NCBI RefSeq assembly: GCF_003018235.1 | Contig: NZ_CP027437.1 | Direction: 5' to 3' (one strand) | Length of the DNA stretch: 64,000 nt | DNA from: Escherichia coli | GTDB taxonomy: Bacteria > Pseudomonadota > Gammaproteobacteria > Enterobacterales > Enterobacteriaceae | Shown: one piece after another, positions 1 through 64,000 of the stretch | How the letters are laid out: the number at the start of each line of letters is the position of its first letter | Numbering within the stretch: the stretch's first letter is position 1 | Translations under genes and position numbers: made by a program | Notes under the pieces: generated by a model | What the model saw: only the letters and a program-made list of their open reading frames with translations | What the model was told of the DNA's origin: nothing | Databases searched by the model: none

Positions 1-25
1 TGGCCAAATTTACTGTGCCACTACA
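1..25 (-). mobile_element. Terminal inverted repeat of an IS3-family insertion sequence (IS911-like end); the element runs off the left edge of the window
   Basis: The minus strand reads TGTAGTGGCACAGTAAATTTGGCCA. It starts with TG and matches about 22 of 25 positions of the IS911 left IR as I remember it (TGAAGTGGCACACTGAATTTGGCCA). The terminase ORF stops looking protein-like exactly here and hits a stop 4 codons later. Confidence 0.45.
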
Positions 26-762
26 ATTTTTCCGTCACGGACATCACGGGCATACTTCAGCTTCTGCCTGAACACCCCGGCGGGTGGCTCATTCGACTGG
101 GTGGTCGTATACACCACAAACCCTTCCGGACGGGAGGCAAGTCCGCCAATGGCTTCACGTAACATGTCCTCTGCCCTGTACTGCTTGCCAAACAGCCACA
201 GTTCATCAATCAGTGTCCCCACAGACTTGATACCGGACACTGTATTCGGATCCGCAGCCACCACCTTCAGGGTGGTGTCCGTCATCCTGTGGGTGATGGT
301 ACGGATATGCGTCTGCACCTGACAGAGATCATCCAGATCATCATCCCACTTCACCATATCGCGGGCGGGATTGAAGGCATTGGTGGCAACCTCCACGGTC
401 GGTGCCAGAATGGTGTAGCCCGCCGCCTGCCGCCAGTTCAGTAACAGCGCCGTCATCATGATCCCGGCGGCCAGCGTGGATTTGGAGTTTTTCTTGGGTA
501 TCAGAATGAACACTTCCTTGATATGGCGTACACCGGTCTGCGCATCACAGGAGCCAAACAGGGCCGCCACCAGGTCAAACACCCACGGGGCACAGGCCTG
601 CCCGAACGTCGGACTGCCCGGTGCATCAACAATCCGCAGTTGTTTAAAAATCGCCAGTGCCTGCGCGGCCTGGTCCGGATAAATGGGGGCCGGAATTATC
701 GACTGCCCTTTTTTCAGGCGCTCTGCCCAGTCCGGACAGGCGGTGGTCCATACAGGCGTCAT
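10..762 (-). pseudogene. Terminase large subunit, N-terminal ~245 codons only, truncated by the IS end at 1-25
   Basis: A 250-aa ORF directly downstream of and overlapping the small-subunit gene. It has an ATPase-like segment (VFILIPKKNSKSTL). TerL proteins are normally about twice this length. The last codons (VVAQ*) are read from the IS inverted repeat. Confidence 0.65.
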
Positions 763-1337
763 TCATTTTCCTCACGGTTGTTATTCACCACCAGACGGGG
801 TGGCGGCGCAGGTGTGGCAAAACGGTTAGCCGCTTTTTTTGCCGCATCACCTTTTGCCGATTTTTTACCGGCATCCCCTTTTTTATGGTGCGTGAACTGC
901 GCCAGTCGCCAGGCCGCATCCAGCGCCAGTTTCGGATCAACGCTGAGGTTTTCCACCAGAATACGCCCCATGGCTTTCACCGGATCCGGAAGGCCGTCCT
1001 CCATGTAATCAACGCCTGGTATGGCGTCAGGTAGTGGCGGCAGAGGTTTATCGTCATCCTTCGCTGGTGAGGCCCGTGTTTTCTTTTCTGCTGCCCTGGA
1101 GCCCCGGTGATTATCCTCTGTCTGTATTTTTTTCTGCCGGTAAACAGGAACCTCATCCACCTCCACCGTTTCACACTGCTTACGGGTCATAAACGCGAGC
1201 ACTTCAGGATCTTTTGCCAGCTGAGAACCTTTACATCTGGCGGACTTTTCTGAATAGCCAGCTTCAATGGCGGAAGCCGTTCTGTTTTTACCCGACATCA
1301 GCGCCAGCGCAAATTTTCGTTTTTGCGTCGTCAGCAT
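759..1337 (-). CDS. Terminase small subunit
   Basis: Internal ATG at 1337 preceded by GGAGGGAGGA. The N-terminus MLTTQKRKFALALMSGKNRTASAIEAGYSEKSA is typical of the phage terminase small subunit family. A 4-nt overlap links it to the downstream large subunit. Confidence 0.7.
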   Translation of the reverse strand: MLTTQKRKFALALMSGKNRTASAIEAGYSEKSARCKGSQLAKDPEVLAFMTRKQCETVEVDEVPVYRQKKIQTEDNHRGSRAAEKKTRASPAKDDDKPLPPLPDAIPGVDYMEDGLPDPVKAMGRILVENLSVDPKLALDAAWRLAQFTHHKKGDAGKKSAKGDAAKKAANRFATPAPPPRLVVNNNREENE

Positions 1338-1620
1338 TCCTCCCTCCGGGAAAACACAGAAAAATTTCAGCAATACCCCCGGTGAGAATGGATGCAACAG
1401 GGGAAATGTTTACCGCTGCCCTGTAAACATTTTGCGAGAAAAGGGTATAAACATTTTTCTCCCGCAACATAATGAATTCAAAAGTAAAAAACGCAGAAAA
1501 TCATCATAATGGTATAAACATGTTTATAACTTCTGAACGGGAATTTTTTCTCTGCATGAGAGGGGGCGCGGTGTCCGTGGCGATCGTCTTTTTTGCCGGA
1601 AGATACCCCCCCGGGTCTGG

Positions 1621-1986
1621 TCAGAGTCCGATGATACCGTCGGGTCTGTCGGCACCACCGGGCACTTCCGGCAACGTCGTGTCCGGCATGCCGCTCGCCA
1701 TCTCACGGGCTGACTTCAGACGATGACATTCGGTACAGAGCGTCCAGAGATTCGTATCCTCATTACCACCACCGAACTGAAGTGCAATGCGGTGATCGAG
1801 TTCACTGTCACAGAGGTCAACCACACGACCACAGAGACAGCACTGTCCGGCGTCCCTCAGCCAGATATTACGCTTGAGGGAAACACGGGCACTGCCACTG
1901 ACACGACGCTGTTCACTCTTCAGAATATTCACCCGTTGGGTATTCAGTGTTTTGATTCTGCTCTGGAGTGTACGAAGCTCAGGCAT
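1621..1986 (-). CDS. HNH endonuclease (terminase-associated type)
   Basis: Motif CCLCGRVV...DHRIALQFGGGNEDTNLWTLCTECH (HNH with Cys pairs). It sits just upstream of the terminase genes, as in HK97-like cos phages. Confidence 0.8.
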   Translation of the reverse strand: MPELRTLQSRIKTLNTQRVNILKSEQRRVSGSARVSLKRNIWLRDAGQCCLCGRVVDLCDSELDHRIALQFGGGNEDTNLWTLCTECHRLKSAREMASGMPDTTLPEVPGGADRPDGIIGL

Positions 1987-2028
1987 GTAAAATTCCCGTC
2001 ATATGGCACATCATTAAAGGAAATAAAT

Positions 2029-2200
2029 ATGTCATCGAAAAACCGGACCCGCAGAACAACAACCCGCAATATCCGTTTCCCGAATCACATGATTGAGCAG
2101 ATCAATATCTGCACTTGAACACAAAGGGGCCGGTAATTTTTCTGCCTGGGTTATTGAAGCCTGTCGCCGGAGACTGACAACAGACAGAAAGACATGCTAA
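2029..2200 (+). pseudogene. YnfO/YlcI-family small prophage protein, frameshifted
   Basis: MSSKNRTRRTTTRNIRFPNHMIEQINI reads in one frame and stops at 2116-2118. The expected continuation ALEHKGAGNFSAWVIEACRRRLTTDRKTC* lies in the +1 frame from 2111. An extra base near 2110 would explain this. Family recognised from memory of K-12 ynfO/ylcI. Confidence 0.6.
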
Positions 2201-2963
2201 TCGCGCAACAGTTGCAAAGAATGAGAGGCTCTGACCGTTTTCAATGATGAGGGACATGACGGCTTCTCATTCGGTATTTTTACGCATCAGGATTTCGTGC
2301 ACATCAATGGCAATGCTGTTTTCAATTTTTCTCTCTGGTCAGACTGAAAACAACCGTCGCCGAAGGTGGTGTTATCGCCTCTGTATCAATCCGGACAGAC
2401 AATTGCCCGTCCAGCAATTCACCATTTACAGCAATACCAAAACCTGCGAATAACTCACTTTTATAAATTCGTGCCAGCTGGAATTTCATCTTCTCACATC
2501 TCCATGCGCATGTTTATCTCAGCCACGTAACGCTCCTGCTTGTCGAAAGCCCCGTGGGCACAAACAAAAGAGCAGGATAAAAGACTAAAATAACTCTGGT
2601 ATTACTTATTATTTCACAGACAGTTATTCAATATTTAGCATGAAAGTTTACTATTAGTCATTATTACTTGTGATAACATCTGCCACCACAGGTTGCAACG
2701 GGCGTTACTGTCACTGCGATGTAAAATTACACATCGTGAATATATACATAAATATAATAAAATATTTTAACATTACGGAATATCCGACAAAATGATAACA
2801 ACTTCAGATTAAATCAATTTTATGCATTACGTGAAAAATCAGCACTTATATCAAAATAAACAGATAAATCAGCCAACAAAAATAACGAATTGAACAACAG
2901 CATAAAAATAAGATAAAAATATAAACGCTAAGATAAACCACTCTTCAATTCGTGCCATTTTAT

Positions 2964-2989
2964 GCCGCATATCACCTGCGGCTTTTTTT
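2964..2989 (+). terminator. Rho-independent terminator (plus strand)
   Basis: GCCGCA-tatcacc-TGCGGC hairpin followed by T7. Confidence 0.5.
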
Positions 2990-3197
2990 ATTCCATGTCA
3001 GTACTGAGTGTTCCGGTTTCTTCCACCATCGCACCGGACAGGCGACCATGTGGGTGCAGTCCGCGTCCTGTTTACGCGGCAAAACCCGGTGTGCATCGTT
3101 TCTGATTATTCCCGCACACTCGCGCAGAGGATTCTCCCCGTCGGGCTGCGGTCTCTGTTAATGCGGGAATACGGCGACGATACGGCGCATGGTTATG

Positions 3198-3746
3198 TCA
3201 GGCTGAAATGCCTTTCTCAAATCCGGGTAACGCAATCTGCCCCTGCTGCTCCAGCCTGTCCATCCTTGCCAGCAACTGAGGCTTCTTCACCCTGCCCCAG
3301 CGATTGAGCAAACGACCTGACATACTGGCGACATCTTTCTCTTTCATGTACTCCAACATTACAGCGTTGCGTTCAGCTTCATAACTTTCACTGAACTTAC
3401 GGAGTTCAGCGGACATCCAGTTAAAGGCATTAATATAGGCCTCTTTAACGGCATCAGCTTTTGCCCCGTTAAATCCCATGACCAACATAACGAAGCCGCT
3501 AAAGTCCATGCGGTAGTAAATCTGCTTCTTGTCGAAAATCCCTAAGTCATTGATTTTCTCGACGGCCCAAAAATGGGTTGTCGAGAACTCCTCAGAACAT
3601 CTCAAACATTTAATAGCCCTAATCACATGCTGATGGCGTTTACCAAATGCCCTGGCAATCTGGAAGGTGTCAGTTACCGGTTGACCTTCTGCTGCGGTAA
3701 CTAACTGGCGAAAGTCGAAGTCATGATTCGCAATTAATTCATTCAT
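3198..3746 (-). CDS. Rha-family phage regulatory protein
   Basis: MNELIANHDFDFRQLVTAAEGQPVTDTFQIARAFGKRHQHVIRAI matches the Rha N-terminal domain pattern. Start taken at the ATG at 3746. Confidence 0.7.
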   Translation of the reverse strand: MNELIANHDFDFRQLVTAAEGQPVTDTFQIARAFGKRHQHVIRAIKCLRCSEEFSTTHFWAVEKINDLGIFDKKQIYYRMDFSGFVMLVMGFNGAKADAVKEAYINAFNWMSAELRKFSESYEAERNAVMLEYMKEKDVASMSGRLLNRWGRVKKPQLLARMDRLEQQGQIALPGFEKGISA

Positions 3747-3964
3747 GGCGTTGCCTGCTTCTTTGAAATGAACCTTTGCCACACAGGAAACCAGCCCACC
3801 GAGGCTCGCCAGCACTAACTGGTATCCTCAAAGGCCCATTCCAAAGGGTCAGGTTCGGTGTTTATTGTGCGCTGCGGTGCGCGGTGAAATACCTGTACAA
3901 AAATACGCCGCATCTGCGAGGCATTTTCCTGAAAGTCACTTGTTAAATTTCAGTGAAATTAAAA

Positions 3965-4423
3965 TTATTTTAAGCACTGCGTCCTGATGTATTCCTGCAG
4001 GTAGTTAACCTGCGCGGTTATCTTGTCGATTCCACTTCGGAGACGGTAATAATTAAGTTCAGCATCTGCTGTAAGTCCTGGGCTTTCTCCATCGCCCATG
4101 CTGCTGGCTCCGGTCGTTGACTTTGCACAGGTGGCGGCGACTTGCAGGCGCTTACGACCAGCGGCAACATCAGCGCGCAGAGTTTCATTTTCAGCTCTCG
4201 CATCGGCTAACTCCTTTGTGTATTTTGCATCAAGTGCAGCAACATCACGCTGACGCTGCTGCATGTCAGTAATGGTGGCGTCAGCCAGCTTCAGTTCTCT
4301 GACTTTTTTATCGCGCTGCGCTTTGTAAGTGATGGCATTATCGCGGTAATGGTCTGTTGCCAGCCACAGCGCACCGCAGGCCACCAGCAGGACAATAATC
4401 AACACATACAGAACACGGTTCAT
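3965..4423 (-). CDS. Rz i-spanin
   Basis: N-terminal TM helix ([18 protein letters not shown]), then a coiled-coil-like periplasmic domain. It lies downstream of the endolysin and contains an embedded +1-frame lipoprotein ORF. Confidence 0.8.
4018..4188 (-). CDS. Rz1 o-spanin lipoprotein, embedded in Rz
   Basis: [15 protein letters not shown] lipobox followed by a proline-rich mature peptide. It lies entirely inside Rz in another frame. Confidence 0.75.
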
Positions 4424-4424
4424 A

Positions 4425-4523
4425 TCACCACCAGCGTATCTGACCAATAAAATAACCAGAGGCCATAATCACAAACACCAGCCAGATAAGGATGAACTTC
4501 CAGGTGGATAATTTTTCAGCCAT
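4425..4523 (-). CDS. Possible 32-aa single-TM peptide between endolysin and Rz
   Basis: [32 protein letters not shown] with GGGAGA upstream. Its TGA stop sits 1 nt before the Rz ATG. The ORF is short and unverified. Confidence 0.3.
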
Positions 4524-4721
4524 CACTCGTATCTCCCGAATCAGTTTGCTAAAATCAAACACACTTTCTCCTTTGACTTTTCCGGAGTCTGGAAATACAA
4601 GAACCCCGCTTGCGGCCAACAAACGGGGTTTTACTTTTATTCACTTACGTTTTGCCAGTTCGCAGGATTTTGTGTTTTCCGCTCGCGTTGGCCAACGTCA
4701 TTTTTCAGCAAAATATTCTGC

Positions 4722-5255
4722 TTATCTGTCGATACCCCAGCACGCCAGCGCACTCTCCTGGTCACGCCGGGATACCTGACCGTAGCAGTTATTTGAGCGG
4801 ATACGGCAGTCTCTGCCACCGTCCTTGATCCACCAGCGAATCGCCTCGCAGGCTCCCTTGCGATCACCGGCATTAATCCGTCTGTAAAACGTCGACGGAA
4901 AACACTTACCGGGACCAATGTTGTACGGGCAGAATGACGCAATGCCCGCCTTCTGCGGTTCGGTCAGCGGCACTTTGATGTTTTTCTCCACCCATGCCAG
5001 CGCCTTATCCCGTTCGATGGCATTAACCTGGTCGCATTCTTCCTCCGACAGCTTCATGCCAGGAACAACAGGCTTACCATCCACCAGAATGGCACCACGG
5101 CAGATGGTCCAGATACCAGTACCATCACGGTATGCCGTGGTGTGGTTACCTTCTTTTTCATCCAGAAACTGGTCAAGGATTTCAGGCGCAGACGCCCCTG
5201 CGGCAATCAGCGCCAGAACGGCAGCTGACAGACCGTATCTGATTTTTGCGTTCAT
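4722..5255 (-). CDS. SAR endolysin (phage-21 R-type lysozyme)
   Basis: The N-terminal signal-anchor-release helix (YGLSAAVLALIAAGASA) is followed by the EG...T lysozyme catalytic region (EKEGNHTTAYRDGTGIWTICRG). It is paired with an S21-type pinholin upstream. Confidence 0.85.
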   Translation of the reverse strand: MNAKIRYGLSAAVLALIAAGASAPEILDQFLDEKEGNHTTAYRDGTGIWTICRGAILVDGKPVVPGMKLSEEECDQVNAIERDKALAWVEKNIKVPLTEPQKAGIASFCPYNIGPGKCFPSTFYRRINAGDRKGACEAIRWWIKDGGRDCRIRSNNCYGQVSRRDQESALACWGIDR

Positions 5256-5297
5256 GGATATTTATCAGGATTTACCGGCCACAGATAACATGCCAAC

Positions 5298-5926
5298 TCA
5301 TATACGCCCTTTGAGATAAGTCAGGCCCGGCTGGATCCAGTCATCAGGCGCTTTCTTAAAGGGTGGCGTATTGAAATCACAAAGAAGAGCCTCCCGCACC
5401 GCAGCATCCCTGTCTGCACCACTGGCAAGTGCTTCAATCTCTGCCGCCACCTGCAGATACCCCATGCAACGGCCAATGCGTTTCATAACCCTGGTGTTTT
5501 CGTCTTTCAGGCATCCAATAGCGAGATCAATAATTTTCAGGCAATGATGATTGCGATGCCGGACAGGTTTCCCGTTCTCATAAACGACGAACTCACCTTC
5601 TTCACAGGAAACCCTGAAAGGCCGACGGGGTTCCTGGGCTTTATCCGGTGCAGACGCAATAAAATAGCGTTTATTGCCTTCCTCTCCGGCACTTTTAATC
5701 GTAATGGAGTACTTTTCTGACAATGTGGTCGGTGATAGCTTTTCCTGCAAAAAATTCGCAAAGGTCCTGCGAGCAACTTTGATGCAACCATCATAAAACG
5801 CCGCCTCCTGTTCATCGCGGCGTTTTTTTCATCTTCAGAAGTCACCAACACCGACAGTTTTTTATTCAGTTCGGCAATTTCATTTTCCAGGCGACTGAAG
5901 CACTGACTCATTTCTTCATGGTGCAT
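5298..5926 (-). pseudogene. Hypothetical gene between holin and endolysin, split across two frames at an A7 run
   Basis: Frame A (start at 5926) reads MHHEEMSQCFSRLENEIAELNKKLSVLVTSEDEK. It then degenerates into R-rich nonsense. The -1 frame opens at the A-run (plus-strand T7 at 5823-5829) and continues protein-like (KKRRDEQEAAFYDGCIKVARRTF...) to the stop at 5298. Confidence 0.5.
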
Positions 5927-5929
5927 TAT

Positions 5930-6145
5930 TTACTCTCCCCGTGCTGCCTTGCGACGGTCCTCTCTGATTTTAAAATACAGATTCGTCAGGTATGTCAGCA
6001 GACCAAACAGCAGACTCCCCAGCACGCCTATCGCCGCCCACTGGGACGGGGAGACCCTGTCCAGCAACTGCAGTAACCAGTACCCCGTTCCCGCCGCTGA
6101 CGTGGTGTATGACACCCCTGTTGTGATTTTTTCCATCTGGTACAT
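5930..6145 (-). CDS. Pinholin, S21 family, with a dual-start motif
   Basis: [71 protein letters not shown] closely resembles phage 21 S as remembered. It is 71 aa with two Met codons 3 apart. Confidence 0.85.
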
Positions 6146-6222
6146 ATCCCCGTCTCCCGTTCTCCGGAAGCGCACGATAACAAAAGGCCACAGCTGTATG
6201 CTGGTGGCCTGAGTATGAGGTG

Positions 6223-6528
6223 TTACAGCAACGTCGCCGGTTCCGGCTCCGGGGTACCCTCCGGTTGAGCTTCGGCTCCTGATGCAGTCTCCGGCTGTGC
6301 CGCACCGTTTTCCGCTGACGAGTCATCCGCCTGCGCATCCTCTCCGGCCGGTGCTCCCGGCTGCACTTCCGCAGGCCCGATAAGCTCATCCAGTATCGCT
6401 TCCACATCCGCATCAATCTGTGCCTCAAACGTTTTTCGGATGGTTTCCTTCAGTTTTCCCCGCACTTCTTCAGAGCGCAGTGCTGCCTTCACTGCATCTG
6501 CAGTGACCAGTTTGTTCAGTTCTGTCAT
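6223..6528 (-). CDS. Hypothetical acidic, Pro/Ala-rich protein
   Basis: ORF taken from the internal ATG ([22 protein letters not shown]...). It sits between nanS-p and the holin. Function unknown. Confidence 0.4.
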
Positions 6529-6565
6529 GGGATTTTCTCGCTGAGAGGTGTTGTTAAGAATACTG

Positions 6566-6748
6566 TTATGGAATGAGCGGACCTTCCGGCTTTGTTCCGC
6601 CAGCCTGGCCGGTGCTGATTTTTTCCGCCGCTGCAGCATCAATCTTTTTACGAATATAGTTACGGATTATCTTATACCCGCCACTCACCAGATATAATGC
6701 GCAGACCACCGTGCAGAAATACAATAAAATCAGCTGTAAAAATGTCAT
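6566..6748 (-). CDS. Small membrane protein
   Basis: A 60-aa ORF with a GGAG about 8 nt upstream and one clear TM helix (LQLILLYFCTVVCALYLV). Confidence 0.4.
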   Translation of the reverse strand: MTFLQLILLYFCTVVCALYLVSGGYKIIRNYIRKKIDAAAAEKISTGQAGGTKPEGPLIP

Positions 6749-6884
6749 TATTCATCTCCATTATTGACCGTTAAATGCCTTCCGGTTTAGAAATATCTGC
6801 GCCTATTAACCTTTAATTGGCATATCCATCGTTTGACCTTGCTGCCGGTTCAGGGCACTTTCCCCGGCAGCGTTTTTTTTATCC

Positions 6885-8897
6885 TCACGCCGCTTCCGCA
6901 GCCGCATTCACCGCCACACTCAGGGTTTCCACTTCAATACTGTAAGTATCACCCGATGTAATACTGCTTAACATCAGGGTATCCCCGGCAGACACCGCGG
7001 ATGGCGCACACAGCAGCGTCATGTCTCCTGCAGACTTACCACCATCCAGCGTCAGCGTTGCCCTGGCCGTGCCTCCGCCATGATAACGAAGATGTACGGT
7101 ATGCCATTCGTTATCAAATGCACCAAATGACCCAATCTTCAGGTTCCCTGCACTCTTCGTACTGCAGTGTGATAACAGGTTTATGCTGCTGCCATCCGTC
7201 TGCACATAGAAGTTGAGTACGGACGGGGTCATCCCGCTGCCTGCTTTATTGAATGTCACCCCGGCTGGTATCCTCTGCGCATCCGGAAGCCAGTAAAGAC
7301 CAAAGGCATAACGCCCCTCACTGAGGGCTGTATCCGTGATACGGAAACGACAGAAAAACTCACCACCGTTGTTCAGCAGCGCCGTCGGCTCATCTGTGGT
7401 GGCATGTTCAAGTTTCCAGGCTGCCCCGCTCTGTTTCGGAACACTCAGCACATTCTGCGCCAGCGCATCACCCGATGAAGTCACCGTGTTTGCCGTGGTG
7501 GTCACCGTGGTGCCTTCCACCGTCCATCCCTGTGCCGAAACATCCCCTCCGTCTGCACTCAGAATAATGGCAGCGGTGGCTGGTGTCGTTCCGGTAGCGT
7601 CATCACTTCCTGTTCCGGAAGTGCCTGTACCCACATCCGTACCCGCATCAGTGGACGAACCACCGTCACCGAATGCAGTGTCCGGAGAAGAAACTTCACC
7701 GGTAATGAAACCTGACGTACGTCCCGCGTGCACCAGAATGGCTGACGCAAGGCGGTCAGAAATGATGCCGCGACGCGCCCAGGTGCTGAAATGACTGTCC
7801 CGCTGTGTGGAGACCAGACTGCCCTGGGTTCGTGATGCCGCACCGTAATACCCCACGGCCACAATATCCGGGTCTTCCGCTGGCTGGTTCGTTGGCGTGT
7901 TTGCGCCGTTTTCATCTGTCAGGAACGGCACAAAGAAAATATTCTGTGCAGTCAGATTTTTATAGGCACCATACACCGCTTCATACTGTGTGCCATAAGT
8001 GGCCTTCCAGTAATATGTCGTGTCACCACAAATCCACGGCACCGTGGCGGCATTGCCACTCACGCACTGCGCAGCAAGTGAGGACAGGTCAGTCCGGAAC
8101 TGCTGAACCATGGCCGTGAATAACCCGTTATGCTGCTGACTGCCTGAAGCAAGGTCTGCCTCGCCCTGCATCCAGACCACCGCCAGCAGTCTGTTTTTCG
8201 GGTTCTTCGCCAGCGCCGCTTTTGTCCGGCTGACCATGTCCTGATACAGGGGTTTACCGGCACCCCAGCGTGCAGCGTCAGCGGATGCGCCGGTGACCTC
8301 ACTGAATGTGCCGTCAGCCCCGGTGGTGAATGCAGAACCACCACGGCAGCAGGGCACCAGAAGTATCCCTGCATTCTGCGGGATATACGACAGCAGTTTT
8401 TTGGCAATATGCAGCCCCTGACTGACACAGCCATACTGCCCCTTATTCAGGTCCGCTTTCGGATGATTAACACCGCTCATATCCTGTACATCATGCAGAC
8501 AATGGTCAGCCTGAATCACATCATTATATGCACAGGCTGCTCCACCCGGCGTCACCGTACTGCGACGCGCCAGCTGCTTAATGCGCGGGTCCGGCCGGTC
8601 ATAAGAGTCCGGTAAAGGAAGCCCCTCACCATAGGCCATGCCGTTTGACTGCCCGGCCAGTGCAACCACGTAGTAATACTCCGGCTCACTGGCAACAGTA
8701 ACGCTGATATCACCGCCCGGAACCACCACCGGTGTGGTGACGTCCCCTTCAGCCGCAATGGCCTGCATCAGGATATTGGGGGTGATGGCTACCGGACTGC
8801 CAAACGGCTGCCAGCCTTCTTTGATTTTCTTTGTCAGTTGCTCAGCAAGTCCTGACGCAGACCCTGCCCTGACAACATCGTAATGTTTAAATGTCAT
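6885..8897 (-). CDS. Prophage sialate O-acetylesterase (NanS-p type: DUF1737 N-terminus plus SASA esterase domain)
   Basis: MTFKHYDVVRAGSASGLAEQLTKKIKEGWQPFG is DUF1737-like. ALAGQSNGMAYGEG carries the GQSN esterase motif. The gene sits at the position downstream of Q and the tRNAs that nanS-p occupies in Stx-type lambdoid phages. Confidence 0.75.
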   Translation of the reverse strand: MTFKHYDVVRAGSASGLAEQLTKKIKEGWQPFGSPVAITPNILMQAIAAEGDVTTPVVVPGGDISVTVASEPEYYYVVALAGQSNGMAYGEGLPLPDSYDRPDPRIKQLARRSTVTPGGAACAYNDVIQADHCLHDVQDMSGVNHPKADLNKGQYGCVSQGLHIAKKLLSYIPQNAGILLVPCCRGGSAFTTGADGTFSEVTGASADAARWGAGKPLYQDMVSRTKAALAKNPKNRLLAVVWMQGEADLASGSQQHNGLFTAMVQQFRTDLSSLAAQCVSGNAATVPWICGDTTYYWKATYGTQYEAVYGAYKNLTAQNIFFVPFLTDENGANTPTNQPAEDPDIVAVGYYGAASRTQGSLVSTQRDSHFSTWARRGIISDRLASAILVHAGRTSGFITGEVSSPDTAFGDGGSSTDAGTDVGTGTSGTGSDDATGTTPATAAIILSADGGDVSAQGWTVEGTTVTTTANTVTSSGDALAQNVLSVPKQSGAAWKLEHATTDEPTALLNNGGEFFCRFRITDTALSEGRYAFGLYWLPDAQRIPAGVTFNKAGSGMTPSVLNFYVQTDGSSINLLSHCSTKSAGNLKIGSFGAFDNEWHTVHLRYHGGGTARATLTLDGGKSAGDMTLLCAPSAVSAGDTLMLSSITSGDTYSIEVETLSVAVNAAAEAA

Positions 8898-9302
8898 GGG
8901 TTCTCCCCCTGTTGTAAACAACAATTCTTATGTACATACTTTTCCGGCCATCCTGTAAATCAAAATGCAAAAAATAAAACACTCACAATGTAAAAAATTG
9001 TTTCATTGTAACCACTGGTTTCATAAAAACTCATAATCGGAAGCCTGATTATCAGCCTTCCGATTCACAGACATCAAAAGAGCGAAACAATTAGTACCAA
9101 AATGATACAAAAAAATAAAACCCACCTTAAAAAACTAAATAAACCGATCTTTTTCAATGAGTTACAACAAGCCCTAGACTATGTTTTGTCTGTAAAAACA
9201 TCAAAGTCGATGTGCACAAGAAGGTTGAAAAAGATGGAATGGATAGTTATTGACACAGTGATATGCTCATCAAGCGGAATAACGTTTTCAACTGTGTGGT
9301 GT

Positions 9303-9329
9303 AAAATAAAACTGATACTCTGGTATCAG
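9303..9329 (-). terminator. Rho-independent terminator
   Basis: Minus strand: CTGATAC-CAGA-GTATCAG followed by TTTTATTTT, immediately after the stop of the 77-aa ORF. Confidence 0.55.
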
Positions 9330-9563
9330 TCAGATGTATTCCTGCCACCGGGGAGTGTTTTCACACCTGTTAATTCTGGTTCTGGTGTGATTCTGGACAA
9401 TAAACTGCTTCCCATAACCATTTATAACGTTACCCCGTTTAACAGAAACTTCTGGTTCATCATCAAAAATAACAAAGAGTGCCCCGGAAAATCCGTAAAA
9501 AGAAAATGCCCTAACAACAACTGTGTGCTGGTAATATGTCCATACGGGCATAAGTGACGACAT
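9330..9563 (-). CDS. Hypothetical 77-aa protein (moron-like)
   Basis: ATG at 9563 lies just downstream of the intron 3' end. The ORF is beta-strand-like ([19 protein letters not shown]) and is followed directly by its own terminator. No family recognised. Confidence 0.35.
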
Positions 9564-9648
9564 ATGGATGCATTTCAGATGATATTCACCTTGAGGTGCA
9601 TCCGCATAATCTGGATAGGAGCTGATCTCACGATCAGCTTCCTCCCAC

Positions 9649-9680
9649 ACCACCGTACGTACGGGGCCGTATACGGCGGT
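9649..9680 (-). other. Group II intron domain V
   Basis: ACCGCCGUAU-ACG-GCCC-CGU-AC-GUACGGUGGU folds as a 10-bp lower helix, a 2-nt 3' bulge, a 3-bp upper helix and a tetraloop. The CCGUAU...ACGUACGG consensus is present. A CGC triad replaces AGC, as in class C introns. Confidence 0.75.
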
Positions 9681-9704
9681 TCGGTTATGTTGATCGTCGC
9701 CTGC

Positions 9705-12068
<2,364 letters not shown>

Positions 12069-12073
12069 CCTTA
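12069..12073. repeat. IS100 target-site duplication, right copy (CCTTA)
   Basis: Identical pentamer abutting the IS right end. Confidence 0.85.
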
Positions 12074-12896
12074 TGAAGCTGTATCCAGGGAACTTGCGCG
12101 TTTCAGGGCGTGCTACAGCACTCTTCTTCGCGTTGACCTTCAGCTTCAGTTTATGGCTCAGCCAGTGCGTCAACCCCGCCATGATCCGGTTGCCTGCCCG
12201 TTCGCTTTTCACGTAGACATTACAGTCGTCTGCATACCGCACGAACTTCAGACCACGTTTCTCCAGTTCCTTGTCAAGGTCGTCAAGCAGCAGGTTCGAT
12301 AGCAGCGGCGACAGTGGGCCGCCCTGCGGCGTTCCTTCTGTCACCGGCCTTACCAGACCTGCGTCCATCACCCCTGCATTCAGGAACCTGCGGATAAGTG
12401 ACAACACCCGTTTATCCGATACTCGTTTCTCTATCCGGCTCATCAGCACATCGTGATTTACCCGGTCGAAGAACTTCTCCAGATTGAGGTCGACCACCCA
12501 GTGATACCCGGCCCCGATATGTTCCCGGGCCTGTATCACTGCCTGGTGGGCCGAACGACCGGGACGGAACCCGTAGCTGTTGTCGCTGAACGAGCTATCC
12601 CACTGTGCCTGCAATACCTGCATCATCGCCTGCTGGATGAAGCGATCCACCACCGTCGGGATGCCCAGCAGACGTTCGCCGCCGCCGGGCTTCGGTATGG
12701 ACACTCTTCTCACAGGAGATGGGCGGTATCTGCCGGACAGCAGTTGCGCTTTCAGCTCTGGCCAGTGGTGCCTCAGGTAGTCCGGCAGTTCGCTTACGCG
12801 CATACCATCGACTCCCGCTGCACCTTTGTTGGCTTTAACTCTTTTCAGGGCTTGCCTGAGATTGACTGGTTCACAAATGGCTTCCATCAGCCACAC
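12069..12896 (-). pseudogene. Group II intron reverse transcriptase, N-terminal (RT domains 0-7) part
   Basis: RT motifs are present: GAAGVDG, RRVSIPKPGGGERLLGIPTVVDRFIQQA, GFRPGRSAHQA, FVRYADDCNVY. Removing IS100 and one CCTTA copy joins ...[24 protein letters not shown] in frame, for about 410 aa in total. Confidence 0.85.
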
Positions 12897-13431
12897 TGTT
12901 GACGACGGACTTTATCTGTTCGTCGGTGCCTGCACGGTTTCAGCCCCCGGAAGGGCTGCGTTCGGGGCTTCACCCCGTTCCCCGGCCTCAGGGTCGCGAT
13001 GCGTTTTCTGCTGCATGACCGTTCAGAACCTCCGTTGATACTCGTCACTCATTACCGTTCGGGCCTTCGGGTGTCATGCCCTACTATGCCCTCTGCTGAC
13101 TCCTGTCCGCCGGTCAGCGCCCCTTACGGTACGCTCAGTTCTGGATACAGAACGACGGACAGGCCTCCCGGGGTAAGTTCAGCTGCCTTCACCACACACC
13201 TGTCCGATTTACCACCCCGGTTCTTGATGGTTATGGCCTTCGCAATTCTTTGCTTGCTCCGCCAACCGGGTAGGCCTCGTATCGGATTTCTGTTCGTCAG
13301 GTCATGGATTTGCTTCACGCTTCCTTCAGACCCCGCTTCACGACGACGCCCTTGCGCTTCGCTAGTCCTTCGCTACCATCAGGCTGGACAGGGGACTTTC
13401 ACCCCCGAGCTGCTGAACATGCCCGGCACAC

Positions 13432-13457
13432 AAAGAAAGCCCCTCCGGAGAGGGGCT
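13432..13457 (-). terminator. Rho-independent terminator forming the 5' exon of the group II intron
   Basis: Minus strand: AGCCCCTC-TCCG-GAGGGGCT followed by TTCTTT. The intron starts at the next base. Confidence 0.7.
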
Positions 13458-13484
13458 GGTATGCGCAATGTTCCATCATCTGCA

Positions 13485-13506
13485 TGGTGCCGGGTGCCTC
13501 CCGGTG
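13485..13506 (-). repeat. 22-nt GC-rich hairpin motif, late-operon copy
   Basis: The minus strand reads CACCGGGAGGCACCCGGCACCA, identical to plus strand 23989-24010. It contains CCGGG-AGGCA-CCCGG. Confidence 0.9.
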
Positions 13507-13785
13507 AGTCCGGCATCAGCATCCGAACCCGCAATATTGCCCAAATAAAGCTAAAGGATGATTGTGACCTGCTGATTTGCCCCTCCGCACAGGGGGATTC
13601 ACCATGCAGACATTTTCTTAGCAAAATCACTGCGTGCCAGGCAACTCCCAACTACATAAAATGTGGAGTTTGTGGCATTTATGCACATAACTCACAGGAA
13701 TTATCTTAAAAAAGCTGACAGGGCTTCCCCGGCAACGTAATACCATCATTCCCTGAAATGACATCCCCGTATTATCGACAGGCTC

Positions 13786-13816
13786 AAAAAGGAGCCAGTC
13801 ATCTGAGGATGACTGG
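13786..13816 (-). terminator. Rho-independent terminator candidate
   Basis: Minus strand: CCAGTCATC-CTCA-GATGACTGG (perfect 9 bp) followed by CTCCTTTTT. Confidence 0.5.
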
Positions 13817-14261
13817 AAAAAGGAAAGATAAAAAATTATTCATCATACAACCTTCGTTGCAAGGGAGAATCCTGCGGTGCAGCAACATACAAAAACATAA
13901 GCCAACTAACAATATGCAGGCATAGCATTTTCGGATTTTGTTATATGGCACGGCAACTGAATGCTCACCTGATATACAGTCCGGTATAAAATTGCAAAAA
14001 AAAACGCCAGTTAAGGCGGCATTTAAACAGATAACAGGATTTTTTCGTAATTTCAACAACGTCGGGGTGGCGCATCGTCAGTCCCTGTCAGGAAGTACCA
14101 GCACTCCCACCAACAATGCACCACCCCATTCAGCGTTGTAAAACACGGCACAGGAACTATCAATGTTTTCTGTTACAGTTCGGGAAAAACGATAAACACG
14201 CCACGGGCTCTTTTTGCTGTGAATTAAAAACGGTCCTGAAAGCCGGCTCATCATTTTTTAC

Positions 14262-14338
14262 TGGACCGTCACCGGGGACTCGAACCCCGCACTCTCAACA
14301 TAAAAGGTTGATGCTCTTTCCTGATGAGCTAGTGACGG
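14262..14338 (-). tRNA. Phage tRNA, anticodon UUU (Lys-type by anticodon)
   Basis: A hand-folded 77-nt cloverleaf. Acceptor stem CCGTCAC/GTGACGG. D stem GCTC/GAGC. Anticodon stem TCAAC/GTTGA with loop CTTTTAT. T arm CGGGG-TTCGAGT-CCCCG. Encoded CCA. The C1-G72 pair is unusual. Confidence 0.6.
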
Positions 14339-14340
14339 CA

Positions 14341-14416
14341 TGGTGGCCCTTGCTGGATTTGAACCAGCGACCTGGCGGTTATGAGCCGCTCGCTCTCACC
14401 ACTGAGCTAAAGGGCC
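14341..14416 (-). tRNA. Phage tRNA, anticodon CAU, ileX/ileZ-like (Ile2 type)
   Basis: GGCCCTTTAGCTCAGTGGT...CTCATAA...GGTTCAAATCCAGCAAGGGCCACCA. The acceptor and T arms resemble E. coli ileX as remembered. 76 nt with encoded CCA. Confidence 0.75.
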
Positions 14417-14534
14417 GCGCGCAGAATAATAACGTTACGGAATTAATACTGCAATATCTTCAGAAGGCCTGATTAAATGCTGTTCTTCACTTGTCCACCA
14501 GTGTGTTTACTGTACTGCACCAAGTTTACAGGTA

Positions 14535-14558
14535 CAAAAAACCCGCTCAGCGGCGGGT
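14535..14558 (-). terminator. tR'-type terminator downstream of the late promoter
   Basis: Minus strand: ACCCGC-CGCTGA-GCGGGT followed by TTTTTT, roughly 40-60 nt downstream of the predicted pR' start. Confidence 0.7.
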
Positions 14559-14605
14559 TCTTAAATCTTATCAACGGTAGACATACAAAGCCCATCGTTG
14601 GGAAA

Positions 14606-14634
14606 ATCTTATCCATATTTTTTGAAAAATGCAA
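14606..14634 (-). promoter_or_regulatory. Late promoter pR' candidate (Q-utilisation region)
   Basis: Minus strand: TTGCAT, a 17-nt spacer, then TAAGAT. It lies between the Q stop codon and the tR' hairpin. Confidence 0.6.
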
Positions 14635-14665
14635 GCATAATGTCGTCATCTTCGGCGAAAACCAT

Positions 14666-15418
14666 TTATCTTGTCACCTTTCTCAATTGTATCTCTGCAT
14701 ATGCTTCTTCCTGCCAGCACTTTGTAACCAGTTTATCAATGACATCTGCATATCCTTTGTACCACTGATAATCCGTCAGGTCTGGTACCAGATTCTGGAC
14801 ATGATGCCGCGCCAGTGTGGTTGGTAAACGGCTAAACCGGTTTCCATTGCAACGCCCACAAATCTTATAAACCGGCGTGCCATGAAGCCGGGTTCTTTTT
14901 TCATCCAGGACAATACCTTTACCCTTACACCCTCTGCACGCTGTGCTGACTTCTCCCTTACCATGGCAATGCTGACATAGTTTCTTCACCCACTCTTCCT
15001 TGATAACAGATTCCCCGCTTCTGGAGTGTTTCACCACTTCGCGCAATACATTATGAAATCCAGTACCAGCACAATGCTCACAGCGAGCCTTACTTGCCGC
15101 AGACCTGGAATAATCAGCAAAGGCAAAATTCACAAGGTAAGGGATAATCTGTAACCGGGTTTCTTCACTCAATTTATTCAATGTCGGGTTATCCAGTGCC
15201 ATCGCGTAATTGAGCAGACCTTCAATCGCAAACTGAGGATCCTGAACGCCAACTTTTGCCAGGAATAAGGCAAAACCAAGCGGTGCTTTCGACTGCACCA
15301 TCCCCTGCGCAGCCATTACATCCGTAATTGTTAAACCACCAGAGCCTGTCGCCGGTGCGTCATCGCTCAATTTTGGAGATTTTGGGGAGTAATATTTCGG
15401 TAAGGCTTCAAGGTTCAT
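14666..15418 (-). CDS. Late antiterminator Q
   Basis: 250 aa with Cys-cluster zinc motifs (CEHCAGTG, CQHCHGKG, CRGCKGKG, CGRCNG). It lies immediately upstream of pR'/tR'. The sequence resembles Q of EHEC lambdoid prophages as remembered. Confidence 0.85.
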   Translation of the reverse strand: MNLEALPKYYSPKSPKLSDDAPATGSGGLTITDVMAAQGMVQSKAPLGFALFLAKVGVQDPQFAIEGLLNYAMALDNPTLNKLSEETRLQIIPYLVNFAFADYSRSAASKARCEHCAGTGFHNVLREVVKHSRSGESVIKEEWVKKLCQHCHGKGEVSTACRGCKGKGIVLDEKRTRLHGTPVYKICGRCNGNRFSRLPTTLARHHVQNLVPDLTDYQWYKGYADVIDKLVTKCWQEEAYAEIQLRKVTR

Positions 15419-15431
15419 GCTCGTTCTCCAC

Positions 15432-16427
15432 TTACGCCAGTACGCCTATTGCCAGCGCACGATCGATAAAACGAAATATCAGCTCCAGCTGGGAGCCATA
15501 CTTCTCTTCAAATGCCACGGTATCCGCATGCAGCTCGTCGTGATGCTTTCTGCACAAAGGCAACACAAAGAGGTCATGCGCTTTTGTTCCCATTCCACCC
15601 TGACCGTGACCTATCAGGTGGTGGGGATCATCAGCAGGCTTTCCACAACATGCACACGGCTGTGTCTTAACCCAGCGCGTGTACTTTTCATTAACCCAGC
15701 GGCGACGTTTTGGGCGTAACATAAAAGACTCCGGCGACTCCGGATCCACTTTCAGCGCCAGCACCTTTTTCGCCTTATCCTGGATGATGCTGGTGGCAGG
15801 AACCGAAGGCACAAGGTCACTTTCCCGGGTGACAGACTGCACAACAGGCTTCGGTAATCTCAGTGCCTTACGGGCTGCACTTTCCGGTAAGGCATCCGCC
15901 AGGTCATTACGAATCAGCCACCAGCACAGTTCCGGCATTGTCACAACGTGACTGTCATCAAAACCGAGATCTCGACGCACAACAGACAACACCCAGCGGG
16001 CACAGTTATCCGTTGCCATTGATTCCAGCCGTTCCGTGAACTGATCGCGCAGCTGGTTATCGCAGTGCCAGCACAGACGGATTGCGCCCGGAGCGTGTCG
16101 CATTGTTATCATGTTTTCGCTGTGCCAGTCGGAATGAGACCACTGGCAGCCTTTTTCACGAAGTAACCAGCTTTCAAGACATTCCACGCCACCAGCACGA
16201 CGGATCACTGCCTCATTGCGGAACACGGCCCGAACGGCAGGATCATCCGCCAGCGGTTGTGATGCCGCCGGAACGGCACCACTGGCGAAAGATGAATAAC
16301 GTTCCGGCTCAGGCTCCAGCAGGACACGCCCCTGCATAAACAAGGGCATCAGCTCTGAACCTGGTCTGAACAATACGATCCCCATACGCGGGGCAATTTC
16401 AGGGGTCAGTAGTGCTCTCACGGTCAC
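15432..16427 (-). CDS. DUF968-family nin-region protein with a C-terminal HNH-like motif
   Basis: C-terminus CACCGKPADDPHHLIGHGQGGMGTKAHDLFVLPLCRKHHDELH. It sits just upstream of Q, as in many lambdoid prophages. Confidence 0.6.
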   Translation of the reverse strand: MTVRALLTPEIAPRMGIVLFRPGSELMPLFMQGRVLLEPEPERYSSFASGAVPAASQPLADDPAVRAVFRNEAVIRRAGGVECLESWLLREKGCQWSHSDWHSENMITMRHAPGAIRLCWHCDNQLRDQFTERLESMATDNCARWVLSVVRRDLGFDDSHVVTMPELCWWLIRNDLADALPESAARKALRLPKPVVQSVTRESDLVPSVPATSIIQDKAKKVLALKVDPESPESFMLRPKRRRWVNEKYTRWVKTQPCACCGKPADDPHHLIGHGQGGMGTKAHDLFVLPLCRKHHDELHADTVAFEEKYGSQLELIFRFIDRALAIGVLA

Positions 16428-16428
16428 C

Positions 16429-17244
16429 TCAATGAACGGTATCGAGCAGCTTTAACAGCTCAGGGAATCGGGATTCGAAGAAATGCGGCTGCGTCTCGCG
16501 CGGATTTGCAGGACTGGTGATGTTCTTGCCGAACATGCAGCCTTTCGCCGTCAGCGACCAGAATTTTTTGATGTTGTTAATCGCGGTACGGCTGTATCGT
16601 TCGCGTTGTTCAACGATCCCCAGCTTCGCCATCTGGTGATATGCCTGATTAGCCGTCAGGCGGATACCATACTGCTTCAGCAGTGCACTCAGCGACAGCG
16701 TAGGGCGGCTTGAACCATCTGGCGCATCAGCAGGTGCATCAATGGCATAGATCGGCATAAGTTCAGGAAGACCAGCTACCTTTGATAATTTCTGGTATGC
16801 ACCAAGTTTCGAGGAGTTTGACAGATTTAGAGTCTTTGCTGCTGATTCAAGCAGAATGACCCCGGATTTAATTTTGTCGGATGTGGTTTCTTCTGGTGAT
16901 GAATTATGAAGCGCATCAAAAGTACGTATCACTTTTAAGCTGAATGCCGGGCTGATCCACATTGCATATGCATAGACCAGCTCTTTACAGACATACGTCC
17001 CACCATTGCGCCCCTGAATGGTGATGACAGGAATACTACGGGAATCTCCCGTAGTTTCTTCTTCCAGTAATTCCACAAGAGCCTTCGTTTCAGGACGACG
17101 CATAAACTCGTGAACTTCCAGCGAACGGGAGGAGCGATTCTCACCAGCGGCAAGAAGAGCAGCTTTCTGAAGGTCGTTAAGACAGTAGTTAGATTCGAAG
17201 TACTGGCGCACAGAAACGCCATCAATTACAAGCAACTGATTCAT
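16429..17244 (-). CDS. KilA-N domain protein (antirepressor-like)
   Basis: IDGVSVRQYFESNYCLNDLQKAA...GGTYVCKELVYAYAMWISPAFSLKVI is the KilA-N pattern. ATG at 17244 with GGAGA upstream. Confidence 0.65.
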   Translation of the reverse strand: MNQLLVIDGVSVRQYFESNYCLNDLQKAALLAAGENRSSRSLEVHEFMRRPETKALVELLEEETTGDSRSIPVITIQGRNGGTYVCKELVYAYAMWISPAFSLKVIRTFDALHNSSPEETTSDKIKSGVILLESAAKTLNLSNSSKLGAYQKLSKVAGLPELMPIYAIDAPADAPDGSSRPTLSLSALLKQYGIRLTANQAYHQMAKLGIVEQRERYSRTAINNIKKFWSLTAKGCMFGKNITSPANPRETQPHFFESRFPELLKLLDTVH

Positions 17245-17406
17245 TGGTTTCTCCACAAATTTTTATCCACGAGCGGGACTGCACTCCCTTTTCGTTGATG
17301 CAGGATGAACTTACTGCGATTTTTAATAGTTATCAAGGGTACACTGTTCATAAACACAGTATCTTTAACGAGGTAATACCCCAATTTAGGGTGTTGCTCA
17401 ATTCCG

Positions 17407-17802
17407 TTACCGAGTTGCTAATTTGCAACTCGCTTTTTCGTACTTACTGATAGTGATCTCGACCTTCCCTTCCGGGATAACCGGTCCCCACTCCACCAGC
17501 ATTCTTTTCACCTGACTGTCGTCTTCCCACACACCCGCGTGGGTCAGGGCGTCAAACAGCGCCTTGTTATAGTTGTCCAGATCGCGGATCCGGTTATCCG
17601 GAGGAAACAACACGATCTCTACTGAAGCAGGTGCCGACGTTGGTTTCGGAATACGACGTAACTGCTCAACTATTGCTGCGCACGCCGCGCTCTGGAATTT
17701 GCGCCCCGCCGCGCTTATCAGGCTTTTACCAGCAAACGCCCCTTTGTTAGGGTGTCGCCAGTACGTATTCACGCTGGGCGGGAAAGGCAAGATCAGCTTC
17801 AT
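17407..17802 (-). CDS. rusA: RusA Holliday-junction resolvase
   Basis: MKLILPFPPSVNTYWRH...DLDNYNKALFDALTHAGVWEDDSQV is the RusA signature. Confidence 0.85.
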   Translation of the reverse strand: MKLILPFPPSVNTYWRHPNKGAFAGKSLISAAGRKFQSAACAAIVEQLRRIPKPTSAPASVEIVLFPPDNRIRDLDNYNKALFDALTHAGVWEDDSQVKRMLVEWGPVIPEGKVEITISKYEKASCKLATR

Positions 17803-18125
17803 ACTTTCAGGCCCCTCTCATGTAACCAGTGGGCTGCACGCAGCCTGGCGTTTTCCTCACCGGCAAGCAGTGAGCGGATAATCCCGACCGCCTCGCTGTC
17901 GTCGTCCTTCACCGCAGTATGAAGCGTGATACCCCGGGCCACGCCACGCTTTATCGTGATGACGCCTTTTTTCTCCAGCGCGCGAAGATGCTCCACCACT
18001 GCATTCACCGAACGGTATCCCAGCATGGTTGCCACCTCCTGATTGGTTGGCGGGAAGCCACGTTCTTTCTGATAAGAAATCAGCATATCCAGCACCTGCT
18101 GCTGGCATTGAGTTAACGTCGTCAT
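17799..18125 (-). CDS. LexA-type winged-helix DNA-binding domain protein, no peptidase domain
   Basis: LTQCQQQVLDMLISYQKERGFPPTNQEVATMLGYRSVNAVVEHLRALEKKGVI matches the LexA N-terminal domain. The protein ends after about 108 aa. Confidence 0.7.
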   Translation of the reverse strand: MTTLTQCQQQVLDMLISYQKERGFPPTNQEVATMLGYRSVNAVVEHLRALEKKGVITIKRGVARGITLHTAVKDDDSEAVGIIRSLLAGEENARLRAAHWLHERGLKV

Positions 18126-18613
18126 TAAGCCCCCACGTAATTCCCTGACAGATACCACTCTTCACCCGATGCAGCGCTCTTACTGCTTTTCCGTAAGCAC
18201 CGCTCACGACGCGCCAGAAAATTGTTTCGTTCTGACTGGGAGTGGCTTTCACGGAATGCCGCCATCCACACGGTTGCAGCACGACGGTATAAGCCCCTCG
18301 ACTCCAGTTCTTCAGCCTGGCGGGTCAGGCACAAAATCACCCGGGGGTCGTTAGTGCCGACATAGCAATTACGCACAGGTCTGGTTTCACAAACTGGTTC
18401 CGGCTCCTGCGCTCTCTCAGTCAGGCGCGGGAAATGTCTGCGTGTATATCCTTCGCAACGGTGATCCACACGCCCACTCTGACGTAACTTGCTTGCTGAC
18501 TGCAGAACGCGCTGCCGTGAGTAACCTGCAAAAGCATCCGCAATGTCTCCGGAAGTACACCCCGGATGGGCTTCAATGAATTTCTGAACGTCATTTAACA
18601 GACTCATGATCAC
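18125..18613 (-). CDS. YfdN-like protein with a PerC-like C-terminal region
   Basis: Near-identical, as remembered, to K-12 CPS-53 YfdN (MIMSLLNDVQKFIEAHPGCTSGDIADAF...). The C-terminal AEELESRGLYRRAATVWMAAF...RRERC resembles PerC/Pch regulators. Confidence 0.65.
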   Translation of the reverse strand: MIMSLLNDVQKFIEAHPGCTSGDIADAFAGYSRQRVLQSASKLRQSGRVDHRCEGYTRRHFPRLTERAQEPEPVCETRPVRNCYVGTNDPRVILCLTRQAEELESRGLYRRAATVWMAAFRESHSQSERNNFLARRERCLRKSSKSAASGEEWYLSGNYVGA

Positions 18614-19428
18614 CCCCTGAATCCTGCCGGGATCTGGCTGTAATCCACGTTGTCGTAACTGGATTTGAAGTACGGGTCCTCACGTCTGGCTGCAGATACC
18701 GCAGGAACTTCCCAGGATTCTTCGAAATGACGATCCGGACCAAAGAACGTGACAGCCTGTTTCACAAATTGTGTGCCGCTGTTACCCATCGCAGATACCC
18801 AGCCCGCATAGCGTTTCACACCTTCCAGCATGGTTTCGGGGTTTACCCCCTCATTCAAACGGGCTTTCCAGGCTTTGAAGGCTGCAGATTTTGAATTGCC
18901 ACCAGCACGTTTGGGATATGCCAGCCATGCCTGCTCAAACTCCGGAGAGTATTCCGGTCGGTTTGAACGAACTCGCACGGACTCATCAACTGATGCACCA
19001 ACAGCTATTGGTTCATTGACTGATTCTTTGACTGGTTCAAAAGAGTGACTGGTTCTGGGTGAATCTCCTGCACTACCCCCTGGTGCAACTCCTGCACTAC
19101 CTGGTGAATTTGCTGCACCAGATAATGAATTATTTGCACTACCCCCTAGTGAATCTCCTGCACCATCCAGATGAAGGAGATAGATATTACTTGAGTTACC
19201 TTTTTCACCTTTCCGGGTGACTTTTTTTACCAGCCCGGACTCACAAAGGGCCGCAATATGATTCATCACAGAACGTTTGCTAATCTCGCACTGGTCAGCA
19301 ATATGCTGGTAGCTGGGCCAGCACTCACCCTGATCGCTGGCATTATCAGCCAGCTTGATCAGAACCAGTTTTCGCAATGGATTACCCACTCGAATTTTCA
19401 TCGCTTTAACCATCAGCTCCATACTCAT
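18610..19428 (-). CDS. Replication protein O-like, helix-turn-helix (YfdO-like)
   Basis: N-terminal wHTH region (KLVLIKLADNASDQGECWPSYQHIADQCEISKRSVMNHIAALCESGLV). Start taken at ATG 19428, which overlaps the upstream stop as ATGA. Confidence 0.6.
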   Translation of the reverse strand: MSMELMVKAMKIRVGNPLRKLVLIKLADNASDQGECWPSYQHIADQCEISKRSVMNHIAALCESGLVKKVTRKGEKGNSSNIYLLHLDGAGDSLGGSANNSLSGAANSPGSAGVAPGGSAGDSPRTSHSFEPVKESVNEPIAVGASVDESVRVRSNRPEYSPEFEQAWLAYPKRAGGNSKSAAFKAWKARLNEGVNPETMLEGVKRYAGWVSAMGNSGTQFVKQAVTFFGPDRHFEESWEVPAVSAARREDPYFKSSYDNVDYSQIPAGFRG

Positions 19429-19661
19429 GCTGCACCTCCGAGATGCTTCATGTTTTTTCCGGAGCAAAAGGCTATAAGCGGCATACTGATGCGGTAATTA
19501 CGGCCCAGCGGTTCACAAATCACCTTCTGACATTCACGGTCAACCAGGCTAACACGTAGAACATGCCCTGCAGGCGTGGTGTACCACTGCCCAACTGTAG
19601 GAATTGATGTTTTTTTACGCTGAAGCAAACGGCAAATATTGAGGATCAACGGATTAAGCAT
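19425..19661 (-). CDS. Small hypothetical protein (DUF4222-like pattern)
   Basis: A 78-aa ORF whose start and stop overlap both neighbouring genes. VGQWYTTPAGHVLRVSLVD resembles the DUF4222 pattern. Low certainty. Confidence 0.4.
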   Translation of the reverse strand: MLNPLILNICRLLQRKKTSIPTVGQWYTTPAGHVLRVSLVDRECQKVICEPLGRNYRISMPLIAFCSGKNMKHLGGAA

Positions 19662-20490
19662 GACGATGCCCTCCGTTGATATTCAGGAGACGGTGAATAT
19701 GAAAATTAGCCTTATCCGCCAAACGAATACGTTCAGCCTGCAAGTTAAGAAGTGTTTCTACCAGAACCTGATGCGCCTGCGGATCCGAAAGAGTTACCTT
19801 GCGCAGAGCACGTAGTGCAGTTGTTACATAACTGAGTTTATGTAAGTCTTCATCATTCAGACGAGTGAGGGCTGGGACAGTAGCCATGATGGCAGCCTCC
19901 TTGATCGGTGAAATACTTCCACCACCGGAAACGCCAATTTCGCTGGTGGTGAACTGAACGGGGTTGGCGTAACCGGTGATCAAGGAAACCGGCGCATCTT
20001 TCGATGCCCCCGCCCAGCCCACCATAACTTTGATGTGAGCAAATGCGGACGATAAAAAAGACGCTGGCGCGTCATATATCGCCTTGATCAATTCCAGGAC
20101 GCCAATCCCGGCACCCGCTTTATAAGGTGCCTGAACAGTGTAACGTCCCGGAATGGCAGAATCAATGTGCTGGTGGTCCTTCACACTCAACAAAATCACG
20201 CCTGAATTTCCACAAAGGACTAAAGCACTCATGCGGGTAGTCTTTGCGAAGATAGATAACGCGCTGTGTTTCTGGCTCCCAACGAATAACATGGACATAA
20301 AGCCCTCTTCCGTCACGAAACCAGCGGTTAAGTTCCTGCACAACTCGCCCCCCACAGTCAGGTAAAGTTCTCTGTGGTTACTTACAGCCAGGTGATTTGG
20401 TAATCTGCATTCATGCCGTAACAACAGGTGTTCAGCGACGCTGACCACCAGCTGTTGCGACAAACGGTTATTTGCCGTTAAACTGTTCAT
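19654..20490 (-). CDS. Hypothetical 278-aa protein in the replication module
   Basis: A long ORF with a 4-nt overlap to the cII-like gene upstream and an 8-nt overlap to the next ORF. No family recognised. Confidence 0.55.
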   Translation of the reverse strand: MNSLTANNRLSQQLVVSVAEHLLLRHECRLPNHLAVSNHRELYLTVGGELCRNLTAGFVTEEGFMSMLFVGSQKHSALSIFAKTTRMSALVLCGNSGVILLSVKDHQHIDSAIPGRYTVQAPYKAGAGIGVLELIKAIYDAPASFLSSAFAHIKVMVGWAGASKDAPVSLITGYANPVQFTTSEIGVSGGGSISPIKEAAIMATVPALTRLNDEDLHKLSYVTTALRALRKVTLSDPQAHQVLVETLLNLQAERIRLADKANFHIHRLLNINGGHRHA

Positions 20491-21071
20491 GCGTTAGTTT
20501 CTCCACAGACACAAAACGCCACGACGCCCGGAGCTGCACACTCGCGGGCGTCACTACTTTCTGAAACGCAAAAGATTTTGTAGACCAGTGCTGCATGCTC
20601 CTGGAGCTTCGAAATTGACAGATACAACTCATCATTAATTGCTGTCTGCTCGTGTGGCTCCACTACCCCATCTTCGATTGCCGAACGAATCTGCTTTGAG
20701 TAACTCCCGATCTGTTCGATGACTTCCAGCAGGCGCTGGTTTATATCGGCGTTCTCTACTTCCTCAATTTCAGGAAGCGATACAAACACCCCACCTGCAG
20801 ACTGTGCGACAGCATCCGCAATGTAGTGAGTGCCAGCCGCGCGCTGTAAAATCATTGCCCATCCCAGCGGGAAAATCTGATCGCCATCTGCACGAAGGCG
20901 GTTGAATAAAGCGTTCTCTGTTACATCCAGCCACTCAGCAGCTTCAGCGTAACCCCCCGGCAACGCCGCGATAGTTTTTCTGACAGCTTTCACGTACCAC
21001 TCAGGCTGTTTTTCTACTTTCCAGTGATGCTTACCCACGGCTATCTCCTTAAAACTGTGGTTACTTTTCAT
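20487..21071 (-). CDS. cII-type early regulator (phage 186 CP76-like / YdaT position)
   Basis: ATG at 21071. EAAEWLDVTENALFNRLRADGDQIFPLGWAMILQRAAG resembles the phage regulatory CII family. It lies immediately after cro. Confidence 0.5.
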   Translation of the reverse strand: MKSNHSFKEIAVGKHHWKVEKQPEWYVKAVRKTIAALPGGYAEAAEWLDVTENALFNRLRADGDQIFPLGWAMILQRAAGTHYIADAVAQSAGGVFVSLPEIEEVENADINQRLLEVIEQIGSYSKQIRSAIEDGVVEPHEQTAINDELYLSISKLQEHAALVYKIFCVSESSDARECAAPGVVAFCVCGETNA

Positions 21072-21309
21072 CTGATGAGTCTTTAATCTTTTGAAAAATA
21101 TCTGGACGTAATTTTTCTTTTGATACGCCAGTGGTCTTTTCAATGAAAATCGAGAGCTTTGCAGGGGGACGCTTTTCTCTGTTCAACCAGTTCCAGACAT
21201 GTTGTTGCTTTACTAAATGACCGCTGCTGGCTGTGAGCTTCCGAGCCAATTCTGATTGACCACCAGCCAGAGCGATTGCCTCCGATAAGGCTAATTGCTC
21301 AGGTGTCAT
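21061..21309 (-). CDS. Cro-like repressor (YdaS-type HTH)
   Basis: 82 aa with HTH GGQSELARKLTASSGHLVKQQHVWNWL. It is divergent from cI across the operator region. Confidence 0.75.
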   Translation of the reverse strand: MTPEQLALSEAIALAGGQSELARKLTASSGHLVKQQHVWNWLNREKRPPAKLSIFIEKTTGVSKEKLRPDIFQKIKDSSDEK

Positions 21310-21330
21310 AGCTTTCTCCTTTTTCGGTAG

Positions 21331-21415
21331 TTAAGTTGTTACGAGATGCAAGAATACAACATTAACAACTTTTATCACAACTTTTAGGTGTTGGAAAGCT
21401 AAAACATAAAGTTGT
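21331..21415. promoter_or_regulatory. OR operator/promoter region
   Basis: CAAC/GTTG-based repeats. ACAACTTTTAGGTGTTG (21377-21393) and ACATAAAGTTGT (21404-21415) recur almost unchanged in the OL region (23097-23113 and 23057-23068). Confidence 0.65.
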
Positions 21416-21444
21416 AACCTCATCAGAAAAGAGAGGGATATGTT

Positions 21445-22131
21445 GTGAAAACACTGGCAGAACGATTAAAGATAGGTAGAGAGAAAGCTGGCATGAGCCA
21501 AGCTCAACTAGCTGAAAAAATTGGACTTTCACAACAATCTGTAGCCAAAATAGAGAATGGAGAAACTCTACAACCGCGCAAAATTAAAGAAATTGCAAAA
21601 ATTTTAGGTGTATCACAAAAGTGGTTACAACTTGGTATTGAAGACAACGCATCCATACCTGATCTTGTTGTAAAAGAAGCAGAAAGCACCGCATTAGACC
21701 CCGATATTTTCGTAAACATTCCTGTTTTAGATGTCGAGTTATCGGCTGGTAACGGATGTCTGGCTGAAATAGTTGAATCAGCTATTGACTGGTTTCCGTT
21801 AAGAAGAGCAGATTTGAGAAAATCTGGCGTATGTGCATCTAATGCCAAGATCGTAAAAATCTGGGGGAACAGTTTATTACCGGTTCTCAATAATGGAGAT
21901 CTTGTTGCCGTTGATATTTCTCAAACCGTTCCTATTCGTGATGGCGATCTTTATGCCGTACGAGATGGTGTATTGCTAAGGGTTAAAATACTTATCAACT
22001 TACCTGACGGTGGCTTGATTCTTAGAAGCTTCAACAAAGATGAGTACCCAGATGAAATACTCACCTTTGAGGATAGACGAGCCAGAATTCATGTTATAGG
22101 TAGGGTATTCTGGTCATCGCGAACTTGGTAA
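21445..22131 (+). CDS. CI-type prophage repressor (XRE HTH plus S24 LexA-like peptidase)
   Basis: GTG start. HTH MSQAQLAEKIGLSQQSVAKIENGE. The C-terminal autoprotease pattern GNSLLPVLNNGDLVAVD ... LLRVK is present. Confidence 0.85.
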   Translation: MKTLAERLKIGREKAGMSQAQLAEKIGLSQQSVAKIENGETLQPRKIKEIAKILGVSQKWLQLGIEDNASIPDLVVKEAESTALDPDIFVNIPVLDVELSAGNGCLAEIVESAIDWFPLRRADLRKSGVCASNAKIVKIWGNSLLPVLNNGDLVAVDISQTVPIRDGDLYAVRDGVLLRVKILINLPDGGLILRSFNKDEYPDEILTFEDRRARIHVIGRVFWSSRTW

Positions 22132-23004
22132 TGCGTCGAAAAGCATTTCTTCAGAAATAATTTTAAGTTTTGCACCATTATCATCCCGATAAGATATAGC
22201 CTTTTCGATCTTCCTTCCGTGACTTGAGAATTTCCAATCACGGGAGGAAAGCGTCCCTATTACTAAAAAATCCAACTTTTGAGTAATTCCACTACTGATG
22301 TTCCCACCAGCATTTTTAATCAAATTTTCAACTACGGCTCTCTTTCCTGCAACAAAAGTGCCTGTAAGACAATAGGTTTTACCCTCTAACTCTATCGAAG
22401 CCCCTACATCAATAGGCAGCCTGGTCGCCAAACCATCCACCACCCCACTTTCCAAGTCACATCCAGTGAAGTCTACTAATGCCTTATGTAGAGTTAAACT
22501 CTCATCTTCAGTAATAACACCATCTTTAAGAATTTCCTTTACAAGTGCATAAAGGTTTTTTCCTGGGTAGTTGTTCCTCAAAGCTCCATTTTGCTCAAGC
22601 CACCAATTAAGATATCTTATTTCTTCTTGAGTTAAGTTTCGATCAGCAATTAATCATTTACATAGTCCATTAAGTAAATGGACATCTACATCTTTGGAGT
22701 AAAAATCAATTTCAGGGATATCAAGAATTTCTCTCTGTATTTGAAGAAGGCTATTTTTAAGGTCATCACGTTCTTCTGATGTGATTATTCCATCCGCAAG
22801 AATATCCGATACCCGTGCTGATAGACTTTTTATAACTCCATTATTGATAATCTGCTTTGCTTCAAGTAACCATGTATCTAAGTAAAGAACCTCCTCTTCA
22901 CGGACAACTCCATCTGCAATGATTCCATCAATGATGCTAATCAAGTTAGCAAATAACTTGTCCCGGTTCTGTGTGTAATTAAAAGCGTAAAGCGCGTCTT
23001 CCAT
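22114..23004 (-). pseudogene. TerB-like repeat plus BRCT-domain protein, interrupted by one in-frame TGA (22654-22656)
   Basis: ATG at 23004 with AGGAGG upstream. There are four copies of an (I/L)x(A/K)D(G/R)x(I/V/L)xxEE helix motif. The C-terminus GKTYCLTGTFVAGKRAVVENLIKNAGGNISSGITQKLDFLVIG...KLKIISEEMLFDAL follows the LigA-type BRCT pattern. ORFs 22654-23034 and 22114-22581 share one frame. Confidence 0.6.
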
Positions 23005-23056
23005 ACAACCTCCTTTTTTTGATAATCCTTGCACTCCTTGACTACACGTTCAAACT

Positions 23057-23113
23057 ACATAAAGTTGTTGACAACATTCAAAACAACAACCAGATTACAA
23101 CTTAAAGGTGTTG
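23057..23113 (+). promoter_or_regulatory. OL operators and candidate pL promoter
   Basis: Operator repeats shared with OR. TTGACA at 23068-23073, with AGATTA/GATTAC 18-19 nt downstream. Confidence 0.5.
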
Positions 23114-23186
23114 AGATGACGAACAGGCAGGACGCCCACGAAGTAGCCGTCTGGGGCATATGAAGTCCAGGATGATTCGTTAGCAA

Positions 23187-23210
23187 CAAAAAAGCGCCCT
23201 ATAGGACGCT
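23187..23210 (-). terminator. Rho-independent terminator of the DUF1311 gene
   Basis: Minus strand: AGCGTCC-TATA-GGGCGCT followed by TTTTTT, about 30 nt after the stop codon. Confidence 0.6.
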
Positions 23211-23211
23211 T

Positions 23212-23224
23212 CGCTCTTTAACAA
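23212..23224 (+). promoter_or_regulatory. boxA-like element in the pL transcript
   Basis: CGCTCTTTAACAA equals the boxA consensus as I recall it. It lies about 120 nt downstream of the candidate pL. Confidence 0.45.
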
Positions 23225-23237
23225 TCTGGATGACTTA

Positions 23238-23750
23238 TTACTCAGATTTGAACTTTGGTTCTGGCAAAAGAGGAGGAGTTGAGTCCTCGAATCGTAGCCA
23301 GTGCTCCCAGATATCGTGGGATTGTAATTCCAGAAGACCAATTTGACGTGATGCAACTGCAGTGCCAGCTATAGTTCCTCCTGCATAATCAACCTGGACG
23401 GACTTTGACGCTTTCTCAATTAATTCTGTCCAAGCTTCACTTTCCGCGTTAAAAGAAGCAGTTAATTCCTGCAGACGCTGTGGATCATCCTTGTTGTCTT
23501 GTTTCAAACGATTCAGGGCGGCCACCGAATACTTATTCTTAACCCAGCTAACCTGAGCTAACTGAACTCTCTGACAAGCGTCCATATCAGTAGTTGTTTC
23601 CTGAGGCATATCAAAGCAGGAAATAAAAAAAGTCTCAACACCATCATTTAGACTACTGCTCGGCTGGTTCAAAGCATCAGAAGCATTGGATGCTATCGGT
23701 ATTATCAGTGCTACCGACAGAATCAAACGTTTAACATAAATCGCTCCCAT
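23238..23750 (-). CDS. Secreted DUF1311 (LprI-like) protein, moron antisense to the pL transcript
   Basis: A signal peptide (LILSVALIIPIASNASDA), then the C...C...W...Y...Q..W pattern of DUF1311. The gene has its own terminator. Confidence 0.6.
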   Translation of the reverse strand: MGAIYVKRLILSVALIIPIASNASDALNQPSSSLNDGVETFFISCFDMPQETTTDMDACQRVQLAQVSWVKNKYSVAALNRLKQDNKDDPQRLQELTASFNAESEAWTELIEKASKSVQVDYAGGTIAGTAVASRQIGLLELQSHDIWEHWLRFEDSTPPLLPEPKFKSE

Positions 23751-23916
23751 TTAATTATCCCCTCTAAGAACAGAGTCATCCAGATTATCTGAATCCTTGT
23801 TGTTGGGGAATAACCAGGCCCACCTCGCCTGATGTGGCTAAAAGCAGGCACATAACAGCTAAGTATTTTCAACCAGAGAGAATCCTTAGCGTTGTGGTGA
23901 ATGCGGCTCAGCGCAC

Positions 23917-24010
23917 GCGGGCTAAGGTTGAGGCTGACAGTCGACCTTCTGTGGATACCCACCCGCCTGGTGTGCAACCTTCGCCAGGCACCGGGAGGCA
24001 CCCGGCACCA
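23917..24010 (+). ncRNA. GC-rich multi-hairpin RNA module in the pL leader (candidate cis-acting or small RNA)
   Basis: Hand-folded stems. 23924-23948: AAGGTTGA/TCGACCTT. 23951-23962: GTGG/CCAC. These two are closed by GCGG/CCGC at 23917-20/23963-66. 23966-23988: CCTGG/CCAGG. 23991-24005: CCGGG/CCCGG. There is no convincing ORF here. Confidence 0.4.
23989..24010 (+). repeat. 22-nt GC-rich hairpin motif, pL-leader copy
   Basis: CACCGGGAGGCACCCGGCACCA, identical to the minus strand of 13485-13506. Confidence 0.9.
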
Positions 24011-24035
24011 CAACTTTATGCTGTGTATAGTCCTG

Positions 24036-24082
24036 GCGGTACCAGTTTGTACCCTTGCTTCCGGCTGGTACCGCTCTTTTTA
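24036..24082 (+). terminator. Rho-independent terminator in the pL leader
   Basis: GCGGTACCAG ... CTGGTACCGC (10-bp stem, 19-nt loop) followed by TCTTTTT. The 3' arm and tail also read CGCTCTTTTTACAA, which is boxA-like. Confidence 0.55.
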
Positions 24083-24170
24083 CAAAACAGAGAAGAGCAT
24101 CACCGGACGACGGGCTCATAACCCAATCCACCCGGGCGGCTGCCACCGCAGGTGTTCTTCTCTGTTTTGT
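24082..24170 (+). repeat. Perfect 15-bp inverted repeat enclosing 59 nt
   Basis: ACAAAACAGAGAAGA (24082-24096) pairs with TCTTCTCTGTTTTGT (24156-24170). The interior has further CACC/GGTG, CGGG/CCCG and GCGG/CCGC pairings. Confidence 0.85.
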
Positions 24171-24218
24171 GGAGAAACCAACCGACCTTGCAGGGTCGAT
24201 ATGATGAGGAGCAGCAAA

Positions 24219-24581
24219 ATGGCTAGCGAACGCAGTACCAACGTGCAGGAATTTATCGTAGAACTGGACGGCGGCGTATTTGAAACTAAACTCGGCGCAG
24301 TTCTCAGTGAAGTCGCTTCCGGTGTGATGAACACGAAAAACAAAGGTAAAGTCTCGGTCAATCTGGACATCGAACCGTTTGATGAGAACCGTGTAAAAAT
24401 CAAACACAAACTCTCATATGTTCGCCCGACTAACCGCGGGAAAATTTCTGAAGAAGACACCACCGAAACGCCGATGTATGTCAATCGCGGTGGTCGCCTG
24501 ACTATTCTGCAGGAAGACCAGGGACAGTTACTGACTCTTGCCGGTGAACCTGACGGAAAACTCCGTGCAGCAGGTCGTTAA
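24219..24581 (+). CDS. YfdP-like early-left protein
   Basis: MASERSTNVQEFIVELDGGVFETKLGAVLSEV... GAGGAG lies 9 nt upstream. The 120-aa length matches K-12 CPS-53 YfdP as remembered. Confidence 0.6.
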   Translation: MASERSTNVQEFIVELDGGVFETKLGAVLSEVASGVMNTKNKGKVSVNLDIEPFDENRVKIKHKLSYVRPTNRGKISEEDTTETPMYVNRGGRLTILQEDQGQLLTLAGEPDGKLRAAGR

Positions 24582-24646
24582 TATCGTTTTTAATAAACTG
24601 ATTATTTATCTCATCACTGAATATCTTTATATAGTGAGGACTTATT

Positions 24647-25471
24647 ATGTCTCAGAACTTAGACGCAACCGCAATTAATCAAATCCATGCTCTTATTTCT
24701 GCTCAGGGTGTTAATGAAATTATCAGTAAGATTGGTGCCGATGCCGTGGCATTGCCTGAGAATTTCCGCATTCATGATCTGGAAAAATTTAATTTAAATC
24801 GCTTCCGTTTCCGTGGTGCGCTTTCCACTGCCAGCATTGATGATTTTACCCGTTATTCTAAAGATCTTGCAGATGAAGGCACCCGCTGCTTTATCGATGC
24901 CGATAATATGCGAGCCGTCAGTGTGCTTAACCTGGGTACTATTGATGAACCAGGTCACGCAGATAACACCGCCACTCTCAAACTGAAAAAGACAGCACCG
25001 TTCTCTGCCCTGTTGTCTGTTAACGGCGAGCGTAACTCCCAGAAGTCACTGGCAGAATGGATTGAAGACTGGGCCGACTACCTTGTGGGCTTTGATGCTA
25101 ATGGTGACGCCATTCAGGCAACAAAAGCGGCTGCGGCAGTCCGTAAAATAACGATTGAAGCAAACCAGACCGCTGATTTTGAAGATAATGACTTCAGCGG
25201 CAAACGCTCCCTGATGGAATCTGTCGAAGCGAAGACCAAAGACATTATGCCAGTGGCATTTGAATTTAAATGCGTTCCGTTTGAAGGCCTGAAAGAACGT
25301 CCGTTTAAATTACGCCTCAGCATTATCACTGGCGATCGTCCTGTACTGGTTCTGCGCATTATTCAGCTGGAAGCAGTGCAGGAAGAAATGGCTAACGAAT
25401 TTCGTGATCTGCTTGTTGAGAAATTCAAAGACAGCAAAGTAGAAACCTTTATTGGTACTTTTACCGCCTGA
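24647..25471 (+). CDS. YfdQ-like DUF2303 protein
   Basis: A 274-aa ORF, recognised as the YfdQ family from memory. Confidence 0.6.
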
Positions 25472-25598
25472 TTTCCTTACTGCAAATGCCCCTGCGGGGG
25501 CATTTATGGAAACATAATTGACTCAATAATCGCCTGATGGCGAGGGTTTTCTTTAACCAAAATTCTGCGCGGTGCAGCGCATATACGTGGAGAACAAA

Positions 25599-26135
25599 AT
25601 GTCATTTATTAAAACTTTTTCCGGGAAGCATTTTTATTATGACAAGATAAATAAAGACGACATCGTGATTAACGATATCGCGGTTTCCCTTTCAAATATC
25701 TGTCGCTTTGCAGGACATCTTTCACACTTCTACAGTGTCGCCCAGCATGCAGTGCTTTGCAGCCAACTGGTGCCGCAGGAATTTGCTTTTGAAGCGTTAA
25801 TGCATGATGCAACAGAAACGTATTGCCAGGACATCCCCGCACCACTGAAACGACTTCTTCCTGACTATAAACGGATGGAAGAAAAAATAGACGCCGTAAT
25901 CCGTGAGAAATACGGGTTACCTCCTGTTATGAGCACGCCAGTGAAATATGCCGATCTCATTATGCTGGCAACCGAACGCCGCGATCTCGGACTTGATGAT
26001 GGCTCTTTCTGGCCTGTATTGGAAGGTATCCCGGCAACAGAGATGTTCAAAGTTATTCCACTGTCGCCAGGTCATGCCTACGGGATGTTTATGGAACGTT
26101 TTAACGAGTTATCGGAGTTACGCAAATGCGCATGA
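25599..26135 (+). CDS. YfdR-like HD-domain 5'-deoxynucleotidase
   Basis: MSFIKTFSGKHFYYDKINKDDIVINDIAVSLSNICRFAGH...HDATE (HD motif). Confidence 0.7.
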   Translation: MSFIKTFSGKHFYYDKINKDDIVINDIAVSLSNICRFAGHLSHFYSVAQHAVLCSQLVPQEFAFEALMHDATETYCQDIPAPLKRLLPDYKRMEEKIDAVIREKYGLPPVMSTPVKYADLIMLATERRDLGLDDGSFWPVLEGIPATEMFKVIPLSPGHAYGMFMERFNELSELRKCA

Positions 26136-26488
26136 ATGTTTTCGAAATGGAAGGGTTTCTTCGCGGGAAATGTGTACCGCGAGATCTGAAAGTGAACGAA
26201 ACAAATGCTGAGTACCTAGTACGTAAATTCGACGCGCTTGAAGCTAAATGTGCGGCACTGGAAAACAAAATAATACCAGTGTCAGCTGAATTGCCACCTG
26301 CAAATGAAAGTGTTCTGTTATTTGATGCTAACGGAGAAGGCTGGCTGATTGGCTGGCGTTCTCTCTGGTACACCTGGGGACAAAAGGAAACCGGAGAATG
26401 GCAGTGGACATTTCAGGTCGGGGATCTTGAAAACGTCAATATCACTCACTGGGCAGTAATACCAAAGGCACCGGAGGCAGGGGCATAA
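26126..26488 (+). CDS. YfdS-like hypothetical protein
   Basis: A 120-aa ORF overlapping both neighbouring genes, with synteny to CPS-53. Confidence 0.5.
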   Translation: MRMNVFEMEGFLRGKCVPRDLKVNETNAEYLVRKFDALEAKCAALENKIIPVSAELPPANESVLLFDANGEGWLIGWRSLWYTWGQKETGEWQWTFQVGDLENVNITHWAVIPKAPEAGA

Positions 26489-27108
26489 TGACCACATTTA
26501 CCGACAAAGAACTGATTAAAGAAATCAAAGAGCGCATAGGCAGTCTGGATGTGCGAGACAATATTGAGCGCCGTGCTTATGAAATTGCTTTGGTATCGCT
26601 GGAAGCAGAACCGGTGGCATGGCTGCATTCAGACAATGGCTTAGGTATTCCGGCAATAACACGGAGTAAAAACATTGCTGACAGTTGGTTATCAAAGGGC
26701 TGGTATGTTCAGCCGCTATATATAGCCAAGCCAGTGCCGATGGTGCCAGATGTTCGTCCGTCTTTAAATAATGGCATAGTCGGCTTTGATGAAGGCTGGA
26801 ACGCCTGCCGCGCCGCCATGCTTCATGGTGCCGAACCTGTAAGCCAGACTTACAAGTTGAACGAGCTGTCGGGCAACTCTCCGGTAACTCCGGATGGTTG
26901 GATAAGCTGTAGTGAGCGAATGCCGGACGATAAACAGTATGTTTGGTGTTGGGGTAAGTCTTACGGCTGGACTGAGTGCGATACCTTCGAAGGGTATTAC
27001 GATTGGTCGAGAAACAAATGGTGGGCAGTTACTGACGATGGGGAAGAACCGGCATCGAAAGTAACCCACTGGATGCCGCTACCGGAGCCACCGCAGGAGG
27101 TGAAGTAA
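26488..27108 (+). CDS. YfdT-like protein with a C-terminal DUF551
   Basis: GWISCSERMPDDKQYVWCW...THWMPLPEPP is the DUF551 pattern. Confidence 0.55.
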   Translation: MTTFTDKELIKEIKERIGSLDVRDNIERRAYEIALVSLEAEPVAWLHSDNGLGIPAITRSKNIADSWLSKGWYVQPLYIAKPVPMVPDVRPSLNNGIVGFDEGWNACRAAMLHGAEPVSQTYKLNELSGNSPVTPDGWISCSERMPDDKQYVWCWGKSYGWTECDTFEGYYDWSRNKWWAVTDDGEEPASKVTHWMPLPEPPQEVK

Positions 27109-27302
27109 TGAACAACTTAATGACAACTAAACAAGTCGCCGACTTCTGTGGCGTTTCAGTATCGACCGTTCTTCGATGGAACAGCGTAAACAGGAGAACT
27201 GGCCAGAAATACAGGCCTGAGTTTCCAGATCCTGATATTAAATCCTGCCCAAATAAATGGGCATCACACAAGATTTACAGATTTGCGGGAGTGATTGATT
27301 AA
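27108..27302 (+). CDS. AlpA/Xis-type excisionase
   Basis: 64 aa. LMTTKQVADFCGVSVSTVLRWN is the MerR-like HTH seen in AlpA/excisionase proteins. Confidence 0.65.
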   Translation: MNNLMTTKQVADFCGVSVSTVLRWNSVNRRTGQKYRPEFPDPDIKSCPNKWASHKIYRFAGVID

Positions 27303-27584
27303 TATGTATTAGCTTAGATGTGAGCTGACACATCTATGATTAGATGCCAAACCTAATCTGAGCGTCCACTCTTTACCAAGAGCGGACGTTACCAATGACC
27401 ATATGACATGAATCGATAAGATCAAAACATTATCGCCAAGAAATGTCATACCATTGATACAAATAAAATTGATTACCCCCTTACTCTTGTTGAAAAGTTA
27501 GTCGTAGAGTACCTATCGCAATGTAATCAGCTTTAATCATTTGAAAATTACTCCTTAAAAATTAGCTTTTATATACTGAACAAA

Positions 27585-28304
27585 TTAAATCTCTGTTTCT
27601 TTTCCTGTTCGGCTCAACCAATACTCCATTGTTTGAGTATGAATCTTTTCAGCGTATATTTTATCAATTAATTTATCTCGTTTTTCTTTAATGACTTTAC
27701 GCAGTGAATCATATAACATAAAAAAACGTTCATCGTCTTCCTCATTATTACCGTAATTTATTTGATTGAGTTCTGAAAAAATATGATAATACCTTTTTTT
27801 CTTGGTCCCCGGCAATATTAAAACCAAGCCACATTGATCATATTCGAATTCACCTTTATGGGCAGCAAAGTTATGTCTAACATTCATAATAGAATCATGT
27901 AAATCTCTGTATTTTTCTGGCACATGCTTTCTCTGCAATGTGAATCGACGCCCTTTCGCCTCTGTAAAACACTTACCGTAAGTAACAACTTTTGATATAA
28001 ATAAAGACTTTAATATTAGATTCTTTTCTAAATCAGGATAAATAAAGTGTTGTTCTCTATTAATGTTATTACAAATGTTTTTTATTATATTCTCCCAACC
28101 AATAACATTCCGAAGATCTTTATCCAGCAACTGTAAGGCCACATATTGTTCTACAAAGCGGCCTTTTAAAGGTATTCGTGGTAATATTACACCTTTCTGC
28201 TTATAAACTCTTTCTATCGTATTATCTGGATATTGGATCTTCCTTATTTCTATTCCGTCTTCTTCTGATACCCTTACTAATGGTTCATTTTTTAACTTTG
28301 ACAT
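27585..28304 (-). CDS. Orphan AT-rich 239-aa protein with an Rx5H motif (possible HEPN-like Abi)
   Basis: A long ORF in a visibly AT-rich block, flanked by about 280 bp of non-coding DNA on each side, between xis and int. Motif VRHNFAAHKG (R143..H149). Confidence 0.6.
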   Translation of the reverse strand: MSKLKNEPLVRVSEEDGIEIRKIQYPDNTIERVYKQKGVILPRIPLKGRFVEQYVALQLLDKDLRNVIGWENIIKNICNNINREQHFIYPDLEKNLILKSLFISKVVTYGKCFTEAKGRRFTLQRKHVPEKYRDLHDSIMNVRHNFAAHKGEFEYDQCGLVLILPGTKKKRYYHIFSELNQINYGNNEEDDERFFMLYDSLRKVIKEKRDKLIDKIYAEKIHTQTMEYWLSRTGKETEI

Positions 28305-28589
28305 GTTAACCCTCTTAAATAAAAAACTAACTTTATCCAGATAGTGTCCGTTAAGAAGTTTTCGTTACAACTAAGTTTCTAGGTAAATCATGAATCATCC
28401 TATAGTATCAAAAACATTTGGTGGTAAACATCTGCATTTATCAAATAGCAGGAGCGATTTAGGGGCATAGGGATAGTGATGATATCTATACCCGCCCCCT
28501 CTTATGTCAACACAATGGAGTAAACTTAACGCTCACATTTCGCTCAAAGTGTGCTAGGAGATTTGGTTATGTTCAGGTGATACAAACCG

Positions 28590-29813
28590 TCAGTTTGAAT
28601 CAGAGATAGTACAATTAACAATCGATTCAACCCTCTTCCACCATGCCAGGTAAGCTTTACGCTGTTCTTCTAGATAATCGCTCTTATCATAAACTTGCCA
28701 TACCCCTGGCAGCTTATGACCAAGCATAATTTCTGCGATATGAGGCGCAGTAAGATCAGAAAAATTTGTTCGTGCTGTCCGTCTCAAGTCATGAAGAGAC
28801 CAATGAGGGAATTGATATCCTAAACGCCGCCACGCGTACTGCATTAAATTGTAAGGCAGCGACTGTAATGATGTCCTACCGACGGGTTCCCTGCTTCCTT
28901 CCTTAGTAAAAAGCATATCGGAACCGTTGTTCATAGAGATAACGTATTTTATAAGCTCTTCAACCGGTTCAATAATGGGCCGCTTTAGCGGTTTGCCTGT
29001 TATGTCCCCTGTCTTATGTCGTTCAGGTGGTACAGTCCATACCTTATTTATGAAATCAAAATCACCCACCCTAGCAGTAATTAGCTCCGAACTACGGCAA
29101 CCAAAATGCAGTAATAGTTTAATGAAGGCCCGGTATTTGGGAACCATTCTAGAGCCATCGATCGCAGCATAAAGAATTTTAATTTCATCGTGTGTCAGAA
29201 ACCGTTTCTTCTGACCTTTACGGATATCCATATCTTTACCCGTGATATCCGACAGCGGGCGAGTTTCAATAAGCTTTCTCTTATACGCCCAGACATGGGC
29301 CTGCTTTGCGTTAATTAGCAATCGGTCTGCTATTGCTGGAGTCTTAGTGCTAAGAGGCTCCAAGACTTCTAACCAATCATGCAATGTAGCTGCATCGTGA
29401 GGGATATTCCCGATTTTAGAGAACAGGTGCAGCTCAAACGAGCGGAGTATCTGTTCAGAACCCTTTTTATTTTTTACACAATATGCTTCATACCAGGCAC
29501 GGATCACAGACTCTACCGTCATGGCTTCAGTAGCTTTTCGTTTTTCAGCCTGCTTGACCAATCGTGGATTACGGTTTGACTCGAGTTCACCACGGAGACG
29601 GATAACTTCTTCTCTGGCCTCTTTTAATCCAGTTGCCGGGTAAGTTCCGATATCAAGACGCTCACCTTTCCCTGCCCATTGATAACGATATTGGAACACT
29701 ACGCGACCTTTCGGTGATACTCTGACAGACAGACCATCACGATCGGATTTAACCAAAACCTTATCACGTTCCTTTCCAACGACTGAACGCAACCACGCAT
29801 CAGACAGCGCCAT
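28590..29813 (-). CDS. int: Tyrosine integrase (P4-type, with DUF4102 N-terminus)
   Basis: MALSDAWLRSV...GLSVRVSPKGRVVFQYRY N-terminal arm domain. The C-terminal catalytic region contains HDLRRT...GH and a terminal Y region. Confidence 0.9.
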   Translation of the reverse strand: MALSDAWLRSVVGKERDKVLVKSDRDGLSVRVSPKGRVVFQYRYQWAGKGERLDIGTYPATGLKEAREEVIRLRGELESNRNPRLVKQAEKRKATEAMTVESVIRAWYEAYCVKNKKGSEQILRSFELHLFSKIGNIPHDAATLHDWLEVLEPLSTKTPAIADRLLINAKQAHVWAYKRKLIETRPLSDITGKDMDIRKGQKKRFLTHDEIKILYAAIDGSRMVPKYRAFIKLLLHFGCRSSELITARVGDFDFINKVWTVPPERHKTGDITGKPLKRPIIEPVEELIKYVISMNNGSDMLFTKEGSREPVGRTSLQSLPYNLMQYAWRRLGYQFPHWSLHDLRRTARTNFSDLTAPHIAEIMLGHKLPGVWQVYDKSDYLEEQRKAYLAWWKRVESIVNCTISDSN

Positions 29814-30033
29814 TACTCACCTTGTACAAATCGCAAAACACCTCTGCTGCTTTGTACATTATGTACAAGCACATGTACAGATTTTTGATGAAAGCAACCT
29901 GATCGATTTAAAGTTACATGAAAGAATTTTCAATTAAAGAAGCCACATAACTATATGTATTTAAATGATTTATATAGCTAGACCTCAATTAACTGAAAGG
30001 ATTTTGAAAGAGTAAAAGAGCTTTAATTTGGGA

Positions 30034-30108
30034 TTAATTATTGGGGTGAGAAATAATGGCAAAAGTGCGGCGCTTCGCCACCTCTTGCAAATAAGGAGAC
30101 AACGTCAT
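30034..30108 (-). pseudogene. prfC: prfC 5' remnant (first 22 codons of RF3) fused to phage sequence
   Basis: The minus strand reads [22 protein letters not shown], then NN*. RF3 continues DAGKTT after SHP. Similarity ends at about 30043. Confidence 0.85.
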
Positions 30109-30198
30109 AATTCTTTCTTCTTGAGTAAGCGGCATCGCGCCGCGCTTGTTGAAAACGAAAAATTGCGGCTATTTTACCCATCAACGGGGGGGAGGCAA

Positions 30199-30876
30199 TC
30201 AGTGTTTACACAGGAGCTGCTCCAGTTCGTGCAACGAAGAAACGGTCCAGGTGGGCGCGATGCCTTCTGGTTGCTCGCGATTGTGCGCATTCAGCCAGCA
30301 GGTCGCAAGCCCGGCGTTGATGCCACCGAGAATATCGGACTCGGCAGTGTCGCCAACCATCAGCACGCGTGAACGGTCAGGATTGCCCGCCTGTTCCAGC
30401 GCATAATCGAAAATTTTCTTATTCGGTTTGGCAACGCCAACTTCTTCGGAAATCACCAGCAAATCGAAATAATCACGCAGGCCCGTGCGTTCCAGACGCA
30501 CTTGCTGCAAGGCGCTAAAGCCGTTGGTGATGATGCCAATTTTAGCGTTGCCACGAATGGCGTTAAGCAGAGAAACCGCGCCCGGCAGCGGCGTACAGAT
30601 TTCCGCCATCGCATTAATAAAGGCTTCGTTGAGTTTACCCGGCTCGACGTTCAGCCGTTCGGCCCAGCTCTCAAACCGCCCGTGCTGAAGCTGTAATGAA
30701 GTGATCGCGCCGTTTTGATAATCCACCCACAGTGGCTTGTTAACGGCCTGATAGTCCTGAAAATCTTCAGCGGTAAAGGTGACGCTGTAATCAAGAAACA
30801 TCCGCTGCAGGCCGGTGAATGAGTCAAAGGTAAACAGCGTTTCATCGGCATCAAAGAAAATCCAGTCCCACTTCAT
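30199..30876 (-). CDS. yjjG: Pyrimidine 5'-nucleotidase YjjG (HAD family)
   Basis: 225 aa. [15 protein letters not shown] carries the HAD motif I. Synteny with rimI/holD. Confidence 0.9.
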
Positions 30877-30890
30877 TATTCCACCTTGTC

Positions 30891-31337
30891 TTACATACTG
30901 ATTGGCAACGCCATGATGATGGCGTCTTCGCGACCGTCCGTGGTGGGGTAGTAATTGCGGCGAATCGTCGCCTCGTTAAAGCCTAAACTTTCGTACAGTG
31001 CAATGGCGGCAGCGTTTGAGGCACGGACTTCCAGCCATAGCGTCGCCACGCCGCGTTTTTCCAGTTCGTCGATCAGATGTTCCAGCAGCGCCCTTCCCAA
31101 TCCCTGACGCTGATAGTCAGGATCGACCGCAATATTGAACAATGTAGCTTCATCCAGCACCACTTGCGTAATCGCAAACGCCGCCATTTTGCCGTTTTGC
31201 GTTAACTGAAAGTTGAGATAACGCTCGCCCTGGTTGCTGGCAAAGGTTTTTTCACTCCACGGAAAGGCGTGGGCGCGTTGTTCAATGTGGTAAGCCGCTG
31301 GTAAATCAGTCGTTTCGAGGGAAGAAATCGTGTTCAT
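30891..31337 (-). CDS. rimI: Ribosomal protein S18 alanine N-acetyltransferase
   Basis: 148 aa with the GNAT motif [10 protein letters not shown]. Overlaps holD as in K-12. Confidence 0.9.
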
Positions 31338-31719
31338 ATGTGCAAATTTGTTGCCATAACGCGGCGCGTGCCGTTGGGTTTGCCCGTAATTCGGTGAGCG
31401 CCGGTGATGCCACCTGAGCGCCTTCCAGTGATAGCGGTTCGTCAGTACCCAACCGCCAGCTGTTGCAGCGACTGCCTTGCGGCAGCATCGCGATTTTTTC
31501 TGGCGTCAGTTGCAGCACTTGATCGGGGCTGACGGTTAATGCGCGCAGAACATCGCTCACTAAAGGATCAGTCAGGGCGGGAAGATCGTTTGCCACCATC
31601 ACCAGACGGACGTGTGCCGGGATCGCAATGGCAATCTCCCCCTGCAACGCGCCAGGGCGACGCAGCGACCACTGGGTAATGCCCAGTTGCTGTAACTGCC
31701 AGTCTCGTCGGGATGTCAT
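31306..31719 (-). CDS. holD: DNA polymerase III psi subunit
   Basis: 137 aa, MTSRRDWQLQQLGITQW. Confidence 0.9.
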   Translation of the reverse strand: MTSRRDWQLQQLGITQWSLRRPGALQGEIAIAIPAHVRLVMVANDLPALTDPLVSDVLRALTVSPDQVLQLTPEKIAMLPQGSRCNSWRLGTDEPLSLEGAQVASPALTELRANPTARAALWQQICTYEHDFFPRND

Positions 31720-31821
31720 AGCGAATCGCTCCTGTTGTCAGGGGCGCAAATATAGCAAATTCGTCGATACCGCGCCAACATATGGCTATAATCGCCGCCA
31801 GTATCAATTGAGGAGCATTCC

Positions 31822-32853
31822 ATGTCTGCATTTACCCCGGCAAGTGAAGTCTTGCTGCGTCACAGTGATGATTTCGAACAAAGCCGTATTCTTTTTGCCG
31901 GAGACTTACAGGATGACCTGCCCGCGCGTTTAGATACCGCGGCCAGCCGTGCTCATACCCAGCAATTCCACCATTGGCAGGTGTTAAGCCGCCAGATGGG
32001 GGATAACGCCCGTTTTAGTCTGGTCGCCACGGCGAATGATGTCGCAGATTGCGATACGTTGATTTACTACTGGCCGAAGAACAAACCGGAAGCCCAGTTC
32101 CAGTTGATGAATTTACTTTCTCTGCTGCCGGTGGGCACGGATATTTTTGTCGTTGGCGAGAACCGCAGCGGCGTGCGCAGCGCCGAACAGATGCTGGCAG
32201 ATTATGCGCCGTTGAATAAAGTCGACAGCGCCCGTCGCTGTGGCCTCTATTTTGGTCGTCTGGAAAAACAGCCGGTGTTTGATGCCGATAAATTCTGGGG
32301 CGAATACAGCGTCGATGGCCTGACGGTCAAAACGCTGCCGGGCGTGTTTAGCCGCGACGGTCTGGATGTCGGTAGCCAGTTGCTGCTCTCGACGTTAACT
32401 CCGCACACGAAAGGTAAAGTGCTGGATGTCGGCTGCGGCGCGGGCGTGCTTTCGGTTGCCTTTGCGCGCCATTCACCGAAAATTCGTCTCACTCTGTGCG
32501 ATGTCTCTGCGCCAGCGGTAGAAGCCAGCCGCGCAACACTTGCGGCCAACGGTGTTGAAGGTGAAGTCTTTGCCAGTAACGTCTTTTCCGAGGTGAAAGG
32601 TCGTTTTGATATGATCATCTCCAACCCGCCGTTCCACGATGGGATGCAAACCAGCCTCGATGCGGCGCAAACGCTGATTCGCGGCGCGGTGCGTCATCTT
32701 AATAGCGGCGGCGAGCTGCGAATTGTAGCGAACGCCTTCCTGCCTTATCCGGACGTGCTGGATGAGACATTTGGCTTCCACGAAGTGATCGCGCAAACCG
32801 GGCGCTTCAAGGTGTATCGCGCCATTATGACCCGCCAGGCGAAGAAAGGTTAA
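31822..32853 (+). CDS. rsmC: 16S rRNA m2G1207 methyltransferase
   Basis: 343 aa with SAM motif [11 protein letters not shown] and NPPFH. Confidence 0.9.
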
Positions 32854-32983
32854 GTATCTGATATCTGTCGCCGCATACCGTGTCGGATGCGGCGTACACG
32901 CCTTCTCTGACCGACAAACGAATTATCCACAATCCGCTGATGGACATTTTTCCAGCAATTACACCTCCGGCGATAATTAACTA

Positions 32984-33011
32984 TTGACGAAAAGCTGAAA
33001 ACCACTAGAAT
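32984..33011 (+). promoter_or_regulatory. leuQPV tRNA operon promoter candidate
   Basis: TTGACG, a 16-nt spacer, TAGAAT, then a GC-rich discriminator GCGCCTCC. Confidence 0.6.
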
Positions 33012-33052
33012 GCGCCTCCGTGGTAGCAATTCTTTTTAAGAATTGATGGTAT

Positions 33053-33139
33053 GCGAAGGTGGCGGAATTGGTAGACGCGCTAGCTTCAGGTGTTAGTGTC
33101 CTTACGGACGTGGGGGTTCAAGTCCCCCCCCTCGCACCA
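33053..33139 (+). tRNA. leuQ: tRNA-Leu (CAG)
   Basis: 87 nt. GCGAAGGTGGCGGAATTGGTAGACGC...CTTCAGGTG...CACCA, with a long variable arm. Confidence 0.95.
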
Positions 33140-33167
33140 AAAACCACGTTGATATTGCTCGCACTGG

Positions 33168-33254
33168 GCGAAGGTGGCGGAATTGGTAGACGCGCTAGCT
33201 TCAGGTGTTAGTGTCCTTACGGACGTGGGGGTTCAAGTCCCCCCCCTCGCACCA
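33168..33254 (+). tRNA. leuP: tRNA-Leu (CAG)
   Basis: Identical 87-nt copy. Confidence 0.95.
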
Positions 33255-33288
33255 AACGAGGCGATATCAAAAAAAGTAAGATGACTGT

Positions 33289-33375
33289 GCGAAGGTGGCG
33301 GAATTGGTAGACGCGCTAGCTTCAGGTGTTAGTGTCCTTACGGACGTGGGGGTTCAAGTCCCCCCCCTCGCACCA
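33289..33375 (+). tRNA. leuV: tRNA-Leu (CAG)
   Basis: Identical 87-nt copy. Confidence 0.95.
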
Positions 33376-33413
33376 ATTATCTTTACTTCCTTTCTTGTTT
33401 CTTCCCTGATTTT

Positions 33414-33650
33414 TCATCCCTGATTCAAATTCATTATCATCAGCATGATGCCAGCAATAAGCGCCAGGCACGATGGCAGCAAAACGTAATGCCGCAACTG
33501 TTTGTGATACAGCATCACCGGCGTCAATATTAATCCCATCAGAATGACAATCCGCCACTGATCCGGCGATAAATCCGCATACATCAGCCCTGCAATCAGC
33601 AATCCCGGCAGCAACACTCCCCAGCCACTGCCCAGCGTACGTTGCAACAT
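33414..33650 (-). CDS. yjjZ: Small inner-membrane protein YjjZ
   Basis: 78 aa from the internal ATG (MLQRTLGSGWGVLLPGLLIAG...). Confidence 0.7.
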   Translation of the reverse strand: MLQRTLGSGWGVLLPGLLIAGLMYADLSPDQWRIVILMGLILTPVMLYHKQLRHYVLLPSCLALIAGIMLMIMNLNQG

Positions 33651-33668
33651 GGTTTCATCTCTTTCATT

Positions 33669-33773
33669 GATAATGATAACTAATATCATATGATAATTTT
33701 TATCATTTGCAAGCCAGAGAAATCCCTTGCTATCGGGTAAACCTATCGCTAGGATTAGCAATCATTATCATTT
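33669..33773. promoter_or_regulatory. Fur boxes in the yjjZ-fhuF divergent control region
   Basis: GATAATGATAACTAATATC (33669-33687) and GCAATCATTATCATTT (33758-33773) resemble the Fur consensus GATAATGATAATCATTATC. Confidence 0.65.
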
Positions 33774-33790
33774 AGATTACTATCCCGATT

Positions 33791-34579
33791 ATGGCCTATC
33801 GTTCCGCACCGCTCTATGAAGATGTTATCTGGCGAACGCATCTCCAGCCGCAGGATGCTGGGCTTGCACAAGCCATACGGGCGACGATCGCCGAACATCG
33901 TGAACATTTGCTCGAGTTTATCCGCCTGGATGAACCCGCTCCGCTTAACGCCATGACGCTGGCGCAATGGTCATCAACGAATGCGCTAAGTTCTCTACTG
34001 GCGGTCTATTCCGATCATATCTATCGCAACCAACCAACGATGATCCGCGAGAACAAACCGCTGATCTCACTATGGGCGCAATGGTATATCGGCCTGATGG
34101 TGCCACCATTAATGTTGGCGCTGCTGACGCAGGAAAAAGCATTAGATGTGTCGCCGGAACATTTCCACGTTGAGTTTCACGAAACCGGACGCGCCGCCTG
34201 TTTCTGGGTCGATGTGTGTGAAGATAAAAACGCAACACTACATTCGCCGCAGCAGCGAATGGAAACGTTAATCAGTCAGGCGCTGGTTCCGGTAGTGCAG
34301 GCATTAGAAGCAACGGGAGAGATCAACGGCAAACTTATCTGGAGCAATACCGGTTATTTGATCAACTGGTATCTGACTGAGATGAAACAGCTGCTTGGCG
34401 AGGCGACGGTTGAATCGCTGCGCCATGCCCTCTTTTTTGAGAAAATGCTCACGAACGGTGAAGATAATCCACTCTGGCGTACCGTGGTACTGCGCGACGG
34501 CCTGCTGGTGCGCCGCACTTGCTGCCAGCGTTATCGCTTACCGGATGTGCAGCAATGTGGCGATTGTACGCTGAAATGA
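33791..34579 (+). CDS. fhuF: Ferric-siderophore reductase FhuF
   Basis: 262 aa with a C-terminal CC..(10)..C..C 2Fe-2S motif (RRTCCQRYRLPDVQQCGDCTL). Confidence 0.9.
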   Translation: MAYRSAPLYEDVIWRTHLQPQDAGLAQAIRATIAEHREHLLEFIRLDEPAPLNAMTLAQWSSTNALSSLLAVYSDHIYRNQPTMIRENKPLISLWAQWYIGLMVPPLMLALLTQEKALDVSPEHFHVEFHETGRAACFWVDVCEDKNATLHSPQQRMETLISQALVPVVQALEATGEINGKLIWSNTGYLINWYLTEMKQLLGEATVESLRHALFFEKMLTNGEDNPLWRTVVLRDGLLVRRTCCQRYRLPDVQQCGDCTLK

Positions 34580-34616
34580 AAGCACTGCCGGGGAAGTAAA
34601 CCCGGCATCATGCGGA

Positions 34617-35294
34617 TTAATAGGGATGCAACACATTACTTGCTTCGCAATGCCGCATACATAACAGAATATCTGCGGCCTCCAACAACCCTGCATCAGA
34701 ACTGACGCCCAGTTTCGACATCACATTAAATTTATGTGCACGGATCGTTTTGATATTGCGTTTAAGCTGCTCGGCAATTTGTGTCATTGAGTAGCCACGC
34801 GACATAAAGCGCAATATTTCTCTCTCCGTCGGGCTTAGCGTTCGGCTTTGATTAATGTACCACTGATTGTTCAGTCGGTCGGTCGCCTGACGTACACCAT
34901 TTAATGACAAAAAGAGTTCCTGATGAAAAATCTCCAGCGTTGACGCTTTACTTAATACACCGTCCAACGGTGATGGCGACAATGAACCAATCAGCCGAGC
35001 TTCAATATCATCATCCGCAATAACTAAACGCCGGGTACGCGGAAACTTAATCGCCAGTTCAGTCAGGCAAGATAATCCCTCTCTGCGCTCACTTCTCATG
35101 GCAGAAAAAGAAAAAATGACCGCCGCAAACGAGATCCGCGACATGGCATCCTGAAATGACTCCTGACTGGTATAGGTATGGAGCTTATAAGGGTTACCCG
35201 CAAACTTTCTGAATAAACTCTCAATACCGATACTACTCATGACGCATTTTTCTATGAGTGCGACATTTCTCTTCTTAATTCGGCTGTGTTCCAT
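34617..35294 (-). CDS. bglJ: LuxR-type transcriptional activator BglJ
   Basis: 225 aa with a C-terminal LuxR HTH ([25 protein letters not shown]). Confidence 0.85.
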
Positions 35295-35977
35295 TCTGCG
35301 GCATCTCCATAAACAGAAGGCAAGTTAAGTTCTCTTGCACCCTGCGCGCTATTTATCCATGCATACATTTCAGCGTTGCTGTGAATTGCCAGTCGACGCA
35401 TCGCACTGTTTTTTTGGGCGCTGATAGTTTTATTACTTTTCTTAAGCAATGAAGCTATCTGGTTGATGCCCCATCCTTTACCTAATAGCCGCAGTACCTT
35501 GCGCTCTGAAAGAGTGAGAATGACGGAGCGATAGCTAAAATCATGAGTTTCAGTCATTGCCGGAGAGGTCAGCATGGCGCTGATACGCTCTGCGTGCGTA
35601 TTGCCGGAACGTACGGTCTTGACCAGATTCTCAATGGGTTCAACATCAGACAATAACGTCGCCGTAGGGCACATAAGCAGTTCTACTGCCTGGGAATACC
35701 AGGAGCGTGACACCATGAAAACCCAGTGAATTTCCCGATATTGTGAGATTAAAGAATAATAATGTTCACAAACAGAACGTGGATCTTCACTTTCACCGGC
35801 TAAATCAGCAATGACTAATCCGGAACGACGTAATTGTAATAAGGTAAGGTCCTCCGCAGAGGCGCTGGATATTATTTCATATTCAGGGAAGTGAGTCCTC
35901 ATGACCTCTTTTAACCCTGCTTGCATAACAGGTATTTTACTGATAACAATTCCATTTTTGCAGCATCCTGGCAACAT
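35252..35977 (-). CDS. yjjQ: LuxR-type regulator YjjQ
   Basis: 241 aa with a LuxR HTH ([23 protein letters not shown]). Overlaps bglJ. Confidence 0.85.
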
Positions 35978-36595
35978 ATTTCCTCCACATCCACTGTCTA
36001 AAAATTATGATGGTTTATTCAGGATATTCATTCCTTAAATGTTTCCAGCAAATTAATAGATTAAGCGAATAAATTATCCTTAGCATTCACTTTCATATCA
36101 GCATACTCCTGCTGCACAACAACTCCACTGCATGTGTCAGAAGGTTAGCATCAAATGATAACCTGGTGAAATAGCCTGGAGACATTTAAAATATCTACAT
36201 TAAGTTGTTAGAAATACTTAATGAAAAACAGAATTCTCATTCATTTAATTTATAATTAACTGATATCCCTTCCCGCAGAATGCAAAATCACACAATCAAT
36301 ATTTATTCAATAAAATCTGATAGTTTTAACTTGTAAAAATTAAAAAACGCGCCCAGTTATCTTTTATCCTGATTCGTAAAGGCTAAACAATAAATTCATT
36401 ATAGTGATAATATTCATGTGATAATTTGTTTGCGACGAGAGATAATTCGCTTTTTATCACCGAGCTTCTCCCGATAACCAGGATTAATCAGCGCAATTTT
36501 GATCTTAACCTACCGCAAAACAACCGTGCTTCATGATACAAATGGATTCTCATTATCTGAACAATACGCAGCACGTCTATGACAAAGGGCGAGTT
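35978..36595. promoter_or_regulatory. AT-rich yjjQ/yjjP divergent intergenic region (H-NS-silenced in K-12 according to the literature)
   Basis: About 600 bp, visibly AT-rich, with no credible ORF. Confidence 0.5.
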
Positions 36596-37366
36596 ATGCA
36601 AACTGAGCAACAGCGAGCCGTAACACGGCTTTGTATCCAGTGTGGATTATTTCTTTTGCAACATGGTGCGGAAAGCGCGTTGGTTGATGAGCTTTCCTCA
36701 CGACTGGGTCGGGCGTTGGGAATGGACAGCGTCGAAAGTTCTATCTCTTCGAACGCCATAGTGCTGACAACCATTAAAGATGGGCAATGCCTGACATCGA
36801 CACGAAAAAATCACGATCGCGGCATTAATATGCATGTGGTGACTGAAGTCCAGCACATTGTGATTCTGGCGGAGCATCATCTGCTGGATTACAAAGGTGT
36901 AGAGAAACGATTTAGCCAAATTCAGCCATTACGTTACCCGAGATGGCTGGTAGCCTTAATGGTCGGCCTTTCTTGCGCCTGTTTCTGTAAACTCAATAAA
37001 GGTGGCTGGGATGGTGCCGTCATCACCTTCTTTGCCAGTACGGTCGCGATGTATATCCGCCAGCTGCTGGCACAACGTCATCTTCATCCACAGATCAACT
37101 TTTGCCTCACCGCTTTCGCCGCCACCACCATTTCCGGTTTGCTTTTGCAACTTCCCACTTTCAGCAATACACCCACTATCGCGATGGCCGCCAGCGTTCT
37201 GCTGCTGGTGCCGGGTTTTCCGTTGATTAATGCCGTCGCCGATATGTTTAAAGGCCACATCAATACCGGGCTGGCACGCTGGGCGATCGCCAGTCTGCTG
37301 ACACTGGCTACCTGCGTCGGCGTAGTAATGGCACTGACGATTTGGGGGCTACGCGGATGGGTGTGA
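36596..37366 (+). CDS. yjjP: ThrE-family membrane protein YjjP
   Basis: 256 aa from [17 protein letters not shown]. Confidence 0.85.
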
Positions 37367-37830
37367 TCGAATTTCTGTTTGCATTGGCGCAGGATATGAT
37401 CCTCGCCGCCATTCCTGCGGTCGGCTTTGCGATGGTGTTCAACGTTCCCGTGCGGGCGTTACGCTGGTGTGCGCTGCTTGGCTCGATAGGTCATGGTTCC
37501 CGAATGATCTTAATGACCAGCGGGCTGAATATTGAGTGGTCAACTTTTATGGCTTCTATGCTGGTCGGCACCATTGGTATTCAATGGTCGCGCTGGTATC
37601 TGGCGCATCCGAAAGTGTTTACCGTGGCGGCTGTTATTCCTATGTTCCCTGGCATATCGGCTTATACCGCAATGATTTCGGCGGTAAAAATCAGCCAGCT
37701 AGGTTACAGCGAACCGTTGATGATTACCCTGTTAACCAACTTTCTTACAGCTTCATCAATTGTTGGTGCGTTATCCATCGGTCTTTCCATTCCTGGATTA
37801 TGGTTGTACCGCAAGCGCCCTCGCGTATAA
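37357..37830 (+). CDS. yjjB: Membrane protein YjjB
   Basis: 157 aa from [14 protein letters not shown]. Overlaps yjjP. Confidence 0.85.
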
Positions 37831-37936
37831 AATTGCCTCGCTTAAGCACACGGATGAGAGACAGCCTCCTCTCCTCCGTGTGTTACTATAAAAGTTATCT
37901 CCCTTCTCGTTCATCGTTCCATATTTGAGAAACAGT

Positions 37937-38476
37937 ATGTCTTCCAGAGTTTTGACCCCGGACGTCGTTGGTATTGACGCCCTGGTACACGATCACCAAA
38001 CCGTTCTGGCAAAAGCTGAAGGCGGTGTGGTTGCCGTATTTGCTAACAATGCCCCGGCGTTTTATGCCGTCACGCCTGCACGCCTGGCTGAACTGCTAGC
38101 GCTGGAAGAAAAGCTGGCGCGTCCGGGAAGCGATGTCGCTCTGGACGATCAACTCTATCAGGAACCGCAAGCTGCTCCCGTAGCTGTACCCATGGGGAAA
38201 TTCGCCATGTATCCGGACTGGCAACCCGATGCCGACTTTATCCGCCTGGCGGCGCTATGGGGCGTGGCACTAAGAGAGCCGGTGACCACCGAAGAACTGG
38301 CCTCATTCATTGCCTACTGGCAGGCGGAAGGTAAAGTCTTTCACCATGTGCAGTGGCAACAAAAACTGGCGCGCAGCCTGCAAATCGGTCGTGCCAGCAA
38401 CGGCGGACTGCCGAAACGAGATGTGAATACGGTCAGTGAACCTGACAGCCAAATTCCACCAGGATTCAGAGGGTAA
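37937..38476 (+). CDS. dnaT: Primosomal protein DnaT
   Basis: 179 aa from [16 protein letters not shown]. Confidence 0.9.
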
Positions 38477-38478
38477 CG

Positions 38479-39216
38479 ATGAAAAACGTTGGCGACCTGA
38501 TTCAACGCCTGCAAAAAATGATGCCTGCCCATATCAAACCTGCTTTCAAAACGGGTGAAGAACTACTGGCCTGGCAGAAAGAACAAGGGGCGATCCGCTC
38601 CGCCGCTCTCGAACGTGAAAATCGGGCGATGAAAATGCAGCGCACCTTTAACCGCTCCGGTATTCGTCCACTGCATCAGAACTGCTCCTTTGAGAACTAT
38701 CGCGTTGAGTGTGAAGGGCAGATGAATGCGTTAAGCAAAGCGCGCCAGTATGTCGAAGAGTTTGACGGCAACATCGCCAGCTTCATCTTTTCTGGTAAGC
38801 CAGGAACCGGCAAAAACCATCTGGCGGCGGCAATCTGCAACGAGCTGCTGCTACGCGGTAAATCCGTATTGATCATCACCGTGGCCGATATTATGTCGGC
38901 GATGAAAGATACCTTCAGGAATAGCGGTACCAGCGAAGAACAACTGCTTAACGATCTGAGCAACGTTGATCTGCTGGTGATCGATGAGATCGGCGTGCAG
39001 ACCGAATCGAAATACGAAAAAGTGATCATCAACCAGATCGTCGATCGCCGCTCTTCTTCCAAACGCCCAACCGGGATGCTGACCAACAGTAATATGGAAG
39101 AGATGACCAAGTTGCTGGGCGAACGCGTGATGGACCGTATGCGCCTGGGTAACAGTTTGTGGGTGATCTTCAACTGGGATAGCTACCGTAGCCGGGTAAC
39201 GGGTAAAGAGTATTAA
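38479..39216 (+). CDS. dnaC: Helicase loader DnaC
   Basis: 245 aa with Walker A GKPGTGKNHLA. Confidence 0.95.
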   Translation: MKNVGDLIQRLQKMMPAHIKPAFKTGEELLAWQKEQGAIRSAALERENRAMKMQRTFNRSGIRPLHQNCSFENYRVECEGQMNALSKARQYVEEFDGNIASFIFSGKPGTGKNHLAAAICNELLLRGKSVLIITVADIMSAMKDTFRNSGTSEEQLLNDLSNVDLLVIDEIGVQTESKYEKVIINQIVDRRSSSKRPTGMLTNSNMEEMTKLLGERVMDRMRLGNSLWVIFNWDSYRSRVTGKEY

Positions 39217-39264
39217 TCCCCGTTTCTGGCGGTATACTGCGACACAATTCCACCTTGAGTAATG

Positions 39265-39759
39265 ATGATGAAAACTGTTAAACATCTTCTGTGCTGTGCC
39301 ATTGCCGCCAGCGCATTAATTTCCACCGGGGTGCATGCTGCGTCCTGGAAAGATGCGCTCTCCAGCGCCGCCAGCGAACTTGGCAACCAAAACAGCACGA
39401 CACAGGAAGGCGGTTGGTCGCTCGCGTCATTAACTAACTTGCTTAGCAGCGGAAACCAGGCCTTAAGCGCAGATAACATGAACAATGCCGCAGGCATTCT
39501 GCAATACTGCGCGAAGCAAAAGCTGGCTTCGGTAACCGATGCCGAAAACATCAAGAATCAGGTACTGGAAAAACTGGGCCTGAACAGTGAAGAGCAAAAA
39601 GAAGACACCAATTATCTGGATGGCATTCAGGGTTTGCTGAAAACTAAAGATGGTCAGCAACTCAATCTGGATAATATCGGAACGACTCCGCTGGCAGAAA
39701 AGGTGAAAACCAAAGCCTGCGATCTGGTGTTAAAGCAGGGGCTGAACTTCATTTCCTGA
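39265..39759 (+). CDS. yjjA: Secreted protein YjjA
   Basis: Signal peptide MMKTVKHLLCCAIAASALISTGVHA. Start could instead be at 39262. Confidence 0.8.
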   Translation: MMKTVKHLLCCAIAASALISTGVHAASWKDALSSAASELGNQNSTTQEGGWSLASLTNLLSSGNQALSADNMNNAAGILQYCAKQKLASVTDAENIKNQVLEKLGLNSEEQKEDTNYLDGIQGLLKTKDGQQLNLDNIGTTPLAEKVKTKACDLVLKQGLNFIS

Positions 39760-40012
39760 ACCGCGAAACGCCGCGTTTTAGCTGTTACCCGGCTGACGCG
39801 GCTCTCTCCTGCCCTTTTCCCTGCTCCTGGACGGTTTTCCCCCTGTTACACGGGAAGCGACCGTAATCAAAAAAGTCTGTTTATAAACTAATTCCTAACA
39901 ACATCGCATTTTTTTGACACTAGAATTGCAGCAATATGGCGACGCCATTACATTGTGCTTCTCAAAAAGCTTAAACGTTGGCTAAACGGCCCGGTTTAGT
40001 GAGGATCGCCCG

Positions 40013-42304
40013 TTGTCAGAACTACTCTCTTTCGCCCTTTTTCTCGCCTCTGTGCTGATTTACGCATGGAAAGCGGGACGTAACACCTGGTGGTTTGCAG
40101 CCACATTAACGGTACTGGGGCTATTTGTCGTTTTAAATATCACCCTGTTTGCCAGCGACTATTTTACTGGCGATGGTATTAACGACGCGGTTCTCTATAC
40201 CTTAACCAACAGCCTGACCGGTGCTGGTGTCAGTAAATACATCCTGCCTGGTATCGGCATTGTGCTGGGGCTGACGGCGGTGTTCGGTGCGCTGGGCTGG
40301 ATCCTGCGCCGTCGTCGCCATCATCCGCACCATTTTGGTTACAGCCTGCTGGCACTCTTACTGGCGCTGGGTTCAGTGGATGCCAGCCCGGCATTTCGTC
40401 AGATAACGGAACTAGTGAAATCCCAGTCACGCGACGGCGACCCGGACTTTGCGGCTTATTATAAAGAGCCGTCGAAAACTATCCCTGACCCGAAACTCAA
40501 CCTGGTTTATATCTACGGCGAAAGTCTCGAGCGGACCTATTTTGATAACGAGGCTTTCCCGGATCTCACGCCTGAACTGGGCGCGTTGAAAAATGAAGGC
40601 CTGGATTTCAGCCACACGCAGCAGCTGCCAGGAACGGATTACACGATTGCGGGCATGGTGGCTTCTCAGTGCGGCATACCGCTGTTTGCCCCCTTTGAAG
40701 GCAACGCCTCCGCCTCTGTCTCCAGCTTCTTCCCGCAGAACATCTGTCTGGGAGATATCCTGAAAAACTCGGGTTATCAGAACTATTTCGTGCAGGGCGC
40801 AAATCTGCGTTTTGCAGGTAAAGATGTGTTCCTGAAATCGCACGGCTTCGATCACTTATACGGCTCAGAAGAGCTGAAAAGCGTGGTGGCCGACCCGCAC
40901 TATCGCAACGACTGGGGATTCTACGACGATACCGTTCTCGATGAAGCGTGGAAAAAGTTTGAAGAGCTTTCCCGTTCTGGTCAGCGATTCTCACTGTTTA
41001 CCCTGACGGTCGATACCCATCACCCGGATGGTTTTATCTCGCGCACCTGTAACCGCAAAAAATATGATTTTGACGGTAAGCCTAATCAGTCATTCAGCGC
41101 GGTAAGTTGCAGTCAGGAGAATATCGCGACGTTTATCAACAAAATCAAAGCGTCACCGTGGTTTAAAGATACCGTCATCGTCGTCTCTTCTGACCATTTA
41201 GCGATGAACAACACGGCGTGGAAATACCTTAATAAACAGGATCGCAATAACCTGTTTTTTGTCATCCGTGGCGACAAGCCGCAGCAAGAGACGCTGGCGG
41301 TGAAGCGTAACACGATGGATAACGGCGCGACGGTGCTGGACATTCTCGGTGGCGATAACTATCTCGGACTTGGTCGTAGCAGTTTATCCGGGCAGTCAAT
41401 GTCAGAAATCTTCCTCAATATCAAAGAGAAAACATTGGCGTGGAAGCCGGATATCATCCGCCTGTGGAAATTCCCTAAAGAGATGAAAGAGTTCACCATC
41501 GACCAGCAGAAAAACATGATTGCCTTCTCGGGTAGCCATTTCCGTTTGCCGCTGCTGTTGCGGGTTTCAGACAAACGCGTGGAACCGCTGCCGGAAAGCG
41601 AATACTCAGCACCGCTGCGTTTCCAGCTGGCCGATTTCGCTCCACGCGACAATTTCGTCTGGGTTGACCGTTGCTACAAGATGGCACAACTTTGGGCTCA
41701 GGAACTGGCACTCTCCACCGACTGGTGTGTCTCGCAAGGGCAGCTTGGCGGTCAGCAAATTGTCCAGCATGTTGATAAAACAATGTGGAAGGGCAAAACG
41801 GCATTTAAAGATACGGTCATCGACATGGCGCGTTACAAAGGCAATGTCGATACGCTGAAGATTGTTGATAACGATATTCGCTACAAAGCCGACAGTTTCA
41901 TCTTTAACGTCGCCGGTGCGCCAGAAGAGGTGAAACAGTTTAGCGGGATTTCCCGTCCGGAGTCGTGGGGCCGCTGGTCCAACGCGCAACTGGGCGACGA
42001 AGTAAAAATCGAGTACAAGCATCCGCTGCCGAAGAAATTTGACCTGGTGATTACCGCCAAAGCATACGGCAATAACGCCAGCCGTCCTATTCCGGTACGC
42101 GTAGGCAATGAAGAACAAACTCTTGTGCTGGGCAATGAAGTGACCACCACCACGCTGCATTTCGATAACCCAACCGATGCCGACACGCTGGTAATTGTGC
42201 CGCCGGAACCTGTCTCAACCAACGAAGGGAATATCCTCGGACACTCGCCGCGTAAGCTCGGGATCGGCATGGTAGAAATTAAAGTGGTAGAACGTGAAGG
42301 ATAA
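40013..42304 (+). CDS. opgB: Phosphoglycerol transferase I (OPG biosynthesis)
   Basis: 763 aa with a TTG start, N-terminal TM helices and a sulfatase-like domain. Confidence 0.9.
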
Positions 42305-42318
42305 TTCCTGACTGATGT

Positions 42319-42343
42319 GTAGGTCGCATAAGGTGCGACCTAC
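42319..42343. repeat. REP-like palindrome / terminator after opgB
   Basis: GTAGGTCGCA-TAAGG-TGCGACCTAC. Confidence 0.6.
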
Positions 42344-42441
42344 ACGCCTTCTCCGGCTTACAACACACTATTAAGAAACAAAAAAAACAGCGCCCAACAC
42401 TTCCCCGGACGCTGCATGGCAACTTTAATAATCTCGCCTTA

Positions 42442-43464
42442 TCAGAAAGTAATTACACCCTTAATCAACTCACGATTGTTAATCACATCACGCTCGTAGG
42501 TTTCTGCCAGCGTGGCGAACGGGTAGCGATGGGTTAACATCATGTCGGCAGTGATTTTCCCTTCCGCCATCAGTCGACCGACTTTAGCGAAATCTTCCGG
42601 CGTGGCGTTGCGGCTACCCATCATCGTCGTTTCTTTTTTATGGAATTCTGGATCGGAGAACTGCAACTCACCTTTAAACAGACCGACAAATACCACCGTG
42701 CCGCCGTGACGAATCAGATTCACGGTGTTATTCATCGCATGTTGATTACCTGTCGCGTCGATCACTTTCTGCGCCAGAGAACCACCAAACTGCGCCCGCA
42801 GCTGCGCGTCAAAATCTTCGGCTGATGGGTCCAGCACGGGCAACTCCAGACGCGTTGCCACATGTTCACGGCGCGCCGGACTGGTATCCGCCACCACCAC
42901 CTGTGCGCCATCGGCTTTAGCGATTGCCGCCGCGCCCAGACCGATTGGCCCCGCCCCGACCACCAGCACCTGCTCGCCGGGAGCAATGGCTGCGCGACGT
43001 ACCGCATGAGCGCTAATAGCGAAAGGTTCAATCAATGCTGCCGCCTGCGGGTCAATACCATCTGCGGGCAAAATGTTCGCCACCGGCACGCTCAAATACT
43101 CACTAAAACCGCCATCCTGATGCACGCCAATGACTGAAATTTTTTCACAGCAATTGGTACGCCCGCTTTTACACGCCGGGCATTGCTGACAGGCAACATA
43201 AGGGATCACCGCTACTTGCTGTCCATTTTTAAGATTTGCAATATTTTTACCCAGCCCAACAATCTCCCCACATATTTCATGGCCTAAAACCCGTGGATAA
43301 CTAAAAAATGGTTGATTTCCACCCCAGGCATGAATATCGGTACCGCAAATCCCGACAGACTTAATTTTTATTAATGCTTCATTGTCACCCGGAATAGGTA
43401 TCTCGCGTTGTTTCCAGACTAATTCTTTCGGCTGCTGGCAAATTAAAACATTCATCGTAGACAT
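42442..43464 (-). CDS. lgoD: L-galactonate-5-dehydrogenase (Zn-dependent ADH family)
   Basis: 340 aa from MSTMNVLICQQPKE. Motifs GICGTDIH and GHE are present. Confidence 0.85.
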   Translation of the reverse strand: MSTMNVLICQQPKELVWKQREIPIPGDNEALIKIKSVGICGTDIHAWGGNQPFFSYPRVLGHEICGEIVGLGKNIANLKNGQQVAVIPYVACQQCPACKSGRTNCCEKISVIGVHQDGGFSEYLSVPVANILPADGIDPQAAALIEPFAISAHAVRRAAIAPGEQVLVVGAGPIGLGAAAIAKADGAQVVVADTSPARREHVATRLELPVLDPSAEDFDAQLRAQFGGSLAQKVIDATGNQHAMNNTVNLIRHGGTVVFVGLFKGELQFSDPEFHKKETTMMGSRNATPEDFAKVGRLMAEGKITADMMLTHRYPFATLAETYERDVINNRELIKGVITF

Positions 43465-43602
43465 GATTCGGCTCTCCATTTTTTGTTGCCTTAGATATCA
43501 ATGAAAATGAAAAATGGCAGCGGAACGGAAAATCTGTTTTGTGAAAACACACGCATAAAAATGTTTTAAATCGGGTTTTAATGGACTCACAAGGAGGAAA
43601 AT

Positions 43603-44517
43603 ATGAGTCGTTCACAAAATTTACGCCACAATGTGATTAACCAGGTCATTGATGATATGGCGCGGGGTCATATCCCTTCCCCACTTCCATCGCAAAGTGC
43701 GCTGGCGGAAATGTACAACATCAGCCGCACTACAGTGCGTCATATTCTCAGCCACTTACGCGAATGCGGCGTCTTAACGCAGGTTGGAAACGACTATGTG
43801 ATTGCGCGTAAACCTGACCATGATGACGGTTTCGCCTGTACTACCGCTTCAATGAGTGAACAAAACAAAGTGTTTGAGCAGGCTTTTTTCACGATGATAA
43901 ACCAGCGCCAGTTACGCCCTGGGGAAACTTTTTCTGAACTGCAACTGGCTCGGGCCGCGGGTGTCAGCCCGGTTGTAGTAAGAGAATATCTTTTAAAATT
44001 CGGCCGTTATAATCTTATTCAAAGCGAAAAGCGCGGCCAGTGGAGCATGAAGCAATTCGATCAATCCTACGCCGAGCAGCTGTTTGAACTACGCGAAATG
44101 CTCGAAACACATTCACTTCAGCACTTTCTCAACCTGCCTGATCATGATCCCCGCTGGCTGCAGGCGAAAACCATGCTCGAACGTCATCGGCTACTGCGTG
44201 ACAACATCGGCAATAGCTTTCGCATGTTCTCGCAACTTGACAGAGATTTTCACTCCTTACTGCTTTCAGCTGCCGACAATATCTTTTTTGATCAATCTCT
44301 TGAGATCATCTCAGTCATCTTTCATTTTCACTATCAATGGGACGAAAGCGATCTTAAACAGCGCAATATCATTACCGTCGATGAGCATATGACCATTCTC
44401 AGCGCTCTGATTTGCCGCAGTGACCTTGATGCCACCCTTGCGCTCCGTAACCATTTGAATTCAGCTAAACAATCAATGATTCGATCCATTAATGAGAACA
44501 CGCGTTATGCTCATTAA
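43603..44517 (+). CDS. lgoR: GntR-family regulator LgoR
   Basis: 304 aa with an N-terminal GntR wHTH (LPSQSALAEMYNISRTTVRHILSHL). Confidence 0.85.
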   Translation: MSRSQNLRHNVINQVIDDMARGHIPSPLPSQSALAEMYNISRTTVRHILSHLRECGVLTQVGNDYVIARKPDHDDGFACTTASMSEQNKVFEQAFFTMINQRQLRPGETFSELQLARAAGVSPVVVREYLLKFGRYNLIQSEKRGQWSMKQFDQSYAEQLFELREMLETHSLQHFLNLPDHDPRWLQAKTMLERHRLLRDNIGNSFRMFSQLDRDFHSLLLSAADNIFFDQSLEIISVIFHFHYQWDESDLKQRNIITVDEHMTILSALICRSDLDATLALRNHLNSAKQSMIRSINENTRYAH

Positions 44518-44731
44518 GTACGGATTAAAAACAGCAAACTATTAGCGGGGGCACGGTTTTATCAAAAGATAAATACCGGGAAATTCCCGCTTACCTATGC
44601 TCACAATCAGTCGACTAAAAATGTTTTTGTGAGCGGTAGTAAAGTCCTAAAACTTTAACCTGCCGTTAATGTCAACCTTGCGTAATGCACAATTACGTAA
44701 ACAATTAAAATTATAAATACAGGAGTCCGGC

Positions 44732-46093
44732 GTGGAAAAAGAAAATATCACCCTCGATCCGCGTTCTTCATTTACTCCATCTTCGTCGGCAGATATTCCC
44801 GTGCCACCAGATGGATTAGTTCAACGCAGTACCCGAATTAAACGCATTCAAACCACCGCCATGTTGTTATTATTTTTTGCGGCGGTAATCAATTATCTCG
44901 ACCGCAGTTCGCTGTCGGTAGCAAATTTAACGATTCGTGAAGAATTGGGATTAAGTGCCACCGAAATCGGCGCTTTGCTCTCCGTGTTTTCACTCGCTTA
45001 CGGGATTGCGCAACTTCCTTGCGGCCCACTATTGGATCGTAAAGGCCCACGCCTGATGCTGGGACTGGGGATGTTCTTCTGGTCACTGTTCCAGGCCATG
45101 TCTGGCATGGTGCACAGCTTTACGCAGTTCGTGTTGGTGCGTATCGGTATGGGGATTGGTGAAGCGCCGATGAACCCATGTGGCGTAAAAGTCATTAACG
45201 ACTGGTTCAACATCAAAGAGCGCGGACGCCCGATGGGCTTCTTCAACGCAGCTTCTACCATTGGCGTTGCCGTAAGCCCACCGATTCTGGCGGCGATGAT
45301 GCTGGTGATGGGCTGGCGTGGGATGTTTATTACCATTGGTGTGCTGGGGATTTTTCTCGCCATTGGCTGGTATATGCTCTATCGCAACCGCGAGCACGTA
45401 GAACTGACTGCCGTTGAACAAGCTTATCTCAATGCAGGTAGCGTCAATGCCCGCCGAGATCCGCTCAGTTTTGCCGAATGGCGCAGCCTGTTCCGTAACC
45501 GCACAATGTGGGGAATGATGCTCGGATTCAGTGGCATCAACTACACTGCGTGGCTGTATCTGGCCTGGCTTCCTGGTTACCTGCAAACAGCCTATAACCT
45601 GGATTTAAAAAGCACAGGGTTGATGGCGGCTATCCCTTTCCTGTTTGGGGCTGCCGGGATGCTGGTCAACGGTTACGTTACTGACTGGCTGGTCAAAGGG
45701 GGAATGGCTCCGATTAAAAGCCGTAAGATCTGCATTATTGCCGGGATGTTCTGTTCTGCCGCCTTTACGCTGGTCGTACCGCAAGCGACAACATCCATGA
45801 CGGCGGTTCTGCTGATTGGCATGGCACTGTTCTGTATTCACTTTGCCGGAACATCCTGCTGGGGCTTGATCCACGTCGCAGTTGCTTCTCGCATGACGGC
45901 GTCGGTGGGCAGTATCCAGAACTTTGCCAGCTTCATCTGCGCCTCTTTTGCGCCGATCATTACTGGTTTTATTGTTGATACCACCCACTCATTCCGTCTG
46001 GCACTAATCATCTGCGGTTGCGTCACCGCAGCGGGAGCACTGGCGTACATCTTCCTGGTTCGTCAGCCGATCAACGACCCGCGTAAAGATTAA
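44732..46093 (+). CDS. lgoT: MFS L-galactonate transporter LgoT
   Basis: 453 aa, GTG start, 12-TM MFS pattern. Confidence 0.85.
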   Translation: MEKENITLDPRSSFTPSSSADIPVPPDGLVQRSTRIKRIQTTAMLLLFFAAVINYLDRSSLSVANLTIREELGLSATEIGALLSVFSLAYGIAQLPCGPLLDRKGPRLMLGLGMFFWSLFQAMSGMVHSFTQFVLVRIGMGIGEAPMNPCGVKVINDWFNIKERGRPMGFFNAASTIGVAVSPPILAAMMLVMGWRGMFITIGVLGIFLAIGWYMLYRNREHVELTAVEQAYLNAGSVNARRDPLSFAEWRSLFRNRTMWGMMLGFSGINYTAWLYLAWLPGYLQTAYNLDLKSTGLMAAIPFLFGAAGMLVNGYVTDWLVKGGMAPIKSRKICIIAGMFCSAAFTLVVPQATTSMTAVLLIGMALFCIHFAGTSCWGLIHVAVASRMTASVGSIQNFASFICASFAPIITGFIVDTTHSFRLALIICGCVTAAGALAYIFLVRQPINDPRKD

Positions 46094-46141
46094 ACTCCCT
46101 ATGCCCGATAACATTTTGCTTATCGGGCATTTTTATGGCGA

Positions 46142-47806
46142 TTAAAACGTTTCCCAGTTCTCCCCGCTATCTGCCACTGCCATTTTACGCGGCGTAGCTG
46201 GCGTCACGTTTTTTACCACAGCCGATGTTTCACGCTGCTGTTGCTGCTGTTGCTGAATCCGGAACACTGCCACAGCTTCGGTCAGGCGACTGGCCTGCTC
46301 TTCCAGCGCGGCGGCGGCAGCGGCAGATTCTTCCACCAGCGCAGCGTTCTGTTGAGTTACCCGGTCCATCTCAGCAACCGCTAAGCCAACCTGATCGATA
46401 CCACGGCTCTGCTCATCAGAAGCAGAAGCAATTTCGCCCATAATGTCCGTCACGCGGGTCACAGCGCTGACAATCTCCGCCATTGTTTCCCCGGCGCTTT
46501 CGACCAGCGTAGAGCCAACATCCACTTTCCCCACCGAGTCTTCAATCAGGCTTTTAATTTCGCGAGCCGCCTGGGCGCTGCGCTGGGCCAGATTACGCAC
46601 TTCGCCCGCGACCACCGCAAAACCGCGCCCTTGCTCACCCGCACGCGCAGCCTCAACCGCCGCGTTCAAAGCCAGAATATTGGTCTGGAAGGCAATGCCG
46701 TCAATTACGCTGATAATATCGGCGATTTTCTGCGAACTGGTGGAGATATCGCGCATGGTCTGCACCACGTTATCCACCACTTTGCCGCCGCGTTGCGCCG
46801 TTTCGGAAGCACTTAACGCCAGGTGGCTGGCCTGACGCGCATTTTCGGCGTTCTGCTTCACCGTTGCGGTCAGTTGCTCCATGCTGGCTGCCGTCTCTTC
46901 CAGCGAAGCGGCCTGTTGCTCGGTGCGCGAAGAGAGATCGTTATTGCCGGTGGCGATTTCGCTGGCACCGCTATAGATGGCATTGGCCCCGTTGCGCACA
47001 TCACCGACGGTACGCATCAGCTCTCCCTGCATATGGCGCAAACTCTCTGCCAGTTGCCCCATCTCATTAGAGCCATCCACCTCAATCGGTTTCACCAGAT
47101 CGCCGCCTGCAATATGACGAATGCTGTCAATCAGGCGATTCATTGGCGCTACCAACGAGGCTTTAATACCGAACCAGACGGCGAAGATGACCGCCAGTAC
47201 GACGATCATCACGCCCACCAGGATCCACATCGCCTGGCTGTAGGAGGCATTATTATCGCTGACGGCGATATCATAGAGCCGATCGTTTTGCTCCATGTAA
47301 GCCACATACTGCTTCTCGAAACCGTCCTGATATCCCTGGGTCGGCTGATCAAAGAACTCGTTGATTTTGCCTGCACCTAACAGTTGGATCAGCTCCGCCA
47401 GCGCATTGTGATAAATATCGTAATTACGTTTGATCTCTGCCGCTGCGGCGGTGCTCTGACGCGGGTCACGCGGCAACGCTTCGTAATCCGCCCAGTTTTT
47501 TTCCGCCTGTTTCAGCGAAATACTGGCACTCTGCATCAGCTCAGCAACGGTTGAACCGCTACCAATATTATTCTGATCCATCATGTAGCGGATACCCGCG
47601 CGGTTGAGGGTGTTACGCGTCTGCAACAACGCGACCCAGCTGCCATTCAGCGTGGATTGCTGCTGGCGAATGGTTTGTAAAACAGTGAAATTTTCTTTGT
47701 CATTCTTTAAGGCATTAAAGAACAGACCGCCTGATGTCAGTTGTAAAAGGCCAAAAACGGCCAAAACCAGCAGTAAGCTGGTCACAATTTTGATACGTTT
47801 TAACAT
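46142..47806 (-). CDS. tsr: Serine chemoreceptor Tsr
   Basis: 554 aa with HAMP and MCP signalling domains, the C-terminal NWETF pentapeptide, and a run of seven Gln codons at 46235-46255. Confidence 0.95.
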
Positions 47807-47924
47807 GTTTTCTCTTTCCTGTGGACCGATGCAAGATTTTCGGCCTGGAAAGGAAAAACTTTATGAAAAGGTGTAACCCGCCATCCATGGAAAAACCAGG
47901 CGCTGGTTATCAGATATTAAAAAG

Positions 47925-48371
47925 TTATTCATTATCGCCCGGGATGTCTTCTTGTCGGGAATTACCCAGAGCAATAAATTCCTCTAACAGATGGGTTAAC
48001 TGTTGCATTTTCTCGGCAGTAAACTGAGCTTCAATCTGCCGATAGGCCTCTTCAATCTGTGTCTGAGCGCGGTTATACAGCGCCTGCCCCTCTTTGGTCA
48101 GCGAGATATAGAGCTTCCGCTGATCATTGATCGGCTTTAATCGCAACACTAAACCGTCGCGTTCCATCCGCGTAAGGATCCCGGTCAGGCTTGGGCGCAA
48201 AATGCAGGCGCGATACGCCAGATCGTGAAAATCCATTGATGGGCTTTCCGCCAGAATACGCACGATGCGCCACTGTTGCTCAGTCAAATTATGCCGTTTA
48301 ACGATTGGGCGAAAATAACTCATCGCCGCTTCTCGCGCCTGGAGCAACGCAATGGTTAGAGAGTCGTGCAT
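47925..48371 (-). CDS. hpaR: MarR-family repressor HpaR
   Basis: 148 aa from MHDSLTIALLQAREAAM. Confidence 0.85.
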   Translation of the reverse strand: MHDSLTIALLQAREAAMSYFRPIVKRHNLTEQQWRIVRILAESPSMDFHDLAYRACILRPSLTGILTRMERDGLVLRLKPINDQRKLYISLTKEGQALYNRAQTQIEEAYRQIEAQFTAEKMQQLTHLLEEFIALGNSRQEDIPGDNE

Positions 48372-48642
48372 TATCTTTCCCCTGAAAAATTCAAAATCAT
48401 TAATATAGAAACAGTTAATCATCACGTTACCGGGACTGCGCTGCCCCTGCAATTCTTCATTTTATCAAAATTGAGCATGTTTTGTTAACTTGCTGATATT
48501 TAATATTTTATTATCTTTAAATGTAAATGGTTTGTTAATTAGATCACATTTACATCACTTACTTTTGCCAAACTACGCAATCGGGAATAAAAGTAATCAT
48601 TAACATATTAATGATTAAGATGATCGAATCCGAGGAGTGGTA

Positions 48643-49932
48643 ATGAAAGGCACTATCTTCGCCGTAGCGTTGAACCATCGCAGCCAGCTTGATGCATGGC
48701 AGGAAGCGTTCCAGCAATCCCCCTACAAAACCCCGCCTAAAACTGCGGTCTGGTTTATTAAACCACGCAATACGGTGATTGGTTGCGGTGAACGGATTCC
48801 CTTTCCACAGGGTGAAAAGGTACTGAGCGGTGCGACTGTTGCGTTGATGGTGGGGAAAACGGCGACGAAAGTACGTGAAGAAGATGCGGCAGAGTACATC
48901 GCCGGATATGCGCTGGCTAACGACGTCAGCCTGCCGGAAGAGAGCTTTTACCGCCCGGCAATCAAAGCAAAATGTCGTGATGGATTCTGCCCCATTGGCG
49001 AAACCGTGGCTCTCAGCAATGTCGATAATCTGACTATCTATACCGAGATCAACGGGCGTCCTGCCGATCACTGGAATACCGCCGATTTACAACGTAACGC
49101 CGCACAGTTGCTGAGCGCCCTGAGCGAATTTGCCACGCTGAATCCAGGCGATGCCATTCTGCTCGGCACGCCACAGGCGCGCGTGGAAATACAGCCAGGC
49201 GATCGCGTGCGTGTTCTCGCAGAAGGTTTCCCGCCACTGGAAAATCCGGTAGTGGACGAACGTGAAGTGACCACGCGCAAGAGCTTCCCAACGCAGCCAC
49301 ACCCGCACGGCACGCTGTTTGCCCTCGGCCTGAACTACGCCGACCACGCCAGCGAACTGGAATTTAAGCCACCGGAAGAACCGCTGGTGTTCCTGAAAGC
49401 GCCGAATACCCTCACTGGCGATAACCAGACCTCCGTGCGCCCGAACAATATTGAATACATGCACTACGAAGCGGAGCTGGTGGTAGTTATTGGCAAGCAG
49501 GCGCGTAACGTCAGCGAAGCCGATGCCATGGATTATGTCGCGGGCTACACCGTGTGTAACGACTACGCCATTCGCGACTATCTGGAAAACTACTACCGCC
49601 CTAACCTGCGGGTAAAAAGCCGCGACGGACTGACGCCGATGCTTTCAACCATCGTGCCGAAAGAGGCGATCCCGGACCCGCATAATCTGACCCTTCGCAC
49701 CTTCGTCAACGGCGAGTTACGCCAGCAAGGCACCACCGCCGATCTGATCTTCAGCGTGCCCTTCCTGATCGCCTACTTAAGCGAATTTATGACCCTGAAT
49801 CCGGGCGACATGATCGCCACCGGCACACCAAAAGGCTTATCTGACGTGGTGCCTGGCGATGAAGTAGTGGTGGAAGTAGAAGGCGTGGGCCGCCTGGTGA
49901 ACCGAATTGTGAGTGAGGAAACAGCGAAATGA
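48643..49932 (+). CDS. hpaG: Bifunctional OPET decarboxylase / HHDD isomerase HpaG
   Basis: 429 aa with a duplicated FAH-family domain. Confidence 0.9.
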   Translation: MKGTIFAVALNHRSQLDAWQEAFQQSPYKTPPKTAVWFIKPRNTVIGCGERIPFPQGEKVLSGATVALMVGKTATKVREEDAAEYIAGYALANDVSLPEESFYRPAIKAKCRDGFCPIGETVALSNVDNLTIYTEINGRPADHWNTADLQRNAAQLLSALSEFATLNPGDAILLGTPQARVEIQPGDRVRVLAEGFPPLENPVVDEREVTTRKSFPTQPHPHGTLFALGLNYADHASELEFKPPEEPLVFLKAPNTLTGDNQTSVRPNNIEYMHYEAELVVVIGKQARNVSEADAMDYVAGYTVCNDYAIRDYLENYYRPNLRVKSRDGLTPMLSTIVPKEAIPDPHNLTLRTFVNGELRQQGTTADLIFSVPFLIAYLSEFMTLNPGDMIATGTPKGLSDVVPGDEVVVEVEGVGRLVNRIVSEETAK

Positions 49933-51395
49933 AAAAAGTAAATCATTGGATCAACGGCAAAAATGTTGCAGGTAACGACTACTTCCAGACCACCAATCCG
50001 GCAACGGGTGAAGTGCTGGCAGATGTGGCCTCCGGCGGTGAAGCGGAGATCAATCAGGCGGTAGCGGCAGCGAAAGAGGCGTTCCCGAAATGGGCCAATC
50101 TGCCGATGAAAGAGCGTGCGCGCCTGATGCGCCGTCTGGGCGATCTGATCGACCAGAACGTGCCTGAGATCGCCGCGATGGAAACCGCGGACACGGGCCT
50201 GCCGATCCATCAGACCAAAAATGTATTGATCCCACGCGCTTCTCACAACTTTGAATTTTTCGCGGAAGTCTGCCAGCAGATGAACGGCAAGACCTATCCG
50301 GTTGACGACAAGATGCTCAACTACACGCTGGTGCAACCGGTAGGCGTTTGTGCGCTGGTATCGCCGTGGAACGTGCCGTTTATGACCGCCACATGGAAGG
50401 TCGCGCCGTGTCTGGCGCTGGGCAATACCGCGGTGTTGAAAATGTCGGAACTCTCCCCGCTGACCGCTGACCGCCTGGGTGAGCTGGCGCTGGAAGCCGG
50501 TATTCCGGCGGGCGTGCTGAACGTGGTACAGGGCTACGGCGCAACCGCAGGCGATGCGCTGGTTCGTCATCATGACGTACGTGCCGTGTCGTTCACCGGC
50601 GGTACGGCCACCGGGCGCAACATCATGAAAAACGCCGGGCTGAAAAAATACTCCATGGAACTGGGCGGTAAATCGCCGGTGCTGATTTTTGAAGATGCCG
50701 ATATTGAACGCGCGCTGGACGCTGCCCTGTTCACCATCTTCTCGATCAACGGCGAGCGCTGCACCGCCGGTTCGCGCATCTTTATTCAGCAAAGCATCTA
50801 CCCGGAATTCGTTAAACGCTTTGCCGAACGCGCCAACCGTCTGCGCGTGGGCGATCCGAACGATCCGAATACCCAGGTTGGGGCGCTTATCAGCCAGCAA
50901 CACTGGGAAAAAGTCTCCGGCTATATTCGTCTCGGCATTGAAGAAGGCGCAACCCTGCTGGCGGGCGGTCCGGATAAACCGTCCGACCTGCCTGCGCACC
51001 TGAAAGGCGGCAACTTCCTGCGCCCAACGGTGCTGGCTGACGTTGATAACCGTATGCGCGTCGCCCAGGAAGAGATTTTCGGGCCGGTCGCCTGTCTGCT
51101 GCCGTTTAAAGACGAAGCTGAAGGTCTGCGCCTGGCAAATGACGTGGAGTATGGCCTCGCGTCGTACATCTGGACGCAGGATGTCAGCAAAGTGTTACGC
51201 CTGGCGCGTGGCATTGAAGCAGGCATGGTGTTCGTCAACACCCAGAACGTGCGCGACCTGCGCCAGCCGTTTGGCGGCGTAAAAGCCTCCGGCACCGGGC
51301 GTGAAGGCGGTGAGTACAGCTTCGAAGTGTTCGCGGAAATGAAGAACGTCTGCATTTCCATGGGCGAGCATCCAATTCCGAAATGGGGAGTCTGA
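49929..51395 (+). CDS. hpaE: 5-carboxymethyl-2-hydroxymuconate semialdehyde dehydrogenase
   Basis: 488-aa aldehyde dehydrogenase (ELGGKSP, ERCTAGS). Confidence 0.9.
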   Translation: MKKVNHWINGKNVAGNDYFQTTNPATGEVLADVASGGEAEINQAVAAAKEAFPKWANLPMKERARLMRRLGDLIDQNVPEIAAMETADTGLPIHQTKNVLIPRASHNFEFFAEVCQQMNGKTYPVDDKMLNYTLVQPVGVCALVSPWNVPFMTATWKVAPCLALGNTAVLKMSELSPLTADRLGELALEAGIPAGVLNVVQGYGATAGDALVRHHDVRAVSFTGGTATGRNIMKNAGLKKYSMELGGKSPVLIFEDADIERALDAALFTIFSINGERCTAGSRIFIQQSIYPEFVKRFAERANRLRVGDPNDPNTQVGALISQQHWEKVSGYIRLGIEEGATLLAGGPDKPSDLPAHLKGGNFLRPTVLADVDNRMRVAQEEIFGPVACLLPFKDEAEGLRLANDVEYGLASYIWTQDVSKVLRLARGIEAGMVFVNTQNVRDLRQPFGGVKASGTGREGGEYSFEVFAEMKNVCISMGEHPIPKWGV

Positions 51396-51396
51396 T

Positions 51397-52248
51397 ATGG
51401 GTAAGTTAGCGTTAGCCGCCAAAATCACGCACGTACCGTCGATGTATCTCTCTGAACTGCCAGGGAAAAACCACGGTTGCCGCCAGGGTGCGATCGACGG
51501 GCATAAAGAGATCAGCAAGCGTTGCCGGGAAATGGGCGTCGATACCATTATCGTTTTCGATACTCACTGGCTGGTCAACAGTGCTTATCACATCAACTGT
51601 GCAGACCATTTTGAAGGCGTCTACACCAGTAACGAGCTGCCGCATTTTATTCGTGACATGACCTACAACTACGAGGGCAACCCGGAGTTGGGGCAGCTTA
51701 TTGCCGATGAAGCGTTAAAACTCGGCGTGCGGGCAAAAGCGCACAATATTCCCAGCCTGAAACTGGAATACGGCACGCTGGTGCCAATGCGCTACATGAA
51801 TGAAGACAAGCACTTCAAAGTGGTCTCCATTTCGGCTTTCTGCACGGTTCACGATTTTGCCGACAGCCGCAAGCTTGGCGAAGCGATTTTGAAAGCAATC
51901 GAACAGTACGACGGCACCGTGGCGGTCCTTGCCAGCGGTTCGTTATCGCACCGCTTTATTGACGATCAGCGTGCAGAAGAAGGGATGAACAGCTACACCC
52001 GCGAGTTCGACCGCCAGATGGACGAGCGCGTGGTGAAGCTGTGGCGCGAAGGCCAGTTCAAAGAGTTCTGCAATATGCTGCCGGAGTACGCCGACTACTG
52101 CTACGGCGAAGGCAATATGCACGACACGGTGATGCTGCTGGGGATGCTCGGCTGGGATAAATACGACGGCAAGGTGGAGTTTATTACCGAGCTGTTCCCA
52201 AGCTCTGGCACCGGTCAGGTTAACGCTGTTTTCCCGCTTCCCGCGTAA
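51397..52248 (+). CDS. hpaD: Homoprotocatechuate 2,3-dioxygenase
   Basis: 283 aa, LigB-type extradiol dioxygenase. Confidence 0.9.
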   Translation: MGKLALAAKITHVPSMYLSELPGKNHGCRQGAIDGHKEISKRCREMGVDTIIVFDTHWLVNSAYHINCADHFEGVYTSNELPHFIRDMTYNYEGNPELGQLIADEALKLGVRAKAHNIPSLKLEYGTLVPMRYMNEDKHFKVVSISAFCTVHDFADSRKLGEAILKAIEQYDGTVAVLASGSLSHRFIDDQRAEEGMNSYTREFDRQMDERVVKLWREGQFKEFCNMLPEYADYCYGEGNMHDTVMLLGMLGWDKYDGKVEFITELFPSSGTGQVNAVFPLPA

Positions 52249-52257
52249 GGAACCACC

Positions 52258-52638
52258 ATGCCGCACTTTATCGTGGAATGTACTGAAAATATTCGTCAAG
52301 AAGCCCGCTTACCTGAGCTGTTTGCCAGTGTTAACACCGCACTGGCGGCGACGGGGATTTTTCCGCTTGGGGGAATACGTAGCCGGGCGCACTGGATCGA
52401 TACCTGGCAAATGGCTGATGGCAAGCACGATTACGCCTTTGTGCATATGACGCTAAAAATCGGCAGCGGGCGCAGTCTGGAAAGCCGTCAGGAAGTGGGC
52501 GAAATGCTGTTTGATCTGATTAAAACGCACTTCGCCTCACTGATGGAGAGCCGTTACCTGGCGCTTTCATTTGAGATTGCAGAGCTGCACCCGACGTTGA
52601 ATTTCAAACAGAACAACGTACACGCGTTGTTTAAATAA
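52258..52638 (+). CDS. hpaF: 5-carboxymethyl-2-hydroxymuconate isomerase
   Basis: 126 aa, [12 protein letters not shown] (tautomerase-like N-terminal Pro). Confidence 0.9.
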
Positions 52639-52656
52639 ATTTGCACCAGCTTCCAG

Positions 52657-52686
52657 GCCGGATGATAAGGCGCAGCCGCATCCGGC
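52657..52686. repeat. REP element
   Basis: GCCGGATGATAAGGCGCAGCCGCATCCGGC. A near-identical copy lies at 63655-63680. Confidence 0.8.
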
Positions 52687-52705
52687 AATGCCACAGGATA
52701 TCGCT

Positions 52706-53509
52706 ATGTTCGATAAACACACCCACACCCTGATCGCCCAGCGTCTGGATCAGGCAGAAAAACAGCGCGAACAGATCCGCGCGATCTCGCTGGATTACCC
52801 GGAGATCACCATCGAAGACGCTTACGCGGTACAGCGTGAATGGGTTCGACTGAAAATCGCCGAAGGTCGCACGCTGAAAGGCCACAAAATCGGCCTGACC
52901 TCGAAAGCGATGCAGGCCAGCTCACAAATCAGCGAGCCGGATTACGGTGCCCTGCTGGATGACATGTTCTTCCACGATGGCAGCGATATCCCGACTGATC
53001 GCTTTATCGTGCCGCGCATTGAAGTGGAGCTGGCTTTCGTGCTGGCAAAACCGCTGCGTGGGCCAAACTGCACGCTGTTCGACGTCTACAACGCCACGGA
53101 CTATGTGATCCCGGCGCTGGAGCTGATCGACGCTCGCTGCCACAACATCGATCCGGAAACCCAGCGCCCGCGTAAAGTGTTCGACACCATTTCTGATAAC
53201 GCCGCCAATGCCGGGGTGATCCTCGGTGGTCGTCCCATTAAGCCCGATGAGTTGGATCTGCGTTGGATCTCCGCCCTGATGTATCGCAATGGCGTGATTG
53301 AAGAAACTGGCGTCGCCGCTGGCGTGCTGAATCACCCGGCAAACGGCGTAGCCTGGCTGGCGAACAAACTCGCACCGTATGACGTACAACTGGAAGCCGG
53401 GCAAATCATTCTCGGCGGTTCGTTCACCCGCCCGGTTCCGGCGCGTAAGGGCGACACCTTCCACGTCGATTACGGCAACATGGGCTCCATTAGCTGCCGC
53501 TTTGTTTAA
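52706..53509 (+). CDS. hpaH: 2-oxo-hept-3-ene-1,7-dioate hydratase
   Basis: 267 aa from [18 protein letters not shown]. Confidence 0.9.
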
Positions 53510-53519
53510 GGAGAGAACG

Positions 53520-54323
53520 ATGGAAAACAGTTTTAAAGCGGCGCTGAAAGCAGGCCGCCCGCAGATCGGATTATGGCTGGGGCTAAGTAGCAGCTACAGC
53601 GCAGAGTTACTAGCCGGAGCAGGATTCGACTGGTTATTGATCGACGGTGAGCACGCGCCGAATAACGTGCAAACCGTGCTCACCCAACTACAGGCGATTG
53701 CGCCCTACCCCAGCCAGCCGGTAGTACGTCCGTCGTGGAACGATCCAGTGCAAATCAAACAACTGCTGGACGTCGGCACACAAACCTTACTGGTGCCGAT
53801 GGTACAAAACGCCGACGAAGCCCGTGAAGCGGTACGCGCCACCCGTTATCCCCCCGCCGGTATTCGCGGTGTGGGCAGTGCGCTGGCTCGCGCCTCGCGC
53901 TGGAATCGCATTCCTGATTACCTGCAAAAAGCCAACGATCAAATGTGCGTGCTGGTGCAGATCGAAACGCGTGAGGCAATGAAGAAATTACCGCAGATTC
54001 TGGACGTGGAAGGGGTCGACGGCGTGTTTATCGGCCCGGCGGATCTGAGCGCCGATATGGGTTATGCCGGTAATCCACAGCACCCGGAAGTACAGGTCGC
54101 CATTGAGCAGGCGATCGTGCAGATCCGCGAAGCGGGCAAAGCGCCGGGGATCCTGATCGCCAATGAGCAACTGGCAAAACGCTATCTGGAACTGGGCGCG
54201 CTGTTTGTCGCCGTCGGCGTTGACACCACCCTGCTCGCCCGCGCCGCCGAAGCGTTGGCAGCACGGTTTGGTAATAGTTCTTCTATTTCGATGGCGAAGC
54301 AAAACAACAACTCTGTCTACTAA
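53520..54323 (+). CDS. hpaI: 2,4-dihydroxyhept-2-ene-1,7-dioate aldolase
   Basis: [22 protein letters not shown], HpcH/HpaI aldolase family. Confidence 0.9.
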
Positions 54324-54344
54324 ACGTACGATGTGGAGCGCATC

Positions 54345-55700
54345 ATGACGACCTCTACCCTGCAATATAAAGATAATAAAACTGTTGAAATTGAACATCG
54401 TGTCATTAATAAATTATTTCGTCGCCTAATCATTTTTCTTTTTATTCTGTTTGTTTTTTCGTTTCTTGATCGCATCAATATAGGATTTGCCGGACTGACA
54501 ATGGGCAAGGATCTTGGCCTGACGTCCACAATGTTTGGCCTCGCCGCGACACTCTTTTATGTCACGTACGTCATGTGCGGGATCCCCAGTAATATGATGT
54601 TAGCGAAAATTGGCGCTCGTCGATGGATCGCTGGGATCATGGTGGTCTGGGGAGTTGCTTCCACCTGCACAATGTTTGCAACAAGCCCCGAAACACTCTA
54701 TCTACTGCGTATGCTGGTTGGTATTGCTGAGGCGGGTTTTTTACCTGGTATTTTGGTTTATCTGACCTGGTGGTTCCCGGCATATCATCGGGCCAGAGCC
54801 AATGCCTTATTTATGATAGCGATGCCAGTCACTATGATGCTGGGATCGATCCTTTCAGGCTACATTCTGGCCTTGGATGGACTGTGGAATCTAAAAGGCT
54901 GGCAATGGCTCTTTTTGCTGGAAGGTCTGCCATCGGTCATTCTTGGTGTCGTCACCTGGTTTTATCTCAACGACACACCAGACCAGGCGACCTGGCTTGA
55001 TGAAAACGAAAAACAGGCTTTAAAAACGATGATTCTCCGTGAACAAGAGAGTGCATTTGCCCATGCATCTGTTCCACGCTCAACCTTACGTGAAGTCCTG
55101 ACCCCAGCCATCATGCTATATACACTTGCTTATTTTTGCCTGACCAATACTCTGAGTGCGATTAATATCTGGACGCCGCAAATCCTACAGAGTTTCAATA
55201 CTGGCAGTAGCAACATCATGATTGGTTTGCTGGCGGCCATCCCCCAATTCTGCACAATTTTTGGCATGATCTGGTGGAGTCGTCGTTCCGACCGTCTTAA
55301 AGAACGCAAAAAGCATACGATTCTTCCCTACCTGTTTGCCGCTGCCGGATGGTTACTCGCTTCTGCGACTGATCACAGCCTCATTCAACTGAGCGGCATC
55401 ATTATGGCCTCAATGGGATCATTTACCGCAATGGCTATCTTTTGGACGACACCGGATCAAGTAATAAGCTTGCAATCGCGTGCCGTTGCGATGGCTGTCA
55501 TCAATGCTGTCGGTAATGTAGGTTCAGCAGTCAGTCCATTACTTATCGGTATTTTGAAAGATGCAACCGGCAGTTTTAGCTCAGGTTTGTGGTTTGTAGC
55601 AGGATTACTGGTACTGGGCGCGTTAGTCATGACCCGAATTCCTATGGGGAGTCGGGAACACTCTCTTTCATCTGAACTTATCGCACCAAAACCGCAATAA
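54345..55700 (+). CDS. hpaX: MFS 4-hydroxyphenylacetate permease
   Basis: 12-TM MFS protein. ATG with GGAG upstream. A GTG at 54333 is an alternative start. Confidence 0.85.
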   Translation: MTTSTLQYKDNKTVEIEHRVINKLFRRLIIFLFILFVFSFLDRINIGFAGLTMGKDLGLTSTMFGLAATLFYVTYVMCGIPSNMMLAKIGARRWIAGIMVVWGVASTCTMFATSPETLYLLRMLVGIAEAGFLPGILVYLTWWFPAYHRARANALFMIAMPVTMMLGSILSGYILALDGLWNLKGWQWLFLLEGLPSVILGVVTWFYLNDTPDQATWLDENEKQALKTMILREQESAFAHASVPRSTLREVLTPAIMLYTLAYFCLTNTLSAINIWTPQILQSFNTGSSNIMIGLLAAIPQFCTIFGMIWWSRRSDRLKERKKHTILPYLFAAAGWLLASATDHSLIQLSGIIMASMGSFTAMAIFWTTPDQVISLQSRAVAMAVINAVGNVGSAVSPLLIGILKDATGSFSSGLWFVAGLLVLGALVMTRIPMGSREHSLSSELIAPKPQ

Positions 55701-55709
55701 GGAGTCATG

Positions 55710-56600
55710 ATGTCCAGTGAAGCTATCTTTGAACATGGTTATGAAAATATTGATTTGGTCCGGGAATATGATGCCCGCTACGCTGGTGAAGATGTGCATT
55801 ATGAAACATTTGCCAGGTTAGCGAATTTCTTTGGACGCGATATGCGCCCTCACTGGCACGATAGATATTTTCAACTCCATTATCTGGTCACTGGACGCAT
55901 TACTTTACAGCTGGATGAGCACTTCTATTCTGTGCGCGCACCGCTTTTTGTACTAACACCACCATCGGTGCCACATACTTTCTTTACTGAGCCTGATAGC
56001 GACGGGCATGTTCTGACCGTACGTCAGGAGTTAATTTGGCCCCTGGTAGAAAAGCTCTGGCCTGGTAGTGGAGATGCCGCAATGCTACAAGGTATCTGTC
56101 TATCGCTGGAGGGAATGGAACATACACTGGCGGCATTAAATCATTATTGGCCGATAATATCCCTGGAGTTTCAACAAAATAAGCCAGGACGGGAAATTCT
56201 ATTGCAATCACTGGCGCAAAGTATTTTTACAATCCTACTGCGTGAAGCACCACCAAATGATATTTCAACATGCAGCGTGCGCGGCGAGATGTGTTTATTC
56301 CAGAAGTTTAATCGGCTGATTGACGAAAATTATCGCCAACATTTAATGGTCCCTGAATATGCAGCAATGCTCGGTATGAGTGAATCACGGCTTACCGAGC
56401 TGTGCCGACGTTTTGCCAATCAATCGCCGAAGAGATTGATTTTCGAACGAGTGAGCCGGGAAGCCAGACGGCTTCTGCTCTATAGCGAGCAAAGCATCAA
56501 CCAGATTGCCCTTGATCTTGGCTACAAAGATCCCGCCTATTTCGCCCGTTTTTTCAACCGAATGATGGGTTGCTCACCAACACAATTCCGTGGTCGCTGA
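55710..56600 (+). CDS. hpaA: AraC-family activator HpaA
   Basis: 296 aa with a cupin N-domain and an AraC HTH C-domain (DLGYKDPAYFARFF). Confidence 0.85.
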   Translation: MSSEAIFEHGYENIDLVREYDARYAGEDVHYETFARLANFFGRDMRPHWHDRYFQLHYLVTGRITLQLDEHFYSVRAPLFVLTPPSVPHTFFTEPDSDGHVLTVRQELIWPLVEKLWPGSGDAAMLQGICLSLEGMEHTLAALNHYWPIISLEFQQNKPGREILLQSLAQSIFTILLREAPPNDISTCSVRGEMCLFQKFNRLIDENYRQHLMVPEYAAMLGMSESRLTELCRRFANQSPKRLIFERVSREARRLLLYSEQSINQIALDLGYKDPAYFARFFNRMMGCSPTQFRGR

Positions 56601-56626
56601 CCATTTATCAACCTGAGAGACTCGAC

Positions 56627-57565
56627 ATGAAAATATCTTTACGCTCACTATTTGTGGCGTGCCTGATTGCGCCAGTGGCATTCACCTACGCCTCCGAACC
56701 GCAAGAAATGAAAATTGTACTACTTGGAACGAAAGGTGGCCCTTCTTTATTAAAAGCTGACCGTTTGCCGATGGCAACGGCACTTATTATTGGCAATAAA
56801 ACATGGTTAATTGATGCTGGTTACGGGGCCAGCTTACAACTGGTAAAAAATAATATTCCACTGCGCCAGATTGATAATATTTTACTCACCCATTTACACA
56901 GTGATCATATTCTGGACTATCCCTCAGTCTTAATGAATGCATGGGCTAGCGGTCTGCAGGACAAAACTATTCATGTGTTCGGTCCGCCAGGCACCCGAGC
57001 CATGACCGCTGCCAGTTGGCAGGTCTTCGATCGGGACATCACACTGCGTATGGAAGAAGAAGGAAAACCCGATCCTCGCAAGCTCGTTACAGCTCAAGAT
57101 GTTGGTGAAGGCGTAGTTTATAAAGATGATACCGTGACCGTGACTGCATTAAAGGTTCCTCATTCTCCTTTCCCTGACGGTGAGGCTTTTGCTTATCGCT
57201 TCGACACACAAGGCAAGCGAATTGTCTTCTCAGGAGATACCTCGTACTTTCCCCCACTGGCAACTTTCTCAGAAGGCGCTGATATACTTGTGCATGAGGC
57301 CGTACATGAGCCCTCCGTCGCTAAGCTGGCAGACAGTATTGGCAATGGTAAAACACTGGCAAAAGCCATTGCTTCTCACCATACGACTATTGAGGATGTA
57401 GGCAAAATTGCCAATGAAGCAAAAGTGAAAAAACTCATCCTTAGCCACCTGGTACCAATCACCGTTCCGGATGAAACATGGAAGCAAGAAGCACAGAAAA
57501 ACTATTCAGGCCCTATCGTCGTTGGTCATGAAAATATGACGATTACCATTCCATTCGCCCCATAA
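56627..57565 (+). CDS. Secreted MBL-fold metallo-hydrolase
   Basis: Signal peptide MKISLRSLFVACLIAPVAFTYA, then THLHSDH (the HxHxDH motif). Confidence 0.75.
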   Translation: MKISLRSLFVACLIAPVAFTYASEPQEMKIVLLGTKGGPSLLKADRLPMATALIIGNKTWLIDAGYGASLQLVKNNIPLRQIDNILLTHLHSDHILDYPSVLMNAWASGLQDKTIHVFGPPGTRAMTAASWQVFDRDITLRMEEEGKPDPRKLVTAQDVGEGVVYKDDTVTVTALKVPHSPFPDGEAFAYRFDTQGKRIVFSGDTSYFPPLATFSEGADILVHEAVHEPSVAKLADSIGNGKTLAKAIASHHTTIEDVGKIANEAKVKKLILSHLVPITVPDETWKQEAQKNYSGPIVVGHENMTITIPFAP

Positions 57566-57791
57566 AAAATTCCGTCCCCGTTAGCCCTTGTTAGCGGGGA
57601 ATATTATGATTTGCCTTACTGCAAGTTGATCACGATCGCAGTTTACTATTTAACTCCACCTTGCTGGCGAAAAGTACCAACGTTCGCCTGAAACGTCTCT
57701 TCCCGACAACCGCGTTCAACGCTTCAATTAAATAACAAAAACAACACACAAAATTAACAATCGTATTCCGATTAATACTGTAGAGGTCGAC

Positions 57792-59354
57792 ATGAAACCA
57801 GAAGATTTCCGCGCCAGTACCCAACGTCCGTTCACCGGGGAAGAGTATCTGAAAAGCCTGCAGGATGGTCGCGAGATCTATATCTATGGCGAGCGAGTGA
57901 AAGACGTCACTACTCATCCGGCATTTCGTAATGCGGCAGCGTCTGTTGCCCAACTGTACGACGCGCTGCACAAACCGGAGATGCAGGACTCTCTGTGTTG
58001 GAACACCGACACCGGCAGCGGCGGCTATACCCATAAATTCTTCCGCGTGGCGAAAAGTGCCGACGACCTGCGCCAGCAACGCGACGCCATCGCTGAGTGG
58101 TCACGCCTGAGCTATGGCTGGATGGGCCGCACCCCAGACTACAAAGCCGCTTTCGGTTGCGCACTGGGCGCGAATCCGGGCTTTTACGGTCAGTTCGAGC
58201 AGAACGCCCGTAACTGGTACACCCGTATTCAGGAAACTGGCCTCTACTTTAACCACGCGATTGTTAACCCACCGATTGATCGTCATTTGCCGACCGATAA
58301 AGTGAAAGACGTTTACATCAAGCTGGAAAAAGAGACTGACGCCGGGATTATCGTCAGCGGTGCGAAAGTGGTTGCCACCAACTCGGCGCTGACTCACTAC
58401 AACATGATTGGCTTCGGCTCGGCACAAGTGATGGGCGAAAACCCGGACTTCGCACTGATGTTCGTTGCGCCAATGGATGCCGATGGCGTGAAATTAATCT
58501 CCCGCGCCTCTTATGAAATGGTGGCGGGTGCTACCGGCTCGCCGTACGACTACCCGCTCTCCAGCCGCTTTGATGAGAACGATGCGATTCTGGTGATGGA
58601 TAACGTGCTGATCCCATGGGAAAACGTACTGATCTACCGCGATTTCGATCGCTGCCGTCGCTGGACAATGGAAGGTGGTTTTGCCCGTATGTATCCGCTG
58701 CAAGCCTGTGTGCGCCTGGCAGTGAAATTAGACTTCATTACGGCACTGCTGAAAAAATCACTCGAATGTACCGGCACCCTGGAGTTCCGTGGTGTGCAGG
58801 CCGATCTCGGTGAAGTGGTGGCGTGGCGCAACACCTTCTGGGCATTGAGTGACTCGATGTGTTCAGAAGCGACGCCGTGGGTCAACGGGGCTTATTTACC
58901 GGATCATGCCGCACTGCAAACCTATCGCGTACTGGCACCAATGGCCTACGCGAAGATCAAAAACATTATCGAACGCAACGTTACCAGTGGCCTGATCTAT
59001 CTTCCTTCCAGTGCCCGTGACCTGAACAATCCGCAGATCGACCAGTATCTGGCGAAGTATGTGCGCGGTTCGAATGGTATGGATCACGTCCAGCGCATCA
59101 AGATCCTCAAACTGATGTGGGATGCTATTGGCAGCGAATTTGGTGGTCGTCACGAACTGTATGAAATCAACTACTCCGGTAGCCAGGATGAGATTCGCCT
59201 GCAGTGTCTGCGCCAGGCACAAAGCTCCGGCAATATGGACAAGATGATGGCGATGGTTGATCGCTGCCTGTCGGAATACGACCAGAACGGCTGGACTGTG
59301 CCGCACCTGCACAACAACGACGATATCAACATGCTGGATAAGCTGCTGAAATAA
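57792..59354 (+). CDS. hpaB: 4-hydroxyphenylacetate 3-monooxygenase, oxygenase component
   Basis: 520 aa, MKPEDFRASTQRPFTGEEYLKSLQDGREIYIYGERV. Confidence 0.95.
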   Translation: MKPEDFRASTQRPFTGEEYLKSLQDGREIYIYGERVKDVTTHPAFRNAAASVAQLYDALHKPEMQDSLCWNTDTGSGGYTHKFFRVAKSADDLRQQRDAIAEWSRLSYGWMGRTPDYKAAFGCALGANPGFYGQFEQNARNWYTRIQETGLYFNHAIVNPPIDRHLPTDKVKDVYIKLEKETDAGIIVSGAKVVATNSALTHYNMIGFGSAQVMGENPDFALMFVAPMDADGVKLISRASYEMVAGATGSPYDYPLSSRFDENDAILVMDNVLIPWENVLIYRDFDRCRRWTMEGGFARMYPLQACVRLAVKLDFITALLKKSLECTGTLEFRGVQADLGEVVAWRNTFWALSDSMCSEATPWVNGAYLPDHAALQTYRVLAPMAYAKIKNIIERNVTSGLIYLPSSARDLNNPQIDQYLAKYVRGSNGMDHVQRIKILKLMWDAIGSEFGGRHELYEINYSGSQDEIRLQCLRQAQSSGNMDKMMAMVDRCLSEYDQNGWTVPHLHNNDDINMLDKLLK

Positions 59355-59371
59355 CGCAGCAGGAGGTTAAG

Positions 59372-59884
59372 ATGCAATTAGATGAACAACGCCTGCGCTT
59401 TCGTGACGCAATGGCCAGCCTGTCGGCAGCGGTAAATATTATCACCACCGAGGGCAACGCCGGGCAATGCGGGATTACGGCAACGGCTGTCTGCTCGGTC
59501 ACGGATACACCACCGTCGCTGATGGTGTGCATTAACGCCAACAGTGCGATGAACCCGGTTTTTCAGGGCAACGGTAAGTTGTGCGTCAACGTCCTCAACC
59601 ATGAGCAGGAACTGATGGCACGCCACTTCGCGGGCATGACAGGCATGGCGATGGAAGAGCGTTTTAGCCTCTCATGCTGGCAAAAAGGTCCGCTGGCGCA
59701 GCCGGTGCTAAAAGGTTCGCTGGCCAGTCTTGAAGGTGAGATCCGCGATGTGCAGGCAATTGGCACACATCTGGTGTATCTGGTGGAGATTAAAAACATC
59801 ATCCTCAGTGCAGAAGGTCACGGACTTATCTACTTTAAACGCCGTTTCCATCCGGTGATGCTGGAAATGGAAGCTGCGATTTAA
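59372..59884 (+). CDS. hpaC: 4-hydroxyphenylacetate 3-monooxygenase, flavin reductase component
   Basis: 170 aa, flavin reductase-like domain. Confidence 0.9.
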   Translation: MQLDEQRLRFRDAMASLSAAVNIITTEGNAGQCGITATAVCSVTDTPPSLMVCINANSAMNPVFQGNGKLCVNVLNHEQELMARHFAGMTGMAMEERFSLSCWQKGPLAQPVLKGSLASLEGEIRDVQAIGTHLVYLVEIKNIILSAEGHGLIYFKRRFHPVMLEMEAAI

Positions 59885-60273
59885 GCTCCAGACCCTTCAC
59901 GTATTCGTCGAAGGGGCATTTTTATTGTGATCTCAATCACATATCCACCCGATGAATAATTCTTGCCCAACCGCTCACCGCCATTCCTGACCGCTTACAT
60001 CCCTAAAATAACCACTCAGTTATTTACCTTACTTTACGCGCGCGTAACTCTGGCAACATCACTGCAGGATAGCGGTCAATTTACCTCCTCAAACGCAACG
60101 CAAACCTAGAACGGCTTCGGCCTATGATTAACAAATTACTCTATGGATTTTGGTTTGCAGGAAGGCAGCAAGTGAGTGAACCAGGAGCTTACAACAGTAA
60201 GTGACAGGGGTGAACGAACCCAGCTGCGGCACCTGTAAGCCAAAAGACGACGAGTAAAATGCCAGGTTTTACT

Positions 60274-62424
60274 ATGGATACGAAAAAACTATTCAAGCAC
60301 ATACCCTGGGTGATTCTCGGAATCATCGGTGCATTCTGCCTCGCGGTAGTTGCATTACGTCGGGGGGAGCACGTCAGCGCCCTGTGGATCGTGGTCGCCT
60401 CTGTGTCGGTGTATCTGGTGGCGTATCGCTACTACAGTCTGTACATCGCCCAGAAGGTGATGAAACTCGACCCCACGCGCGCGACGCCTGCGGTTATTAA
60501 CAACGACGGTCTGAACTACGTTCCGACCAACCGTTACGTGTTGTTTGGTCACCACTTCGCCGCTATCGCCGGTGCTGGTCCGCTGGTGGGTCCGGTTCTC
60601 GCCGCGCAGATGGGCTACCTGCCTGGCACGCTGTGGCTGCTGGCGGGGGTAGTGCTGGCCGGTGCGGTACAGGACTTTATGGTGCTGTTTATCTCCTCTC
60701 GCCGTAACGGCGCATCTCTCGGTGAGATGATCAAAGAAGAGATGGGACCAGTACCGGGGACTATCGCGCTGTTTGGCTGTTTCTTAATCATGATCATCAT
60801 CCTCGCCGTCCTGGCGCTGATTGTGGTTAAAGCCCTGGCCGAAAGTCCGTGGGGTGTCTTCACCGTTTGCTCAACCGTACCGATTGCGCTGTTTATGGGT
60901 ATCTACATGCGCTTTATCCGTCCGGGGCGTGTGGGTGAAGTCTCTGTCATTGGTATCGTGCTGCTGGTTGCCTCTATCTACTTCGGTGGCGTGATTGCTC
61001 ACGATCCGTACTGGGGTCCGGCACTGACCTTTAAAGACACCACCATTACCTTCGCGCTGATTGGCTATGCGTTTGTTTCCGCACTGCTGCCGGTGTGGCT
61101 GATCCTCGCACCGCGCGACTATCTGGCAACCTTCCTGAAAATCGGTGTTATCGTCGGCCTGGCACTGGGTATCGTGGTGTTGAACCCGGAACTGAAAATG
61201 CCTGCGATGACCCAGTACATTGACGGTACTGGCCCGCTGTGGAAAGGCGCTCTGTTCCCGTTCCTGTTCATCACCATCGCCTGTGGTGCGGTATCTGGCT
61301 TCCACGCGCTGATCTCTTCCGGTACGACGCCGAAACTGCTGGCTAACGAAACCGACGCGCGTTTCATTGGCTACGGCGCAATGCTGATGGAGTCCTTCGT
61401 GGCGATTATGGCGCTGGTTGCTGCGTCCATCATCGAACCGGGTCTTTACTTCGCGATGAACACCCCGCCTGCTGGCCTTGGCATCACCATGCCTAACCTG
61501 CATGAAATGGGTGGCGAGAACGCGCCGATCATCATGGCGCAGCTGAAAGACGTTACCGCACACGCGGCAGCGACCGTCAGCTCCTGGGGCTTCGTGATTT
61601 CGCCAGAGCAGATCCTGCAAACCGCGAAAGACATTGGTGAGCCTTCTGTCCTGAACCGTGCAGGTGGTGCGCCGACGCTGGCGGTAGGTATCGCTCACGT
61701 GTTCCACAAAGTGCTGCCGATGGCTGACATGGGCTTCTGGTATCACTTCGGTATTCTGTTCGAAGCCCTGTTCATCCTGACCGCGCTGGATGCGGGTACC
61801 CGTTCTGGCCGCTTTATGCTGCAAGATCTGCTGGGTAACTTCATCCCGTTCCTGAAAAAAACCGACTCCCTGGTTGCCGGTATCATCGGTACGGCGGGCT
61901 GTGTGGGTCTGTGGGGCTACCTGCTGTATCAGGGCGTGGTCGATCCGCTGGGCGGCGTTAAGAGCCTGTGGCCGCTGTTCGGTATCTCCAACCAGATGCT
62001 GGCAGCCGTGGCGCTGGTACTGGGTACCGTTGTGCTGATTAAGATGAAGCGCACCCAATACATCTGGGTAACTGTTGTTCCGGCTGTATGGTTGCTTATC
62101 TGCACCACCTGGGCGCTGGGCCTGAAACTGTTCAGCACCAACCCGCAGATGGAAGGCTTCTTCTACATGGCAAGCCAGTACAAAGAGAAGATTGCTAACG
62201 GTACTGACCTGACGGCGCAGCAGATTGCCAACATGAACCACATCGTTGTGAACAACTACACCAACGCAGGCCTGAGTATTCTGTTCCTGATTGTGGTGTA
62301 CAGCATCATCTTCTACGGTTTCAAAACCTGGCTTGCGGTGCGTAACAGCGACAAACGTACTGACAAAGAAACACCGTACGTTCCAATCCCGGAAGGCGGC
62401 GTGAAGATCTCTTCGCACCACTAA
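60274..62424 (+). CDS. btsT: CstA-family pyruvate/H+ symporter BtsT (YjiY)
   Basis: 716 aa from MDTKKLFKHIPWVILG, a polytopic membrane protein. Confidence 0.9.
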   Translation: MDTKKLFKHIPWVILGIIGAFCLAVVALRRGEHVSALWIVVASVSVYLVAYRYYSLYIAQKVMKLDPTRATPAVINNDGLNYVPTNRYVLFGHHFAAIAGAGPLVGPVLAAQMGYLPGTLWLLAGVVLAGAVQDFMVLFISSRRNGASLGEMIKEEMGPVPGTIALFGCFLIMIIILAVLALIVVKALAESPWGVFTVCSTVPIALFMGIYMRFIRPGRVGEVSVIGIVLLVASIYFGGVIAHDPYWGPALTFKDTTITFALIGYAFVSALLPVWLILAPRDYLATFLKIGVIVGLALGIVVLNPELKMPAMTQYIDGTGPLWKGALFPFLFITIACGAVSGFHALISSGTTPKLLANETDARFIGYGAMLMESFVAIMALVAASIIEPGLYFAMNTPPAGLGITMPNLHEMGGENAPIIMAQLKDVTAHAAATVSSWGFVISPEQILQTAKDIGEPSVLNRAGGAPTLAVGIAHVFHKVLPMADMGFWYHFGILFEALFILTALDAGTRSGRFMLQDLLGNFIPFLKKTDSLVAGIIGTAGCVGLWGYLLYQGVVDPLGGVKSLWPLFGISNQMLAAVALVLGTVVLIKMKRTQYIWVTVVPAVWLLICTTWALGLKLFSTNPQMEGFFYMASQYKEKIANGTDLTAQQIANMNHIVVNNYTNAGLSILFLIVVYSIIFYGFKTWLAVRNSDKRTDKETPYVPIPEGGVKISSHH

Positions 62425-62473
62425 CCGTGTTTAGCCCCGCTTCGGCGGGGCTTTGTTCTTATCAGAGTGAACT

Positions 62474-62677
62474 ATGTTTGGTAACTTAGGACAGGCAAAA
62501 AAATATCTCGGCCAGGCGGCAAAGATGTTGATTGGCATTCCAGACTACGACAACTACGTCGAGCATATGAAGACCAACCATCCCGACAAGCCGTACATGA
62601 GCTATGAAGAATTCTTCCGCGAACGCCAGAACGCGCGCTACGGCGGCGATGGTAAAGGCGGTATGCGCTGTTGTTAA
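62474..62677 (+). CDS. yjiX: YbdD/YjiX-family small protein
   Basis: 67 aa, [19 protein letters not shown]. Confidence 0.85.
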
Positions 62678-62687
62678 TGGAGAGAGC

Positions 62688-63644
62688 ATGAACCCGATTG
62701 CAGTTACCCTACTCACCGGTTTTTTAGGCGCGGGCAAAACCACCCTGCTGCGCCATATTCTTAACGAACAACACGGCTACAAGATTGCCGTGATTGAAAA
62801 CGAATTCGGCGAAGTCTCCGTTGATGATCAATTGATTGGTGATCGCGCCAGGCAGATCAAAACGCTGACCAACGGCTGCATCTGCTGTTCGCGCTCCAAC
62901 GAGCTGGAAGACGCACTACTCGACCTGCTGGATAATCTCGACAAGGGCAATATTCAGTTCGATCGTCTGGTCATTGAATGCACCGGCATGGCCGATCCCG
63001 GCCCGATTATTCAGACCTTTTTCTCCCATGAGATTTTATGCCAGCGCTACCTGCTGGACGGCGTGATTGCGCTGGTGGATGCGGTACATGCCGATGAGCA
63101 GATGAACCAGTTCACCATCGCCCAGTCCCAGGTGGGCTACGCCGACCGTATTCTGCTGACTAAAACCGACGTCGCAGGTGAAGCAGAAAAACTGCGCGAA
63201 CGCCTGGCACGCATCAACGCCCGCGCACCGGTCTACACCGTCACCCACGGTGACATCGACCTGGGCCTGTTGTTCAACACCAACGGTTTTATGCTGGAAG
63301 AAAACGTCGTCAGCACCAAACCGCGTTTCCACTTTATCGCGGATAAACAAAACGATATTTCGTCGATTGTGGTGGAACTGGATTACCCGGTAGATATCAG
63401 CGAAGTTTCCCGCGTGATGGAAAACCTGCTGCTGGAATCGGCAGATAAACTGCTGCGTTACAAAGGGATGCTGTGGATTGACGGCGAACCTAACCGCCTG
63501 CTGTTCCAGGGCGTCCAGCGCCTCTACAGCGCCGACTGGGACAGGCCGTGGGGTGATGAAACACCGCATAGCACAATGGTGTTTATCGGGATTCAGCTGC
63601 CGGAGGATGAGATTCGGGCAGCGTTTGCGGGGTTGAGGAAGTAA
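62688..63644 (+). CDS. yjiA: COG0523 metal-binding GTPase YjiA
   Basis: 318 aa from MNPIAVTLLTGFLGAGKTTLL. CICC motif present. Confidence 0.9.
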   Translation: MNPIAVTLLTGFLGAGKTTLLRHILNEQHGYKIAVIENEFGEVSVDDQLIGDRARQIKTLTNGCICCSRSNELEDALLDLLDNLDKGNIQFDRLVIECTGMADPGPIIQTFFSHEILCQRYLLDGVIALVDAVHADEQMNQFTIAQSQVGYADRILLTKTDVAGEAEKLRERLARINARAPVYTVTHGDIDLGLLFNTNGFMLEENVVSTKPRFHFIADKQNDISSIVVELDYPVDISEVSRVMENLLLESADKLLRYKGMLWIDGEPNRLLFQGVQRLYSADWDRPWGDETPHSTMVFIGIQLPEDEIRAAFAGLRK

Positions 63645-63654
63645 GGGGTTATGG

Positions 63655-63680
63655 GCCGGATAAGGCGCAGCCGCATCCGG
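63655..63680. repeat. REP element
   Basis: GCCGGATAAGGCGCAGCCGCATCCGG. Confidence 0.8.
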
Positions 63681-63689
63681 TCTGATATT

Positions 63690-64000
63690 TCACTCAAAAT
63701 AGTCCATATCCAGTTTCGGCACCTTCAACAAACGTGAAGAAACCCCTACTTCGTTTTCGATCATTAAGTGCACCAGGCGTTCCCCATCAACCAGCACCAT
63801 ACCCTCGACGGATTGGGCAAAGTCACGCGCCTGAGAAGTAAATCCAGAAGTGGTAATAAACACCCCACGTTTCGCTTTTTGCCCAGCCAGTGCGCCGTAA
63901 AATGCCTGTAATTCTGGCCTGCCTACAGTATTCTGCCAACGTTTTGCCTGAACATAAACTTTCTCCAGGCCAAGTTTATCAAGCGATATCACACCATCGA
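63690..64000 (-). CDS. mrr: Mrr restriction endonuclease, C-terminal part (gene continues beyond the window)
   Basis: ...VYVQAKRWQNTVGRPELQAFYGALAGQKAKRGVFITTSGFTSQARDFA... is the Mrr catalytic-domain pattern. The reading frame is open to the window edge. Confidence 0.85.
   Translation of the reverse strand, partial: DGVISLDKLGLEKVYVQAKRWQNTVGRPELQAFYGALAGQKAKRGVFITTSGFTSQARDFAQSVEGMVLVDGERLVHLMIENEVGVSSRLLKVPKLDMDYFE

Follow-up and report, generated by a model that had tools for sequence, protein, structure and literature searches.

When phage 21 and e14 integrate at icd, a phage copy of the displaced gene end preserves the open reading frame. At prfC, the gene for the translation factor RF3, Hochhut and Waldor (1999) reportedly found that SXT/R391 elements use the same codons as the prophage described here and bring an element-borne substitute start. 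Phage cdtI, for its part, is said to have been reported as inducible by Asakura et al. in 2007.

SXT/R391 elements integrate in the 5' end of prfC, and the feature that defines this family is an integrase (Int) nearly identical to IntSXT (PMC2791158). Stx1a and Stx2c phages have been reported at prfC as well (PMC10132054), and Smyshlyaev et al. 2021 found that the integrases of the cdt1 phage and of SXT, both prfC-targeting, cluster (PMC8138268). A preliminary description of the present locus had named prfC as an insertion site of lambdoid and Stx prophages, and these two reports bear it out. In phages cdtI (AB285204 / NC_009514; Asakura et al. 2007) and 2H10 (NC_049950), a dinI-like gene, a prfC-like start, the core and int follow each other in one order, which in cdtI is preceded by cdtABC.

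Here we analyse a 64-kb window, that is, a whole stretch of 64,000 nucleotides of E. coli DNA, in which a prophage ends within prfC. Positions 30034-30108 are very probably the attL of a cdtI-type lambdoid prophage integrated in prfC codons 18-22 (I-I-S-H-P, the start of the P-loop), the far end of which would rebuild prfC. The phage group, the att site and the gene-restoration strategy are already known.

The junction between prfC and the prophage

The junction and its host flank comprise the following features.

30034..30042, minus strand: phage-derived AAT AAT TAA, which closes the stub open reading frame after 24 residues
30043..30108, minus strand: severed native 5' end of prfC, ATG plus 21 codons, with the third base of Pro22 (30043) already phage-derived
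30044..30057, minus strand: 14-bp identity core (overlap region) of attL, ATTATTTCTCACCC, made up of prfC codons I18-I19-S20-H21 and the first two bases of P22
30109..30198, minus strand: native prfC upstream region (yjjG-prfC intergenic), 100% identical to, and contiguous with, intact yjjG-prfC in unoccupied genomes
30199..30876, minus strand: yjjG, the host gene immediately upstream of prfC in unoccupied genomes, which marks the host side

On the minus strand, 30108..30034 reads ATGACGTTGTCTCCTTATTTGCAAGAGGTGGCGAAGCGCCGCACTTTTGCCATTATTTCTCACCCCAATAATTAA, an open reading frame of 24 residues. These limits, which had been given in the preliminary description, coincide exactly with its start and stop codons. 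The codons are ATG ACG TTG TCT CCT TAT TTG CAA GAG GTG GCG AAG CGC CGC ACT TTT GCC ATT ATT TCT CAC CCC AAT AAT TAA, and the reading frame departs from that of RF3 between P22 and D23, within the G1/P-loop motif SHPDAGKT. The att junction had been placed in the 5' end of prfC at the P-loop, and the core at 30044-30057 together with the P22/D23 frame break confirms this. The position proposed for it, about 30043, needed refinement: base 30043 is already phage (the third base of P22, C versus G in attB), base 30058 is host (GCC versus GCA in the phage), and the crossover falls in the core between the two. After the core, the attP of phage cdtI gives the same ...SHPNN* reading. In the lysogen YDC107, the counterpart of the 30043..30108 stretch is labelled by RefSeq as a partial pseudogene missing its C-terminus. 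GC content falls across the junction, from about 0.53 in host DNA to 0.40 towards the integrase, and at higher coordinates beyond the junction lie yjjG, rimI and holD on the minus strand and rsmC on the plus strand, followed by three tRNA-Leu genes.

ATTATTTCTCACCC is the sole sequence common to attL and attR. The same core is recorded by the depositors of the Stx1a/Stx2c phage sequences as a 14-bp 'duplication due to insertion', read as attatttctcaccc. No second copy of the junction sequence was found in the 64-kb window with up to 3 mismatches allowed, and none of the shuffles of the window produced a match to it. Since the junction sequence is present only once in the window, the far junction of the prophage lies beyond it.

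An attB site was assembled in silico from the host half of the window, which comprised the core and the 343 nt that precede it, and the prfC half of the attR of another lysogen. Comparison with an unlysogenised attB had been proposed beforehand as a check; the assembled site was 100% identical over 677 nt to intact yjjG-prfC, and 4,717 of the 5,426 complete E. coli genomes covered it contiguously at 80% or more. In the same way, the phage halves of the window attL and of the lysogen attR were joined into a 925-nt attP, which is present as a single contiguous piece in Escherichia phage 2H10 (99.4%) and Enterobacteria phage cdtI (97.4%). Because the halves of attB and attP match unoccupied genomes and phages, the 30043..30108 stretch is the native host 5' end of prfC. 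The attL type, defined as the integrase-yjjG junction, was present in 698/5,426 complete E. coli genomes, which together with the 4,717 attB-contiguous genomes account for all but about 11 of the total. The attR type, sought with a junction-spanning query at a coverage of at least 80%, was likewise present in 698/5,426, the two counts having been tallied separately, over genomes that need not be the same.

The preliminary description had also named a scenario that would overturn its own reading, in which the genome has an intact prfC elsewhere and the 66-nt stretch is phage DNA that mimics attB. It is true that cdtI-type phages carry an imitation of the prfC 5' end. However, this imitation, found at the dinI end of the prophage and not at the int end, encodes another N-terminus (MTSLLAA...) with the codons AAA AGA AGA ACC ... 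GCA, whereas the 66-nt stretch of the window is contiguous with yjjG and the native intergenic region at 100% identity to unoccupied genomes. Moreover, genomes with this attL are without a contiguous attB. The roles are the reverse of those supposed, the window holding the 66 native nucleotides and the mimic lying at the other end of the prophage, and we give this reading next to no chance of being correct.

The rebuilt prfC at the far junction of related lysogens

In the lysogen YDC107 (NZ_CP025707.1; its prophage locus, L001, provides the coordinates of the far end), a lambdoid prophage of about 47 kb ends at prfC. At its far end, a prfC annotated as full-length is separated by 219 intergenic bp from a dinI-like gene, which runs on the opposite strand. 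The attR reads ATG ACA AGC CTT TTG GCC GCA GAG GTA GCG AAA AGA AGA ACC TTT GCA ATT ATT TCT CAC CCG GAC GCC GGT AAA ACA ACC, the phage end supplying an ATG and 20 codons in frame with DAGKTT. An inspection of the other junction had been suggested in the preliminary description, and in these relatives it reveals what was to be looked for: a duplicated 14-bp core and a phage start that runs in frame into SHPDAGKT. All the attR cases that we sampled were annotated as prfC. The attR arm also matches, at 97.5%, the Stx1a/Stx2c phages of E. coli CC119 (O165:H25/O172:H25; LC727876 onward), which have the same phage-borne start.

The chimeric RF3 has 528 aa versus 529 aa for the native protein, and the two are identical at 521/521 positions from E8/E9 onward; residues 1-7/8 alone differ (MTLSPYLQ in the native and MTSLLAA in the phage-borne version). 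Native RF3 N-termini at 19 other loci are variable in length and sequence before a conserved 10-residue segment, and since they vary freely there, the swap of residues 1-7 lies within natural variation. The chimeric RF3 is presumably fully active. Its exact sequence was found on at least 1,000 contigs, with RF3_ECOK1 as the UniRef representative.

The native and phage-borne starts share 14 residues before DAGKTT. Over the 27 nt (9 codons) upstream of the core there are 8 differences between them, all synonymous (GTG/GTA, AAG/AAA, CGC/AGA twice, ACT/ACC and GCC/GCA), and among 200,000 random sets of 8 substitutions none kept all nine residues. That 8/8 differences are synonymous therefore indicates that the phage-borne start has been selected as a coding sequence. 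The conserved arginines are encoded in the phage-borne start by AGA AGA, codons 12-13 (L001 48952-48957), and in the native start by CGC CGC. AGA is a rare codon in E. coli, and the AGA AGA pair could lower translation of the rebuilt RF3.

This organisation would result from site-specific recombination by a tyrosine recombinase between attP and prfC codons 18-22, at the 14-bp core. The arm of the phage attP opposite int carries a ribosome-binding region and an ATG with 20 codons that imitate the prfC 5' end and terminate in the core. Upon integration, the native promoter and the first 22 codons are left beside int as the 24-residue stub seen in the window, and the phage-borne start would be fused to the remaining prfC at the far junction to give the 528-aa RF3, from an intact open reading frame of the form ATG...FAIISHPDAGKTT. 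The step that we infer for this strain is that its attR would be like the other 698.

The alternative is that prfC is inactivated here, the working substitute start having been lost at attR through deletion, rearrangement or mutation. In this strain the far junction falls beyond the window, and secondary insertions into the prophage, namely a group II intron and an IS21-family IS, show that it has changed since it integrated. A loss would be tolerated as well: prfC had been called essential for fitness in the preliminary description, but the gene is not essential, viable E. coli ΔprfC strains being in routine use (PMC2791158), and prfC is one of the core genes that Bobay et al. 2013 list as 'disrupted' where prophages have integrated (PMC3603311). 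Against this, each far junction examined in other lysogens has an in-frame substitute start and an annotated intact prfC, and the attL count equals the attR count (698). The purely synonymous divergence of the phage-borne codons, moreover, bespeaks selection for function, and the chimeric RF3 is extremely common. We consider inactivation very improbable. Judged from the other lysogens, the prfC of this strain has almost certainly been rebuilt and the host gene not destroyed.

The integrase, the attachment arms and the excisionase

The recombination functions adjoin the junction on its phage side.

27108..27302, plus strand: excisionase (Xis), 64 aa, with a full-length match to PHROG 1553 (E=2.3e-35) and a weak HTH_17 Pfam match; transcribed towards the att site
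28590..29813, minus strand: tyrosine integrase, 407 aa, of P4/SXT-type three-domain architecture; transcribed away from the core
29814..30043, minus strand: P' arm (core-to-int spacer), with four TGTACA repeats at 29823-29879

The preliminary description put the integrase gene about 220 bp away; indeed, the open reading frame begins 220 nt past the stop codon of the stub, and 230 bp past the core. Its product matches the Pfam families Arm-DNA-bind_3 (PF13356, 60.4 bits), Phage_int_M (PF22022, 32.1) and Phage_integrase (PF00589, 63.7), all above the curated cut-offs, and is identical to the integrase of phage cdtI at 397/405 positions (98%). In an alignment of 16 sequences with 50-84% identity to the query, R240, K267, R344, H366 and Y375 were invariant and H341 nearly so. 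By their motifs (GCR, HKTG, HDLRRT, LGH and Y), these residues would fill the catalytic R-K-H-R-H-Y roles.

Of the 11 copies of the hexamer TGTACA in the 64-kb window, 4 are crowded into 57 bp of the int-side arm (Poisson P ~5e-10 per 60-bp window). The other arm, as seen in the lysogen, has four more at L001 48784-48898. The repeats are probably arm-type binding sites for Int, to judge by this clustering on either side of the core and by the Arm-DNA-bind_3 domain of the integrase.

Between xis and int, in the usual cargo position, there is an open reading frame of 239 aa (27585-28304, minus strand) with a full-length match to PHROG 8440, for which no function is assigned in that database. Searches of this open reading frame against Pfam and PADLOC returned no matches.

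Candidate promoters at the two junctions

At the far junction, the neighbouring phage genes run on the opposite strand, so a promoter is needed on the 219-bp phage arm. In a consensus scan of the 219 bp upstream of the phage-borne ATG, we found no sigma-70-like site of 9/12 or better on the prfC strand; the best candidate, from a lenient scan, was TTTTCT-17-CATAAT (8/12). We infer that a promoter on the phage arm drives the chimeric prfC. One of the two alternatives raised beforehand was that the far end provides a new promoter and a new N-terminus: the N-terminus is indeed there, in frame, in other lysogens, and the promoter is required by the layout, with only weak candidates found.

On the side of the window, the best promoter-like match in the native prfC upstream region, predicted by simple consensus scans, is TTGCCT-16-TAAAAT at 30198..30171. 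After integration this predicted native promoter faces the prophage, towards int, and a simple pattern scan, which is weak evidence, detected no terminator from the native prfC stub up to int. When the phage is circular, its substitute start region for prfC reads over the core towards int; in the lysogen, int is preceded at 220 bp, on its own strand, by the native prfC promoter, the 22 codons and the stop. It is conceivable, if doubtful, that integration swaps promoters reciprocally, with the host prfC promoter feeding int expression in lysogens and the phage start region driving prfC.

Both att arms contain the motif TTGTACATAAT (window 29853-29879 and L001 48881-48903). It holds the best weak -10-like element, CATAAT, which lies 44 nt before the int ATG on the one arm and 16 nt before the phage-borne prfC ATG on the other. 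If TGTACA is the Int arm site, binding of Int would overlap both candidate promoters. With -10 elements located within TTGTACATAAT, Int on its arm sites could tune its own synthesis as well as RF3 levels. The AGA-AGA pair and the weak promoter might also, together, reduce the amount of RF3 in lysogens.

At L001 48712-48760, in the interval from the dinI-like gene to the substitute prfC start, there are two LexA-box-like palindromes, CTGTGTTTGTATACAG and CTGTATGAATAAACAG, which overlap the predicted promoter of dinI, TTGACA-18-AAAAAT. The region that would drive the rebuilt prfC is therefore divergent from an apparently SOS-regulated promoter.

The visible part of the prophage

The features below lie in the part of the prophage that is contained in the window.

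1..30043: int-proximal ~30 kb of a lambdoid prophage, which runs off the window start and whose low-GC end adjoins int
6885-8924, minus strand: NanS-p-like protein of 679 aa with DUF1737, SASA esterase and DUF6645
9609-13347, minus strand: group II intron, with Rfam D1-D4 pieces at 13062-13347 and domain V at 9609-9681
10201-11013 and 11220-12002, plus strand: rve transposase and IstB, respectively, of an IS21-family element in the intron, annotated IS100 in relatives
13426-13637, minus strand: STnc100 sRNA
14262-14416, minus strand: tRNA-Met(cat) and tRNA-Lys(ttt)
14666-15418, minus strand: Q antiterminator
19942-20130, minus strand: C4 antisense RNA (82 bits) and isrK (64 bits), adjacent; a P1/P7-type antirepressor immunity module in the prophage early region

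The lambdoid content of this part consists of the Q antiterminator, a DUF551 protein, Xis and Int, and the annotation of the related YDC107 prophage includes cI/cro-like genes, Q, and lysis, terminase, head and tail genes. When 24 kb of the prophage was compared by megablast with the 5,426 complete E. coli genomes, the best match had 71% coverage and 94.5% identity. The reverse-transcriptase open reading frame of the intron (12012-12896, 294 aa, RVT_1) has been shortened by the IS21-family insertion, and the whole forms a three-level nest of IS within intron within prophage. The late region, 6885-15418 on the minus strand, is arranged as in an Stx phage. The window contains no stx genes, and there is no space for them between the tRNAs and the intron; the intron and the IS sit where the toxin cassette would be.

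The junction might be regarded as a fossil, the trace of a defective prophage that can no longer excise. An IS-interrupted group II intron in the late region would fit such a history, as would the annotation of several YDC107 prophage genes as partial pseudogenes. Yet int is full-length and close to its cdtI counterpart (98% identity), xis is intact, and the relatives examined have kept the core and the arm repeats on both sides; in addition, the intron and the IS are in an accessory ('moron') position and not in an obviously essential gene. We regard a loss of the ability to excise as unlikely.

The integrase family across species

Both Gamma- and Betaproteobacteria contain homologues of the integrase at 50% identity or more. 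We examined 80 loci from genomes that represent species; at 19 of them, a 5' fragment of prfC, which ends exactly with the conserved 10-residue segment, precedes a homologous int by 197-235 nt and shares its strand. These loci include representatives of E. coli, Pantoea, Serratia, Pseudomonas, Marinobacterium, Methylomonas, Methylobacter and Methylibium, as well as Kangiella, Rheinheimera, Halomonas, Variovorax, Microbulbifer and others. The order of prfC stub, a spacer of ~200-235 nt and int, all on the same strand, held at 19/19 of the prfC-associated loci, and this geometry is not found in SXT/R391. At more distant relatives the prfC fragment is absent and the integrase genes adjoin other gene ends; at 17 non-prfC integrase loci, no tRNA genes were found.

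At one such locus, in a Piscirickettsiaceae MAG (L043, ~2745-2830), a 44%-identical integrase lies ~175 nt downstream of a fragment that reads ...IKNIRNFSIIAH and then MNNRAF. It looks like a LepA (EF4) N-terminus severed at the corresponding P-loop position, which suggests that a sister clade may insert at this motif in the gene of a paralogous GTPase; the LepA call was made by eye in this single MAG, on a fragment with no canonical start codon. Integrases of 40-47% identity at L022, L039, L042 and L051 lie ~180-290 nt downstream of what appear by eye to be MoaC-, AlaS-, PlsX- and Icd-like C-terminal ends. With such 3' ends beside int, the wider family would therefore use both 5'- and 3'-end targets in protein genes.

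Discussion

An RF3 rebuilt by a phage, its N-terminus and presumably also its promoter being foreign, is present in about 13% of complete E. coli genomes. RefSeq annotates an intact prfC in the lysogens and RF3_ECOK1 is chimeric; therefore, the 'E. coli K1' RF3 reference has a phage-derived N-terminus, and it is this chimeric protein that serves as the UniRef/Swiss-Prot representative. These results are of value for annotation, since integration at the 5' end of a gene resembles a knockout, and taking the 24-codon stub as proof of prfC loss would mislead. In this respect, the data presented here argue against the 'disrupted' score that Bobay et al. 2013 gave to prfC (PMC3603311). The understanding of site-specific integration is unchanged by the finding of an attL in prfC.

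The window has in common with cdtI-type phages a cdtI-like Int, an attL through ATTATTTCTCACCC, an attP that is contiguous in the free phages, and lambdoid genes with int and xis at their end. It differs from cdtI and 2H10 in that the visible 30 kb is without cdt genes, has an unlike late region and includes an IS-interrupted group II intron; the closest relatives match only about half of the 24-kb query. The late region is like that of Stx phages in its Q gene, its tRNAs and its NanS-p-like esterase, and unlike it in that the window is without stx.

SXT/R391 elements were compared through R997 (NZ_KY433363.1), which is deposited in circular form. The R997 Int is 39% identical to the window Int over its full length (E=9e-89). 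The attP of R997 reads ATG GCA AAC CAA GAT TTT CTT AAT GAA ATC AAT AAG CGA AGG ACC TTT GCT ATC ATC, followed by the TCC CAC CC core. Its substitute N-terminus thus consists of 19 residues plus (SHP), and it recombines at the same IISHP codons as the window prophage. The similarity ends there: SXT/R391 is a conjugative element with setR, setCD, eex and mobI (as seen in R997), whereas the 30 kb in the window and the related full prophage have phage functions only, and in R997 int runs towards the core, convergently with xis, whereas the window int points away from it. Among the features of the SXT/R391 family, the prfC 5' site and a substitute N-terminus are present here, a near-identical Int is absent (39%), and so is the conjugation and regulation backbone (setR, setCD, tra, mobI, eex). 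Membership of the window element in SXT/R391 is ruled out by the 39% Int identity, the lack of a conjugation backbone and the orientation of int relative to the core. As far as sequence comparison goes, these results support the view that the element would work like SXT/R391 without being a member of it.

Elements specific for dusA, such as IMEVchUSA3, also insert at the 5' end of a gene, with a new promoter and a divergent N-terminus that restores the frame (PMC8409611). They differ in target gene and element type, and dusA expression after integration has been measured experimentally (PMC8409611), whereas the restoration of prfC here is predicted from sequence. At icd, phage 21 and e14 replace the 3' end of the gene, and therefore no new promoter or start codon is needed there; at prfC, by contrast, it is the 5' end that is replaced, together with the start codon and presumably the promoter.
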